Source of the DNA: Thermoplasmata archaeon
GTDB taxonomy: Archaea; Thermoplasmatota; Thermoplasmata; GCA-020350865
Length of the DNA stretch: 55,178 nucleotides
NCBI GenBank assembly: GCA_020348445.1
Contig: CP070751.1
Location: 896,138-951,315 of the forward strand
Reading direction: 5' to 3'
The translations under genes were made by a program, and so were the position numbers. The notes under the pieces were generated by a model that saw only the letters and a program-made list of their open reading frames with translations, did not search any database and was not told the DNA's origin. The stretch's first letter is position 1. Each line of letters starts with the position of its first letter. This document shows positions 1-55,178 of the stretch, one piece after another.

Positions 1-1
1 C

Positions 2-2090
2 GATGTGGACTGGGTTTATTTCGAACTTTTAAGTACTTCCGACATTGCATTGGAAACATATGGGGATGAATTAGATGACACGATATTGTACCTATTCGAA
101 TCTGACGGATCGACACTCATTACCTACGATGATGATGGCAATTACGATTTCTATTCATTGATAACAATAGAGGGCCTCGCCGCAGGAACCTACTACGCCG
201 TAGTAGAGGAGTACGATAACGACAACGAGATTCTAAGCTACACTCTGGAGTTGACAGTGGGAGGTATAGGTGGACCTGACAGCTATGAACCTGATGATGA
301 TTATTCAGAAGCCACTTTGATAGAAGATGGCATTTCGCAGGATCACTCCATATCACCGGCTGATGATTGGGACTGGGTTTACTTCACCCTAACAAGCGCA
401 GCCGATATCGTTTTGGAGACTGAAGGCCTGTCGGGCGGGGACACCATATTGTATCTATTTGAGCCCGTAGGATGGACGATAGTTGATTATGACGACGACG
501 GTGGATTTGACCTGTATTCCAGATTGGAAATGGCAAATCTCGATTCGGGAACCTATTATGCATTGATAGAGGAATATGACAACGACGAAGAAATACCCAG
601 CTACACTTTGGAGCTCACCGTTTCCAGTGTAGGTGTGACTGGTGACAGCTATGAGCCTGACGATACCTCTGCGCAGGCTACTACAATCACCAGCGGAACA
701 CCACAGTCCCATTCCATAGCTCCCGTGGGAGATGTGGACTGGGTGACTTTCACACTTTCCAGTACCGCGGACATAATTTTGGAGACCTCTGGATCTGCAG
801 ATGGGGATACAATATTGTACCTCATTGAATCAGATGGTACGACCCAAGTTACTTATGACGATGACGGCGGAAGCGATTTTTACTCTAGATTGACATGTGA
901 CGACCTTGCTGCTGGGACCTATTATGCGATTGTTGAGGAATATTTCAGCAATGACGAGATTGAAAGCTATTCAATAGAGCTTTCAGTAGTAACCGCAGGA
1001 GCCGGCGATGCCTTTGAACCAGATGATACATCGGCAGAGGCCAGTACCATATCCCATGGAGTGGCGCAGGAGCATTCCATATCACCTGTGGGGGATGTGG
1101 ATTGGGTGAAGTTCACTCTTTCCAGCACCGCAGATATCATTTTAGAGACTTCCAGTGCTGTTTCTGGAGATACTGTAATTTATCTTTGTGCATCAGATGG
1201 AGTGACGTTGATTACCTGGGACGACGACGGTGGTTTTGCCCTCTTTTCCAGGTTGACTTATGACGACCTCGGTGCTGGGACATATTATGCAATGGTTGAA
1301 GAATATTCTTATACAGAGGAGATTCAAAGCTACACTTTGGAACTAACCATATCCAGCATAAGCGAGGGAACAGACAGCTATGAACCTGACGATACATCGG
1401 CGCAGGCCAGTACGATCTCCGATGGAGTAGCCCAGGAGCACTCCATATCACCGGTTGGGGATGTGGACTGGGTAAAATTCACTATAGACAAAGTCTCGGA
1501 TGTGGTTTTGGAGACCTCGGGTGCTGGGTATCAGGATACTGTAATGTATCTCTATGAATCTGACGGTACAACACAAATTTCCTCGGATGATGATGGCGGT
1601 GAAAACCTTTTCTCTAGATTGGCAGTAGAAGGTCTTGTTGCAGGGACATATTACGCATATGTGGTGGAGTACAACAACGACGAAGAGATACCATTCTATG
1701 AACTACTACTCACTGTAACCACCCGTGAATGTGAGGGATACCCGGACAGCTATGAACCAGACGATATCCATTCACAGGCAACTATTCTACCCCCCGACAC
1801 ACGTCAATCTCACTCTATATATCCAATAGGGGATATCGATTGGATTAAATTCACCCTCTCCAGTGCTAGCTCGGTGATGATAGAGACAAAGGGTACAACC
1901 CAGGCAGATACGGTGTTGTATCTTTACGGATCTGACGGGACGACATTGATTGGTTCAGATGACGATGGCGGAATCGATTTCTATTCTAAAATAACAGCAA
2001 CTGGCCTGGCCGCTGGTACCTATTATGCAAAAATCGAGGATTACAGCGGTGATGACACCATTTCCGAGTATTCGATAACCCTTACCCTTG
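2..2090 (+). repeat. Tandem ~120-aa PPC-like (pre-peptidase C-terminal) domain repeats, at least 6 copies (first partial)
   Basis: Five D[SA][YF]EPDD starts plus one partial unit, each containing DW..F, DT.[LM]YL, DDDG[GN] and GTYY. Confidence 0.85.
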
Positions 2091-3967
2091 ATTCTTCAAA
2101 ACTTGCCACAAGTCTTAATGTAAGAAATGCAAATGCCCAGGCAGGATCTTCTGTAGAATTACATGCGCAATTGACTTTAACGGACGGTACTCCCCTTTCA
2201 GGCAAAACGATACAGTTCTCGGTAAATGGAGAGACGGGATCATCCTCAACAGATACCAATGGCAACGCTTATTGGACATTGAATGTTCCCTCGGGTTGGA
2301 GCGGTCAGTACACCATAACCGCGACCTTTGCAGGGGACGCCTCTCTTCTTGAGGCGTCTGGAAATAGCGATTTGACTGTTGGGGATGTAACAATCTTACA
2401 TGGTACGATTAAGTTCGATCTAACCGTTAGCCTCCAGTGGGATGCTGATAACAGTTTCTTTACACCGTTTGTCTCGGGCCTTCGAAGCGCCACAAACTAT
2501 CTCTGGGATGCCACCGAGGGCCAGTTTTGGATTAGGCAGATAACCATTTATGAGAACTCGGAGCATTGGGATACAGCCGATATCAGAGTTCACAACAGTG
2601 CGTATCATCCATGTGCCTACGTAGGAGGTATTGAAAGAAGTGACCAACATATCTATATCGGTCTGGGATGGTCAGGGCAGTCAAGCACTGACCCAAATAC
2701 TTGGGCGACGGCAGACGGATATCGAACCATCATCCATGAGCTGGGCCATTATGCCCTCTATCTGTATGATGAATATTTGGATGCCAATGAACAAAGCCTG
2801 CCAAACTCCCAGATAATGCGTAGAGTGATGGGCTACCAATACGACACTGAGGTAACAGAATTTTCAACGGCCCTTGATTACTCTAATCCCCCCTCAGGAG
2901 CCAGTGCAAACACATATCACTGGGCTTACTACGGAAAATCGTGCTGGGACGTAATTAGTGATAAATATTCAGGGATTACAGTTCCCACACAAAGAGGTCT
3001 TCCTGGTCCCACAGATGATGTGGGTGCAGATACAGAGATAATTCTTCCTGCCGGTACTCTCGAATGTGAACTAACAAAGGATTCAGACGGGGACGGCATC
3101 CCTGATGTCTCCGACAACTTTCCAAAGAATCCCAATGAGATGATTGATTCAGATAATGATGGGATTGGAGACAAATCAGATTCGGACAGCGACAATGACG
3201 GGTACAAGGACAACATTGAAATCGCCTTAGGTACAAATCCCAATGATCCCAAGGAGAAACCCATGGACATAGACTCCGATTTTATTCCCGACGAAATGGA
3301 TGATGATGACGATGGGGACGGATTCTCCGATAAAGTGGAAGAAGCACTTGGTCGTGATCCCAAAAACGCCACTGACTATCCAACTGCACCACAGATAACC
3401 CACACCCTGCCTTCAGGCACCTTCATTGCAGGAAACACAATAAATCTATCTGTGGGAATTGATGATAGAGACGATGATATTAATTTCACCCGGTCTGGAA
3501 TTTACTATTCTTTTGACAATGGAACCACCTGGAATTTCTTACCGTTCACAGACCGCTCAGAGGGAATGTTTAATGTAAGTATAACACCCCCAGTTGGCAC
3601 CTACTCACTTTGGTATTACTTCTTTTTGGTGGATAGCCTCGGGTTGAATTCCACAGATCCTTTGGATGCCCCTGCCTCAAAACATGTCTTAACCCTTCAA
3701 GCAGCTGCAGAGGATGGAGATGGCGATGGAGAGGAAGAGGATGATAAAGAAGATGGGCCTCCGTGGTTGTGGATAGGCGCCATAATAATAGTCGTGGTTG
3801 TCGTGATCGTTGGAGTGATCTCAGGGAAAAAAATGGCAGGAAAAGGAAAACCACCAAAAGAACCTACAGAGGGAATTGGAGAACCAGTAGATCGATTTGA
3901 AGAACCCAAGACTCAACTTGAAGATTCTAAGGAGCCTATTTCCCCTGAAAAGGAAAATGAAGGCTGA
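2..3967 (+). CDS. 5'-truncated giant surface protein: at least 6 PPC-like repeats, Ig-like domain, CLCA-N-type zinc metalloprotease, TSP3-like Ca-binding repeats, Ig-like domain, C-terminal TM anchor
   Basis: The frame is open to the window edge. Recurring DSYEPDD...HSI.P.GD.DW...DDDGG...GTYY units. HELGHYALYLYDEY has the spacing of CLCA HEWAHLRWGVFDEY. DSDGDGIPD/DSDNDG motifs. Hydrophobic WLWIGAIIIVVVVVIVGVIS followed by a Lys/Glu tail. Confidence 0.85.
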   Translation, partial: DVDWVYFELLSTSDIALETYGDELDDTILYLFESDGSTLITYDDDGNYDFYSLITIEGLAAGTYYAVVEEYDNDNEILSYTLELTVGGIGGPDSYEPDDDYSEATLIEDGISQDHSISPADDWDWVYFTLTSAADIVLETEGLSGGDTILYLFEPVGWTIVDYDDDGGFDLYSRLEMANLDSGTYYALIEEYDNDEEIPSYTLELTVSSVGVTGDSYEPDDTSAQATTITSGTPQSHSIAPVGDVDWVTFTLSSTADIILETSGSADGDTILYLIESDGTTQVTYDDDGGSDFYSRLTCDDLAAGTYYAIVEEYFSNDEIESYSIELSVVTAGAGDAFEPDDTSAEASTISHGVAQEHSISPVGDVDWVKFTLSSTADIILETSSAVSGDTVIYLCASDGVTLITWDDDGGFALFSRLTYDDLGAGTYYAMVEEYSYTEEIQSYTLELTISSISEGTDSYEPDDTSAQASTISDGVAQEHSISPVGDVDWVKFTIDKVSDVVLETSGAGYQDTVMYLYESDGTTQISSDDDGGENLFSRLAVEGLVAGTYYAYVVEYNNDEEIPFYELLLTVTTRECEGYPDSYEPDDIHSQATILPPDTRQSHSIYPIGDIDWIKFTLSSASSVMIETKGTTQADTVLYLYGSDGTTLIGSDDDGGIDFYSKITATGLAAGTYYAKIEDYSGDDTISEYSITLTLDSSKLATSLNVRNANAQAGSSVELHAQLTLTDGTPLSGKTIQFSVNGETGSSSTDTNGNAYWTLNVPSGWSGQYTITATFAGDASLLEASGNSDLTVGDVTILHGTIKFDLTVSLQWDADNSFFTPFVSGLRSATNYLWDATEGQFWIRQITIYENSEHWDTADIRVHNSAYHPCAYVGGIERSDQHIYIGLGWSGQSSTDPNTWATADGYRTIIHELGHYALYLYDEYLDANEQSLPNSQIMRRVMGYQYDTEVTEFSTALDYSNPPSGASANTYHWAYYGKSCWDVISDKYSGITVPTQRGLPGPTDDVGADTEIILPAGTLECELTKDSDGDGIPDVSDNFPKNPNEMIDSDNDGIGDKSDSDSDNDGYKDNIEIALGTNPNDPKEKPMDIDSDFIPDEMDDDDDGDGFSDKVEEALGRDPKNATDYPTAPQITHTLPSGTFIAGNTINLSVGIDDRDDDINFTRSGIYYSFDNGTTWNFLPFTDRSEGMFNVSITPPVGTYSLWYYFFLVDSLGLNSTDPLDAPASKHVLTLQAAAEDGDGDGEEEDDKEDGPPWLWIGAIIIVVVVVIVGVISGKKMAGKGKPPKEPTEGIGEPVDRFEEPKTQLEDSKEPISPEKENEG

Positions 3968-4112
3968 GGTAAAAAGAAACATCATTTACCGCAATCTCAA
4001 TTTTTGAAAGTAGATCATCCTATCCCGCAAAATTTAATATAACATTAAATGGGAAAAACCAAAGAATATATAGGAGAATCGTGTTATTCTACTGGATTTA
4101 CGGTGATCACAC

Positions 4113-5594
4113 ATGACCTGGAACGGCCCCATAAACAGAATAGACGATTACCACTACGAGATTCCCAAAAGCTACAAGAGGGGAATGCGCACCTCGGGTA
4201 TATTGTATGTGGATAAGTCCATGTTAGTGGGCACGCTAAAAGACAACGCACCAGAGCAAGTGGCCAATGTAGCCACTCTACCAGGTATACAGGGAAATTC
4301 CATGGCAATGCCCGATATTCACTGGGGCTATGGGTTTCCAATTGGCGGAGTTGCCGCAATGGATGCTGAGGAGGGCGTCATATCACCAGGCGGTGTAGGC
4401 TACGATATTAACTGCGGGGTAAGACTTGTAAAAACAAATCTCATGCAGGAGGATATCAAGGCGAAAATAACCCAGCTCATCGATGCCATGTTCAGCAACG
4501 TACCCTCTGGCTTGGGATCCAAGGGCAAGGTGCGCATCAGCATGCAGGAATTGGACAAGGTTCTCTTAAATGGTGCTGAATGGGCCGTGGAAAATGGCTA
4601 CGGTTGGAAGGACGATCTAAAACACCTTGAGGAAAATGGCGCAATGGATGGTGCAAATCCAAATCTCGTGAGCCAAAAGGCAAAGCAAAGGGGCATGCCC
4701 CAGCTGGGTAGCCTGGGTGCGGGAAACCATTTTTTGGAAATTCAGAGAGTGGACAAGATATATAATCCAGAGGCTGCAAAACTCCTGGGCATCGAGCAGG
4801 AAAACCAAATCATGGTTATGATACATACAGGTTCAAGGGGTTGCGGCTACCAGATCTGCGACGACCAGATAAGGGAGATGGGCCGTCATTTCAGAAAAGA
4901 CGGCTATAACTACGTATCAGATGAATTCAAGATATCTTTGCCAGACAGGCAGCTCGTATGCGCCCCTGTGAACTCCAAGCCGGGTGAAAATTACTTCAAG
5001 GCCATGAAGTGCGCAGCAAACTATGCCTGGACCAACAGGCAGATGATAGTGCATTGGGTCAGGGAATCCTTTGAGAAGGTCTTGGGTAGAAAGGCAGAGG
5101 ATTTGGACATGAAGATCATCTACGATGTCGCCCACAATATAGCCAAGTTCGAGGAACATGAAATCGAGGGGAGAAGAAAAAAGGTGTATGTCCACAGAAA
5201 GGGAGCCACAAGAGCCTTCGGGCCGGGTAGAGTGGAGGTGCCAGAGAAATATAGATCAATGGGTCAGCCAGTCCTAATCCCAGGTGACATGGGTACCGCA
5301 AGTTACGTTCTTATAGGAACAAATAAGGCCATGAAGGAGAGCTTCGGCTCCACATGTCATGGTGCAGGTCGTGTAATGTCAAGAAAGGCCGCGACAAGAA
5401 GATGGAGGGGCCAGGAGATAATTGACAGACTCAAAGGTCAGGGTATCTATGTCAGGGCAGCAAGTAGGGGAGTTGCAGCTGAGGAAGCCCCAGATGCCTA
5501 CAAGAACGTTGACGATGTGGTGAGGATCGCAGACGGTGCAGGCATATCCAAGCTCGTTGCCAGGATGAAGCCTTTGGGTGTCGTAAAGGGTTAA
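4113..5594 (+). CDS. rtcB: RNA-splicing/repair ligase RtcB
   Basis: [70 protein letters not shown]; no intein. Confidence 0.97.
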
Positions 5595-5672
5595 TATCAT
5601 TCCCACCAAAATTAGGAAGGTGAATGTATAATACTGAACTTACTCCCAATTGGGGAGATTGATAGCAACTTA

Positions 5673-6128
5673 ATGACGATGTTAAAAGACAGATTATCTT
5701 ATCTTCCCTTTGAGCTCTCGATCCTCGAGGGAGCCTCTGTTCCCGAGAAATCGTACAATGCTCTAAGAAACCAGTACGAGAGCCTTTTGTTCCTTGATTT
5801 GGCACGGCAATATCCAGGTGATAGGGTCCTGGGTATCACTGATGTGGATCTGTTTGCAGAGCCTTTAAATTTCGTATTCGGGCAGGCGGAGATATCTGGC
5901 AAAGCCGCTGTGATTTCACTCTCAAGACTCAAAGGTAAAAAGAAGATTTATTATAGTAGAACTGTAAAAGAAGCTGTGCACGAATTGGGCCACACATTTG
6001 GGCTTAGGCACTGCGATGAAGAAACTTGTGTAATGCACTTTTCCAATTGTCTAGCAGAGACAGATTTGAAGGGGGAGAAGTACTGTGCAAGTTGTGATAA
6101 AGACTTGAGGAGGAAAGGATTTTCCTAA
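5673..6128 (+). CDS. amzA: Archaemetzincin (M54 zinc metalloprotease); true start may lie upstream at about 5628-5634
   Basis: HELGHTFGLRHC..ETCVMHFSN...D.K...YC.SC (metzincin motif, Met-turn and Cys4 site); NFVFGQA. Confidence 0.93.
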   Translation: MTMLKDRLSYLPFELSILEGASVPEKSYNALRNQYESLLFLDLARQYPGDRVLGITDVDLFAEPLNFVFGQAEISGKAAVISLSRLKGKKKIYYSRTVKEAVHELGHTFGLRHCDEETCVMHFSNCLAETDLKGEKYCASCDKDLRRKGFS

Positions 6129-6289
6129 TTAATTTACTGAAAATGATTCACTCATTTCTTTAATCCGGTTTTATATCTGCCATGGGATAATCAGGTATTA
6201 AGGGGGGAATATATCGAGTTCATATAAACGATAAAATTAGATATATAGCAGGGAATTGAATTCTTATAATGGGAAGTGTAAGTGTAAAA

Positions 6290-7774
6290 TTATTTTAGAA
6301 ATGTCTCCCTCTTATAGGCCGTTGGAATGAACAGTATGAGGGCGGCGAATATTTCCAGCCTGCCCAGCCACATACAGGCAATGAGCCATATCTTGGCAAG
6401 TTTAGGTAGGGCGGCATAACTGAATTCGGGTCCAACAGTCCCTAATGCAGGACCTACATTACCCAGACACGAGGCCGACGCCGAGGCTCCCGAGATCATG
6501 TCCAATCCCAGAGCGAGCATGGCCCCTGTGGAAATAATGAATATGAGGATGTAGGCAAAGAAGAACATGGTTATCGTATGAAGGTCCTGCTCCGAAACCA
6601 CCGTATTCCCGAGGCGCACATGCACCACTTCACGGGGATTTAAAAGCTGCCTGAGCTTCTTCTTCAACATCTTGAGCATGAGAAGAACTCTAACCTGTTT
6701 CATACCCCCTCCTGTTGATGCGGCACATCCTCCAATGAACATGGCAAGTAAAAGTACAAATCTCGAGAATTCAGGCCAGGCATCATAGTTTGCAGTTGTA
6801 TAACCTGTGGATGTCATAATCGATACCGTTTGAAATGCCGAGGTGCTTGCTGAGTTCCCTGATTCATATCCACTTGCAACCTGACTGAAAAACACAAAAA
6901 AGCCTGCGAAAAATATCATGATCATGTAAAACCTGAATTCCGGATCTCTCAGATACTCCCGACCCTTGCCGTGTATGGCATGATAATGGAGTGTGAAGTT
7001 GGTTCCCGCTATTATCATGAACACGATGATGACCCAATGTACAAGAACAGAGTAATATCCCACACTTTCGGTGTGCGGGGAGAATCCTCCTGTGGACATG
7101 GTGGTGAAAGCATGATATACAGATTCATAGAATGGCACCCCCACCAGTACCAACGCTATGACCTCAGCCATGGTAAAGAAAAGATAGACAAGCCAAAGAA
7201 GTTTGGCAGTTTGCATAATCGTTGGTTTTAATTTGTGCAAAGAAGGCCCGGGGGCTTCTGCCTCAAAGAGCCTTCTTCCTCCCCGGGTCAACCGCGTCAA
7301 TACGGCCACACTAAGCACAATAATACCCATTCCTCCGAGCCACTGAAGTAGCGCCCTCCAGAATAATACACTCTGATGATGGTCCTCTAGTGGATAAGAA
7401 AGGACAGTGGCCCCAGTTGTTGTAATACCCGACATGGCCTCAAAATACCCGTCAGTAAAAGAAGATACAGAACCTGCCAGAATAAATGGAAGCGATGCAA
7501 AGAAAGCCACGACCAACCATCCCGCTGATACAATGGCAAATCCCTCTTTATCTGTAAAATCCTCCCTTTTTCCTGCAATCTCCATAACGATACCGCAAAC
7601 TAAAGAGATAAAGAAGCACAAAATAAATATTATAATGGTACCCGGGATTTGCGTGAAAATGAATTCAGAACTAGATTCCCAGAAATAAAGGGCTGGAATT
7701 ATAGGAAGTAAAAAAGCAAAGGAGAACATCTTAAGGATGGTCCCAATCGTACCTAGTACGACACTCACCCTCAA
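6290..7774 (-). CDS. trkH: Trk potassium uptake membrane protein
   Basis: Four pore-loop glycines (SGITTTGAT, TMSTGGFS, TSTGY, GNVGP), WLGGMGI, GGCAASTGGGMK, MWLGRLE. Confidence 0.96.
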   Translation of the reverse strand: MRVSVVLGTIGTILKMFSFAFLLPIIPALYFWESSSEFIFTQIPGTIIIFILCFFISLVCGIVMEIAGKREDFTDKEGFAIVSAGWLVVAFFASLPFILAGSVSSFTDGYFEAMSGITTTGATVLSYPLEDHHQSVLFWRALLQWLGGMGIIVLSVAVLTRLTRGGRRLFEAEAPGPSLHKLKPTIMQTAKLLWLVYLFFTMAEVIALVLVGVPFYESVYHAFTTMSTGGFSPHTESVGYYSVLVHWVIIVFMIIAGTNFTLHYHAIHGKGREYLRDPEFRFYMIMIFFAGFFVFFSQVASGYESGNSASTSAFQTVSIMTSTGYTTANYDAWPEFSRFVLLLAMFIGGCAASTGGGMKQVRVLLMLKMLKKKLRQLLNPREVVHVRLGNTVVSEQDLHTITMFFFAYILIFIISTGAMLALGLDMISGASASASCLGNVGPALGTVGPEFSYAALPKLAKIWLIACMWLGRLEIFAALILFIPTAYKRETFLK

Positions 7775-7780
7775 ACATGC

Positions 7781-9121
7781 TCACCCCGAAAACCATCTAT
7801 CGATTGCCATGCGATCTGTGGGATAGTAAAGGAGAAATAACCTTTCGCCCTCCGAGATCATGTGATTATCTTCTGGAATAAAAGCATCACCCTCACGCAC
7901 AGCTCCTGCTATTAACACAGTCCCAATTGCTGAGGATAACTCACCCACTGCCTTGCCCACACATCTCATTTTGCGGATCACTTTTGTATTCTTTAATAAA
8001 ATATCCTCACTACGAAGTATTTTTCTTCTTAGGGGGTCACCACCTCTGAGAAGGTTCATTATTGTTTTCACTAGAAGTAGGTTAGGGACCACCACATCAT
8101 CCACGAGGGTTTTTTCCACGGACGCCTTCAAATCGATTCGATCCACAAGGGCGAGTGCAGTGGGAACACCGAATTGCTTCGCTAAAACTGCGATGAGGAG
8201 GTTGCGCTCCATTCCGAATCCTGTTGCAAGCATGACATCGAATCGTCCAATCTCCTCCTTTTTAAGAACTCCATGACCGAGAGGATCGGATTGAATCACA
8301 GAGGCCCTTGGAAGGGTTCTTGCCACATCTTCTGTCTTCTTTTTTGATATCTCCATTATGACCACAGATATGTCAGAGTCTAGAAGTTTCTGTGCCAGGG
8401 TTAATCCTGTATTGGTTGCGCCTGCTATAAAAACATCCTTGACCTCTTTATACGGATTTATACCCGTTCCAAGTGCTTTTTTTACATCCTCAACCTTAGC
8501 TCTGTTGTCCAATAATATGCACAATTCGTCCTCCTCCTGAAGGACTGTGGGGTCCAAGGGGATGATCTGCTCCACACCTCTGAAAACTGATATAATTCGA
8601 GAACCCGTGGGTAAATCTAATTGCGATATTTGTTTGCGGCGGCAAGGAGATCTGAACTCCACAACCATATGATAAGTCTTCATATTTCGCTTCCTCAATT
8701 CCCTAAGGGAAGATGGGAAGGAGAAGACCCGTGATATCTGAGCAGCTGTAATTAAAGGGGGACATAAGACAACGTCCACACCTATGTGAACATACCTTCT
8801 GGACACTGCTTCATTTGCTAGGAAGGGGTCGTTGACACGGGCAATGGTCCCGCAACCGTAATAGTTGGCAAGTGAACAACTTGTAAGGTTTGCACTATCA
8901 TCCTTTGTCACACCCAGGTAGTAATCACTTTTTTCGATTCCGGCATCTTTGAGGGAATCGGGATCACTGACATCTCCTTTAATTACAAGGGCATCTATAT
9001 TACTTGCTCTTGCAGCCGCTGATTCATTGTTCTCGACAAATGCCACCTCATGCCCCTCGGCCCTAAGAAGCATGCCAAGGTGTTGACCAGCGTCTCCGGC
9101 ACCCCCTATAACCACATGCAT
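7781..9121 (-). CDS. trkA: Trk potassium uptake gating subunit with two RCK modules
   Basis: N-terminal Rossmann GGAGDAG, GDVSDPDSLKDAGI, duplicated RCK_N/RCK_C layout; immediately upstream of trkH. Confidence 0.9.
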   Translation of the reverse strand: MHVVIGGAGDAGQHLGMLLRAEGHEVAFVENNESAAARASNIDALVIKGDVSDPDSLKDAGIEKSDYYLGVTKDDSANLTSCSLANYYGCGTIARVNDPFLANEAVSRRYVHIGVDVVLCPPLITAAQISRVFSFPSSLRELRKRNMKTYHMVVEFRSPCRRKQISQLDLPTGSRIISVFRGVEQIIPLDPTVLQEEDELCILLDNRAKVEDVKKALGTGINPYKEVKDVFIAGATNTGLTLAQKLLDSDISVVIMEISKKKTEDVARTLPRASVIQSDPLGHGVLKKEEIGRFDVMLATGFGMERNLLIAVLAKQFGVPTALALVDRIDLKASVEKTLVDDVVVPNLLLVKTIMNLLRGGDPLRRKILRSEDILLKNTKVIRKMRCVGKAVGELSSAIGTVLIAGAVREGDAFIPEDNHMISEGERLFLLYYPTDRMAIDRWFSG

Positions 9122-9135
9122 ATAAAATCCAGCTC

Positions 9136-10092
9136 CTAAGTCTGAGAATCCTTGAAAGCTATATCTATCCCCTCTTTTTTAAACTCCTTAATTATGTTCT
9201 CTGATATAGTTGTGCGCATCTCATTTCGCTCTGATATTGGGCAGAAATAAGTCAAAATAACCATGAGACCCTCAGGCTCAAATGAAAGCATAAGCGAGGG
9301 CATTGAGGGAACGTTATCCGAGGAGGATGAATTTTTAATCATATCCTGTCTGTATTTCCTCATGATGGGACCTGCTATGCTATTCCCAACCTGGGTTATC
9401 AGATCCTTGGCCAATAGATGATCGGTTTTTGCTGGCAATAATACCTTGATCTCGTCCCAAACCAGGGACCTTTTAGGGGATATCGTAAAAATCGGACTCG
9501 TAAAAACAAAGGAGTTCGGTATCAGCACCTCCCTGTTCGTGTAATGTTCCTCGCCCATGAATTGATCTGTCTCTATCAATCTAGTATTCATGATCGTTAT
9601 CCCAACTATTCTACCTTTTATCCCCTCCACCTCTACCAGGTCCCCGATCCTCAGTCGATGCTGAAATATAATATGCAGCCAGCCCGCAAAGTTTACAAAG
9701 GCTTTGTAGAACATTATAATGATAATCAAGAATAGGATTCCTATCAGTATACCTATACTTGTAATATCCCCTACAAGCACAAAAGCGAGAATTAGAAGTG
9801 AGGCGATCCAAATTGCATACTTAATGAACTGCCAGGTGTAGGTTGCCTCCTGTGAGGACAGGAACCTGGATAGGGCTCTCATGAAAAAAGGCTGGAGAAT
9901 CGAGATAAAAAGAAGTGTGGCAATCAAAACGAAGATTACAGTAACAGCAGGTGGCAAAAGCACCAAAAGAACGTCCTTAAATGAATCGGCGCCTAGGAAC
10001 CTCCCAAGGTAAGCGGCGATTACAACAAGTATGAAAAGTAGGGCTATTTCGCCAAGGATGAGCTTTACCAAACGATTAGAGCTCTCTTCCAT
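9136..10092 (-). CDS. mscS: Small-conductance mechanosensitive channel family protein
   Basis: N-terminal TM helices, NFAGWLHI...LRIGDLVEVEGIKGRI..I, IPNSFVF. The ATG at 10092 is preferred over the ORF-track start at 10113. Confidence 0.85.
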   Translation of the reverse strand: MEESSNRLVKLILGEIALLFILVVIAAYLGRFLGADSFKDVLLVLLPPAVTVIFVLIATLLFISILQPFFMRALSRFLSSQEATYTWQFIKYAIWIASLLILAFVLVGDITSIGILIGILFLIIIIMFYKAFVNFAGWLHIIFQHRLRIGDLVEVEGIKGRIVGITIMNTRLIETDQFMGEEHYTNREVLIPNSFVFTSPIFTISPKRSLVWDEIKVLLPAKTDHLLAKDLITQVGNSIAGPIMRKYRQDMIKNSSSSDNVPSMPSLMLSFEPEGLMVILTYFCPISERNEMRTTISENIIKEFKKEGIDIAFKDSQT

Positions 10093-10282
10093 ACCACGGT
10101 AATATACAGTCATTATATTTCAATTTTCTCTCGATGATGTTTAAGGGCAATTGTTCCTTTAAAGCCCCGTTTCTTGAGAGGAATTGAGTTTTTATTCTTG
10201 TCAGTTTCCTCTGTTGATTAAAAGAAAAAATATATAATCTTCTATTCCGTTTACAAATAAGAATTAAAAAGGGGGAGTGTAA

Positions 10283-10702
10283 TTGGCTGAATTGTTAGAT
10301 AAATTTGAAAAAAGACTATTGAATACCAGAGAGAAGATAAGGACCACCAGAAGGGAGATAACAGGTGGTGTTGCAGAGGACAAGGCAAGAGAGCTTGGCA
10401 AAAAGGTCTACAATGAGCTTGACGAGGATCTGGAAGCCCTTTCTAAAGCGATAAAGGAGCAGAGGGCACAGGCAAAGGAGCGAAGAGCAAAGATCTATGA
10501 CGAATTAGAAGAGAGCGTAAGTGCTGCAAGAACCAAGCTACGGAACAAGAGAAGGGATATCACAGGTGGAGTGGTGGAGAATAAGGCAAAGGATGCTGGA
10601 CGGTATGTAAAGGAGAAAGGCGGGGCTGCTTTAAAGGAGATCGAGGAGGATATATCCAAGATCTCGGAGAAATTGAAGAAGGCAAAAGAGGAGGAATATT
10701 AA
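10283..10702 (+). CDS. Hypothetical charged helical protein with internal duplication
   Basis: GGGGAG RBS before a TTG start; RR[ED]ITGGV.E[DN]KA occurs twice. Confidence 0.75.
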   Translation: MAELLDKFEKRLLNTREKIRTTRREITGGVAEDKARELGKKVYNELDEDLEALSKAIKEQRAQAKERRAKIYDELEESVSAARTKLRNKRRDITGGVVENKAKDAGRYVKEKGGAALKEIEEDISKISEKLKKAKEEEY

Positions 10703-10735
10703 CCCACACATTTTTTTGTTAGGGAGGTAGATGAA

Positions 10736-11245
10736 ATGGAAGAAAAAAAATCCATGGAAGAGACAAAACACGATAAGTTCGTGGAAATGGAAAAAATGGA
10801 TCTAGCAGAGTTAAAAAGTGAAGCTGCAAGAGCAACCGAAGAAACCTCAAAATACAGGCTCAAATTCAGGGAGTACGAGGAAAAGGCCAAGGAACTCATA
10901 GCAAAGGCTGCCAAGCTGGAAGGGAGGGCCGATATTTTGGAAGATAAATCCCGAGAGGCACAGGCAAAAAAGGGTGAATTTAAAGAAGCCTCGGAAGCAG
11001 CATGTTTAGAGAACCTGAAGATAGAATGCGCAAAACTGGAGGCAAAGGTTGCAAAAATGGAAACAAAGAGTGCAAAATTGGAGTTAAAGGCCGATAAAAA
11101 GGATCGAAGAGCAGCAGAGCTTCGGGAAAAAGCCCAGGAAAATATAGAAAAAGCGGCGGAAACCATTGAAAAGATAAAATATCACGAGAATGAGGAAATG
11201 GAGTACAGGAAAAGGATCCTAAAAATGGAAGGAAAGACCCAATAA
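10736..11245 (+). CDS. Hypothetical Lys/Glu/Ala-rich coiled-coil protein
   Basis: GGGAGGT RBS; repeated AKLE-type heptads; no catalytic motif seen. Confidence 0.75.
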   Translation: MEEKKSMEETKHDKFVEMEKMDLAELKSEAARATEETSKYRLKFREYEEKAKELIAKAAKLEGRADILEDKSREAQAKKGEFKEASEAACLENLKIECAKLEAKVAKMETKSAKLELKADKKDRRAAELREKAQENIEKAAETIEKIKYHENEEMEYRKRILKMEGKTQ

Positions 11246-11348
11246 TCCAATAACTGAAGTTATTACCCATATAAAAGAGTGTATCATAAAGATAAAATTG
11301 TATGAATTTCAAACCACAACCTGAGCTTGTATCCCCGTGGTGAGATAA

Positions 11349-12431
11349 ATGTCTAGATTATTCAAAAAAACATCAAAGACAGCGGGTCTTCCACCTGGAA
11401 CCTTGATTCACGTAGGTGATAAAAAGACAGAAAAGGTAAAAGTAACCATCATGGACTACGATGAATCGCATTTTCAGGAAAAGGAATGTAAAAAAATCGA
11501 GGAGTGCTTCACTTTTAAAGACAAACCAACAGTTACCTGGGTAAATATCGATGGCATTCATCAGGTCGATATCATCGAAAGTATAGGAAAGGCATTCAAC
11601 ATCCATCCTCTGGTTCTGGAAGACATTCTGAACACTGGCCAGCGGCCTAAACATGAGGACTTCGATGATTACATCTTCACAGTATTGAAGATGCTCTACT
11701 ATGATGAAAAAGAGAAAGTTGTAAAGACCGAGCAGGTTAGTTTGATTCTTTGCCAAAACTTTGTAATCTCTTTTCAAGAAAGGGAAGGAGATGTTTTCAA
11801 TCAAATCAGAGAAAGGATCAGAAGCGGCAAGGGTCGGATAAGGAAGATGGGGGCCGATTATCTCGCTTATGCTTTATTGGATGCAATCGTGGATGGCTAT
11901 TTTATTGTTCTTGAGAAATTCGGTGAGAGAATCGAGGGAATGGAGGAGGAGCTTGTCACCGAGCCAAAACACGAGACCCTGCAGACCATCCACGCCCTGA
12001 AAAGGGAAATGATCTACCTTAGAAAATCCGTATGGCCCCTTCGAGAGGTGATAAGCGGGCTGGAGAGGGGAGAATCACCCCTAATTAAGGAATCAACACA
12101 CATCTATCTCAGAGATGTTTACGATCACACGATCCAGGTCATTGATTCCATAGAAACATATCGGGACATGACCTCGGGTATGCTGGATCTTTACCTCTCA
12201 AGTATTAGTAACAGGATGAACGAGGTGATGAAAGTCTTGACAATTATAGCCACCATTTTCATTCCTCTAACGTTTATTGCAGGTATTTATGGTATGAACT
12301 TTAATCCTGAAAAAAGTCCACTTAATATGCCTGAGCTGAACTGGTATTGGGGATATCCTTTGGCTCTATTTTCCATGATCTTAATATTATTGATTATGCT
12401 GATTTACTTCAGGAGAAAGAAGTGGTTGTAG
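11349..12431 (+). CDS. corA: Magnesium/cobalt transporter CorA
   Basis: GLPPGTLIHVG, HPLVLEDI, QRPK.E, LRDVYDH, MNEVMKVLT and the YGMNF signature. Confidence 0.97.
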   Translation: MSRLFKKTSKTAGLPPGTLIHVGDKKTEKVKVTIMDYDESHFQEKECKKIEECFTFKDKPTVTWVNIDGIHQVDIIESIGKAFNIHPLVLEDILNTGQRPKHEDFDDYIFTVLKMLYYDEKEKVVKTEQVSLILCQNFVISFQEREGDVFNQIRERIRSGKGRIRKMGADYLAYALLDAIVDGYFIVLEKFGERIEGMEEELVTEPKHETLQTIHALKREMIYLRKSVWPLREVISGLERGESPLIKESTHIYLRDVYDHTIQVIDSIETYRDMTSGMLDLYLSSISNRMNEVMKVLTIIATIFIPLTFIAGIYGMNFNPEKSPLNMPELNWYWGYPLALFSMILILLIMLIYFRRKKWL

Positions 12432-12435
12432 AAAA

Positions 12436-13281
12436 TTATTTAGACTTTACTTTTGAAGGTTTCTTATCTTCAATCAGTCTACCTTCAAGTTCGTTTTTAA
12501 ACCAGACCTCTCGCTGCGGGAACGGAACAAAGATACCATTTTCCTCGAGTGTAGTTTTTATCTTCCACAAAAGTTCTCTTCGGACTGGATACCACTCTGG
12601 GGATGGAACCCAGAACCTGACCATGATATCAACTGAGCTGTTTCCAAGCTCTTTAACAAATACCATCGGCTCGGGATTTTTAAGTGTGATGGGGTGTTTA
12701 TCTATTATACCTTTGATGATGATAACTGCCTTGTCAGCATCGTCCTTGTATCGAATGCCAACCGTGTATTCCAGCCTCCTTGCCACATGGGTGACAAGGT
12801 TGGAAATATTGGTTGTGAAAACTTTTTCGTTGGGTATTCTGACAAAAACACCGTCGTACGTTCTGATTATGGTGGACATTATCCTGACATCCTCCACATA
12901 CCCCATCTTCCCCTCTACTTCAACCTGATCACCCACCTTCATGGGCCTTTCAATTACCAGGAAAATCCCTGCCACCAAGTTCCCAATCACGCTCTGGCTT
13001 GCAAGGCCGATGATCAAACCCAAAAATCCAGCTGCAACAAGAAGACCAGAGGGATCTATCCCCAAGATAGGTAAAATCAGGATAAAGGCGATTAATATGA
13101 TGATTGAATAAATCATCTTTGTTACACTTCTTAGATGCTCTTTTTTAACCTTATCCTTAAGTGATCTTCTTAAATTGAGGGATATTGCTTTCCCAATGAG
13201 CATAGCTATAACGAGAATTAAAACAACAACGATCAGGTCCAGAAGCGTGACATTTCCAAAGAGGATTATATCCAAATTCAT
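12436..13281 (-). CDS. mscS: Small-conductance mechanosensitive channel
   Basis: GLIIGLASQSVIGNLVAGIFL, ERPMKVGD, IPNEKVF, LGNSSV. The ATG at 13281 overlaps the upstream stop (ATGA). Confidence 0.93.
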   Translation of the reverse strand: MNLDIILFGNVTLLDLIVVVLILVIAMLIGKAISLNLRRSLKDKVKKEHLRSVTKMIYSIIILIAFILILPILGIDPSGLLVAAGFLGLIIGLASQSVIGNLVAGIFLVIERPMKVGDQVEVEGKMGYVEDVRIMSTIIRTYDGVFVRIPNEKVFTTNISNLVTHVARRLEYTVGIRYKDDADKAVIIIKGIIDKHPITLKNPEPMVFVKELGNSSVDIMVRFWVPSPEWYPVRRELLWKIKTTLEENGIFVPFPQREVWFKNELEGRLIEDKKPSKVKSK

Positions 13282-13985
13282 AATCCCCACTCCATTATAA
13301 ATTTGGTTGTCGCCACCTTGATTCTTCTTGCAGTATACAGTTCGATGGATTTACTCATCTCCTTATATAGAGGGGAATCATAGAATTCGATTTCACCGAT
13401 TCCGCCGGTGTAGATCCTCATGCTTGCCCTCATTGCCACCGTATTCTCATTGTAATATATCTTCATCCCGTAGGCATTGAACACGACCTGGGTAATTTCA
13501 TGCCATCTTGCTGTTGTGTTGGAGATTGTCAATTCGACTACACCCTCTCTAACAGGATCCACAGCTGGGAGCGAGGAATGAACATCACTTGCATAGTGCT
13601 TGCAAATAACACCGCCTCTTACTTCACCATAAAGGGTTAACTTCTGCTTTGCTAAAGTCATTATATCAAGAGATTTGGACTCCTCGCGGCCAATTATGAA
13701 GATCCCGATTTCTATGGGGAATGTTAAAAATATCTTCTTTGTGGCTTTCGGCTCAACTACAACAGGTCTTTTGAGCTCTAAAAGAAGATAGGGAGTCATT
13801 TCCTTTGGTTTGTGCAGGGGTTCTATAGGGTTGATAAGAATCCTTTTGCTCTCTGTAAGAAGGATTTTGTTTACATTCTCACCGTTGCATGTTCTTTTAT
13901 AGAGAAGGGAATCTCCCTTCTTTTCAAAAGAAATTAAAATGTCGTCTTTTTCTATTGTTACAGGTGCTTCATGAAAGCCAAACAT
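13278..13985 (-). CDS. DUF432 domain protein
   Basis: MFGFH.AP, LTFPIEIGIF, KLTLYG...G.IC.HY.S; translationally coupled to mscS, a pairing seen in euryarchaea. Confidence 0.75.
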   Translation of the reverse strand: MFGFHEAPVTIEKDDILISFEKKGDSLLYKRTCNGENVNKILLTESKRILINPIEPLHKPKEMTPYLLLELKRPVVVEPKATKKIFLTFPIEIGIFIIGREESKSLDIMTLAKQKLTLYGEVRGGVICKHYASDVHSSLPAVDPVREGVVELTISNTTARWHEITQVVFNAYGMKIYYNENTVAMRASMRIYTGGIGEIEFYDSPLYKEMSKSIELYTARRIKVATTKFIMEWGL

Positions 13986-14163
13986 GGGATTTCATTGTAA
14001 TTTGTGTATATAAAAGTTTTGAGAAGAGCGAAACTTGAAATTCAAGATATTTTTATATCAGATATTAAAATGCATTTATTTCTAATAATTTATGCTAAAG
14101 TGGCAAAAAATCCTCACTTTGTTAGGTAAATATTAAGTTCTATAACAATATGCCCCCATCTAC

Positions 14164-14787
14164 ATGAAGGATGAAATAAACTATGTAATGATAGATCCTG
14201 AATGCTTCTACTGTCTTGTCCTCTCCTCCATAGAGGTCTACAATAAGGAGACAACGGGATTTTTAATGGGCAACTACAGAATGCGGATCATAAATGGAAA
14301 GAAGAGAAATATCGTGGCCTGTGAGGTTGCCTATCCCCTGCAGACAGCCTATAGAAATCCCACTTTTGTCACGAAAGGCAACGAACGTGCATTTGAGAGG
14401 GTCAGGGCCACCATACCATCCATGAACCTCTATCTTTTGGGGGAATATCACAGTCACCCTTTCACAGATGCCTCCTTGACTAAAGATGATATGAATTATA
14501 TCCAAGATAGACTTGAGCAGATATATGGAAAAAAGGAGAATCTTATAAAGAATTACTGGCTTGAATTGGTGATTTCTATCAATAAAAAGAAGTATAAAAA
14601 GCCCCATAAACTGGGCTGGTCATGGCGGGATTACCCCCAAAAGGCTAAATGTAACGTTAAAATCAACCCCTATCTTGGTTACGACCTTACTTTTGGTGGA
14701 TATTGGGTCTATGTGGATGATGGCAGAATCAGAAAGATCCAGACCACGGTGTATATACCATGGGTTAAGGATTACTGGTCGTGGTAG
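14164..14787 (+). CDS. JAB/MPN (Mov34) domain protein
   Basis: N-terminal ETTGFLMG plus GEYHSHP-x6-T-x2-D, a JAMM-like motif with Ser replaced by Thr. Confidence 0.8.
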   Translation: MKDEINYVMIDPECFYCLVLSSIEVYNKETTGFLMGNYRMRIINGKKRNIVACEVAYPLQTAYRNPTFVTKGNERAFERVRATIPSMNLYLLGEYHSHPFTDASLTKDDMNYIQDRLEQIYGKKENLIKNYWLELVISINKKKYKKPHKLGWSWRDYPQKAKCNVKINPYLGYDLTFGGYWVYVDDGRIRKIQTTVYIPWVKDYWSW

Positions 14788-15046
14788 TAAGAATTTTTAT
14801 AACTAGGTATTTAAATACTCCCGATACAGTATAATTAGATAATTATGGAGTATTTTTTCCCAGATTAAAATCTTAATTTGTGGTTTATTCATTTAATTTA
14901 ACATATAATCATCGTCTTCAAATCGTATTTTATAATAAAAATAGTGAATTTAATGAAATATCTCAATATATTATCATAAATTATGAACTTTTTTATGATT
15001 TATTATTTAAATTAAGTATAATTTATAAACTTCTTACATAAATTAG

Positions 15047-15061
15047 CGAAAAGTTTAAATA
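15047..15061 (+). promoter_or_regulatory. Candidate BRE/TATA promoter for the leader region
   Basis: CGAAAAG followed by TTTAAATA, matching the archaeal BRE-TATA consensus. The surrounding DNA is AT-rich, so specificity is limited. Confidence 0.45.
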
Positions 15062-15093
15062 ATTAATTAACATTGAGGGTGATATCTATCCCA

Positions 15094-15147
15094 ATGCACA
15101 GATACTCATATATGATACCGGTGTAGGATGCTAGAGTAGCTGTGCAT
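15094..15147 (+). other. 14-bp inverted repeat (hairpin) in putative 5' leader
   Basis: ATGCACAGATACTC (15094-15107) pairs with GAGTAGCTGTGCAT (15134-15147) at 13 of 14 positions. Confidence 0.6.
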
Positions 15148-15175
15148 AATTTAGAGTTCTAGGAGGTGCCAACCA

Positions 15176-15232
15176 ATGGATAAAAAAAAGGAGAAAAAGG
15201 GGAAGAAGAAACAAGAGAAAAAACCAGAGTGA
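15176..15232 (+). CDS. Candidate 18-aa Lys-rich micro-ORF (MDKKKEKKGKKKQEKKPE)
   Basis: AGGAGGTG RBS at 15161-15168, 7 nt before the ATG; 10 of 18 codons are Lys; below the ORF-track length cutoff. Confidence 0.5.
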   Translation: MDKKKEKKGKKKQEKKPE

Positions 15233-15261
15233 TTTATATGCATGCATCCCATCCAAAAAAT

Positions 15262-15310
15262 AGGTGTTATTGACATTAAATTCTAATGTTGATAACACCT
15301 TTCTCATTTT
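15262..15310 (+). terminator. 17-bp hairpin plus U-rich tract (terminator-like, or a palindromic operator upstream of the lrp TATA)
   Basis: AGGTGTTATTGACATTA-aattc-TAATGTTGATAACACCT pairs fully with two G-U wobbles, followed by TTCTCATTTTT. TTTATATA lies at 15308-15315. Confidence 0.5.
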
Positions 15311-15346
15311 TATATAAATATTTTCATATTACACGAGGGTGAAAAG

Positions 15347-15805
15347 ATGGCAAGAAAGTTAAAACTTGATAAAATTGATAAAAAGATTATCGAGCTTTTG
15401 AAGGAAAACAGCAGAATGACCATTTCAGATATTGCCCGTGAGATAAATGATCTCACCGAATCTACTATAAGATATAGGTTGGAGAAGTTGGACAAAGAAG
15501 GATATATAAAGAATTATACTGTTATTCTAGATTCAAAGAAATTTGAAAAAAATATTTCTGTGATATTTAACTTAAAAGTCCTTCCTGAGCATATAGATAA
15601 TGCAATTGACTATCTAAAAGAACTTGGACCATTATCTAACGTATATCTTACCACGGGAACCTATCCCCTTGTGGTCATCGGTTATTTCAAAAATCAAAAA
15701 GAGATAACAGAGTTCATTACGAAGAAATTGAAAAACGTTCCATTGGTTGACTATGACGTGGCCCAGATACTAAAAAAGGAGAGGGAAATACATTATTGGG
15801 CATGA
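15347..15805 (+). CDS. Lrp/AsnC family transcriptional regulator
   Basis: LDKIDKKIIELLKENSRMTISDIAREI...ESTIRYRLEKL...GYIKNYTVILD HTH; RAM domain with TGTYPL. Confidence 0.95.
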   Translation: MARKLKLDKIDKKIIELLKENSRMTISDIAREINDLTESTIRYRLEKLDKEGYIKNYTVILDSKKFEKNISVIFNLKVLPEHIDNAIDYLKELGPLSNVYLTTGTYPLVVIGYFKNQKEITEFITKKLKNVPLVDYDVAQILKKEREIHYWA

Positions 15806-15851
15806 GGAGGATTTTCTTATTTGTTTTAAACAATATTTAGAGATGTAAAAT

Positions 15852-16883
15852 ATGAAAAAAGAAGAGTTATTAAAGGAAGAAATCGAACATATAGATATCA
15901 AGGACATTGATTCCACATCAATTATTGAAGCTTTTGAAAAGATGTCCTTCCAAGCTAGAAATTTAGCAAACGCCGCATCAATTTATGATAAAATGCTTAT
16001 GGATAATGACTGTACAATAATACTAAGTATAGCAGGTTCATTATTCAGTGCGGGTTTGAAAAAAGTTGTACGGGATTTAGTGAGGCATGATATGGTTGAT
16101 GTTATTGTATCAACCGGAGCTATTATGGTGGATCAGGACTTCTTCGCAGCTCTCGGTTTTAAACATTATAAAGGTACCCCGATTATAGATGACGAGATGC
16201 TTAGAGAATTGATGATCGATAGAATATATGATACTTTCATAGACGAAGAACAGCTCAGGACATGTGATATAACACTAGCTGAAATAGCAGATTCCCTTGA
16301 ACCTCGACCTTATTCCTCACAAGAATTTTTATGGGAAATTGGACGTTACCTTCATATGAAAAGAAAGGACAACGACTCCGTGGTATTGGAGTGTTATAGA
16401 AAGAATCTGCCCATATTCGTTCCAGCATTCTCAGACTGTTCTGCAGGTTTTGGTCTAGTATATCATCAGCATAAGCGGGGATTACAACCAAAGGTTACCA
16501 TCGACAGCGTTAAGGATTTTTTAGACCTGACAAAAATAAAGTACGCTTCAAAGGAGACAGGGCTGGTTATGATTGGGGGAGGAGTTCCAAAGAATTTCGC
16601 CCAGGACATTACCGTTGCTGCTGAAATTTTAGGAGCCGATGTGGGCATGCATAAGTACGCAATCCAAATAACTGTGGCTGACGAAAGAGATGGAGGGCTC
16701 TCAGGGTCAACATTAAAGGAGGCACATTCATGGGGCAAGGTGGATAACATCTATGAGCAGATGGTCTTCTCAGAGGCTACCATCGCTTTCCCACTTATTG
16801 CCAGTTATGTTTACCACAAAAACAACTGGACCAAGAGGCAACCAAAATGTTATGCAAAGATGCTTAAGGAGATTATGGAATGA
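15852..16883 (+). CDS. Bacterial-type deoxyhypusine-synthase-like enzyme (probable agmatine-condensing / homospermidine-pathway synthase)
   Basis: EHIDI...[73 protein letters not shown] with the catalytic Lys retained. Confidence 0.85.
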
Positions 16884-17425
16884 TCCCATCAAGGGTGTTC
16901 TTCACAAGGGGTGTAGGAATCCACAAGGATAAACTAGCTTCATTTGAGCAGGCATTAAGAAAAGCTGATTTTGAAAAATATAATCTTGTTAATGTATCTA
17001 GCATATTCCCTCCAGGGTGTAAAATAATTTCCAAGGAAAAAGGATTAAGTTTATTAAAACCAGGGCAAATAACATATATTGTACTCGCCATGAACTCCAC
17101 CAACGAGCCAAACAGGTTATTATCAGCTGCTATAGGATTAGCTAATCCCGTGGACAAGAAAGAATATGGGTACCTTTCTGAGCACCATGCCTTCGGTGAA
17201 ACTGCAAGGAAATCTGGAGATTATGCCGAAGATCTTGCAGCCACAATGCTTGCCACCACACTTGGGATAGAATTTAATATCGATACAGCATGGGATGAAA
17301 GAAAACAATTGTATCGAGCCTCAGGGAAGATAATCAATACAATGAATATTTGTCAATCGGCGAAGGGTAAAAGGGAAGGAGTCTGGACCACAGTCGTTGC
17401 CGCTGGAGTATTTATTCTCGCGTAG
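16880..17425 (+). CDS. pdaD: Pyruvoyl-dependent arginine decarboxylase
   Basis: [30 protein letters not shown] (Ser-Ser autocleavage site), GYLSEHH; ATGA overlap with the upstream gene. Confidence 0.93.
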
Positions 17426-17446
17426 AACTCTCGGAGACATAAAATA

Positions 17447-19612
17447 ATGAAAGTAGCAATCATATACAATAAGGACATGACTGGAGTTATCAATCGCTTA
17501 GGTTTGCAGAACAAGGAAAGGTACAATCCAAAGACCGTCAAATTAGTGGCTGAGGCACTTGAGAAGGGGGGTCATAACGTTCGTGTTATTGACGGGAACA
17601 TGCACGTTATCGAAAGTTTGCAGGAATTTATGTCAAGAGTGGTTGAAGGTGAACGATTGGGCATGGTTTTCAATATGGCATATGGCATTCAGGGTGAAAG
17701 CAGATACACACATCTTCCGGCCATGCTTGAAATGCTGGGTATACCTTATGTTGGCTCAGATCCTGAGGGCCATGCATTGGCATTAGATAAGGTAATTGCC
17801 AAGATAATAATGCAACAAAACGAGATACCAACTCCAAAGTTCTGGGTGTTTTCCACCGGAGATGAGGATATGGAATCTGTGGAATATCCGGTTGTTGTCA
17901 AACCGAAAATGGAGGCAGTATCCTACGGTTTGGAAATAGTTAATTGTGAAGCGGACCTACGTAAGGCAGTAAAATATACGGTAGCTGAGTTTCAGCAACA
18001 AGCCCTGGTTGAGCAGTTTATCAGAGGCAGAGAATTCATAGTAGGCTTGCTTGGCAATAGCGAACCCGAGGCCTTTCCCGTTTTGGAAATCGACCTAGGT
18101 GGCGATCCTGATGCATTCCAAAGTGCCATGGACAAGCTAAAAGAACCTAGGGAGAAAATCTGTCCAGCAAATATTTCGCAAAAACTTTCTGATGAAATGA
18201 TAAAACTCAGCAAGGAAGCCTTCAGGATTCTTCACCTTAAGGATTTTGCTAGGGTGGATATTCGTATTGATGAGAATGAAAACATATTCATACTTGAGAT
18301 AAACTCAATGGCCAGTCTTGGAAAAACAGGTTCCTATGTTTATGCAGCTTCAAAAGCTGGATACGATTATACTAGGTTAATAAATAAGATCCTCGATATT
18401 GCAGCAGTTAGATACTTTTCTGAGGATTTTGCATTTACCCTTGAGAATAATGTACCCAAGAAAAAGAAACTCCCTGTATTTGTTCGTGTCCGTACTTTTA
18501 TACGAAGCAAACAAGAAAATGTGGAAAAAATGCTGACTAAAATGGTCAATATAAATACATATGTACGAAATGTAGATGGAGTAAACGAACTGGGCCTGTT
18601 TATGTCCAAGCAATTGAAACCCATGGGATTTGAATATAGATCCATTCCCCAAGCAGAAGTGGGTAACATTCTTTTTTTCAGCAATACAGAGGAAGATAAA
18701 TATGATGTTCTATTTCTTTCACATCTGGATAACTCGATACCATTTAAAAGGCATGTACATTTCAACCAAAAGGGTCATAAACTTTATGGGACGGGAATTT
18801 GGGACAACAAAGGCGGTATGGCAATTCTGATTGCAGCCCTTCGTGCACTGCGGTTCGTGAGGATTTTACGCACAATGAAAATCGGGATCTTGCTGACCAC
18901 TGACGAAAATCTTCAAGGTAGGATAAGCAGTAAGACCATCAAAGAGATTTCAAGCCGCGCAGAAATCGTTTTAGGTTTAAGTGGCTCGCAAATAGATAGT
19001 TCATTGATAACTTCACGCTCGGGCGCAGCCGTTTACAACTGCCAGATGAACCTTGTCAATGCAAAAGATGCAATAGATGTAGCCAAGGCCAATTCGAAAT
19101 TCACGCGTCTTCTTTCAAAGCTAGCGAAACTTTCAGATAAAGAGGATGGAGTGATTGTGAGTCCAAGGGAGGTAAAAATCAACTCGAACATTTCTAATTT
19201 ATTTTCCCATGGTGAAGCGATTTTAAGTGTAAGGTTCAATGAACCCAAACAGGCGGAGATATACGACAATAAGATCCATTCCCTGGTAAAAAAAGTAAAA
19301 GGTGATAAAATTCAGGTGCAGATCAGTGGAGAAACTCGCAGGAATCCCATGGTGAAAAATGAAGAGAGTATAAGGATTTTCAAGAAGGTCAAAGATGTAG
19401 CTGATAAAATAGATATCAGGATATTAGATGAGCACAGGTGGAGCTCTGCAAATATTTGTTTTGTGGATTCCAAAAAACCCAAAATCGATGGTCTGGGTCC
19501 CCCTGGTGATGTATCAAAGGAGAATGAGGAATATATACTGCAGCATAGTCTGCTGGATAGGGCAACTTTGCTTGCACTCCTTTTAATAAAATTGAAAAAG
19601 GAAGATGAATGA
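17447..19612 (+). CDS. Fusion of a D-Ala-D-Ala-ligase-like ATP-grasp domain and an M20 (carboxypeptidase G2-like) metallohydrolase domain
   Basis: LEMLGIPYVGS...ALDKVIAK, YPVVVKP, VEQFIRGRE, DFARVDIR...LEINS; then FLSHLD, GIWDNKGG, TTDE, DGLGP. Confidence 0.88.
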   Translation: MKVAIIYNKDMTGVINRLGLQNKERYNPKTVKLVAEALEKGGHNVRVIDGNMHVIESLQEFMSRVVEGERLGMVFNMAYGIQGESRYTHLPAMLEMLGIPYVGSDPEGHALALDKVIAKIIMQQNEIPTPKFWVFSTGDEDMESVEYPVVVKPKMEAVSYGLEIVNCEADLRKAVKYTVAEFQQQALVEQFIRGREFIVGLLGNSEPEAFPVLEIDLGGDPDAFQSAMDKLKEPREKICPANISQKLSDEMIKLSKEAFRILHLKDFARVDIRIDENENIFILEINSMASLGKTGSYVYAASKAGYDYTRLINKILDIAAVRYFSEDFAFTLENNVPKKKKLPVFVRVRTFIRSKQENVEKMLTKMVNINTYVRNVDGVNELGLFMSKQLKPMGFEYRSIPQAEVGNILFFSNTEEDKYDVLFLSHLDNSIPFKRHVHFNQKGHKLYGTGIWDNKGGMAILIAALRALRFVRILRTMKIGILLTTDENLQGRISSKTIKEISSRAEIVLGLSGSQIDSSLITSRSGAAVYNCQMNLVNAKDAIDVAKANSKFTRLLSKLAKLSDKEDGVIVSPREVKINSNISNLFSHGEAILSVRFNEPKQAEIYDNKIHSLVKKVKGDKIQVQISGETRRNPMVKNEESIRIFKKVKDVADKIDIRILDEHRWSSANICFVDSKKPKIDGLGPPGDVSKENEEYILQHSLLDRATLLALLLIKLKKEDE

Positions 19613-21240
19613 TGGATATAGAAAAAATTGAATCGAAATTCAAGTCCACGAAGGACGGAAAGTGTGCAGAATCCCCAAATGGTATGATCTCAACAGCCTT
19701 TCCTAATGCTACAGATGCAGGAATCGAAATATTGATGAAAGGCGGCAATGCTGTGGATGCTGCTTGTGCTTCTGCTTTGGCACTCGGGGTTTGCGAACCC
19801 CAGGCAAGTGGTCTTGGCGGGCAGACGATGATGTTGATATTCACGGGTAAAAAGGTAAAAGCCATAGACGGATCCTCCAGGGCACCTTCACTGGCACATT
19901 CAAAGGCTATTTACAAAGGGGACCGATCAATTGGTTATAGAGCGACTACTGTGCCTAGCACACCAGCTACCTTATGGTACGTCCATAACCGATATGGCCG
20001 TCTAAAATGGCAAGAGATATTAAATCCCGCAATAAGAATCGCCGATGAGGGATACCCCATAACCGAATTGCAAAGACGGCTTCAAAAACGCGAAATTAAG
20101 GAATTTAAAAAAATCGAATCAAGATCCGGTGCAAAATATTTTTTAAAAAATGGAAAACCATACAAAGTAGGCGATATCTTCAAACAGCCTGAACTTGCTT
20201 CTCTTTTGAGGCGACTGGCAGAAAAAGGTGTAAAGGAATTCTATCAGGGAAAAGTAGCAAAACAAATTGATGCAGATATGCGGGAAAATGGTGGATTGCT
20301 TAGGTATGATGATTTATCATTAATTCCGTGGCCCATTGTGCGCCGCCCTTTAAAGCGCGAATTCAGAGGACTGATAATCCATACAATGCCTCCGCCAGGA
20401 GCTGGAAGAACACTACTTTTTACCCTGCTCATGCTGGATGAATTACCCCCAAAAATATTTATAAAGGATAAAAATAAACAATGCTACCTCCTAGCTAAGG
20501 TGTTCAGAAAGGCATTTTTGGAAAGAGAAGACAGGCCCTTTGACCCCAATTTCTATCCGCAGCTTTCTGAAAAACAAATGTTGAATAAAAAATATGCAAG
20601 ACAATGCATATCAGACATTCTTGCAAAAGTTGATAAAACAATACTTCCAACATTAGTTACTGACGACGAGCTCAGGGGTGAAACAACACATCTTTCGGTT
20701 ATTGACAGCGAAGGTATGGCTGTGAGCTTGACCCAATCCATTGAAAAAGTATATGGCTCGAAAGCAGCAGCGGAAGGCCTGGGATTTCTTTATAATAATT
20801 ACTTAATAGACTTTGAGTACAATATGGTCTCGCATCCATTTTATCTTAGGCCAAATGCGGTTCCTTGGGCCACCGTTGCTCCCTCTTTGATCTTTAATGA
20901 AGAAAAGTTATGGATGGCTGTGGGAAGTCCTGGCAGTGAACGTATATTCTCAACTATTGCACAATTCCTGATTAATATAATTGATAAAAATATGTCAATG
21001 GATAAAGCCATGCTGGAACCACGGATGCATTGCTCTTTAGGCGGGCTGGTTAGTCTTGAAGTAGAGCGTTTTCCAGGTTCTCTTATTGGATTTCTCGAAG
21101 ATAAAGGATATAGAATAGATGCAAGGGAACCATATTCATTTTACCTCGGGGCAATCCATGCAGTAATTAAAAAACATGATGGTTCTGGTTTTCAGGGAGT
21201 TGCCGAAGTAAGGAGGGATGGTACGGCAGGAGGATATTAG
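19609..21240 (+). CDS. ggt: Gamma-glutamyltransferase family Ntn hydrolase
   Basis: GGNAVDAA, EPQASGLGG, FYQG.VA, GETTHLSVID (nucleophilic Thr at 20683), GSPG; ATGA overlap with the upstream gene. Confidence 0.9.
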   Translation: MMDIEKIESKFKSTKDGKCAESPNGMISTAFPNATDAGIEILMKGGNAVDAACASALALGVCEPQASGLGGQTMMLIFTGKKVKAIDGSSRAPSLAHSKAIYKGDRSIGYRATTVPSTPATLWYVHNRYGRLKWQEILNPAIRIADEGYPITELQRRLQKREIKEFKKIESRSGAKYFLKNGKPYKVGDIFKQPELASLLRRLAEKGVKEFYQGKVAKQIDADMRENGGLLRYDDLSLIPWPIVRRPLKREFRGLIIHTMPPPGAGRTLLFTLLMLDELPPKIFIKDKNKQCYLLAKVFRKAFLEREDRPFDPNFYPQLSEKQMLNKKYARQCISDILAKVDKTILPTLVTDDELRGETTHLSVIDSEGMAVSLTQSIEKVYGSKAAAEGLGFLYNNYLIDFEYNMVSHPFYLRPNAVPWATVAPSLIFNEEKLWMAVGSPGSERIFSTIAQFLINIIDKNMSMDKAMLEPRMHCSLGGLVSLEVERFPGSLIGFLEDKGYRIDAREPYSFYLGAIHAVIKKHDGSGFQGVAEVRRDGTAGGY

Positions 21241-21277
21241 TCAATTGCAATTCCTGTAATATGTTGTTGTGGACCTT

Positions 21278-22330
21278 TTACAATCCCTCCAATCCAACTC
21301 CTTTCACCCTAACCTCGGAAAGTCCATCCTTCTTTCTAATATCGAATTTCACTTTCAGGAACCTCTCAATAAGCCACATATTGGTTTTTGCGTGATTGGA
21401 AAGCTCCCTTGTCAGAAATACGCTCTCGCCCTCGGCCAAAGCCATATAAGGTAAAAACTGATCTGCTGCGTGTACATCCAGTGTGGCATTGGAATTTATT
21501 TCTGTTTGTAATTTTTCCACGGCATTCTGACTCACCATTTCAGCAGGAATACCTTTTTCTCCTAGGCAATTAGTACCTAATACAGTGTTCTCGTAATTTG
21601 CCCAAATTACTATTCCAGTTCCCACACCGCATGCAGGATCTTTGCCCTGGGGATAATGCTCCTCTGATATCTTCACATCATCAAAGCCCATTAACAGCAA
21701 GGAGGCAGTATGCTTCATCCTGTTGGTGATGCGATTTGGTAGATTGGACACATGGGCGATTCCTTTGACATTTTCTAACGCCCCCTTTTCCCTAAGAGTC
21801 AGGGGAAGGAGTTTCTTTGCAGGCTTGATTCTTGCAATGATCTCCCCTCCCCCTTTGGGATAATGCCCCCTTCTTCCAACCACCACATTTACCTCTCCCC
21901 CCATCTTGTGCAAAAGCGGAGCAAAGACAAATCTGAGGTAGTCTATAGGCGGTGACCATTTAACATCCGTGCCTCCTGTAATGGTAAACTCGGTTTTATG
22001 GTTGGCAAATAAACTGGGCAGAAGACAAGCTGAGAGCACCAACGTAGTGCTGCCTGCTGTAAGGATATCAAAGTGGAATTTTCCTCCCTTGATTTTATTG
22101 GGGTAAAAAAATATCTCTCGGGAACCTTTTGCCAATCCCGTAACTCCTGCATTACAGAGCTTTGAAACAGATTTAATTGCAGTAACGTGCTGGTTGCTTA
22201 AGCCCGGATTTGGTCTTTGTGCTCTTATATTTGTGATACGAGCAGGCTTCTGCGTAAGAGATGATAGGGAAATCGCAGTGCGGAGGATCTGTCCTCCCCC
22301 CTCCCCATGGGAACCATCGATTTCGATCAT
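21278..22330 (-). CDS. rtcA: RNA 3'-terminal phosphate cyclase
   Basis: IDGSHGEGGGQILRTA, IRAQRPNPGL.NQH, TAGS..L, GGTDV.WSP, GHYPKGGG, DVHAADQ. Confidence 0.97.
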   Translation of the reverse strand: MIEIDGSHGEGGGQILRTAISLSSLTQKPARITNIRAQRPNPGLSNQHVTAIKSVSKLCNAGVTGLAKGSREIFFYPNKIKGGKFHFDILTAGSTTLVLSACLLPSLFANHKTEFTITGGTDVKWSPPIDYLRFVFAPLLHKMGGEVNVVVGRRGHYPKGGGEIIARIKPAKKLLPLTLREKGALENVKGIAHVSNLPNRITNRMKHTASLLLMGFDDVKISEEHYPQGKDPACGVGTGIVIWANYENTVLGTNCLGEKGIPAEMVSQNAVEKLQTEINSNATLDVHAADQFLPYMALAEGESVFLTRELSNHAKTNMWLIERFLKVKFDIRKKDGLSEVRVKGVGLEGL

Positions 22331-22400
22331 CGTACCGGAATGTACAAAAGGTTTAATGTTTTTTACGCATGGTCAATTCATAAGTACCCGAAGGATTATT

Positions 22401-25400
22401 TCATTGTTGTCGGAAAAATCCAGTTTGGTTGTAGCCGCTAGATTCCTGATATTCACTTGGCTGATATAATGGAACCACCATAGCTTGTTCGTTTTGCGGT
22501 CTGCGGGATTTTGAAGCAAAATAGACAATAGTAAAAACCACAATTGCCAGAATCGGGATTAGGAGCAGTAGAAGCCAAAAGGCGGTCTCTTCCCCTCCAT
22601 CATCCGAGCCTGCAGAGTCGTCGGGACCGTCAGAACCGTCGGAGCCATCTGAACCATCCGAGCCATCCCCACCATCAGAGGGATCTGATCCATCTTGACC
22701 GTCAGAGCCATCTGAGCCATCACCTCCGCTTGGAGAATTTACAGTGAGCACAACATCAGCCCCTAAAAATCCTCCATCATATGTGATGACAATCTCAAGG
22801 GATTTATCCCCTGCATCCACATTCGAGGGGATCGTGGTTGAAAAGGAATATACATCATCACCTGCAAGCTCGTCACCAAAACTTCCGTCATCGTACATCA
22901 TTTGATAGGACGAACCTCCAATTGGTGTAAGGTCGATTACAACGGACTGGATTGCATCTTCGGGATCATCAATCTCAACTGAAAATATTACTTCAGTCGA
23001 GTCCCCACTCGTTATTGTGTTTGGGGTGACGCTTACACCCAAAATCGTCGGAGCTATGGGTTCATTATTTATGGTCACGAAGATCTCATGGCTTGCTGTA
23101 TTACCTGCAAAATCCCTTGCTATGACTTTAATGGAGTATTGATCATCAGGATAATGCCCTGATTCTGTATCCCATTCCCACGAGTAACCATGGGAATCGT
23201 CCGTGAATTTATGTATATCATCAATGTAGAACTCCACCTGTGATATACCTTGGTTATCTGTGGCATAAACCTCGATGAGAACTGATCCTTTTACTGTAAC
23301 TCCATCCTCAGGAGATGTAATCTCCGCTTCAGGCGGTTCATAATCGGGGGGTGCTTCTGTAGTAAAGGTTCCCTCCTGGCTTGTTACCGTGTTGCCGATC
23401 TCATCACTGGATTCAACTTTGAAAAAATATGTGGTTGATGGCATAAGGTCAGTTAAAACCATGGTGTGTAGCGTTATATACGAGTCATCGCTTTTTGATA
23501 AAATATCACTTGAGCCTTCTATCCAGTATTCAACTAGACTATCACTGGAATCGTCTGTTTCCCACTGGATTGTGGCCTCAGAATAGGTCAGTTCAGTAAC
23601 TGTTGGACCAGTGATTATTGAAGGGGATGTATTATCAACGATAATGGTTAAGATACCAACGTTCGAGTACAGATCATCGTTATCCTGGGCTCGGACAGAT
23701 ATGGTGTGGCTTCCATCAGGTTCATCTGTTGTATCCCAATAATAGGTCCAGGTGGACCAATCTCCAAGGCTCGAGGTGTCCACTGCCTCCAGCCATACTC
23801 CCTCATCGATTTGAATCTCGACCTTGTGGATATCCCCATCCGAATCCGAGGCTGTGCCAGATAAAGCCACAATGCCATTTAAAAGCGTCCCGTCATTCGG
23901 AGTGAGGATCGCAATTTCGGGCGGGCTTTGAACGAATAGCGAAATCTCGGTAATTCCGCTTTTACCCACACTGTCAGTGACTTCAAGGGTTATGATATGC
24001 TCTCCCAAAGGCAATGTGGCAAAAAAGGACTCCGTATTTCCGATCTCGCCACTTTTATCAGAACTCCAAAGATATGTAAGATCATCACCATCTGGATCAT
24101 AACTGGACGACCCGTCAAAATAGATCTGTTGAGAAGGTGCGTGTATGCTGTTGTCTAAAGGTGAGTCTATTAGGGCGATGGGCCTTTCATTGATAAGCCA
24201 TCTTATAATGTTCTCGCCAAATATTTTGTTGTCATTTTCATGAATAAATTCGCTGTTGAGGCACTCCTCATCTGCAATGGCAACCACCTTTCCAAATCCA
24301 TATTCGGATGCGGCCACCACCACTCGGGTGTAGGCGATGCCATCGTAAGTGTACGCGATCTCTTCAGCTGGAGCAGAAGCGGTAAGGGGTAGTTGATGGG
24401 AGCCGAAGTGCAGTGAATCCACATTTTCTGTTATTTCATGCTCGTTGATAGAGTTGGTGTCGCCCATAAAAAGGACCAAATATGGAGATCCCCAACTTAT
24501 ACCGGAATAATCTGTGAGATCATTGTAGATTCCTTGATCAGCTTCACCGATTACAAGAAGTCCGCCACTTGCATCCACGAAGTTCTGGATTGCGGTGACT
24601 TCCTGTGAGGTGTAGGCTTCGGTGGGCCATGCTGTGATGAAAACATCATAATTCACAAGAAGCTCAGGTGTTATGGATTGGGTCGTGTAAAAGACCCTGT
24701 ACTTTTCGGGAACCATCTCTTCTATGTAATTGTAATATATACCATGACGCCAATCGGTGCCGTGGCCGTCATCAACCAAAATCCTACCCACCACAAGTGA
24801 AGCATCAATTTTCACATCCCTTTTATTATCCTCATATGATGTTTCTTGGGAAAGTGGCTCAACGTACACAGATACGTTGTAGCTTCTTGCCATTGTGGGT
24901 ATCCAAACAAAATCCGCTTCTTTTATCTCACCAATATCAATGGAATCAATGGTAAGAGAGTCAATCAATCCGTTATCTACATAGAACTTTACCTTGACAT
25001 TGGCCTCGTCAGAGGTTCCTATGTTCATTATCGTTGCATTTACCCGCACACTTTCTCCAGTATCCACAAATCTTGGATACTGCAGAGTCTGCACCCTAAG
25101 ATCATGCTCGTGTTTGACAACACCCGATGTAACTAAGGCAAAGCTTTGATCAAACTCGGGGGTTGCTAAATTACCGTCCATGGGAACGTTTTCCGCTGAA
25201 ACCTCTATCGTCCATTCACCTGAAATTGGATCTTCTATGAACACGTTCTCTACATTATTTGTATGATCAGCCCATCCCCCGGTAAAGGACCATTTTCCAC
25301 CATCCAATCCATAATTGCCAAATATGACCTCACCGTTTGGGTCGATGACCCTAAGATTAAGATCATTTATCAGATGCATGGACGAGGATGTCGTCCCAGG

Positions 25401-27029
25401 AACATCGGTCCAAACAAGGGAGATTTTCAATGGTGTATCGCCGGTAGGGGTGATTTTATATATTACAGTGTCTCCTGTTCTCAGTGCATTATTTTCGTTG
25501 TCAATGAAGTGGTTTTCCCCTATATCATACACATAGCCTACATCCACAAGTCCCCATCCCTGTGCATACCTGTCTGCCTGTGAGAAATCGTACTGGTATG
25601 CATCGGCTATGATTATTGCCTTCACAGTGGAGGGATGGGGTATAATTTCCTGGGGATTGTTGCCAAAATGATTTTTCATGTACATCTCGTATATCAATCC
25701 CACGGCACCAGCAGCAACGGGAGTTGCACCGCTGGTTCCTCCAAACGAGCTTGTGTATCCGTCACCTGATGTGGTGGTGTAAATTGAATCGTATGGTCCA
25801 CAGACATCGGGCTTGATCCTACCATCCGCAGTGGGTCCCTTGTTACCCTGACCTCCCGTGTGCTCGTCATCTGATCTGTCCGTATTATCGTAATGGTTTA
25901 CGCCACCCACCGAGATTACGTTTTTGGCTGCGGCATCTCTTGCTATGGATTCATCCCCTCCTTGATTACCTGTTGCCCATAATGTGGTTACATCATATTC
26001 AAATACAGATTCATCATTTTGTCTGGTAACTGATCCATATGTTCCATCTGTCGAGGTTGAACCCCAGCTGTTGCTCTGAAATAAGCCCCCCCAATTGTTG
26101 ACCATATTGGCAACAGATTGTTTTCGCCCCACACCCCAGTGGCAGAAAACACCTTCTGCACCTGGCAACATTCCCATTGCTCGCTCAGTTTCACCCTTTG
26201 CAAAGACGATACCAAAAGTGGAGGTCCCATGGGACTCTTCTTGTGGATTCCCATCCACGGCTAATAATTGCCCTTCAAATTCTGGGTGATTTTGATCTAT
26301 CCCATTGTCCTGAACCTCTCCCACAATACCTGTTCCCACAAATCCGTTCTCATGAAGCGGGGATTCCGCCCCTGTAAATACCCTGATGTTGTCCATAAAG
26401 GAAACAGGCGGTGAGTACTTGTCTATCCACTCCACCTCTGGAATGAACGCAATGTCCGCAATTTTAAGGGCATCGATTTCCACCACAAAATTAAAAGCTA
26501 TATTCTCCTCACGGATTATTCTTCCCCCAAAAGATGTGATTCTGTTTTTGACAAGCTTTTGGTTCTCAGGACCGTCATTCCCTCTGAAAACAATAACGTT
26601 CAATTGCACTTTCCCTGAGAGTGAGAAAAGTTCGGATTCGATCTTATAGGCGGGATGATATATGCCTGTCCATCTTATGAATGGGAGACTTTCGATTCGC
26701 TCTTTTACATCTTCCTCCATATGAAGGATATAGGTGTACTGGGGAACATAACCCAAAATATGGGCGCCGGATTCATGAATATCTTCCACCCACTGGGATT
26801 GAATTGGCCCCTTACACTGAACAAGGTAGTAATCATTTTCAATTGAATATCTCAAATGTCCGGGTATGTCTGGATTCGTTAATAATGGGTCGAATTCCGC
26901 AGCCTTGAGATGGATGGAAAGTGGTGTAAATCCATCTTCCGATACCTCCTCACCAATGGTTATTCCGACATTAGCCAGACAGGTAATAAGAAATAGTACA
27001 CTACATATAAATGTTATAGATTTTTTCAT
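22401..27029 (-). CDS. Secreted, membrane-anchored S8 subtilase with jelly-roll, CARDB, GATase-like, PKD, Ig and Fn3 domains
   Basis: Signal peptide MKKSITFIC...; catalytic triad motifs VQDNGID, SHGT and GGTSGATP; oxyanion GNQG; KPDVCGP; C-terminal TM FWLLLLLIPILAIVVFTIVYFA. The ATG at 27029 is preferred over 27071. Confidence 0.93.
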   Translation of the reverse strand: MKKSITFICSVLFLITCLANVGITIGEEVSEDGFTPLSIHLKAAEFDPLLTNPDIPGHLRYSIENDYYLVQCKGPIQSQWVEDIHESGAHILGYVPQYTYILHMEEDVKERIESLPFIRWTGIYHPAYKIESELFSLSGKVQLNVIVFRGNDGPENQKLVKNRITSFGGRIIREENIAFNFVVEIDALKIADIAFIPEVEWIDKYSPPVSFMDNIRVFTGAESPLHENGFVGTGIVGEVQDNGIDQNHPEFEGQLLAVDGNPQEESHGTSTFGIVFAKGETERAMGMLPGAEGVFCHWGVGRKQSVANMVNNWGGLFQSNSWGSTSTDGTYGSVTRQNDESVFEYDVTTLWATGNQGGDESIARDAAAKNVISVGGVNHYDNTDRSDDEHTGGQGNKGPTADGRIKPDVCGPYDSIYTTTSGDGYTSSFGGTSGATPVAAGAVGLIYEMYMKNHFGNNPQEIIPHPSTVKAIIIADAYQYDFSQADRYAQGWGLVDVGYVYDIGENHFIDNENNALRTGDTVIYKITPTGDTPLKISLVWTDVPGTTSSSMHLINDLNLRVIDPNGEVIFGNYGLDGGKWSFTGGWADHTNNVENVFIEDPISGEWTIEVSAENVPMDGNLATPEFDQSFALVTSGVVKHEHDLRVQTLQYPRFVDTGESVRVNATIMNIGTSDEANVKVKFYVDNGLIDSLTIDSIDIGEIKEADFVWIPTMARSYNVSVYVEPLSQETSYEDNKRDVKIDASLVVGRILVDDGHGTDWRHGIYYNYIEEMVPEKYRVFYTTQSITPELLVNYDVFITAWPTEAYTSQEVTAIQNFVDASGGLLVIGEADQGIYNDLTDYSGISWGSPYLVLFMGDTNSINEHEITENVDSLHFGSHQLPLTASAPAEEIAYTYDGIAYTRVVVAASEYGFGKVVAIADEECLNSEFIHENDNKIFGENIIRWLINERPIALIDSPLDNSIHAPSQQIYFDGSSSYDPDGDDLTYLWSSDKSGEIGNTESFFATLPLGEHIITLEVTDSVGKSGITEISLFVQSPPEIAILTPNDGTLLNGIVALSGTASDSDGDIHKVEIQIDEGVWLEAVDTSSLGDWSTWTYYWDTTDEPDGSHTISVRAQDNDDLYSNVGILTIIVDNTSPSIITGPTVTELTYSEATIQWETDDSSDSLVEYWIEGSSDILSKSDDSYITLHTMVLTDLMPSTTYFFKVESSDEIGNTVTSQEGTFTTEAPPDYEPPEAEITSPEDGVTVKGSVLIEVYATDNQGISQVEFYIDDIHKFTDDSHGYSWEWDTESGHYPDDQYSIKVIARDFAGNTASHEIFVTINNEPIAPTILGVSVTPNTITSGDSTEVIFSVEIDDPEDAIQSVVIDLTPIGGSSYQMMYDDGSFGDELAGDDVYSFSTTIPSNVDAGDKSLEIVITYDGGFLGADVVLTVNSPSGGDGSDGSDGQDGSDPSDGGDGSDGSDGSDGSDGPDDSAGSDDGGEETAFWLLLLLIPILAIVVFTIVYFASKSRRPQNEQAMVVPLYQPSEYQESSGYNQTGFFRQQ
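22601..22729 (-). repeat. Low-complexity (DGS)n juxtamembrane linker
   Basis: GGDGSDGSDGQDGSDPSDGGDGSDGSDGSDGSDGPDD; 9-nt period GAGCCATCN. Confidence 0.85.
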
Positions 27030-27236
27030 AATATAACGCCGCCCTGCATTATATGGGTAATAATTGACCAAGTGGTATTTAAACTTGATTGATAAACAAT
27101 AACACGGAATTTACTGATTTATGCATCTCCAACTGAATAACGCACTGTTTTACCCAAACAAAAACTTCATAACCCTTAAAATCAATATCCCTGGTGTACC
27201 TTTTTCTAAAAAGGATGGGAAAAAGGATGGGATGAC

Positions 27237-28145
27237 ATGGTATTTGATAAAAAGACACTGATTATTCCAGATGAGGCAAAGTTCGAGGAGCACAACATCG
27301 TAGCATCTGGCGATTTCATAATAGGCGATCGTGCAGATTTCGGTCTTGGGGTTATAACTGATGGAAGGGTATTTGTGGGGGAAAAGACACATGTTAAGGG
27401 CAGCATAACCACAAAAGACGACATAAGAATAGACATGTGGACGCATGTTGATGGAAACGTTACTGGGGAGAAGGACGTTTTTCTTGCTGAAAAGGTCAAA
27501 GTAAAAGGAAAGCTATCGGTAGGAAAAGACCTTGATCTTGCGGACTCTGCCGAGATCGAGAAGTTCGAGGCTAGGGGATGGATCAACGTTAGAAGTCCGA
27601 TTTCTCTTGTAATTTATATTTATCTGTACCTATTAGAATTGATGAGGCAGGGAAGGAGCCAGGAGGTTGCCATGATCCTGGACGAGCTCGAGGAGGATGA
27701 TAATGAATTTCTAGTATCGGAAGTGTTCACCTTCGTACCCAACGATTCTGAAATCCAGCTGCAGAGTGCCTCCGTAAAAGGAAACTGCCGCATCGGAGAG
27801 AATTGCAGGATACTGGGCAACTACACTGTCTCAGGTTGGGTGAGGGTGGGAGGCGAGACCAAATTTCACGGTTCGATAAACGCGGGAAGGGACGTGTATA
27901 TTGGTAACGGCTCGGAAATCGTGGGTAGCATAACATCCAAGGGCGAAGTTACCCTCGAAGGGGACGTCCGTATTCATGGAAACGTGAAGGCAAAAAGCGT
28001 AGAGATGTTGAAGAGCACGGTTGTGGACGGTACAATCCAGGCACAGGACGGAGTGACATTCACATCAAAGGAATCAAAGGAGATCGAAGTTAAGGTCGAA
28101 AGGTTCGAAAGAGGCTTGGATGATCTGGATGCGGTTTTAGATTGA
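27237..28145 (+). CDS. Bactofilin-like / polymer-forming beta-helix protein (COG4801-like)
   Basis: Two blocks of (V/I).G.(V/I).A..D(V/I) hexapeptide-like rungs separated by a helical linker. Confidence 0.75.
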   Translation: MVFDKKTLIIPDEAKFEEHNIVASGDFIIGDRADFGLGVITDGRVFVGEKTHVKGSITTKDDIRIDMWTHVDGNVTGEKDVFLAEKVKVKGKLSVGKDLDLADSAEIEKFEARGWINVRSPISLVIYIYLYLLELMRQGRSQEVAMILDELEEDDNEFLVSEVFTFVPNDSEIQLQSASVKGNCRIGENCRILGNYTVSGWVRVGGETKFHGSINAGRDVYIGNGSEIVGSITSKGEVTLEGDVRIHGNVKAKSVEMLKSTVVDGTIQAQDGVTFTSKESKEIEVKVERFERGLDDLDAVLD

Positions 28146-28212
28146 TGATAGGTTCCCCAAAATCCCACCCTCAGAGTTCCTCTTGGCTTTTGCTTAGGTG
28201 AGCTCCAAGGAA

Positions 28213-28374
28213 CACTTTGCCCCTCGGTTATGCTGTTAAATACTAAATCTTAAGTCTAGGGGCTCCTTTACCACTCTGTCGTGGCCTATTCCTTCTTCAT
28301 AATTAACAGATTTATAGACCACTTTGCCCTTAGGTTAAGTAATAGAATGTTGATATCTTAAGCCTAAGGGCTCC
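28213..28374. repeat. Two direct copies (28213-28266 and 28320-28374) of a ~55-bp element with inverted arms and a variable core
   Basis: CACTTTGCCC(C/T)T(C/A)GGTTA(T/A)G - variable AT-rich core - ATCTTAAG(T/C)CTA(G/A)GGGCTCC. Confidence 0.75.
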
Positions 28375-28439
28375 CACCCAATATCATGTACATAAGAATT
28401 AACGATTAGTAAAATACAAAATGCTCACGTGCCTTTCCA

Positions 28440-29543
28440 CTAATCAATATCCACAATCTGGTAATCCTTTTTTCCCATGCCGAGTTTCGCGGCATGGTCT
28501 ACATGGACATAAGGATCACGTCCAGTCAATCCAAACAAAAGGCCTTCTTTGGGATTTAGATTCTCGGCCTTTGAATCTGGAAGTCGTCCTGCATTTTCTA
28601 TAATGTCCAAGGAGGCCTGATCAATTGCCACGATGTCATCGCAAATGATTATGCCCTGATCGTTTATAACAGGGACGTCACTGTGCGGATGGCAGTCGCA
28701 GTGGGGCATTACCTCCATTATGAAGTTGATGTAAATCACCTTGTTGGGCTTGAATGTGTCAAGTGCGGCTTTTGCTGCTTCTGCCATTGCCAATTGGAAC
28801 TCGTCTTGCACAATGGGGAGGTGAAGCGCTTCTTGTTCGCAGACCTCAACACATCTTCTGCATTTGTGGCACATGAAATGATCTATCTCGATTTTATCAC
28901 CCATGGTCATGGCATCGTGGTCACATACCTCAACACAATCGCCACAGAGCTCGCATTTTTCTTCATCCCAAGAAAGCTGTGTATCAATGGAGTGTATCCT
29001 GCCCCTTTCTGATTTGCCGGATCGGGTATTTCCTGGAACCGCCCCCATTGCCAGGTTCTTGATGGCGCCTCCGTATCCTGCCTGGATGTGCCCTTTGCAA
29101 TGGGTCACCACCACCATGGCATCTGCATCAAAGATCTCGGATGCTATTTTCACTTCACCCAATAATTGACCTGCTTTCATTTTTTGATAATTTTTACCAG
29201 ATATGCCGTCGGCCAGAACCACGGGGCAGCCAACGGAGAGGTAGTTGATACCTTCCATGTTTGCTGTTTCCAGGTATTCCAGACCTTCAAGCCTTACGGT
29301 ATCAGTGACAAAAGGTCTTCCCCCAACAGAAGATACAGCCTCCACCACCTTTCTCAGGAAGATAGGCCTTACGATCCTGTGCCCTCCTTCAGAGCCAAAA
29401 TGTGTCTTGATTGCTACATAATCATCCTTGGTAATATGACGTGAAAGATCCATTTTTTTGAGCATTCTCTCGAGTTTAGCAACCATTGATGTCTGATAAC
29501 TAAAATCCATTGATCTTGCAGATGCGAAGTAAATGTTCTTCAA
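28440..29543 (-). CDS. DUF362 domain Fe-S protein with 2x[4Fe-4S] ferredoxin insert (COG2768-like)
   Basis: VAIKTHFG, THCKGH..AGYGGAIKNLAMG, CELCGDCVEVC, CHKCRRCVEVC, P.CDC, D.VAIDQAS.D. Confidence 0.88.
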   Translation of the reverse strand: MKNIYFASARSMDFSYQTSMVAKLERMLKKMDLSRHITKDDYVAIKTHFGSEGGHRIVRPIFLRKVVEAVSSVGGRPFVTDTVRLEGLEYLETANMEGINYLSVGCPVVLADGISGKNYQKMKAGQLLGEVKIASEIFDADAMVVVTHCKGHIQAGYGGAIKNLAMGAVPGNTRSGKSERGRIHSIDTQLSWDEEKCELCGDCVEVCDHDAMTMGDKIEIDHFMCHKCRRCVEVCEQEALHLPIVQDEFQLAMAEAAKAALDTFKPNKVIYINFIMEVMPHCDCHPHSDVPVINDQGIIICDDIVAIDQASLDIIENAGRLPDSKAENLNPKEGLLFGLTGRDPYVHVDHAAKLGMGKKDYQIVDID

Positions 29544-29564
29544 ATACTCACCACCTAATCGATT

Positions 29565-29813
29565 TCACCCTAAGATACGTTTTATTTCCTTTTTCAGTGC
29601 CTTTTTATCGGGCATGCCAGCATGCCACAATTTACCGTCTATCACGATGGCGGGTACCCTTTGAAAGCCCAGGGAAAGAACCCTGTCCTGATGTTCAAAT
29701 GCATTGAGTTCGACGTACTCAACCTGTGGATATTTCTTAAGCACCTTTTTTACCAGCTTTTTAGCAACGGGACATACATGGCATGTGGGATTGTAGAACA
29801 GCTCGATCTTCAT
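29565..29813 (-). CDS. Small thioredoxin/glutaredoxin-like protein (alternative start 29828)
   Basis: IELFYNPTCHVCP (CxxC) and the cis-Pro motif RVPAIVIDG. Confidence 0.9.
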   Translation of the reverse strand: MKIELFYNPTCHVCPVAKKLVKKVLKKYPQVEYVELNAFEHQDRVLSLGFQRVPAIVIDGKLWHAGMPDKKALKKEIKRILG

Positions 29814-29941
29814 TTTCCTTACCATCACGAATTCTATTTTGTATTTTGTGTGTAATATCTTATTTATTATAAAGGAGTTTCTAACACTGTCTCTTATCTA
29901 ATTTTAAATACCTATATCCCCTTTATCAGGCAGGTGATAAA

Positions 29942-30148
29942 ATGGATCCAGCAAAGAAAATCGAGGAAACAGCCAAGGGCACCATGGAGACCCTTGGAAA
30001 AGTCTATGAGAAACTCCCATCCATGAAAGATGTGATAAAGCTGATAGAGAACAAGCAGACCGAGTTTCGGCTGAAGTTCGAGAACCTGACATTGGACGGA
30101 GACATAGCCCTGGCAATAACCTTGATAAAAGAGGAAAAAACCGAGTGA
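29942..30148 (+). CDS. Hypothetical 68-aa protein
   Basis: AGGTGA RBS before the ATG; plausible codon usage. Confidence 0.65.
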   Translation: MDPAKKIEETAKGTMETLGKVYEKLPSMKDVIKLIENKQTEFRLKFENLTLDGDIALAITLIKEEKTE

Positions 30149-30323
30149 GAAATGGATTTTTACTCGGGAAGTATAATCGAATAGATACAATCCGTATGTT
30201 GACGAATCTAACATGTAGTATGTCGTCAATTCGCCCATAACCAAGAATTCGATTTACGTGTTAGCTCATGTAAGTCCCACTCAATCATACAGTTGTGGCT
30301 TACCTATAGAATAGAACCCAGGA

Positions 30324-30815
30324 ATGTGCAGTTCAATGAAAGAATTTGAAAGGCTGATTCGCCTCTGGAATCTCATAAAGGAAGGTTCTGTCGAGTGCGA
30401 ACTATCCCAAGAAAATGAAATGTTATGTGTGCACATCACACGCGATACCGTCACAATCGATATCAAGGATCCGAAAGCCGTTAGGCTGATTTGGCCCATA
30501 ATAATCAATTTCATCAAACCCAAGATGAGCACCAGGGATCATATCGAGGAAAGGGGTTCGTTCATATTGGGAATACTTATGTCTTTCAGGGCCAAAAGAA
30601 AAGGAATCTCCAATTATCTTTCTATTATCCAAGGGCTTGCCGCGCTCTTGGCAGAAAACAGAAAATGTGTTATCATAAAACAGAAAGGAAAGCAGCTTGC
30701 TAAACTCGGTTATGGAGCTGATTCCATGGGCATGCGACTTTTGAATCTCAAACATATTGAAGTAAGCGATCTATCCTCATTAATGGAAATACTGGAGGAT
30801 TCCATGTTGGGATAA
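30324..30815 (+). CDS. Hypothetical protein
   Basis: Fills the gap before pnp; globular-looking composition; no family recognised with confidence. Confidence 0.6.
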   Translation: MCSSMKEFERLIRLWNLIKEGSVECELSQENEMLCVHITRDTVTIDIKDPKAVRLIWPIIINFIKPKMSTRDHIEERGSFILGILMSFRAKRKGISNYLSIIQGLAALLAENRKCVIIKQKGKQLAKLGYGADSMGMRLLNLKHIEVSDLSSLMEILEDSMLG

Positions 30816-30886
30816 TCGCGATCAAGATTTTTTTTATATTTTTAAAAAATGTGTGAAATATTGTATCTTTTATGGCCCATGGTTTT

Positions 30887-33136
30887 TTATCGGTTTCTGC
30901 GGCCTCCCTTTCTCTTGTCGCTTTTCTTATATTTCCAACTACCACCTTTTCTGGGTCCCCCCCGTCTTGGTCTGTCCACATAACCTTCGGGTTTGGGAAG
31001 TAAAACCCTGGCCGAAACATCCACCTTGCCGTTCTCGATCCTGGTGACCTTCACCTTTACTGTATCGCCTAACTTCAGCCTGTCCGTGACCCTCTCCACC
31101 CTACCCCACTCGATCTCCGACACATGCAGAAAACCATCCTGACCGGGAGTGAGGTTGACAAAGGCACCGAAGTTCATGATCTTCACGACCTTTGCCTCAT
31201 CAAATATCTCCCCAACCTCCACCACCCTCACCAATTCCTTGATCGTCCTCTCGGCCTCTTTGGCGCGTTCGGCGTCTGTAGAGGTGATGAGAACCATTCC
31301 ATCATCCTCAATGTCGATCTGAACATCGAGCTCATCAGTAATGGCTCTTATGACCTTGCCTCCAGGGCCAATGACATCGCCGATTTTCTCGGGGTCGATC
31401 ATGAAGAATATGATACGTGGGGCATAGGGTGACAACTCAGCTCTTGGGGTGGAAATGGTCTTTTCCATTGAATCCAGGATTTTGTTCATACCATCCCGCA
31501 TCTGTGAAAATGTGGTATCGATGATGTCCATTGAAAGACCGCGGGTTTTGCTGTCCATCTGAATCGCGGTAATCCCATTTCGGGTGGAGGTGAACTTGAA
31601 ATCCATTCCCCCTGGTCCGTCTTCAAGGTCTTGAAGGTCTGTGAGCACTTTCCATTGTTTGTCATCGGAAGCAAGACCCATGGCTATCCCAGCAACCGAT
31701 TTTTTAATGGGAACACCTGCATCCATCAAGGCCAGGCTAGATCCACAGGTGGCAGCCATGGACGAGGAGCCGTTGGATGCCAGAACTTCGGTTACCACCC
31801 TAACTGTGTACGGAAACTCTTCCTCGGGTGGCAGAACAGGTCTCATGGACTTCTCTGCAAGGGTACCGTGCCCGATCTCGCGTCTTCCCGCTCCTCTAAT
31901 CGGTTTCACTTCGCCAACGCAGTAGGGGAGGAAGTTGTAGTGATGGAAGTACTTCTTAGTGCCGTCTAGCTCCATGGTCTCGATGGAAAGATCGTCACCT
32001 GGTGCACCCAATGTTACCACGGAAAGTACCTGGGTCTCACCTCGGCTGAAAAGGCCGCTTCCGTGGGTTCTAGGCAATACCGCAACCTCTGAGGACAGGG
32101 GCCGAAGCTGGTTTAATTTTCTTCCATCCACCCTCTGATCGCGATCAAGGATGGCTTTTGTGACCTGCTCCTCTATGAACTCATAAAAGAAACCTTCTAT
32201 CAAATTTTCGAGGTATTCTTTTGTGGCCTCTTCGTCTCTCTCAGGCGAGCTGAGCTTTTTAGAAAACTCATCTACCAGCGTTTTCTCAAGCTCCTTTATA
32301 ATCTCTTTTCGCTCCCCCTTTGAACCCTTTGGGGTGTTGAAAAGGTACTTATCAAGATGGGGTATGGCAGCCTTCTTGATACTTTCAATAGTCACTTTTT
32401 CCTCGGGGGAGTAATCTGATTTAAAGATAAGCTCTTCGGATGAGGCCTTTTTCATTCCAACCTCATTCCTGATTTTGTCAAGGAACTGAGCTTGCGGTGC
32501 CATGACCTCCATTGCCATGCCAAGTGCGGATTTCGCTTCCCCGTCCTTAATCTCCCTGGCATCGCATTCGATCATGGTGATACGCTCTCCGTCACCCATC
32601 ACAACCAGCTGCAGGTCTGAGTATTCAAGCTCATCTGCAGTTGGATTCACTATAAAGTGGCCGTTCACCAATCCTATCCTCACCCCCGCCACAGGTCCGT
32701 CGAAGGGGATATTTGAAATATGAACAGCGCAGCACGCAGCTAATATGGCCACGATATCTGGTTTGTTCTCGTGATCCAGGCTTAAGGGCAGGCATATGAC
32801 CTGCACATCGTTTCTCATGTCCTGGGGAAACAGGGGCCGAAGACCGCGGTCTATCATCCTTCCTATGAGAATTGCCTCGTTTGAGGGTCTTCCTTCCCGT
32901 TTTATGAATCTCGGACCTTTTATTCTTCCGGCAGCGAAATACCGCTCCTCAAAATCTACCATGAGGGGAAAGAAGTCCATCCCCTCCCTTGCCTCCTTGG
33001 ACATTGTAGCTGTGGCAAGAATCGTTGTTCCGCCCATCTGGGCAGTCACAGCAGCACCTGCTTGGGATGCCATGCGCCCGTACTCGAATATCACTTTCTT
33101 TCCTGAAAAATCGGTCTCGAATCTCTTGAAAGTCAT
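30887..33136 (-). CDS. pnp: Bacterial-type polyribonucleotide nucleotidyltransferase (PNPase)
   Basis: RFIKREGRPS, RMIDRGLRPLFP, R.DGR, RTHGSGLFSRGETQ, HHYNF.PY.VGE, RREIGHG, SNGSSSMA, ED..GGMDFK, KH (IGPGGKVIRAI) and S1 (FGAFV...DGFLHVSEI). GGTGA RBS before ATG 33136. Confidence 0.97.
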   Translation of the reverse strand: MTFKRFETDFSGKKVIFEYGRMASQAGAAVTAQMGGTTILATATMSKEAREGMDFFPLMVDFEERYFAAGRIKGPRFIKREGRPSNEAILIGRMIDRGLRPLFPQDMRNDVQVICLPLSLDHENKPDIVAILAACCAVHISNIPFDGPVAGVRIGLVNGHFIVNPTADELEYSDLQLVVMGDGERITMIECDAREIKDGEAKSALGMAMEVMAPQAQFLDKIRNEVGMKKASSEELIFKSDYSPEEKVTIESIKKAAIPHLDKYLFNTPKGSKGERKEIIKELEKTLVDEFSKKLSSPERDEEATKEYLENLIEGFFYEFIEEQVTKAILDRDQRVDGRKLNQLRPLSSEVAVLPRTHGSGLFSRGETQVLSVVTLGAPGDDLSIETMELDGTKKYFHHYNFLPYCVGEVKPIRGAGRREIGHGTLAEKSMRPVLPPEEEFPYTVRVVTEVLASNGSSSMAATCGSSLALMDAGVPIKKSVAGIAMGLASDDKQWKVLTDLQDLEDGPGGMDFKFTSTRNGITAIQMDSKTRGLSMDIIDTTFSQMRDGMNKILDSMEKTISTPRAELSPYAPRIIFFMIDPEKIGDVIGPGGKVIRAITDELDVQIDIEDDGMVLITSTDAERAKEAERTIKELVRVVEVGEIFDEAKVVKIMNFGAFVNLTPGQDGFLHVSEIEWGRVERVTDRLKLGDTVKVKVTRIENGKVDVSARVLLPKPEGYVDRPRRGGPRKGGSWKYKKSDKRKGGRRNR

Positions 33137-33658
33137 TTTTTTCACCACTATTTTCACGGGTTTGATATCATCTTTTTTTGTCTGATATAAAGCCAAATGC
33201 GTTTGGTCTGTAAATCCCATGGCTTTCTTGTATATTATATTATTCTATTATATAGGGGATTGGTTGTCTGCTAATAAAAGGTTTACCATTGCCTGGAAAA
33301 TGAAGGGGCACTGGGTATTTAAATGACCCCGACAATGTCCATTGACTTAGAGAGTTCTAAACTTCCGGTATGTATTACTAAGGTGCTCACAGGCAACTTG
33401 GTTGATAATGCGGCAAATCAGGTAATTCGACCCCTGTTTCGGTTTCCAATTAATGATTTAATATAGAGGGCATGTGGATTTATTATACTATTTAAGATTT
33501 TTGCGGAACATTCCACAGAAGATTTATATACAACCTTTAACAGCTGATATTCCAGGGTGAGAATAGCGACTATGCAATCAGATATAACTCCTTATTAACA
33601 GATTCATCCCCAAATATTCTATGGATATATAGCCAAAATGCCTCGATATTTGTGAGGA

Positions 33659-33946
33659 TTGGCAGAAATTCAAAGGCACAACAGTCTTATATCTACAGAT
33701 ATGAGGATTCTCCTCCATCTGTTGAACCATCATGGTTCCACAAGTCAATTTGATGTACCTTTTGAATTAACAAAGATGGGAATTGCTCAGCAGGTCTGTA
33801 TAAGTTATGGATACGCCCCCCGGATTATTAACAAGTTGATTGATGAGGGTTATGTTCAAGAATGCTGTGGACGTATAAAATGTTGTAGGAAAAAACAAAA
33901 ATATTATGTTCTTACAGATAACGGGATAAAATATGCAAGAAAATAA
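33659..33946 (+). CDS. Stand-alone winged-HTH protein homologous to the N-terminus of the 41579 ATPase
   Basis: RILLHLL...PFELTKMGIAQ...PR....L...GYV.E........KQKYY.LTD.G aligns with the N-terminus of 41579..42847. Confidence 0.75.
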   Translation: MAEIQRHNSLISTDMRILLHLLNHHGSTSQFDVPFELTKMGIAQQVCISYGYAPRIINKLIDEGYVQECCGRIKCCRKKQKYYVLTDNGIKYARK

Positions 33947-34177
33947 AAAACGGACTGTCAAACTTTTTGATTACATTGAAACTACCAAATGACACATTAA
34001 AAACAATGAAATTAAAGGATATAACGCTTTATTTAGAGAAAAAGAAACCCTGCTTTGGAATTTCTGAGATGGATATCTATACAATCCTAACAAAAGATTA
34101 TACACCTGACATTGAATCCCTAAAAATATAAAAACAGTTTTTTGACTTTTCTGAGCCAAACGAAAGGTTATGGATTT

Positions 34178-37100
34178 TCATAGAGGTACAACCCAGGTTT
34201 TCTCAACCTTTGAATGAATGTAGTAACCCCTTCCAATCTCGAAGTAATCTGATTCGCCGAGCTTTTCCCATTTCTGAATTTTAGAGTTGTAAGTCCAGAT
34301 CGCATCAACATCCGAACCATAGGTGATGTTGTTCAGTCCCTCAGTTCTGTTATAACTAGTCAGAGAGGGATAACTTACCAGATTCCACCCCGGATAAAGC
34401 GTAATACTTTGGTTTTCAATTGGCTTGGTGCCGTTCCAAACGAAACCCGTCCCTCCAAGCCGGGTGATATAGATCCAAAAGCCCATACTGTGGTCAATAG
34501 TGTGCAAATCGTTCAAGTGAGAAGGCTTTGAGATTTGGTAATGCTTCCAATGGTTAAAGCCATCGGAGGCGTTATACTGCTGTACAGCGTCGTAAAACCC
34601 ATTTATAGAATCTAAAACACTGCTAAGCCCTGTATCAGACTGGATATACGGAATTGAAACCAAGTTCCAGCCCTCATAAAGCGGGAAGCCGACCTCTACA
34701 AATATCTCGGTATGAGATGTGGACATGTTCACATCCCTTGGATTATCCACAAATGTTTTAAATGGATGTGAAACCTCCAGGGTTGTGATGTTTTCTGTGG
34801 CGGTATTGCTCCCATTGTATATTCTATCCGTTATCAATATCCAACGGACAAAACCATCACTGTCAGTTTGTGACTCGCTGCCGCCGAAACCGGTTGTTTG
34901 ATAGATTGGTTCTCCATTATCAGTCACATTAACATCAACCCCCGATATAGGGGTCAGGGTCGCACCCAGCACCGATACATCTAAATAATTCTTGACTGTG
35001 AGATTTGAGTTGCCATCGATGTCCACTTTAGCACCATTAAAACTCGTGTTCAATGTTGTTATTTGGGATTTGCTCCGTATAAAGAAATCAGCTAAACCGG
35101 AATGTGTTATCGTGCTGTTTTCTATTAAATAACTGCTCGATATCGGCCGTATTCCGTATATAGTTGAATTGGTAATCGTGGTATTAACAATGTAAGGAAA
35201 AGCACCGAACGTGTATATTCCAACACTGGTTGTATCAATGATATTGTTTATTATAAGTGGGCTTGACTGGCCTTGGCAGAAGATTGTCCCCGAGGAGGAA
35301 GAATCGAGAAAGCCAAATATCGTGTTATTGCTTATAACCGTATTTTTCCCTTCTTTATGAACGCCAATTGCTCCCCCGCCTTCCGAATTAATTCCTACGA
35401 TGGTATTATTATCTATCAGTATATTTGAATACACATCCATTCCCGCACCATATTGAGCTACCAGGATGTAATTATTTCTGAGCTTACTGTTATATATATT
35501 CTTTTGAAAAATGATGACTGGAGTTCCATCACCATGTTTAATCCCACCTACATAATCAATGCCTCCTGATCCAGCTGTAATCAAAGGATTGTCATGTATA
35601 TCAATAGTATCACCTCCATAGGCATAGATACTTCGCTCGCCATAGCCCCCACCAGCAACTGATGACCCTGCATAATTGTTCCCGCCAGCGCCTCCTCTGA
35701 TAGTAAGGTGCTGGTATTCAGAATTCAAACCGTTACTGATGTAGATAGCATGTGAACCCCGAGGCCAAAGCCAGCCATTGGGATGATAGTCATCTCCACC
35801 TTTTCCTCCCGTGATGGAACCGCCATTGGCAGAGACACCCCCCCAGTTTAAGACATATATTCCATAGCCACCAACATTTGGACAGCTATATTCACCATAA
35901 TTGTCACCGCCCTCACCCCCGGTTATGTTTATGTTCTCAGCATATACAAAAGAATTATCGGAGCGGATGCCGTCGCCTCCTCCTCCAGCTCCTTTTGGTA
36001 TACCTATTTGACTGTCCACATAAATATCACCGCCCTCACCACCTCTGATTTTACTTTCAAATATTAATGCATCCGAACCAGCAAAGGCATAAACACCTTG
36101 ACCACCACCTCCAGCATCCGCTGATGTACCTGTAACTGTATTGTTGCCGCCATCACCACCAGAAATATTGCTGTTTTCAACCGTTATATTCGTAGAATTA
36201 TAGATGAAAATACCGTGGCCTCCACATCCCGCTGTAAGCGGTGGAGATACGAGTGCCCCCACTCCGGTATTATTTCCGCCTTTTCCACCGCTGATATTAT
36301 CGTTATATCTTATATATCCAACACTGCAATAGTAGAGGGAGATACCATTTCCTCCCTTGCCGGCAATCCAACCGCTAACGTAATCGGCGTGGTTGTCCCC
36401 GCCAATGCCACCGGTAATCTTGTTATTTCCCACAACCAGTATTTGGCCTGTTGAGTCGTCATCGCTGATATTGATCCCGTCACCACCCCAGCCTGCGATC
36501 CCGTCTTGCAGTGCGTTGTTATCTCCCCCATCTCCGCCAGTAATGTTCTGATTTTCACTGATATTGATTGCCGGCGGTAAAAGGTAATCGGCGACAGGAG
36601 AGAAGCAAATGGCATGACCACCTGCCCCGGCCCGGCCGTCATTCAAATTGTTATCGCCTCCATTCCCGCCTTTTATTAGATAATTATCCCTGATTTCCAT
36701 TTTCCCGTCAAAATTCTGACATGATATCGCAGCACCACCATCCGGGATTACCGAGCCGCCGAAATCATCACCATCTCCGCCAGTTATATTGTTACCATCG
36801 ATGATTATCGTCCCTGAGGCTGTTCCAGTGCAATTAATTCCGTTGCCTCCAGGTCTAAAAGAGCCTGAAGTTGCATTCCAACCGAAAATATCGCTGTATT
36901 TGATCTCTACGGTTCCCCCATTGACATAAATTCCGGTGGCTAAGTTGTTCGTAATTGTACTCTTGTTTATTGTCACACTGCCATCCATTATTGTTATACC
37001 GCTTCCCGCATACTCGATTAGACAGTTATATATTTCACCGACACCACCGCTAAAGTAAATAGAGTTCCAGTCGCCAGCGTCTGGAGGTGCACCATTGGAC

Positions 37101-37414
37101 GTGAAGACAATTCCTGCACCTCCACCAAGGGCATTCAAAGTACCTTGAATTTCCAACTTAATGTCCGAGCCGAAATCGAAATAACAAACATCGCCGGGAT
37201 TGATGTTCAGTGTATCCGGAGTGGGTGCGCCTGCGATTGTAACGGTCTCATGGAATGTATAGGTTCCACTTCCACCAGTTACTGCACCACCAGAATTTGC
37301 CACCAGATCGTCCATATCCCAGATTACACCTGAACCAGGTGTTGTATATGCACCTGCATTCGGCATCCTCAATGGAACAATTACAAGTGTTATACTGAGA
37401 ATTACAACCCACAT
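34178..37414 (-). CDS. Secreted beta-helix surface protein with ~11 Gly-rich repeats and a C-terminal GWNLVS.P domain
   Basis: Hydrophobic N-terminus; parallel beta-helix rungs (GI.I...I.NN.I); repeated I.GG.GG[DN]N; PLYEGWNLVSIP and YPGWNLVSYP. Confidence 0.85.
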   Translation of the reverse strand: MWVVILSITLVIVPLRMPNAGAYTTPGSGVIWDMDDLVANSGGAVTGGSGTYTFHETVTIAGAPTPDTLNINPGDVCYFDFGSDIKLEIQGTLNALGGGAGIVFTSNGAPPDAGDWNSIYFSGGVGEIYNCLIEYAGSGITIMDGSVTINKSTITNNLATGIYVNGGTVEIKYSDIFGWNATSGSFRPGGNGINCTGTASGTIIIDGNNITGGDGDDFGGSVIPDGGAAISCQNFDGKMEIRDNYLIKGGNGGDNNLNDGRAGAGGHAICFSPVADYLLPPAINISENQNITGGDGGDNNALQDGIAGWGGDGINISDDDSTGQILVVGNNKITGGIGGDNHADYVSGWIAGKGGNGISLYYCSVGYIRYNDNISGGKGGNNTGVGALVSPPLTAGCGGHGIFIYNSTNITVENSNISGGDGGNNTVTGTSADAGGGGQGVYAFAGSDALIFESKIRGGEGGDIYVDSQIGIPKGAGGGGDGIRSDNSFVYAENINITGGEGGDNYGEYSCPNVGGYGIYVLNWGGVSANGGSITGGKGGDDYHPNGWLWPRGSHAIYISNGLNSEYQHLTIRGGAGGNNYAGSSVAGGGYGERSIYAYGGDTIDIHDNPLITAGSGGIDYVGGIKHGDGTPVIIFQKNIYNSKLRNNYILVAQYGAGMDVYSNILIDNNTIVGINSEGGGAIGVHKEGKNTVISNNTIFGFLDSSSSGTIFCQGQSSPLIINNIIDTTSVGIYTFGAFPYIVNTTITNSTIYGIRPISSSYLIENSTITHSGLADFFIRSKSQITTLNTSFNGAKVDIDGNSNLTVKNYLDVSVLGATLTPISGVDVNVTDNGEPIYQTTGFGGSESQTDSDGFVRWILITDRIYNGSNTATENITTLEVSHPFKTFVDNPRDVNMSTSHTEIFVEVGFPLYEGWNLVSIPYIQSDTGLSSVLDSINGFYDAVQQYNASDGFNHWKHYQISKPSHLNDLHTIDHSMGFWIYITRLGGTGFVWNGTKPIENQSITLYPGWNLVSYPSLTSYNRTEGLNNITYGSDVDAIWTYNSKIQKWEKLGESDYFEIGRGYYIHSKVEKTWVVPL

Positions 37415-37593
37415 TATCCCAATCGAGGTTAACCTTTTATTCGTTCAAACCCTCCATATGATTTAATCGTAATCCTTCCTTATCTACTTTTCTAAATCGA
37501 AATAAGGATATAAAGGTTGTTTGGAACAATTTTTGCATATTTTACATTGTTTGATGTTATTGACCATCAAGGCCCTCTGTTCCCTGGCTCAAG

Positions 37594-38898
37594 CTAAGGG
37601 TATGCATAGGTAAAGAAATACACATAACCAGCTGAGTCGCCTGCCACAAAATAGTCATAAAATTGTGTGGGTTGACAATAGGAATAACTGATCGCAACTG
37701 AGGTTACCGTTCCGTTTGCTGTATAGGAGTCGATTATGTTATCTGAATTCTGAGCAACTAGAATAATACTGTTTTCGGGAGTAAAACTCCCAAATAATCT
37801 AAAATTGTAAGCAGAGTTGTTATCGTAGGTGGCATCTGCAGAACAAATCAAACCAGTGGACCAATTGCGTATCTTATTAGGACTGGTATAATACGACTCA
37901 TCGCTCTCATCATCATTAGGTCCTTCACCTGAGATCACACTAAAAGTAGGACCGGCAGGTGCGACAGTATTGCAGTCCGATACTGCAACAGCATAGATAT
38001 CACCGGCCTCCGCTCTCGTCCAACCTGGGGTTTGATCGTCTCCAGTCCCCCATGTCCCGTCTGCACCCACATCAAATTCATATACATTACTGGTTCCTGC
38101 ACCAGGATTCGGATCATCTTCGCCAGCAACTACGATTAAACCGTTTCTTGCTATGTCTACATTAACATAAGAATCAGTGGTGATGTTGAACCATACCATC
38201 TCATGATTGCTTGGATCGGTGTTGTTGTAGAATTCAATTCTATTATTATCTGAGCTTGCAACAATCCAGTTTCCATCCTCTGATATTCTGACATTCATAA
38301 CATTACCTTCAGAAATCTGTTCGGACCATATATTCGATCCAGTTGAAGCATTGATAACGTAGATACAATCACCGCTGCATGATACTACAAATGCATCATA
38401 ATTACCCTGACTGTAAAACCGGGCTGACGAGTTGGATACATCCACCGAGTAACAATCACCCCTACTTCGATACATGTCGTTATACCATAGAAAATTACCA
38501 GATATATCAAACGCATATACTTCGTCGGAAGTAGTTCCAGCTACAACATATTGTGCATCTCCTGAGATCGCTACCCCGTGACTGGTGCCATATGACGAAA
38601 AATCTGCTATACTTAAACTATTATTATACCACTGCAAATTACCACTCGCATCAAAAACAGACAAATTCTGTGCGCTTCCAACGACCACATATACATTACT
38701 AGGATTAGAGTTTCCATCCGAGATATCGACACTACGGACCGCTGATCCAGTATAACTGACTCCCTGAAATTCAAGATAGTCACTTTGAGCACTTACGTTT
38801 TTCGTAATTATCGGGATTGCGACAAATGTTATGATTATTGTTGCAATTACAACTATAATCAGAATCCCGCTCAGAAATTTTATTTCATCCTTTTCCAT
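37594..38898 (-). CDS. N-terminally anchored beta-propeller (WD40/PQQ-like) protein
   Basis: N-terminal TM; repeated V[DA]IS.DG.Y[VI]VAG...VY.FD.SGN..W blades; GGGGGAAG RBS. Confidence 0.8.
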   Translation of the reverse strand: MEKDEIKFLSGILIIVVIATIIITFVAIPIITKNVSAQSDYLEFQGVSYTGSAVRSVDISDGNSNPSNVYVVVGSAQNLSVFDASGNLQWYNNSLSIADFSSYGTSHGVAISGDAQYVVAGTTSDEVYAFDISGNFLWYNDMYRSRGDCYSVDVSNSSARFYSQGNYDAFVVSCSGDCIYVINASTGSNIWSEQISEGNVMNVRISEDGNWIVASSDNNRIEFYNNTDPSNHEMVWFNITTDSYVNVDIARNGLIVVAGEDDPNPGAGTSNVYEFDVGADGTWGTGDDQTPGWTRAEAGDIYAVAVSDCNTVAPAGPTFSVISGEGPNDDESDESYYTSPNKIRNWSTGLICSADATYDNNSAYNFRLFGSFTPENSIILVAQNSDNIIDSYTANGTVTSVAISYSYCQPTQFYDYFVAGDSAGYVYFFTYAYP

Positions 38899-39196
38899 TT
38901 TTCTTCCCCCTAATTTATATCGTTACTATTGTGGAACTTACAAGATACAAGCCTTTTTGGAAATTTTAACAAAAAGGTTTATATATCAGAAAAGCAGCCA
39001 GATGATAGAAAGGTTCATATATGCAAAAAATTCAGAAAAACAAAGATGCTACCCAGGCATCATTATTAAAAATAACTGATTAAGTATAAAGCATATTACA
39101 CAAAATCCAAAACAGTTTCTTGTCTCATGACTTATTTTTATTGTTCCATCAACTCGATAATATTAATCTCTCGAAAGTATTCTTTGTTTAGTATGT

Positions 39197-39279
39197 TGTG
39201 CCCCCAATCCCCTCTTAAGGAAAAAATTATTCGGGTCAGATAGCCGCGATTATGCGAGGAAGGGTGAGGGTTTGGGGGC
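39197..39279. ncRNA. Candidate structured RNA or hairpin element in the intergenic region upstream of nop5
   Basis: GC-rich arms GCCCCCAATCCCCTC (39200-39214) and GAGGGTTTGGGGGC (39266-39279) in AT-rich DNA; ACA follows the stem on the minus strand. Confidence 0.3.
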
Positions 39280-39586
39280 TATATTGACATTGGATTTCAA
39301 TGCTCTTATATCTTACTATCGATTTGATTAATACTTCGTAGGCTCAAAATAGTTCATTGTACTTACAATAAGGTTGAGCAGGAATAAGGTGGATCTCCTG
39401 TCTTCGTTTATTTCCTCAAGAATTTGAATATCTACGCAGAGTCCATAAACTTACTCATAATAAAGCGCGCACTATGGAGATATAATCAAATCCAATATCA
39501 TATGTGGATGAAAGGATACTTATATTATATAGTGATTGAATATACCTTTTTGAGGTTGATCAATAAAAAATCACAAAAGTGATAGC

Positions 39587-40582
39587 ATGATACTGTTTAC
39601 AACCTGGTTCGGGACATTCCTTTACGAAAATGAAAAAGTAGTAAAATCCAACCTCTTTCCAAATAACGCAAATGAGATAGCAAAACGCCTGAAGGCAGTG
39701 GCCAATAAAGAGATACTTGATGAAGAGAAAACCTTGGCCGAGGGGCAAGATAGGATTTTGGTATTGGACGAGCGCCTTCGCATACTGGGCGGCGAGCTAA
39801 TCGAGGAGGAAATGCCTGATCTTTCCCCCGATGAATTCGGTTTTTCCAATGATATGCTTCATGAGGCCATGATGATACTTGCTAAGGATAAGACCCAAGA
39901 GCCTGTATCTGTTAACGAAAGTGTTTCTCAGGCTGTGAATGCGCTGGATGATCTCATGCAGAGCGCAAATATGCTTTCCGAACGCCTTCATGAGTGGTAT
40001 GGAATGCATTTTCCTGAGCACAGGAAGGTTATGAAGGAAGAGGAATTTATAGAGCTTGTGATTCAGGAATGCAAAAAGGGCGGACTGGACAACGAGCCAG
40101 ATTTGGAACCCATCTCGGAACTGGCAAGGACACTACGGGATCTGCATGAGAGGATGAGGGTGCTTGAGGACTACATCAAAAGCCAAATGGAAGATAATGC
40201 TGCCAATCTGTCATTTCTTGTGGGCCCAATCATAGGGGCAAGGCTGATCTCCAAGGCTGGGGGATTAAAGAGGCTCGCGACACTTCCTTCTGGTACTATT
40301 CAAGTTTTGGGTGCAGAGAAAGCATTGTTTCGGCATCTAAGAGACGGTTCAAATCCCCCGAAACACGGACTGATCTTCCAGCATCCATTGATTCACCGCG
40401 CACCTTATTGGCAGAGGGGAAAGATAGCAAGGGCATTTGCATCCAAGATAGCCATTGCCGCAAAACTGGACGAGCATTCTAATAAGGCCCTTGGAGAGGA
40501 TCTAAAAAACGATCTCCTTGAGAGGATCGAGGAGATCAAGGAAAAGTACCCAAAGCCGCATAAAAAAGGCTCAAAAAAATGA
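39587..40582 (+). CDS. nop5: C/D box sRNP core protein Nop5 (aNop56/58)
   Basis: ERLHEWYG.HFPE, GPIIGARLI..AGGL.RLA.LPSGTIQVLGAEKALFRHL, PKHGLIFQHP, RGKIARA.A.KI.IAA..D. Confidence 0.95.
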   Translation: MILFTTWFGTFLYENEKVVKSNLFPNNANEIAKRLKAVANKEILDEEKTLAEGQDRILVLDERLRILGGELIEEEMPDLSPDEFGFSNDMLHEAMMILAKDKTQEPVSVNESVSQAVNALDDLMQSANMLSERLHEWYGMHFPEHRKVMKEEEFIELVIQECKKGGLDNEPDLEPISELARTLRDLHERMRVLEDYIKSQMEDNAANLSFLVGPIIGARLISKAGGLKRLATLPSGTIQVLGAEKALFRHLRDGSNPPKHGLIFQHPLIHRAPYWQRGKIARAFASKIAIAAKLDEHSNKALGEDLKNDLLERIEEIKEKYPKPHKKGSKK

Positions 40583-40615
40583 TCAAAGCAAATGTAGGTT
40601 TCAAGGCTGATTTTC

Positions 40616-41521
40616 ATGGGGAAGCTCAACGCGTGGTTTAGAATCATACGCCCCCCCATTCTGTTTATAAGTGCCCTGGGTGCCGCAGTTGGTGCATTGA
40701 ATGTGAATCTAAATCCAGATCCATTCACATTCTGGCTGGCCTTGATTGCTTGGGCACCTTTGGTGTACACAGGTATCATGATACACAACGATTATACTGA
40801 TTTGGAATCGGACAAGATAAATAGGCCTCATAAGCCAATACCAAGCGGTGTAATCTCACCAGGTACAGCGAGGTGGACAGGCCTTGGTATGATGTTCGGA
40901 GGAACAGCACTTGCCTTCTTCATCAATATTCACAATGGCGAGATCAACTACTCTGCAGGCATTGTAGCCCTCTCTTTGACTATCGTGGGGATAGTGTACA
41001 ATCACTGGGGAAAGGGATGGGGGATATGGGGTAATGTCTTTGTTGCCTATGGGGTTGCCATCATACCCTTTTACGGAGGGGTTGCCATTGAGCCTGTTGA
41101 TGGCATCATAGCCATGGCTCCACTGACCATCAGTATATTTGTCATGGAAATAGGAAGAGAAATAATAGTCTGCGCAGAGGACGTGGAGGGGGACATCAAA
41201 GCGGGATTCAAGACATTACCTGTGCGCATAGGCGCAAAGAAATCCATGTACGTTGCTGTTCTATTTTACGTGGGCTACGCAATATTGTATCCTGCACCCT
41301 TTATTTTCAGATGGGATATACTGCCCTCGCTTTATTACGATCCTGTATACCTGTTCGGCGCAACAGTGTTTGCAATCATATTATTTGTTACCTGGGGATT
41401 GACATTGAGACAGATGACAGAACGCGCCTTCTGGAACTATATAAGAACCGGAACCAGGGTGGGGGTAATATTCTTTCAGTTCATCCTTCTTATCTCTGCA
41501 TTCTACCCAGGCAAGATATGA
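40616..41521 (+). CDS. UbiA-family prenyltransferase, probably digeranylgeranylglyceryl phosphate synthase
   Basis: NDYTDLESDKINRPHKPIPSG, REII...EDVEGD...GFKTLP; multiple TM helices. Confidence 0.85.
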   Translation: MGKLNAWFRIIRPPILFISALGAAVGALNVNLNPDPFTFWLALIAWAPLVYTGIMIHNDYTDLESDKINRPHKPIPSGVISPGTARWTGLGMMFGGTALAFFINIHNGEINYSAGIVALSLTIVGIVYNHWGKGWGIWGNVFVAYGVAIIPFYGGVAIEPVDGIIAMAPLTISIFVMEIGREIIVCAEDVEGDIKAGFKTLPVRIGAKKSMYVAVLFYVGYAILYPAPFIFRWDILPSLYYDPVYLFGATVFAIILFVTWGLTLRQMTERAFWNYIRTGTRVGVIFFQFILLISAFYPGKI

Positions 41522-41578
41522 GCAACAAAATTAAATAATGTAAAGTGATTTTCCAAATAGGGGAAAGAGGGTTAAAAA

Positions 41579-42847
41579 ATGTCGGCCCACAGGCATGAGA
41601 ACACAAAACCGAAGCATAGATTGACAGTCAACGAGAAGATACTTCTGCATCTCCTGGAAAACTTAAAGTCCAAAAATAAAAGGGAAGCTCCCTTCGAAAT
41701 CACACAAAAAGGAATTGCAGATGGTGTAAATATCAGATGGAATCACGTACCTCGGGCCATGGCCCAGCTCAAGAAGATGGGTTATGTATCAGAGGAGATG
41801 ACCCACATAGAAAGTAAGACCAGAAGGCAGAAGGTCTATTATCTGACAGACGAAGGAATTATATCTGCAAAGAACTTGAGAGAGAAAATATTGGGTTGGG
41901 ATGTCTATCTGAGAAGGGAGGATGGCCAGGTTTCGAAGTTGAAGCTCTCGAAGGTGAACTCCCAGCTTAAGACCAACTTTTCACCTCTATTACTCTACAT
42001 GAGCCTTCCTGATGACGATATCATTGATGAAAAGGTAATTTTACATGATGTTAAAAAAGAGATGGCCAAGAAGCCATCATTTGTATTTTATACATCAGGC
42101 GAAATCTCATGGCCTGAGAGACTAATAGAAAGGGAGACTGAAATAAAGACACTTTCGAATTGGATTGAACAAAACGAATATGGAACTATCCTCATCTATG
42201 GAAGTGTGGGCATAGGAAAAAGCGCTTTGATGGCGGAGATGTTAAAATCGTACAAAGATAAGAAAAATATCTTTTGGTACCAGCTTTCGGAAAATGATTC
42301 ACAAAGGGATATCATTTCAGGGATTTCAGAATTTCTTACTAGGCTCAAAATAACTGATCTCTCTGCCAGCTTGAAGGACGACGATACCCTCGATCTTTTT
42401 AAAGTGATGAGAATCATGGGCAATTCTTTGAGAGGAAAGGATACGATCCTTGCCTTTGACAATTATTTTATGGTGAGTGAAGAAGTTGCCGACCTTTTCT
42501 CGGGTCTTAGCGATCTGGCCCAAAAGAACGTGGCTTTAAAGGTCATAATCAGTGCAAGGGACACCACACCATTTTACTGCAGATTCTATGACAAAAACGA
42601 GGTTAAAAAAAGGAAGATCGCAGAGCTTTTAATTAAAGGTCTTTCAATGGAGGGAATCAAGCAGATGCTTGACGCTCCGAACATAGATTCCGACGCCTTA
42701 AAAAAGATACATCTTATGACAAGGGGCCATCCACTGACCATCGAGCTGATAAAGAAGGGGGATGTGAACAGCTTAAAGAGTATAAAGGGATTCAGCAGGC
42801 AGGAGGCCTCTCTGTTACTATATTTGAAGGGTGTAAAGGCCACTTAA
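41579..42847 (+). CDS. Winged-HTH plus STAND-class P-loop ATPase, with no C-terminal sensor domain
   Basis: N-terminal wHTH; Walker A GSVGIGKS; Walker B ILAFDN; sensor I VIISAR; GxP motif TRGHPL about 35 aa before the stop. Confidence 0.82.
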   Translation: MSAHRHENTKPKHRLTVNEKILLHLLENLKSKNKREAPFEITQKGIADGVNIRWNHVPRAMAQLKKMGYVSEEMTHIESKTRRQKVYYLTDEGIISAKNLREKILGWDVYLRREDGQVSKLKLSKVNSQLKTNFSPLLLYMSLPDDDIIDEKVILHDVKKEMAKKPSFVFYTSGEISWPERLIERETEIKTLSNWIEQNEYGTILIYGSVGIGKSALMAEMLKSYKDKKNIFWYQLSENDSQRDIISGISEFLTRLKITDLSASLKDDDTLDLFKVMRIMGNSLRGKDTILAFDNYFMVSEEVADLFSGLSDLAQKNVALKVIISARDTTPFYCRFYDKNEVKKRKIAELLIKGLSMEGIKQMLDAPNIDSDALKKIHLMTRGHPLTIELIKKGDVNSLKSIKGFSRQEASLLLYLKGVKAT

Positions 42848-42879
42848 GCGGTTTATAAAAATATGGATTCGCGTCAAGC

Positions 42880-45800
42880 TCATTTCGCCTTTTTCCTTGT
42901 GATTTTATAACCTACGAATGCTGCAATTGCGGCAAGAACCACCACCACTACCAATATTATGAGCCACCATAATGCAGAAAGAGAAAAGCCCTCCTTACTA
43001 TCACCCTCTGTTTCCTCATCTAAAAGAACGATGGTGAGTGAATCAGATACTTCATTGGTTCCATCGGAGATTCTGATATGGATTTTGTATATGCCGTCAT
43101 CATAATCGTCAGTTTCCCAAACATATTCCCATTGGCCATTTTCGTCCAAGGTGTACAAGATATCGATCCAAGTCTCTTTGTCGTCCAAACTGATTGAGAT
43201 ATCTGAAATACCGGTTTTATCGAAGGCTGTCCCTGATATGGTGACGACCTCTCCAATTTGGTATTGGAACTTGTCCGTCGGCGCTGTGATCTGGAGTATC
43301 GGGTCCTCTGAATCCCTCAGATCTATTTCCACTGAGGTGTACACTGGCTCGTTTATCCCATCCGATACCAACACAGTTATTGTGTAGTCACCCGAAATCA
43401 ATCCATTGGTGTCCCAGCTGTACTGCCAATCACCATTGTCTAGGCTCGGTAAAATCGAAATCCATGTTTCTTGATTGTCAAAGCTCAGTTTGAGCTCTGA
43501 AATCCTTTGGTTGTCATAGGCTGTGCCTGTAACCAAAATTGTATCACCTGGATTGAAATTCTCATTATCGAGTGGGGAGGTGATGGTGACGCTTGGTGGG
43601 TTCATATCTGTCAGATCGATGTACAGGTAATCTGAAGCCAGATATTGTCCATCGGACCCTCTGACTATGATCGAATGCATTCCAAGTGCACATTCACTTG
43701 TATCCCAATCATAGGACCAATGACCGCCGCTGAGCCTTGGTAATATATCCTCCCAGGTATTGCCCCCGTCTGTACTCAACCTGAGGTTTTGGAGTGCAAC
43801 ATTATCCTTTGCCTCACCAGAAATCGTTATTTGGGAACCTACATTAAAATCTGAATCGTCAGGAGGATAGTTAATGGAGATAATAGGTTCTTCCAGGTCC
43901 ACCAGTTCGATATCAACTGAGTCAGTCGAGTTGTTTTTACCGTCGGAGGCATCCACCACCAAAGTCCGATGTCCGAGAGGCAGGCCCGTGGTATCCCATT
44001 CATAGGACCAAGATGTACCAATTAAATTTGATAAAATATCGGTATAGTTCTGCCCACCGTCGGTACTTAATCGTAGGCTCGTCACATCCTTGTTGTCGTA
44101 TGCTGTTCCCGAGATTATCACCCGCGTTCCTATGTTGATGTCAGCGCCTTGGATTGGATTTGAAATGGAAACAGAGGGGGCCACACCATCTACCAACTCG
44201 ATACACTCCCAACTGGATATCAATTTACGATTTGTTCCGTCGTTGGCTAGAATTTGAATCACGTATGAATCAAGGGATAGATCGTCGGTTATCCAATCGT
44301 ATGACCATTGACCATTGTGCAAACTCGGCAATATGTCTATCCAGCTTATTCCATAGTCAGTGCTCAACAAAAGTGATTCTATCTCGGCATTGTCGAATGC
44401 CGTGCCGGAGATTGTTATTGTCTGGCCGATGTTGACTTGGGAATATTCAGTGGGGTTGAGGATGTTTATGTCAGGAGGCTCTTTGTCCACTAGATCAACT
44501 TCTATTGAGTCTGAGCTTTGTGTTGATCCATAATCAGCTTCAACCTCGATGGTGTACGATCCCTCATCCAATGAACCTGTGTTCCATTCATATACCCACT
44601 GATTATCAGTACGAGTCGGATATTTCCAGGTCGTCCCGGAATCGGTGCTCAAACGCAGGGAAACAAGGTCAGTCTCGTTGCTCACTATCCCAGAAATCGA
44701 GATAACGTCGCCGATGTTCAATTGAGAGCCATCCCCAGGCGTTACGATTTTAACTGTATGTGACGGTGGGTTATAGTAAAGTTCAAAAGTGAGCTTTATG
44801 ACCTTTGTGGTCTCGATGGAATCCCGATTCGAGAGTACAAAATAATAATTGTAGTCATCTGGAAGGTCGAACTCAAAGGATCTTGAATTCAGGTTCTGTG
44901 TGTATTCGTATGATTGGAAATTGTAGCCAGCTCGGAAATTTACAAACTCCTCATCTGTTGCGATGAAGGAATCTATGTGATTCCCCTGGTGGTCATCAAT
45001 TGATGGCCTGGGTATTCTTAAGGGAGGAATCTCTTCTGGATGATAGTTGCCTGTAAGCAGATTTCTTGGATGCTGTGTACCAGATATCACCTGATAGTTG
45101 ATGCCAAGTCTAAATCGCGGATCAGAGGGATTTGGATTTGGCTGGTTATCGGCGTCGAGTATTGGGTTGGGTGCCGCGCCTTCAAGGGAAAACATGAACG
45201 TATAGTCCCAGCCGTGCTGAAGCTCCATCTTGCCTGATTCGGCACTTCCCACCTTGCTTATTATCTTGAACGTGAAATTCTTGTTGCCGTTTGGTCCCTG
45301 TTGCGTTGCCAGCTTAAAGAGTGCATTTCCATTTGAATCTGTATAGTTCCAAATGCAGGGGAAGGGAATCTCCACTTGATACCCTGAGATATCAGCTTTC
45401 ATCCAGTAGCTTAACACAATCACCCTTGCACCATCCACTGGATCGCCGTTGTTATCCATAACATGAATCGTTACATGGCTTATATTGTCCTGGGGAATGT
45501 AGTGATCTGTCACCTCAAAGGCATCATCGTCGCCCACATGTTTTGTAATGCCTGAGCCGCCCCTTTGGCCCCATCCAACCCAGTAATTGTCAAAATTGTC
45601 TATAACAGATCCCCCGTCGCTCCAGTAGTTATCCCACTGATGCCAGCCGTTCTCGTAGAACTCGATCCACACATGATCTTCACCCAAGAGTAAAATCCCT
45701 GCAGCAGGGATCAAAGCAGTCCTTGCCGCTGCCGTGGTTAAATCCTGAAGCTCCCCGCAATTTCCGTTGTGGTGATGGGCTATCCTGACAGGCTGGATGG

Positions 45801-47685
45801 GTCTTTCGCTGTCTGATACCTCCTGCTGGTTCAGAATCAGTGTTTTTCCCACCCAGTTGCTCACGCGAATAATGGCATGATAGCCATAATCAAAGGGCCT
45901 TCTGTCGTCCTCACCAGTATTCTTGAAATTACTGTAGTTACCTCCAGGTGCGAACCAAGATGTTCCATTGAACAGAATATCCACATCCTCAAGGAGATCT
46001 TTTAGAAGGGGTGGTGCCACTTGTGAGGCCGGGTAATCATCTACATCGTCGTCAGGAGCGCCACTGTTATCAGGGGGATATGATTCGTCGGCATGATAGA
46101 AAAGGTATTCTCTCCAGAATCTTCCTCCGTATGCGGGATCGGTGGGGTTGTTTGCGTCAGAATCATCAGGATGGATATAATAAACATTCTCGTCAGTTAT
46201 CTTGGGATGAACAATAAACCAGTAATATATATCCCTGGGAAGTTCTCGTTGTATAATATTTCCGGGCTCTCCGAATTTGTATCTTGTGGTTGTGTAATCG
46301 TCCTTCTCTATGACCTCCACATAATCCAGATACTGGTCGATTTCGTAGATCAGCTCGGCATTGTCTACCAACAGCTGACTTTGGTTCTGGCCCATTGATT
46401 TTAGATTCTCAGCGGGCATGTGGGCCATGGCAAAGCCGATTTCGTCTTTGTAAATTGCGGCCGAGTTCAAAATGAGGTCCGCATACCTGTTTTGTTGGTA
46501 TTCACCTCTGTAATTTAGCATGACCTCCTTGGGGTAGTACATATAGCCCTCGGCCACCTGGTAAGAGCTCCATATCAGCCATTGGGCATTTGACGCAGAT
46601 CCTGAGTTTGAGTAGTAAAACACCCTGCCTGAGTTGCCTCCAATTAAAAGATCTAGTCTGCCATCACCGTTTAGGTCCGCTACTGCAGGTGAGGTGCCGT
46701 ACTCGGGAGAGACACCGCTGTAATAGGTCATGTCCTCCGTCCAGATCTCCTGTTCACTTGAACCTATGTTTCTATAGTAGTAAAGGGTTGCGAAATCCCC
46801 ATCACCCACTGACAAATCGAAATCACCGTCATCGTCCATGTCTGCCAGACAGACAGGTCTATCATCATCCTCTCCTGTATAAATTCGATACGAATACTCC
46901 CATATAATTATATCATTACCTGTGTTTTCAAAGAAATTTATATAACCATCTGTGGTGCCCGCTGCCAAATCGAAGTCCCCGTCAGCGTCAAGGTCTGCGA
47001 GTGATGGGTAGTTAGCTGATTCTCCTAAGCCATAATGACCAGTTATATCTCCGAATTTCGGATCCAACGATGATCCTGAATTGTTGAGGAGATAGAGATC
47101 CCCTTCGTGATATCCCACTAAAATATCGTTGTCACCATCGTCGTCTATATCTGCGATGGTTGGCGATGTTCTGCTGACATCCTGAAGATAAAGTGTATTT
47201 ACGCGAGAGTAAAGCGTGTCGTTCATTATAAAAATTGGCCTGCTTTTTGTCCCCACATTTTCAAAGTAATACAAGGGTCCTGCTTCAGAACCCAAGGTGA
47301 GGTCCAAATCCCCGTCAGCATCCATATCTGCGAATGCTGGGGCTGCGTAATCCCCCACATCTATTGTTGTGTCCCCAAGCTCCCCGAACTTCTTTGCCAA
47401 ATCCTCATACAACCAGTCTGGAACCTGGGTTAATGCATCCTTTGCCTTTTGTGTGAGGCCGGTTTCTAGGGAGGGCAGCGCCATTTCGATTATGGTACCA
47501 GATTCCCTGTCAAAGTAGGCATAGTATTCCCCCCCGGGAGGGATTTCAATGGTCTTTGATATGGTTTGGATATTTTCCCAGGGGGCTTCTGCTGAGGCAG
47601 TTGGAATAATATTTATAATGGATAGTGTGGCGAGGACCATTGATACTGTAATTCCTATTATTGTCACGTGTTTTTTTATGCCCAC
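42880..47685 (-). CDS. Surface protein with FG-GAP repeats, a transglutaminase-like catalytic domain, Ig (Big_7-like) repeats and a C-terminal TM
   Basis: P.[FLIV]AD.D.DGD.DL repeats; GNCGE (Cys), DHVWIEF (His), WHQWD (Asp) triad; repeated P.I.I..P...G.A.DN...W.Y.WDT..L; C-terminal TM. Confidence 0.88.
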   Translation of the reverse strand: MGIKKHVTIIGITVSMVLATLSIINIIPTASAEAPWENIQTISKTIEIPPGGEYYAYFDRESGTIIEMALPSLETGLTQKAKDALTQVPDWLYEDLAKKFGELGDTTIDVGDYAAPAFADMDADGDLDLTLGSEAGPLYYFENVGTKSRPIFIMNDTLYSRVNTLYLQDVSRTSPTIADIDDDGDNDILVGYHEGDLYLLNNSGSSLDPKFGDITGHYGLGESANYPSLADLDADGDFDLAAGTTDGYINFFENTGNDIIIWEYSYRIYTGEDDDRPVCLADMDDDGDFDLSVGDGDFATLYYYRNIGSSEQEIWTEDMTYYSGVSPEYGTSPAVADLNGDGRLDLLIGGNSGRVFYYSNSGSASNAQWLIWSSYQVAEGYMYYPKEVMLNYRGEYQQNRYADLILNSAAIYKDEIGFAMAHMPAENLKSMGQNQSQLLVDNAELIYEIDQYLDYVEVIEKDDYTTTRYKFGEPGNIIQRELPRDIYYWFIVHPKITDENVYYIHPDDSDANNPTDPAYGGRFWREYLFYHADESYPPDNSGAPDDDVDDYPASQVAPPLLKDLLEDVDILFNGTSWFAPGGNYSNFKNTGEDDRRPFDYGYHAIIRVSNWVGKTLILNQQEVSDSERPIQPVRIAHHHNGNCGELQDLTTAAARTALIPAAGILLLGEDHVWIEFYENGWHQWDNYWSDGGSVIDNFDNYWVGWGQRGGSGITKHVGDDDAFEVTDHYIPQDNISHVTIHVMDNNGDPVDGARVIVLSYWMKADISGYQVEIPFPCIWNYTDSNGNALFKLATQQGPNGNKNFTFKIISKVGSAESGKMELQHGWDYTFMFSLEGAAPNPILDADNQPNPNPSDPRFRLGINYQVISGTQHPRNLLTGNYHPEEIPPLRIPRPSIDDHQGNHIDSFIATDEEFVNFRAGYNFQSYEYTQNLNSRSFEFDLPDDYNYYFVLSNRDSIETTKVIKLTFELYYNPPSHTVKIVTPGDGSQLNIGDVISISGIVSNETDLVSLRLSTDSGTTWKYPTRTDNQWVYEWNTGSLDEGSYTIEVEADYGSTQSSDSIEVDLVDKEPPDINILNPTEYSQVNIGQTITISGTAFDNAEIESLLLSTDYGISWIDILPSLHNGQWSYDWITDDLSLDSYVIQILANDGTNRKLISSWECIELVDGVAPSVSISNPIQGADINIGTRVIISGTAYDNKDVTSLRLSTDGGQNYTDILSNLIGTSWSYEWDTTGLPLGHRTLVVDASDGKNNSTDSVDIELVDLEEPIISINYPPDDSDFNVGSQITISGEAKDNVALQNLRLSTDGGNTWEDILPRLSGGHWSYDWDTSECALGMHSIIVRGSDGQYLASDYLYIDLTDMNPPSVTITSPLDNENFNPGDTILVTGTAYDNQRISELKLSFDNQETWISILPSLDNGDWQYSWDTNGLISGDYTITVLVSDGINEPVYTSVEIDLRDSEDPILQITAPTDKFQYQIGEVVTISGTAFDKTGISDISISLDDKETWIDILYTLDENGQWEYVWETDDYDDGIYKIHIRISDGTNEVSDSLTIVLLDEETEGDSKEGFSLSALWWLIILVVVVVLAAIAAFVGYKITRKKAK

Positions 47686-47913
47686 TAACTTGGCCTCCTT
47701 ATACGACTTAAAATCACCTCAGCATACCGCACTTGGATAATATATGGGCCTTACTATTCAATCTGTTATGAATTAATGTATACATAACTATATATTTATT
47801 TGCTTTGGATTAAGATATTGCCCTTATATTCAGTCCTGAGTGGGTATCTTACCTGGTGAAAAATAAACCACAGCCTTTAAATGGTAGATTTACCATTCCC
47901 TTCGGGGATTCAT

Positions 47914-48213
47914 ATGAGTTATGCCATATTCAGTGTTGAGAAAACTCAGGCGAGCAAGATCAACAAGATACTCAAGGATGATCTCATCTCTAGACAGAGC
48001 ATCTCGGTGAGAGACGCAAAGGCCCTGAGCATCGAAAAGGATGTTCGATACGTGCTCATAGAAGGGACAGACGAGGCAATAGCAAAGGCTGACGAACTAT
48101 TTTCTGAAGTGGGCAAAAAAGAGGACGAAGAGGAAGCAAAGAACATCTATGACAAAATAAAAAGCGAGGAAAGCGATGTTGCCACAGGAGTGGGAATGAT
48201 ATTTGGGGATTGA
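47914..48213 (+). CDS. Conserved-looking hypothetical archaeal protein
   Basis: DDLISRQSI..RDAK.L...YVLIEG..EA..KA.EL; GGGGA RBS before ATG 47914. Confidence 0.7.
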   Translation: MSYAIFSVEKTQASKINKILKDDLISRQSISVRDAKALSIEKDVRYVLIEGTDEAIAKADELFSEVGKKEDEEEAKNIYDKIKSEESDVATGVGMIFGD

Positions 48214-48247
48214 TGTCGGTCTTATTACCATTTCACAGGAAAACAAA

Positions 48248-48928
48248 TCACCTGAGACCAGCATGCACTAAAAAGCCTTCGTTTGTTATATCCACGAGCT
48301 GTTTTCCAGTAACATGCTTTGTACCCCGCATTTTTAGAACCTCAAGGAACTTGCGTCGAACAGCCTTTTCCTCTGGATAGGAGAGCAGGATAATTCCGTC
48401 CACCATGTACCCTTCTAGACTTTTGGGAATCTCGTTGTAGGAAAGCTCTGCTGTGATTATGGATATGCAGTTGAAGCCCTTTAAGAATTCAAAAAGGTCA
48501 TGTAAAAATTCTCTTGTAACGCCCTTTTCATCAAGGGCTGCTTTTATGGGTGTGATGGGATCTATCACGACCCTTTGAGGCTCGTACCTTTCCACGAATT
48601 GTTTGATTCTGGGCAATAATTTCCCAGGTTCCTCGAAAAAGCTCTTTCTTATCTCCAAAAAAAGTATTTTCTCCTTATCGATGGCTGCCTCATCATAGAA
48701 TGTGAACTCCGATAAAAACTTCTGCACCACCCACCTGGGCTCCGAAATCGCTGTTATATAAATGCCAACCTCACCCTTTTTTGCACCGTAGAAAAGGGTC
48801 TGGACAGCTAGGGTCGTTTTTCCGGTTCCAGGCTCCCCCCCTATCAAAACCGTTGATGGAACAGGAAATCCCCCTGAAATGAGCTTGTCCAAACCGACAA
48901 TTCCGGTTTCTCTTCTCATTATGGTCAT
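48248..48928 (-). CDS. Single-domain KaiC/RAD55-like RecA-superfamily ATPase
   Basis: TGIVGLD.LI.GGFP, Walker A GEPGTGKT, RVVIDPI, DGII.L, LEVLKMRGT.H. Confidence 0.92.
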   Translation of the reverse strand: MTIMRRETGIVGLDKLISGGFPVPSTVLIGGEPGTGKTTLAVQTLFYGAKKGEVGIYITAISEPRWVVQKFLSEFTFYDEAAIDKEKILFLEIRKSFFEEPGKLLPRIKQFVERYEPQRVVIDPITPIKAALDEKGVTREFLHDLFEFLKGFNCISIITAELSYNEIPKSLEGYMVDGIILLSYPEEKAVRRKFLEVLKMRGTKHVTGKQLVDITNEGFLVHAGLR

Positions 48929-49156
48929 TTAGTTTGACCCCCTAAGAGGGGTGTTTAGGTCAATCTTTCCCCTTCATTCCTTGATTCCAGTTGACATTAT
49001 TATAACAATACATATCGGTTCGTATTCTTATATCTTTTTATGTAATTATTTTCATCCGATATTGAACTTAAAAGTTGGTTTTTCTTCTGTATATCAAGCC
49101 ATTTATGCGGACATTAAACATATATATCTACACAGCTATTTTCCTTGGGTGATGAT

Positions 49157-49924
49157 ATGGAGAAGGAAATCAAATTTCGCGAGATTGCACCCTTGGATTG
49201 CTCAAGATCCATGGTTATAGTGAGCTTCCCCTCACCAGGATTGGTGGGAAGCCTGGCGGCAAGCTATATGGTCCGTTCATTAAAACTTGGGCGGGTTGGA
49301 ACCTTTTCTTCCGACGATTTTGTACCCACAGCCGTAATCTACGATGGAGTGCCTTCCCCTCCTGTGCGGGTGTTCGGCGGAAAGAGGGAGTGCGCCCCCG
49401 ACGAGCTTTGTAATGAAATCCTAGTTATCATGTCCGAGCTTCCTGTTCCATTGGGTATGATAAAATCCATGAGCGATGTCATTTTAAATTGGTGCGGTGA
49501 CAAAAACGCAAACATGATAGTCACTTTGGAGGGAGCAAACACCCCGCTTCTTCCAGACCAAGAGCCCAAGGTGTACGCAGTGGGAACAACCGATAAGGCC
49601 AGAGAAATGATTTCGAAGCACAAAATAGAACCCCTAACCGAGGGAATGGTTGGTGGGATATCAGGAGTCCTTCTTTACGAAGGTGAAGAAAAGGAAAAGG
49701 ATGTTCTCTGTCTCATGGCTGAGGCCAATATCGAGCTTCCAGGAGCCATGGGAGCCGCTAAACTCGTTGAGATAATAAGCAGGATGCTACCCGAGTTGAA
49801 AATCGATCCCAAACCACTTTTCGAGGAAGCCAAACAATTGGAAGATCAAATTAAAAACGCTTTAAAGGCAGCTTCGCCCTTGCCTCCAGAAGATAGGGAG
49901 GTTCCTCCTGGATTGTACGGATGA
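49157..49924 (+). CDS. PAC2-family proteasome assembly chaperone (PbaA/PbaB-like)
   Basis: FPSPGLVGSLAA, P.PPVR.F, G.V.GISG.LL, P.A..AA.L.E, ID.KPL.EEA..LE; C-terminal LYG (HbYX-like). Confidence 0.88.
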   Translation: MEKEIKFREIAPLDCSRSMVIVSFPSPGLVGSLAASYMVRSLKLGRVGTFSSDDFVPTAVIYDGVPSPPVRVFGGKRECAPDELCNEILVIMSELPVPLGMIKSMSDVILNWCGDKNANMIVTLEGANTPLLPDQEPKVYAVGTTDKAREMISKHKIEPLTEGMVGGISGVLLYEGEEKEKDVLCLMAEANIELPGAMGAAKLVEIISRMLPELKIDPKPLFEEAKQLEDQIKNALKAASPLPPEDREVPPGLYG

Positions 49925-50093
49925 TCAACTGTGGAATTGTAAATATCTAAGAATGCATCCATTATAAGATCTTGAACGAACCATCAAATATAGCCTCTCT
50001 TCATCAATCAGAATTAAATGAAATCCTGTTTCGTATTAAAAAGATTTATAATCTTAAAGATGAATACCCCGAGAGAAAATGGGGGAGTGTAAT

Positions 50094-50831
50094 ATGTTCA
50101 AAGCTAAAATTAAATCAGAGACATTAAGAGAAGTTGTGGATGTTATCTCGGCATTGGTGGATGAGGCAAAGTTCAATATCAAGGGGGATGGAATCAGCCT
50201 CCGGGCAGTGGATCCCGCCCATGTCGCCATGCTTGATTTGGTGCTTCAAAAGAAGGGATTTGAGGAGTACAAGGCAAAGGAATGTGAATTGGGTGTGGAT
50301 ATCGATAAGTTAAAAGAAGTTCTGAAGCTTGCCGGTCCGAGTGATATATTTTCAATTGAGCACGATGAGGACAAGAACAGGTTGATTTTGGATGTTGGCA
50401 ACATCACAAGAAAAATGGCCCTTGTGGATACTGCAGGCATGTCGGATCCAAAGGTTCCAAATCTAAATCTTCCCGCAAAATTGACTGTTGAAACAAATGA
50501 ACTCAAAAGAGGCCTTCGCGCAGCCGAGGCTGTATCAGATCATGTAGCCCTGATTGCATCCTCAGAGAGTTTCGAGATGGTCTCAGAAGGGGATACCGAT
50601 TCAGTGAACCTCAAGCTCCCGAAAGCACTGTTAAAGGACCTGGACTGCAAGGAGAATCAAAAGAGCCTTTTTTCATTGGATTACTTCTCAACCATGATCA
50701 AGGCAACTGGAAGCGCCAATGAGGTAACCCTGTATCTTGGCACAGATTATCCTATCAATCTGGAGTTCGATATAGCAAGCGGAAACGGACATGTAAAATA
50801 TCTTTTGGCTCCGAGGATTGAAAGCGAGTGA
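50094..50831 (+). CDS. pcn: DNA polymerase sliding clamp PCNA
   Basis: MFKAKI, LVDEAKF, LRAVDPAHVAM, GVDI..L..VLK, S.FSLDYF, LGTDYPI.LEF, YLLAPRIE. Confidence 0.97.
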   Translation: MFKAKIKSETLREVVDVISALVDEAKFNIKGDGISLRAVDPAHVAMLDLVLQKKGFEEYKAKECELGVDIDKLKEVLKLAGPSDIFSIEHDEDKNRLILDVGNITRKMALVDTAGMSDPKVPNLNLPAKLTVETNELKRGLRAAEAVSDHVALIASSESFEMVSEGDTDSVNLKLPKALLKDLDCKENQKSLFSLDYFSTMIKATGSANEVTLYLGTDYPINLEFDIASGNGHVKYLLAPRIESE

Positions 50832-50951
50832 GGTTCAACCACAACAATTTACTTTTTTTTCTGTAAATACTGCAAGGAAAAATGTCAGCAAGTGCAATGC
50901 TTAAAATGAGACAAATATAAATTGCTCCAATCTTTGCTCGCAAGCTGTCAT

Positions 50952-53900
50952 TCAGCTATCCTTTGGATAGCAGACCTTGGAAAAGGATTTTCTCTCAAGC
51001 TCTATTGTTCCGTTTGCAGCCATTTTTCTTACATGGTAATTGGCAAGTTGGCTGGATATTCCATTTACAGCGGCAATGTCTTTTACAGATATCCCTGGGC
51101 TATCCTTTATGCTCTTTAAAATCGCTTCGTAGATGCTGGGATTCTTGACACCGTTTCCGGGTATCTTGACACCTTGGGGATAAAAGTACTTATGGGTTCC
51201 GTCATTCCAGGATTTTACAAGTCCCTCCCGTTCAAGCACCTTCAAGTGGTATGTGAGAGTGCCGTTGTTAAGATCCAGATTCTTTTTTATTGTGCTGTAG
51301 TTATCTCCTGGATTCACCTTTATATACCCAAATATCTGCCCTCTAATGAAGTGGTCGAGCACATCCTTTTTCGTGATCTTGGTGTAAAGGGGCAAGAATA
51401 TCAGGCTCAAAAGTGCGAATTTGCCCACCTCGGTTAATGCAAATAGTGAAAGCCCGATTATGGTTCCTATGGCCACGAGAATTGCCCATGGAAAGGGGCT
51501 CGGAGTCTCGCTTACCTTATCTGGATTATCCACTAACACCGTAATCTCCTCTACTTCAGATTCGTCCTTTCCCTTATTTGGGCTTGTATATATATGATGT
51601 TCACCGTTTTTTAGGTTTTTGGTGTCCAATTCATATGCCCAATATGATGTTCCATCCTCGGATTCTACAAGGTTTGCCTCTTTCCATTCCCCGTCATCGA
51701 TTTTTATCCACATGGTTTCGATTTCCACGTTTTCATCGGGATTAGAGGTTTGAATTCGGATTTCTATTTCTCCATCCAGGATTTCCCCTTCATCTATGTT
51801 CAATATCTCATGTTCGGGCGGGGAATTATCCACAAGGACCTCTATGATATCATCATTGTCATCCTTGCCGTCATAAACAATTGCCCTGATATCATGCCAT
51901 CCGTCATCCACCTCTGTGGTATCCCATTCGTAGTACCACCACTGCCCTAAACGATCGGTATGATTGTAGGTGGCATTCCTTAAAGGACCGCCATCGATTC
52001 TAACCCAGACGTTTTCAATATCATCATCTCCGTCATGATCCCATGCCAACATCCAGATGACGATGGTACCATTTACTGTTGAGCCGTGGTCAGGTTCCAC
52101 GATAACTATGCCAGGTATACGGTTTTCTGGTAAGTTATCCACAAAGACCTCTATGATGTCATGTCCGTCATCCTTGCCGTCATAAACTGTTGCCCTGATG
52201 GAATGCCATCCATTTTCTACTTCTGTGGTGTCCCATTCATAGTACCACCATTGTCCTTCACTGTCCGTGTGATCATAAGTTGCCTCACGTAAATGTCCGC
52301 CATCGATTCTTACCCAGACATTCTCAATGTCGTCGTTTCCGTCCTCATCCCAGGCCACCATCCAGATAACAATTGTACCACTTACAGTAGCTCCGTCCTC
52401 AGGTTCTATTATTTCGATTCCTGGTGCATGGTTCTCTCCCTCATTGTCGACGATGATCTCTATTATATCATGACCATCATCTTCACCATCATAGACAGAA
52501 GCCCTGATGGAATGCCATCCGTCATCCACCTCTGTGGTATCCCATTCGTAGTACCACCACTGACCTTCGGCATCGGTATGGTTGTAGGTTGCATTTCTGA
52601 GATGTCCACCATCGATTCTTACCCAGACATTTTCGATATCGTCCAGTCCGTCCGGATCCCATGCAAGCATCCATATAACGATAGTACCGCTAACGGTGGC
52701 ACCGTGATCTGGCTCCATTATTTTAATTTGTGGAGCATGGTTCTCCTCGGAGTCGTTGTCAACGTACACCTCGATTACATCATCTGCCCAATATTCCCCG
52801 TCTGTTGTTTTGGCATAAATATGATGCCAACCATTTTCCTCAGAGGTTGTGTCCCACTCATAGACCCACCATGAGCCCTCATCATCTATCTCCACAAATG
52901 TGGCTTCATCCCAATCACCACCGTCTATCTTGACCCAAACCTGCTGTATCTCCTCATTATCGTCAGGGTCCCAGGCGCAGATCCATATGTTGACCAAACC
53001 CCCCACAGTTGCTCCATCTTCTGGCTCAACTATGGCAATGCCTGGTGGGTGGTTCTCCTCCTCGTTATCTACTAAAACCTCTATTACATCATGACCGTCA
53101 TCTTGACCATCATAAACGATGGCCGTGATATCATGCCATCCATCCTCCACCTCGGTTGTGTCCCACTCATAGTACCACCACTGCCCCTCTCCATTTGTGT
53201 GGTTGTATGTGGCATTTCTGAGTTCTCCTGAATCGATTCTCACCCAGACATTTTCGATATCATCGTTTCCATCCTCGTCCCAGGCCACCATCCATATCAC
53301 TATTGTGCCACTGACAGTGGAGCCATGACCGGGTTCAACTATCTCGATTCCAGGGGCATGATTCTCTTCCACGTTGTCCACGAGAACCTCGATTACATCA
53401 TGACCATCATCCTTTCCATCGTATACTATGGCTCTGATGTGATGCCATCCGTCCTCCACTTCTGTTGTATCCCACTCATAGTACCACCATTGCCCCTCTC
53501 CATTCGTATGGTTGTAGGTGGCGTTTCTGAGTTCCCCATTGTCGATCTTCACCCAGACTTCTTCGATGTCGTCGTTTCCATCTTCATCCCAGGCCACCAT
53601 CCATATTGTGATGGTTCCACTTACTGTACTTCCTCCATCAGGCTCTACTATCGTAATACCAGGGGGATGGTTTTCTTGAACATTATCAACCAAAACCTCG
53701 ATTGTATCACTTGCATCATCTGTGCCGTCGTAAGTGATTGCAGTTATACCATGCCATCCGTCCTCGACCTCAGTTGTGTCCCATTCGTAGTACCACCACT
53801 GCCCTTCTCCGTTTGTGTGGTTGTAGGTGGCGTTTCTGAGTTCCCCAGAGTCTATTCTCACCCAGACCTCCTGAATCTGGTCATTTCCATCTGGATCCCA

Positions 53901-55178
53901 GGCAACCATCCAGATCGTGATCGTTCCGCTGACAGTTGATCCATGATCAGGCTCGACTATTGCGATGCCCGGCGGATTATTCTCAGGAACGTTGTCCACA
54001 ATAACTTCTATTACATCATGACCATCATCTTTTCCGTCGTAAACGATGGCCCTTATGTGATGCCATCCATCTTCCACCTCGGTTGTGTCCCACTCGTAGT
54101 ACCACCACTGCCCTTCAGCATCTGTGTGGTTGTATGTTGCATTTCTGAGTTCCCCATCGTCAATTCTGACCCAGACTTCATCAATATCATCGTTTCCATC
54201 TTCGTCCCAGGCCACCATCCAAATTGTGATGGTCCCGCTTAACGTACTTCCCCCATCGGGCTCGACTATTGCAATGCCCGGTGGATTGTTTTCAGGAACA
54301 TTATCAACTATAACCTCGATGACGTCACTTGCATCGTCGGTACCGTCATAGGTAATAGCAGTAATATGGTGCCAGCCGTCCTCAACCTCGGTTGTATCCC
54401 ACTCATAGTACCACCACTGTCCTTCGGCATTGGTGTGGTTATATGTGGCGTTTCTGAGCTCCCCCCCATCGATCTTCACCCATACCTCCTGGATCTGGTC
54501 ATTTCCATCTGGATCCCATGCTACCATCCATATTGTGACGGTTCCGCTTAATGTGCTTCCCCCATCGGGCTCAACAATGGCAATGCCCGGTGGATTGTTC
54601 TCAGGAACATTATCAACTATAACCTCGATGACGTCACTAGCATCGTCGGTACCATCATAGGTAATAGCGGTTATATGATGCCAACCGTCTTCTACCTCGG
54701 TGGTGTCCCACTCGTAGTACCACCATTGTCCTTCAGCATCGGTGTGGTTATAGGTGGCATTTCTGAGTTCCTCCCCATCGATTTTAACCCAAACCTCCTG
54801 GATCTGGTCATTTCCATCTGGATCCCATGCTACCATCCAAATCGTGATGGTCCCACTTAACGTGCTTCCTCCATCAGGTTCGACTATTGCAATGCCCGGT
54901 GGATTATTCTCTGGAACGTTGTCCACAATAACCTCAATGACATCACTTGCATCGTCGGTACCGTCATACGTAATAGCAGTTATATGGTGCCAACCGTCCT
55001 CTACCTCGGTGGTGTCCCACTCGTAATACCACCACTGCCCCTCGGCATCGGTGTGATTGTACGTGGCGTTTCGAAGCTCTCCAGAATCTATCTTCACCCA
55101 GACCTCCTGGATCTGGTCGTTTCCATCCGGATCCCATGCTACCATCCATATTGTGACGGTTCCGCTTAATGTGCTTCC
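50952..55178 (-). CDS. 5'-truncated giant membrane-tethered regulator: at least 12 tandem Ig-like repeats, TM segment, two C-terminal winged-HTH domains (COG3398-like)
   Basis: The frame is open to the window edge; 103-aa repeats; TM PWAILVAIGTIIGLSLFAL; LYTKI..KDVLDHFIRGQIF.YIK.NPG...GTLTYHL.VLE and IL..IK.SPGIS..DIA...GIS.QLANYHV. Confidence 0.9.
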   Translation of the reverse strand, partial: GSTLSGTVTIWMVAWDPDGNDQIQEVWVKIDSGELRNATYNHTDAEGQWWYYEWDTTEVEDGWHHITAITYDGTDDASDVIEVIVDNVPENNPPGIAIVEPDGGSTLSGTITIWMVAWDPDGNDQIQEVWVKIDGEELRNATYNHTDAEGQWWYYEWDTTEVEDGWHHITAITYDGTDDASDVIEVIVDNVPENNPPGIAIVEPDGGSTLSGTVTIWMVAWDPDGNDQIQEVWVKIDGGELRNATYNHTNAEGQWWYYEWDTTEVEDGWHHITAITYDGTDDASDVIEVIVDNVPENNPPGIAIVEPDGGSTLSGTITIWMVAWDEDGNDDIDEVWVRIDDGELRNATYNHTDAEGQWWYYEWDTTEVEDGWHHIRAIVYDGKDDGHDVIEVIVDNVPENNPPGIAIVEPDHGSTVSGTITIWMVAWDPDGNDQIQEVWVRIDSGELRNATYNHTNGEGQWWYYEWDTTEVEDGWHGITAITYDGTDDASDTIEVLVDNVQENHPPGITIVEPDGGSTVSGTITIWMVAWDEDGNDDIEEVWVKIDNGELRNATYNHTNGEGQWWYYEWDTTEVEDGWHHIRAIVYDGKDDGHDVIEVLVDNVEENHAPGIEIVEPGHGSTVSGTIVIWMVAWDEDGNDDIENVWVRIDSGELRNATYNHTNGEGQWWYYEWDTTEVEDGWHDITAIVYDGQDDGHDVIEVLVDNEEENHPPGIAIVEPEDGATVGGLVNIWICAWDPDDNEEIQQVWVKIDGGDWDEATFVEIDDEGSWWVYEWDTTSEENGWHHIYAKTTDGEYWADDVIEVYVDNDSEENHAPQIKIMEPDHGATVSGTIVIWMLAWDPDGLDDIENVWVRIDGGHLRNATYNHTDAEGQWWYYEWDTTEVDDGWHSIRASVYDGEDDGHDIIEIIVDNEGENHAPGIEIIEPEDGATVSGTIVIWMVAWDEDGNDDIENVWVRIDGGHLREATYDHTDSEGQWWYYEWDTTEVENGWHSIRATVYDGKDDGHDIIEVFVDNLPENRIPGIVIVEPDHGSTVNGTIVIWMLAWDHDGDDDIENVWVRIDGGPLRNATYNHTDRLGQWWYYEWDTTEVDDGWHDIRAIVYDGKDDNDDIIEVLVDNSPPEHEILNIDEGEILDGEIEIRIQTSNPDENVEIETMWIKIDDGEWKEANLVESEDGTSYWAYELDTKNLKNGEHHIYTSPNKGKDESEVEEITVLVDNPDKVSETPSPFPWAILVAIGTIIGLSLFALTEVGKFALLSLIFLPLYTKITKKDVLDHFIRGQIFGYIKVNPGDNYSTIKKNLDLNNGTLTYHLKVLEREGLVKSWNDGTHKYFYPQGVKIPGNGVKNPSIYEAILKSIKDSPGISVKDIAAVNGISSQLANYHVRKMAANGTIELERKSFSKVCYPKDS
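51530..55178 (-). repeat. Tandem 309-bp (103-aa) Ig-like repeat array, at least 12 units with the membrane-proximal unit divergent
   Basis: N[NH].PGI.I.EP..G.T.SG...IWMVAWD.DG.D.I..VWV.ID...LRNATYNHT..EGQWWYYEWDTTEVEDGWH recurring. Confidence 0.95.

Follow-up and report, generated by a model that had tools for sequence, protein, structure and literature searches.

The window considered here, a 55,178-nucleotide stretch of DNA from a Thermoplasmata archaeon living in sediment, carries on its plus strand five open reading frames in close succession (15347-15805, 15852-16883, 16880-17425, 17447-19612 and 19609-21240), and matches to Pfam and NCBIfam profiles uphold the identities proposed for them in an earlier sequence-only reading: an Lrp-family regulator, a DHS-like protein of the SpeY type, a PdaD, an ATP-grasp/M20 fusion (the ligase) and a GGT. 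The positions given there are likewise borne out by the reading frames and the sequence, as is the tight coupling of the genes, with ATGA overlaps read directly at 16880-16883 (SpeY/PdaD) and 19609-19612 (ligase/GGT) and intergenic gaps of 46 nt between Lrp and SpeY and of 21 nt between PdaD and the ligase. Given overlaps of 4 nt and a gap of 21 nt, PdaD and ligase may be co-expressed stoichiometrically, and the row is presumably co-transcribed. The five-gene block is conserved and is not a chance juxtaposition; the same row occurs in another Thermoplasmata MAG (L101), where SpeY is 82% identical to that of the window and an MscS-DUF432 pair and a 207-aa gene lie upstream, a partial row is found on two metagenome contigs truncated at their ends, and the row is retained in relatives of 82-89% identity, including L101 and L095.

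Ahead of the row a leader region (15047..15346, plus strand) reads as an archaeal promoter-like box, a Lys-rich micro-ORF (15176-15232) and a 17-bp hairpin followed by a T-run (15262-15310), all three of which are conserved in L101. The Lrp/AsnC-family regulator itself (15347..15805, plus strand) matches HTH_24 and HTH_AsnC, and its AsnC_trans_reg score of 23 bits is slightly below the cut-off. An Lrp gene likewise precedes SpeY in L101 and on the P0126 contig, whereas the 80 other ligase loci show no Lrp gene in the vicinity of the ligase.

The five genes are where they had been placed, but as to extent the real unit is larger, an acquired ion/osmotic island of approximately 6290-21240. This island of about 15 kb (TrkAH, two MscS, CorA, DUF432 and the row with its Lrp) is missing from the sister genome G001, in which RtcB, an M54 peptidase gene and RtcA are contiguous, and that the row sits inside such an island is a new observation. 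Its first gene encodes the K+ transporter TrkH (6290..7774, minus strand; PF02386, 229 bits) and is followed by the K+ uptake regulator TrkA (7781..9121, minus; TrkA_N and TrkA_C domains) and by a second MscS-like channel copy (9136..10113, minus; PF00924), whose cluster, c20, has members close to the ligase in L011 and L029 as well. Then come a CorA Mg2+ channel (11349..12431, plus; PF01544, 256 bits), a family that 10 of 80 other loci have at 10 kb or less from the ligase, and an MscS mechanosensitive channel (12436..13290, minus; with matches to each of the three MscS Pfam domains), a family that neighbours the ligase in 20 of 80. The start of this MscS gene is overlapped for 13 nt by the gene for a DUF432 protein (13278..13985, minus; PF04254, 135 bits), and the two are kept together on the P0126 contig, in L101 and in two ANME-2c loci, L004 and L028; in these last three loci the pair is found beside ligase-GGT. 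Occasionally channel genes lie within the ligase operon itself, for example in the order GATase-MscS-ligase. A 207-aa JAMM/MPN-like protein (14164..14787, plus), with a weak Prok-JAB match and the motif HSHPFTDASLTKDD, completes the upstream part; 207-aa genes occupy the equivalent position in L101 and the P0126 contig, their homology being judged by reading the L101 translation only.

The first enzyme of the row, SpeY (15852..16883, plus; PF01916), is a DHS homologue predicted to couple agmatine to itself, yielding N1,N9-bis(guanidino)homospermidine (G44G), and scores 571.7 bits on NF002699, '1,9-bis(guanidino)-5-aza-nonane synthase', for which the cut-off is 500. The genome has two more DHS-family genes, which score 316 and 135 bits, and across six genomes of the order only the window SpeY exceeds the cut-off. 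It contains HSWGK (P0003), of which SWGK is the catalytic lysine motif of DHS-type enzymes. PdaD (16880..17425, plus; PF01862, 195 bits), a pyruvoyl-dependent arginine decarboxylase, passes TIGR00286 (109.9 bits, cut-off 106.95) and just misses NF009064 (196 bits, cut-off 207); the Ser-Ser of its VSSI we take to be the self-processing site. It is the second copy in the genome, the other adjoining the canonical DHS. That the cluster lacks an agmatinase, as had been noticed, proves correct, no agmatinase or arginase-family gene lying within it, and the speB that was to be located elsewhere is the genome's single agmatinase gene, about 2.96 Mb away inside the aIF5A operon. SpeY and PdaD form an already known module, the SpeY chemistry being that of the agmatine-dependent homospermidine pathway of Thermus thermophilus, and G44G is hydrolysed by any SpeB homologue tested (Li et al. 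JBC 2026, PMC13625781; Sci Rep 2024, PMC10981699).

A literature search found no publications on the ligase family. The Ddl-like ATP-grasp half of the 721-aa fusion (17447..18460, plus; PF07478, Dala_Dala_lig_C, 112 bits) appears intact. Its top PDB matches are Ddl and VanA (8evx, 2dln, 1e4e), with which the central and C-terminal ATP-grasp domains align from residue 67 and the nucleotide/Mg motifs are apparently kept (E..N in LEINS, RVD). In contrast to Ddl it has FNMAYG in place of the LHG motif, an N-terminal substrate domain (the first 66 residues) that cannot be aligned to Ddl and gives no PF01820 match in a Pfam search of the protein, scores far below the cut-off of every NCBIfam Ddl model (at best 166.9 against 243 bits), a fused M20-like domain, and no mur genes adjoining it in any examined locus. 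The second half (18467..19612, plus) matches Peptidase_M20, with CPG2 (PDB 1cg2) as the top PDB match, and resembles CPG2 at the level of the fold over some 340 residues, with second-shell D428, D486 and E695 kept. In contrast, across the fusion family neither the general base nor any of the five ligand positions is constant, none being conserved among 76 homologues; in the window protein the ligand positions read H, D, (E)N, S and K/S, so that three of five zinc ligands are substituted and the His and Asp kept. Mean identity across the family is 69% for the ligase half and 44% for the M20 half. Since metal and catalytic residues are lost family-wide the M20 half is not a peptidase, but probably a degenerate, non-catalytic scaffold or binding domain, and the ligase-peptidase bifunctionality once proposed for the fusion falls away.

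The last gene (19609..21240, plus; PF01019, 392 bits), which overlaps the ligase by 4 nt and is translationally coupled to it, encodes a GGT-family Ntn hydrolase that scores slightly below the TIGR00066 cut-off (348.6 against 357.85 bits). It matches its nearest structures, the B. licheniformis (4y23) and E. coli (2e0w) enzymes, over its full length, with the autoprocessing Thr and donor-pocket Arg invariant. Among 26 ligase-linked GGTs the Thr nucleophile (T359/T360) is invariant, the pocket Arg is kept and the Asp is found in 22, and a distinct NNY/PWAT/GSPGSER signature is shared. Unlike the bacterial enzymes these GGTs carry an invariant Tyr, Ala-Thr and Gly-Ser (Tyr398 and the Ala-Thr being present in all or nearly all) at the positions that, by the E. 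coli structure, Gln/Glu, Ser-Ser and Gly-Gly occupy in classical GGTs; the window protein also differs in having no signal-like N-terminal segment by eye, and the coupling to the ligase is constant. The partner of the ligase is a GGT in 30 of 80 loci and a class-I glutamine amidotransferase, with Cys and His-Pro-Glu motifs intact, in 35, the two never occurring together. Gaps from ligase to GGT are mostly −4 to +5 nt, and those from GATase to ligase are short too. In other ligase loci the GGT is often followed by an FGase-like amidase; the FGase family (PF05013) has no match in the entire window genome and is absent downstream in L002, L095 and L101.

The ligase occurs in 314 genome stretches, from archaea and many bacterial phyla, and the ligase-GGT pair is a widespread, independent and uncharacterised module. 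Polyamine genes are absent from 68 of 80 ligase loci, and among 41 genomes that carry the ligase, 17 are without any gene of the DHS family. Linkage of the polyamine and ligase pairs does recur beyond the window, and the refutation that the sequence-only reading had set itself, pairs never linked in other genomes, therefore fails. SpeY-type clusters adjoin the ligase in four or more distinct lineages (Thermoplasmata, Phycisphaerales, Lentimicrobiaceae and Marinifilaceae/Prolixibacteraceae), with differing gene orders and three different DHS subfamilies, a finding that is new. A PdaD/SpeY-type cluster adjoins it in the Phycisphaerales locus L065, the order is PdaD-SpeB-SpeY-ligase in the Lentimicrobiaceae locus L068 and ADC-SpeB-SpeY-small protein-GATase-ligase in several Bacteroidales, and nine state changes for the adjacency are counted on the ligase tree. 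In a sample of 251 Bacteroidales genomes 110 contain DHS-like genes and 9 the ligase; no more than 5 of these 9 have both, so that there is no dependence at the level of the genome, and in three of these five the two genes lie within about 2.5 kb. SpeY-type adjacency is far above chance, which we put at below 1% per genome (for a span of 20 kb in genomes of 3-6 Mb). Because the same pairing is met in unrelated bacteria the polyamine-ligase link is probably real.

What the link means is a matter of several readings. The one favoured here, to which we would give an even chance, is of a composite operon in an acquired ion/osmotic-homeostasis island, whose modules are co-regulated and in which a glutamate- or glutamine-derived amide is made. 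It is preferred over a polyamine conjugate on account of the carrier genomes without DHS and of the ligase residues, none of which tracks SpeY adjacency. The Lrp-type regulator, with its conserved leader, would control two modules. In the first, PdaD would convert arginine to agmatine and SpeY would join two agmatines into G44G, which the lone agmatinase at the aIF5A locus could trim to homospermidine. In the second, the ATP-grasp ligase on its dead M20 scaffold would form an amide bond, probably acting on a small solute or peptide that derives from glutamate or glutamine, and the GGT-type hydrolase, predicted to be cytoplasmic, would cleave or transfer a gamma-glutamyl or amide group of the ligase compound or its precursor, a class-I glutamine amidotransferase substituting for it in other lineages. 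A common role in cation and osmotic balance, alongside Trk, CorA and MscS, would account for the modules lying together, and a shared intermediate would be unnecessary. We infer the nature of the ligase product and the role of the GGT, and the osmotic/ion theme is drawn from gene neighbourhoods. Against this reading stands the adjacency itself, which recurs with varied order and DHS subfamilies and could mean a shared metabolite (agmatine, arginine-derived amines) beyond shared regulation alone, and so does the suggested stoichiometric co-expression of PdaD and ligase; a gamma-glutamylated polyamine is possible, if less well supported.

The sequence-only reading is supported in part. In the single joined pathway that it proposed, the ligase would acylate an amine from the agmatine/SpeY pathway (agmatine, putrescine or homospermidine), glutamate being the most plausible acyl donor, and GGT (elsewhere a GATase/C26-type enzyme) would remove or transfer the gamma-glutamyl group, the conjugate serving for storage, detoxification or as an osmolyte. 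Linkage in at least four lineages, and the tight coupling in the window of a row kept in L101 and L095, speak for it, and precedents exist in PuuA/PuuD, where polyamines are gamma-glutamylated using ATP and then acted on by a C26 hydrolase, and in GspSA, a ligase-amidase fusion acting on spermidine. We nevertheless regard it as doubtful: most ligase-GGT loci have no polyamine genes, many carriers lack DHS, in the assembly of the sister genome G003 ligase-GGT stands behind an AT-rich upstream region of its own and no SpeY exceeds the NF002699 cut-off, and the M20 half could not supply the proposed peptidase step. Further, of 335 positions in the ligase, 151 reach an identity of 90% or more in the SpeY-adjacent as well as the non-adjacent group, and none segregates with adjacency; with the 69% identity across lineages, this suggests the same substrate with or without SpeY, and so argues against G44G or SpeY-derived homospermidine specifically.

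An accidental or purely regulatory splice, in which SpeY-PdaD, as a mobile cassette, inserted itself downstream of the Lrp gene and ahead of ligase-GGT in one Thermoplasmata lineage so that only a promoter is shared, seems improbable. SpeY-PdaD does move as a unit, being found at 76% identity with a divergent SpeB and without ligase (L103 and the P0135 contig), and G003 carries ligase-GGT alone, but Planctomycetota and several lineages of Bacteroidota acquired the adjacency independently, at odds with the chance estimate, and the row is retained in its 82-89% relatives. A genuine D-Ala-D-Ala (or D-Ala-D-X) ligase activity, serving a cell-wall-like polymer, is very hard to credit, for although Ddl and VanA are its best Pfam and PDB matches, it falls far short of the Ddl models and does not align over its N-terminus, the host is a Thermoplasmata archaeon, and what is conserved around it is a GGT or GATase together with ion channels rather than mur genes.

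Set against known systems, the composite operon resembles the SpeY/CdmS pathway in having a DHS homologue above the NCBIfam equivalog cut-off for G44G synthase and, overlapping it, a pyruvoyl arginine decarboxylase, an arrangement known from Caldilinea-type clusters (PMC13625781; PMC10981699). In contrast to these, the window cluster has no ureohydrolase or iminohydrolase, its archaeal host already possesses one PdaD and, besides the canonical DHS, another DHS-like gene, and the pair shares one operon with an orphan ligase-GGT module and an Lrp regulator. The Puu and glutathionylspermidine synthetase-amidase systems are alike in pairing an ATP-dependent amide ligase with a gamma-glutamyl-cleaving enzyme (of class-I GATase fold or a GGT) and in physical linkage to polyamine genes, but the window ligase is an ATP-grasp and not a GS-like enzyme, its fused hydrolase-like domain appears inactive, and oxidase or dehydrogenase steps are lacking, with no GS-like ligase, amine oxidase, aldehyde dehydrogenase or C26 hydrolase among the genes of 6290-21240; the Puu analogy would be a mechanistic one only. 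The NAGGN osmolyte pathway consists of the Ngg GNAT/ATP-grasp protein and the AsnO amidotransferase, and by its parts list (an ATP-grasp ligase, a protein containing a GNAT domain and a glutamine amidotransferase, with osmotic-stress genes nearby) the Bacteroidales version of the ligase locus is like it in outline, whereas the ATP-grasp is Ddl-like and not that of Ngg, the GATase is of class I and not class II, and the window operon, with its GGT, has neither a GNAT nor a GATase gene.

The five co-directional open reading frames described in the sequence-only reading are located exactly where it placed them, at 15347–21240 on the forward strand. Both of the ATGA overlaps are seen on direct reading of the sequence, the gaps of 46 nt and 21 nt are confirmed, and Pfam and NCBIfam bear out the gene identities as an Lrp/AsnC regulator, a DHS family protein (SpeY), the pyruvoyl arginine decarboxylase PdaD, an ATP-grasp/M20 fusion (here the ligase) and the Ntn hydrolase GGT. 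The row is real, but the unit is larger, an island of about 15 kb (6290–21240). In the sister genome G001 (G001:C1:2332800-2346800) the genes of RtcB, an M54 peptidase and RtcA follow one another directly, and in the window the same genes (4113–6128 and 21278–22330) are split by the island, so giving it clean insertion boundaries; these came from the right flank, a DNA-level search for a syntenic left flank in sister genomes having yielded no match. The island carries TrkH, TrkA, an MscS-like gene, two small genes, CorA, MscS, DUF432, a JAMM-like 207-aa protein and a leader, followed by Lrp, SpeY, PdaD, ligase and GGT. The sub-block from MscS and DUF432 through the 207-aa gene and leader to GGT is found whole in a relative, L101, and in part on a metagenome contig, and in ANME-2c loci DUF432-MscS comes after ligase, GGT and an FGase (PF05013 amidase-like) gene. 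The favoured reading, held at even odds, takes the five-gene row for a composite operon under common regulation, set within this island of ion and osmotic genes.

Between DUF432 and the leader the 207-aa protein (14164–14787) has a JAMM-like HxH-x7-T-xxD motif and a weak Prok-JAB match, and genes of the same length occur between DUF432-MscS and lrp in relatives. The leader (15047–15346) contains a Lys-rich micro-ORF (15176–15232), preceded by a strong AGGAGGT site, and a hairpin of 17 bp plus a T-run (15262–15310). Micro-ORF and hairpin are kept ahead of lrp in L101 (9310–9381 and downstream), an 82%-related genome, and this conservation suggests a leader-based control of the lrp operon. A scan for sigma-70 promoters and terminators gave shuffle-level hits only, with a model unsuited to an archaeal host.

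The 721-aa fusion joins a Ddl-like ATP-grasp domain to an M20 domain (Pfam and NCBIfam), and its C-terminal half aligns to carboxypeptidase G2 (CPG2), relative to which the window protein has substitutions at three of five zinc-ligand positions. Across 76 homologues the zinc-ligand positions and the general base all vary, and the second-shell residues of the fold are invariant. Of the ligase-peptidase fusion proposed earlier the ligase domain thus stands and the peptidase does not: judged by these residues the protein is a ligase on a predicted dead M20 scaffold. Mean identity across archaea and bacteria is 69% for the ATP-grasp half and 44% for the M20-like half. The ATP-grasp half scores under every Ddl cut-off, and no alignment to Ddl covers residues 1–66; a role as a true Ddl is all but excluded. 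A carrier system of the LysW/LysX/LysK type was set aside, the carrier gene being absent from the window. Longer fusion forms that might name a partner were not found at E ≤ 1e-40, which is weak evidence, and ESM Atlas look-alikes fall only in generic "Ddl family" clusters.

Scanning one genome per species gave 314 stretches with relatives of the ligase, of which 80 loci were fetched and all their neighbouring ORFs clustered; two versions of the module emerge. The lineages include ANME-2c, other Methanosarcinales, Bacteroidales, Ignavibacteria, Spirochaetota, Planctomycetota, Acidobacteria and Syntrophomonadaceae. Ligase then GGT is the arrangement in 30 of the 80 loci, an FGase-family amidase coming next in 16, and a class-I glutamine amidotransferase (GATase) then ligase is that of 35; the two versions never meet in one locus, and this looks like a non-homologous replacement of the partner that cleaves glutamine or gamma-glutamyl groups. 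Ligase-to-GGT gaps are mostly −4 to +5 nt, those from GATase to ligase are short too, and both partners look catalytically intact by their residues. No FGase member is present in the entire host genome. Within 10 kb of the ligase lie MscS genes (20/80 loci) and CorA (10/80), MscS in several Bacteroidales being placed between GATase and ligase. The window GGT (19609–21240) and 25 homologues share invariant NNY, PWAT and GSPGSER, as against NNQ/NNE, PLSS and GSPGG in classical GGTs, motifs that hint at a non-classical donor substrate. Near the ligase of L065, a Phycisphaerales chromosome, there is an MGH1-like glycoside hydrolase, which belongs to a family of compatible-solute hydrolases, and a membrane protein with DUF5698/DUF2179 turns up repeatedly close to the ligase or SpeY block (L065:8321-9619 and 14675-15277; P0126 contig).

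GGT and GATase both pass through gamma-glutamyl-enzyme intermediates, and CPG2-like and FGase-like relatives recognise glutamate amides. Because of these partners and relatives, the amide that the ligase would make is probably derived from glutamate or glutamine, and the GGT or GATase partner would supply or recycle this amide.

The polyamine side is an already described unit, here in a host unusual for it. The window SpeY scores 571.7 bits against the NCBIfam equivalog for synthase of 1,9-bis(guanidino)-5-aza-nonane (G44G), with a cut-off of 500. SpeY homologues join two agmatines to give G44G, which every SpeB tested, housekeeping agmatinases included, converts to homospermidine (PMC10981699, PMC13625781). 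The whole host genome holds three DHS-family genes and two for PdaD, and of the three the window SpeY alone exceeds the SpeY cut-off, so that by sequence the archaeon would have an agmatine-dependent DHS homologue, gained on top of a canonical DHS (NF002294, 466 bits) that is divergently oriented from PdaD1. The second DHS-like gene, found in all six genomes of the order (G000:C1:3514426-3515421 in the host; L088–L093), scores about 310 bits to the SpeY and DHS models, under both cut-offs, and in the host adjoins an FAD oxidase-like gene. The speB gene missing from the row was located elsewhere: the genome's only agmatinase directly follows aIF5A as second gene of its operon (G000:C1:3867686-3871447). 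An agmatine-linked route of aIF5A modification has been proposed for some archaea, and the pairing suggests such a route here. Given the extra DHS and PdaD genes and an agmatinase sited at aIF5A, SpeY-PdaD is therefore an accessory unit. Relatives of SpeY-PdaD at 76% identity occur with a divergent SpeB and without the ligase.

Linkage of the ligase to polyamine genes recurs. In 12 of the 80 loci DHS-family genes are found no more than 10 kb from the ligase, as they are in L095 and L101, relatives of the window row. The arrangements are SpeY-PdaD-ligase-GGT in Thermoplasmata; PdaD-SpeY, five other genes, then ligase-GGT-FGase in L065; PdaD-SpeB-SpeY-ligase in Lentimicrobiaceae (L068); ADC-SpeB-SpeY-small acidic protein-GATase-(MscS)-ligase in Marinifilum and relatives; in Draconibacterium (L055) a comparable row that lacks SpeB; and variants with the polyamine genes downstream of the ligase (L072, L080). 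A systematic absence of SpeB from the SpeY clusters beside the ligase, which would have made G44G the substrate, was considered and rejected, SpeB being present in L068, L080 and several Bacteroidales clusters. The Draconibacterium row (L055:3103-13595), with nine co-directional genes (ADC, SpeY-like, acidic small protein, CorA, GNAT-CN-hydrolase, GATase, MscS, ligase, DUF389), is the fullest array of polyamine, ion channel and ligase genes among the loci seen. The acidic protein, of about 106–115 aa with a long D/E tail (L051:8810-9130, L059:8118-8444, L072:11928-12275 and six others), comes after speY in 8 of 9 copies in Bacteroidales clusters adjoining the ligase, the exception being L081; it has no Pfam or NCBIfam match and could be polyamine-binding or carrier-like.

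Three different DHS subfamilies are involved in these clusters, and the ligase tree (FastTree) shows nine or more changes of state in adjacency, some "absent" states being truncated contigs. Among 251 evenly sampled Bacteroidales genomes, 9 have the ligase, 110 have DHS-like genes and 5 have both, so at genome level there is no enrichment (5/9 against 110/251) but only in adjacency: in three of the five the genes lie within about 2.5 kb, for which we estimate chance at well under 1% per genome. A DHS-family gene is missing from 17 of 41 ligase-bearing genomes, complete chromosomes among these, and in G003, of the host's genus, ligase-GGT has its own AT-rich upstream region and the assembly has no SpeY. 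The association is therefore real but facultative. That the ligase and polyamine genes form jointly one route, as the sequence-only reading had it, seems rather unlikely: the adjacency is too frequent to ignore, but the ligase is the same with and without SpeY in the genome, one residue tracking partner type and none SpeY adjacency, which argues against a SpeY-specific substrate. It is doubtful, too, that the ligase uses agmatine or another polyamine-pathway amine to make a new conjugate, a guanidino-amine or polyamine carrying an acyl group such as glutamyl, which GGT or GATase would build or recycle and which would buffer cations or osmotic pressure, with release through the linked MscS; if true, archaea and many anaerobic sediment bacteria would share a compatible solute or polyamine derivative of a new class. 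A meaningless splice of modules is quite improbable.

Within the preferred composite operon, PdaD would supply agmatine, SpeY would yield G44G or homospermidine, and the ligase would make its amide. Cultured carriers of the ligase are Marinifilum (M. fragile JCM 15579), Labilibacter (L. marinus Y11) and Draconibacterium (D. aestuarii).

The literature found holds no description of the gene combination or ligase family, the SpeY papers alone being relevant. The module of ligase (dead M20) with GGT or GATase occurs in hundreds of marine and sediment archaeal and bacterial genomes without assigned function. To it the window adds a physical linkage, repeated and independent, with the recently described route from agmatine through SpeY to homospermidine, a clean case of arrival in an island alongside genes for K+, Mg2+ and mechanosensitive channels, and an Lrp regulator with a conserved leader. 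Taken together, these three points confine the search for the product to where glutamate/glutamine, arginine-derived amines and ion balance meet. The chemistry of SpeY-PdaD is already known; what is new is the recurrent ligase-SpeY linkage, the swap of GGT and GATase documented over 80 loci, the structure of the island and the leader of lrp. Whether archaeal agmatine-dependent DHS homologues exist is a question raised in PMC13625781, and it is on this question that the archaeal SpeY bears.

Follow-up and report, generated by a model that had tools for sequence, protein, structure and literature searches.

We identified a complete pnp gene for a polyribonucleotide nucleotidyltransferase (PNPase; 749 amino acids plus stop) on the minus strand of the window, the whole 55,178-nucleotide stretch of DNA from a sediment-borne Thermoplasmata archaeon that was analysed here. 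The coding sequence (30887..33136) was delineated from the open reading frame and its translation and from matches to the protein family models TIGR03591 and NF008805. According to the ORF list and its translation the frame is open over 30887..33220 (minus strand), and an in-frame ATG at 33220 was weighed as a leaderless start and rejected, as it is absent from two genomes of the same genus (G001 and G003). The supported start is the ATG at 33136, because this ATG, the first residues of the protein and a GGTGA closely upstream are conserved in both of these congeneric genomes. The GGTGA Shine-Dalgarno box was read directly at 33142..33146 (minus strand) with a spacer of 5 nt to the ATG, and precedes the ATG by 5–6 nt in G001 and G003; a preliminary description of this DNA had named the same box and the same start, but had placed the box 6 nt before the ATG. 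Further upstream, the element GGTAAACCTTTTATTAG (33271..33287, minus strand) resembles archaeal BRE/TATA boxes and is a putative promoter; it is the sole well-conserved block in an upstream alignment of the window with G001 and G003. The pnp gene appears to be monocistronic, and an Rfam search across positions 27000–41000 returned no known RNA families.

Pfam domains follow each other in canonical order on a single chain: RNase_PH twice, RNase_PH_C, the PNPase helical domain, KH and S1, all encoded on the minus strand. The first RNase PH domain (PH1) spans approximately 32699..33103, was matched by Pfam RNase_PH in two stretches, and has its limits set by the RNase_PH_C domain behind it (32507..32698; PF03725, residues 175–238). 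The all-helical PNPase linker (32117..32380; PF03726, residues 281–368) scored 22.9 bits, slightly below the cut-off of 24.6. The second RNase PH domain (PH2; 31709..32110; PF01138, residues 371–504) contains the catalytic centre with the motifs GRREIGHG, SNGSSS and LEDGPGGMDFK and is followed by the RNA-binding domains KH (31238..31405; PF00013, residues 606–661) and S1 (31025..31219; PF00575, residues 668–732). A conserved LLPKPEGYV linker leads to a C-terminal tail rich in arginine, lysine and glycine (30890..31018), which extends 43 residues past S1, 16 of them lysine or arginine. A basic tail of 36–120 amino acids is present in every complete archaeal orthologue.

The protein scored 838.5 bits against the NCBIfam PNPase model TIGR03591 (cut-off 525.05), covering profile positions 2–687 of 689, and 832.7 bits against NF008805 (cut-off 471). 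Scores for TIGR02696 (guanosine pentaphosphate synthetase I / PNPase; 577 bits, cut-off 1107) and for the Rrp41 model TIGR02065 (about 85–108 bits, 107.9; cut-off 318.7) were below the respective cut-offs. The best solved relative is the staphylococcal PNPase 5yjj (617 bits), and with identities of 45–50% to solved trimeric PNPases the protein is predicted to assemble into a homotrimeric ring. GRREIGHG, SNGSSS and ED-x5-DFK, the last of which we take to be equivalent to D486, D492 and K494 of Escherichia coli, line up with solved PNPases and 65 orthologues, and all 36 archaeal PNPases compared have retained the motifs for phosphate binding and catalysis. The full PH1-helical-PH2-KH-S1 architecture and the retained catalytic residues proposed in the preliminary description are thus borne out. 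The channel loop, FFRR in E. coli, reads KGPRFIKREGRP here and retains the phenylalanine and basic residues, with a one-residue insertion in common with CPR bacteria. Five pairs of pnp genes were compared: dN is 0.16–0.25, dS has reached saturation in four pairs and amounts to 3.2 in the remaining one; selection on pnp looks purifying. From these sequence features we infer that pnp encodes a genuine, working PNPase that is expressed and enzymatically active.

Counting as carriers all genomes with a score above the curated cut-off, we found PNPase in each of the five genus members and in the only further genome sampled from the order. Among named genomes, the one most closely related to the genus is CP070739, a closed chromosome with the label Methanomassiliicoccales archaeon; mcrA was not found. 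PNPase occurs in 25 of the 401 genomes of the class sample, only in six families (4/4, 1/1, 11/13, 1/1, 5/5 and 2/2), and in 34 of the 401 genomes of the phylum sample; a single family of another class, with 24 genomes, contributes 21 of these. Scanning of named genome records recovered more than 30 Thermoplasmatota MAGs with an orthologue of 61–79% identity, as well as two MAGs labelled Undinarchaeota with a PNPase of 59–60% identity. The latter two have sizes of 3.6–3.8 Mb, far above the expectation for such a label. The patchy spread of pnp over families needs either several losses or several transfers within the phylum. The preliminary description had allowed that pnp might already be documented as common in this archaeal order; it is indeed common among genomes of the order and several sister lineages, but a literature search outside subscription journals found no publication on archaeal PNPase.

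The genome from which the window derives also encodes the archaeal exosome. Its operon SBDS-Rrp4-Rrp41-Rrp42 is intact, and Rrp4 (251 bits, cut-off 200), Rrp41 (367 bits, precisely 366.8, cut-off 319), Rrp42 (314 bits, cut-off 280) and Csl4 (187 bits, cut-off 90) all scored above their cut-offs. Rrp41 aligns along its length with solved archaeal Rrp41 structures, with identical phosphate-binding and catalytic motifs. Neither RNase R nor bacterial-type RNase J was found in this genome. As judged from its genes, the exosome is complete and apparently active, and PNPase would therefore supplement it in this organism. The preliminary description had suggested that PNPase may supplement or replace the exosome; the former applies here, whereas replacement is confined to other classes of the phylum. 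There, 23 of 33 PNPase carriers lack Rrp41 at E ≤ 1e-60. By bit score, three carriers have a weakened Rrp41 (172–253 bits) and nine have none. In one family of 24 genomes, PNPase was found in 21 and Rrp41 in only 5. Across the phylum sample, Rrp41 was detected at the same threshold in 11 of 34 PNPase carriers versus 355 of 367 non-carriers, counts that overstate independence because the genomes are related.

These losses among carriers of other classes, set against the retention of Rrp41 by nearly all non-carriers, suggest a redundancy between the two systems that appears sufficient to permit the loss of one of them, and PNPase could have taken over 3' decay in the window organism as well, leaving exosome genes that are vestigial or of minor importance. 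We regard this as quite unlikely, given the intact operon, the above-threshold scores of all four subunits and the match of the Rrp41 active-site motifs to those of the solved enzyme. Moreover, Rrp41 exceeded the cut-off in all 18 other PNPase-bearing members of the class that were tested, and within the genus the exosome subunits are better conserved (80–88% identity; Rrp4 76% in G002) than PNPase (71–79%).

The genes surrounding pnp encode Nop5, an archaeal-type ATPase_2 protein, UbiA, a DUF362 iron-sulfur protein and a thioredoxin-like protein. In agreement with the preliminary description, which had noted no rpsO or other bacterial neighbour, we found near pnp no rpsO, no NYN gene and no obvious bacterial companion; NYN genes are present elsewhere in the genome. 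The closed chromosome G001 and G003 have the same genes on both sides of pnp, with a 6.4 kb insertion (34178–38898) in the pnp-Nop5 interval of the window as the sole difference. A repeat likewise lies just upstream of pnp. Nop5, a C/D-box sRNP protein, is the divergent neighbour of pnp within the genus; outside the genus this adjacency was not seen, and across the archaeal lineages pnp has no recurrent neighbour with a link to RNA. One archaeal clade has oligopeptidase F, form III RuBisCO and an ABC transporter in common around pnp.

The position of Nop5 and the long basic tail beyond KH and S1 would fit a PNPase whose retained function lies outside bulk RNA decay, such as 3' tailing only, maturation of rRNA or sRNA, or nucleotide chemistry linked to DNA repair, with general decay left to the exosome. 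Bacterial PNPases have secondary roles of this kind. Such a restricted role is nevertheless very unlikely, as the Nop5 adjacency stops at the border of the genus, the catalytic centre is canonical, and the loss of the exosome in PNPase-bearing sister classes speaks for a PNPase that is able to carry out general decay.

The best bacterial relatives of the window PNPase are 50–53% identical to it, diverse bacterial PNPases 40–53%, and a profile-free exhaustive search of 1.8 billion cluster representatives found nothing above 53% identity. Phylogenetic trees were calculated with FastTree (199 sequences) and with IQ-TREE (LG+C20+F+G4, quick search, 62 sequences). The archaeal PNPases form a single clade with an SH-aLRT support of 100 in the IQ-TREE analysis, in agreement with FastTree, and this clade falls within a larger one (support 99) that also contains CPR sequences of the Uhrbacteria, Falkowbacteria and Parcubacteria types and is itself nested within further CPR and other bacteria. 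Separately from the trees, three rare shared features support this nesting independently. The one-residue insertion in the channel loop (GSRF/GPRF versus GG-F) is common to archaea and all CPR; QDLEDGxGGMDFK was found only in archaea and Parcubacteria-type CPR, with EDxxGDMDFK in other bacteria and other CPR; and the Arg/Gly-rich tail is common to archaea and CPR, with an LLPKPEGYVE linker shared with the closest bacterial sequences (L045, L046). Of the non-archaeal contigs examined for gene neighbours, the two closest bear the labels 'Methanoregula sp.' and 'Gammaproteobacteria'; in both, a CPR-style NYN-nuclease gene lies directly upstream of pnp, and they are read as mis-binned or mislabelled CPR. 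The direction of transfer is from bacteria to archaea, because the archaeal clade is the nested one and most archaea are without PNPase. Taken together, phylogeny and rare signatures indicate one old transfer from Parcubacteria-type CPR as the source of all archaeal PNPases and support the inter-domain transfer postulated in the preliminary description.

With a G+C content of 50.2% and a GC3 of 56.4%, pnp ranks at the 98th percentile of 2007 long ORFs (ORF mean 42.5%; genome 41.5% G+C). Taken alone, values this high could suggest foreign DNA. A modest G+C excess of pnp over its flanks is found in every archaeal and CPR orthologue, and the G+C content of pnp tracks that of the host in every lineage, from 46 to 63.5%. 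PNPase identity to the window sequence declines from the within-genus range given above to 64–68% outside the genus, in parallel with the exosome subunits of the same genomes. Together with the saturated dS, the host-tracking base composition and the parallel identities indicate long residence and largely vertical descent of pnp. The PNPase tree splits the genus into two groups, one of which is nearer to sequences of other families; some exchange of pnp within the phylum is therefore possible. The alternative that the genus acquired pnp recently from a bacterium could draw on G+C and GC3 values in the top 2% of the genes of the genome and on the insertion and repeat just upstream, yet it is highly improbable, since orthologues with 59–79% identity are spread over many families and several classes and group together as one clade, no bacterial relative comes closer than 50–53%, G+C content follows the hosts and dS is saturated even within the genus.

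The window genome is a single contig of 5,156,303 bases, the same that carries the exosome. Read support was taken from assembled short-read contigs of two sediment samples (X1, which may be the source sample, and X2 from the same study; X3 and X4 provided small parts only). A Logan contig covers positions 29777–33725, i.e., pnp plus flanks of 1.1 kb and 0.6 kb, without any mismatch and at a depth of 30.1, compared with 28.9 and 28.6 on either side. In the second sediment sample, contigs 30251–31749 and 32428–33566 span both ends of pnp. A bacterial fragment joined to an archaeal contig by mis-assembly or contamination, for which the prior expectation of PNPase-free archaea is the sole support, can hence be discarded for all practical purposes: as to the chimerism raised in the preliminary description, assembled contigs span both junctions at even depth, the same flanking genes are found in a closed congeneric chromosome, and the orthologue recurs in dozens of independent MAGs of archaea.

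With high confidence we therefore favour the reading that the window encodes a working PNPase that goes back to one acquisition from CPR by Thermoplasmatota, has been inherited mainly vertically, and is maintained alongside the exosome. An ancestor within Thermoplasmatota would have acquired pnp once from a Parcubacteria-type CPR bacterium, after which the gene would have been passed on mostly vertically while its base composition adjusted to that of the host. Only pnp would have been retained; its CPR partners, rpsO and the NYN-nuclease gene, are not adjacent, and pnp stands as a lone gene next to Nop5 with an archaeal-style putative promoter and Shine-Dalgarno box. In the predicted trimeric ring, KH and S1 would feed single-stranded 3' ends through the channel and past the phenylalanine loop to PH2, where phosphate would attack the terminal phosphodiester and release nucleoside diphosphates (3'-to-5' phosphorolysis). 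At an excess of nucleoside diphosphates the reverse reaction would add heteropolymeric tails. The basic tail probably confers unspecific affinity for RNA and would have come with the gene from CPR. The cell would consequently possess two homologous phosphorolytic machines for 3' decay and tailing and no RNase R, and PNPase and exosome may, if anything, divide the labour between them.

We tentatively consider a further possibility, namely that the lineage is a preserved intermediate in the replacement of one machine by the other, in which both rings coexist with split tasks, and that sister classes later dropped the exosome. As one example of such a split, and equally tentative, PNPase with its basic tail might take care of tailing and of the decay of bulk mRNA, with the processing of rRNA and sRNA left to the exosome. 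Should this hold, the window organism and its class would be a natural system for studying tasks of the exosome beyond those of PNPase. A paper from December 2024 described PNPase as absent in Archaea (PMC12430004), and an overview from 2020 named the exosome, or RNase R in some lineages, as the basis of 3' decay in archaea (PMC7144898). Our analysis adds a canonical PNPase as a stable, inherited gene of a large Thermoplasmatota group and, for a core enzyme of RNA metabolism, a clear additional case of gene flow from CPR to archaea. With PNPase plus a complete exosome here and PNPase alone in related classes, the phylum is a natural series in which redundancy and replacement between two homologous RNA-degrading machines could be studied. 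In these lineages, annotation and metabolic reconstruction would be misled by taking pnp for a bacterial marker or for evidence of bin contamination.

Within the PNPase family the enzyme is an ordinary representative; its peculiarities are the archaeal host, the descent from CPR and the presence of an intact exosome in the same genome. It has the same domain order, a similar length and the same phosphate- and metal-binding motifs as bacterial PNPases (5yjj, 8zaw, 4am3 and 3cdi), but resides in an archaeal host without the rpsO-pnp operon or leader. The bacterial rpsO-pnp context, into which CPR have a NYN gene inserted, is a feature of gene order that does not define the family. The channel loop is GPRF with one extra residue, in contrast to GG-F in most bacteria; the metal-site motif is EDGPGGMDFKFT instead of EDxxGDMDFKVAG; and S1 is followed by an Arg/Lys/Gly-rich tail (about 36–43 amino acids). 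The archaeal exosome performs the same phosphorolytic and tailing chemistry as PNPase (PMC7667871). Its Rrp41-Rrp42 ring with an Rrp4/Csl4 cap is a homologous RNase PH-fold ring capped by S1/KH domains; four separate small proteins make it up, in contrast to the single fused chain of PNPase. PNPases of Parcubacteria-type CPR (Uhrbacteria, Falkowbacteria and relatives) are nearest in the trees and have the GSRF-type insertion, QDLEDGxGGMDFK and the basic Gly/Arg tail in common with the archaeal enzymes. They differ in having a NYN-nuclease gene directly upstream in the closest CPR contigs examined, whereas archaeal pnp stands alone; the archaeal and CPR proteins are about 50% identical, and GPRF and DFKFT are specific to the archaeal sequences.

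The PNPase gene (pnp, 30887-33136 on the reverse strand, 749 aa) and the gene of the archaeal C/D-box sRNP protein Nop5 are separated in the window by a 6.4 kb stretch (34178-38898), which codes for a beta-helix protein of 1078 aa and a PQQ-like beta-propeller protein of 434 aa. In two other genomes of the same genus, G001 and G003, pnp and the Nop5 gene are adjacent and divergent, and most of this stretch has no counterpart at that position, while a 171-residue part of the beta-helix protein has a match elsewhere within the G001 locus. Upstream of pnp lies a repeat of ~530 bp (33644-34177), of which the genome holds three further copies with 75-83% identity. Short-read depth at this repeat is ~81 compared with ~30 in its surroundings, and the repeat is a breakpoint of short-read contigs.

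Convergent with pnp is an ORF of 163 aa (30324-30815, forward strand) without a Pfam match, which is kept at the same position in both G001 and G003 with 56-69% identity. Further genes in the window encode a secreted-type subtilase (Peptidase_S8) of 1556 aa with CARDB, Big_7, and fibronectin-like repeats (22401-27071, reverse strand) and, adjoining it, a bactofilin-domain protein (27237-28145). The PNPase of a third congeneric genome, G004 (sequence L010), carries an additional, near-identical S1 domain past its basic tail, so that S1 appears to have been duplicated in tandem.

The chromosome consists of one contig of 5.16 Mb; its genus relatives have genome sizes of 2.3-3.7 Mb and members of the class mostly 1.2-2.6 Mb. 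Ten long same-strand ORFs in ~14 kb of this contig (2363709-2377827) have a G+C content of 54-62%, as against 41.5% for the genome, and this region is a candidate foreign island. Because a search of the genome for mcrA did not recover the gene, the organism is probably a non-methanogen, although its relatives are labelled Methanomassiliicoccales.

PNPases were also encountered in genomes with doubtful labels. Archaeal-type sequences (L076, L077) are present in two MAGs labelled Undinarchaeota (G697, G698) with sizes of 3.6-3.8 Mb, for which the label would predict far smaller genomes; in both, a gene resembling that of the exosome subunit Rrp41 occurs only as a very divergent copy (115-117 bits against a curated cut-off of 319). 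PNPases of the type found in CPR (Patescibacteria) are encoded on contigs labelled Methanoregula sp. or Gammaproteobacteria (L046, L081, L048, L059, L066, L067, L083, L085), which are probably mis-binned or mislabelled. Both such contigs whose gene neighbours were examined have a CPR-style NYN nuclease gene immediately upstream of pnp.
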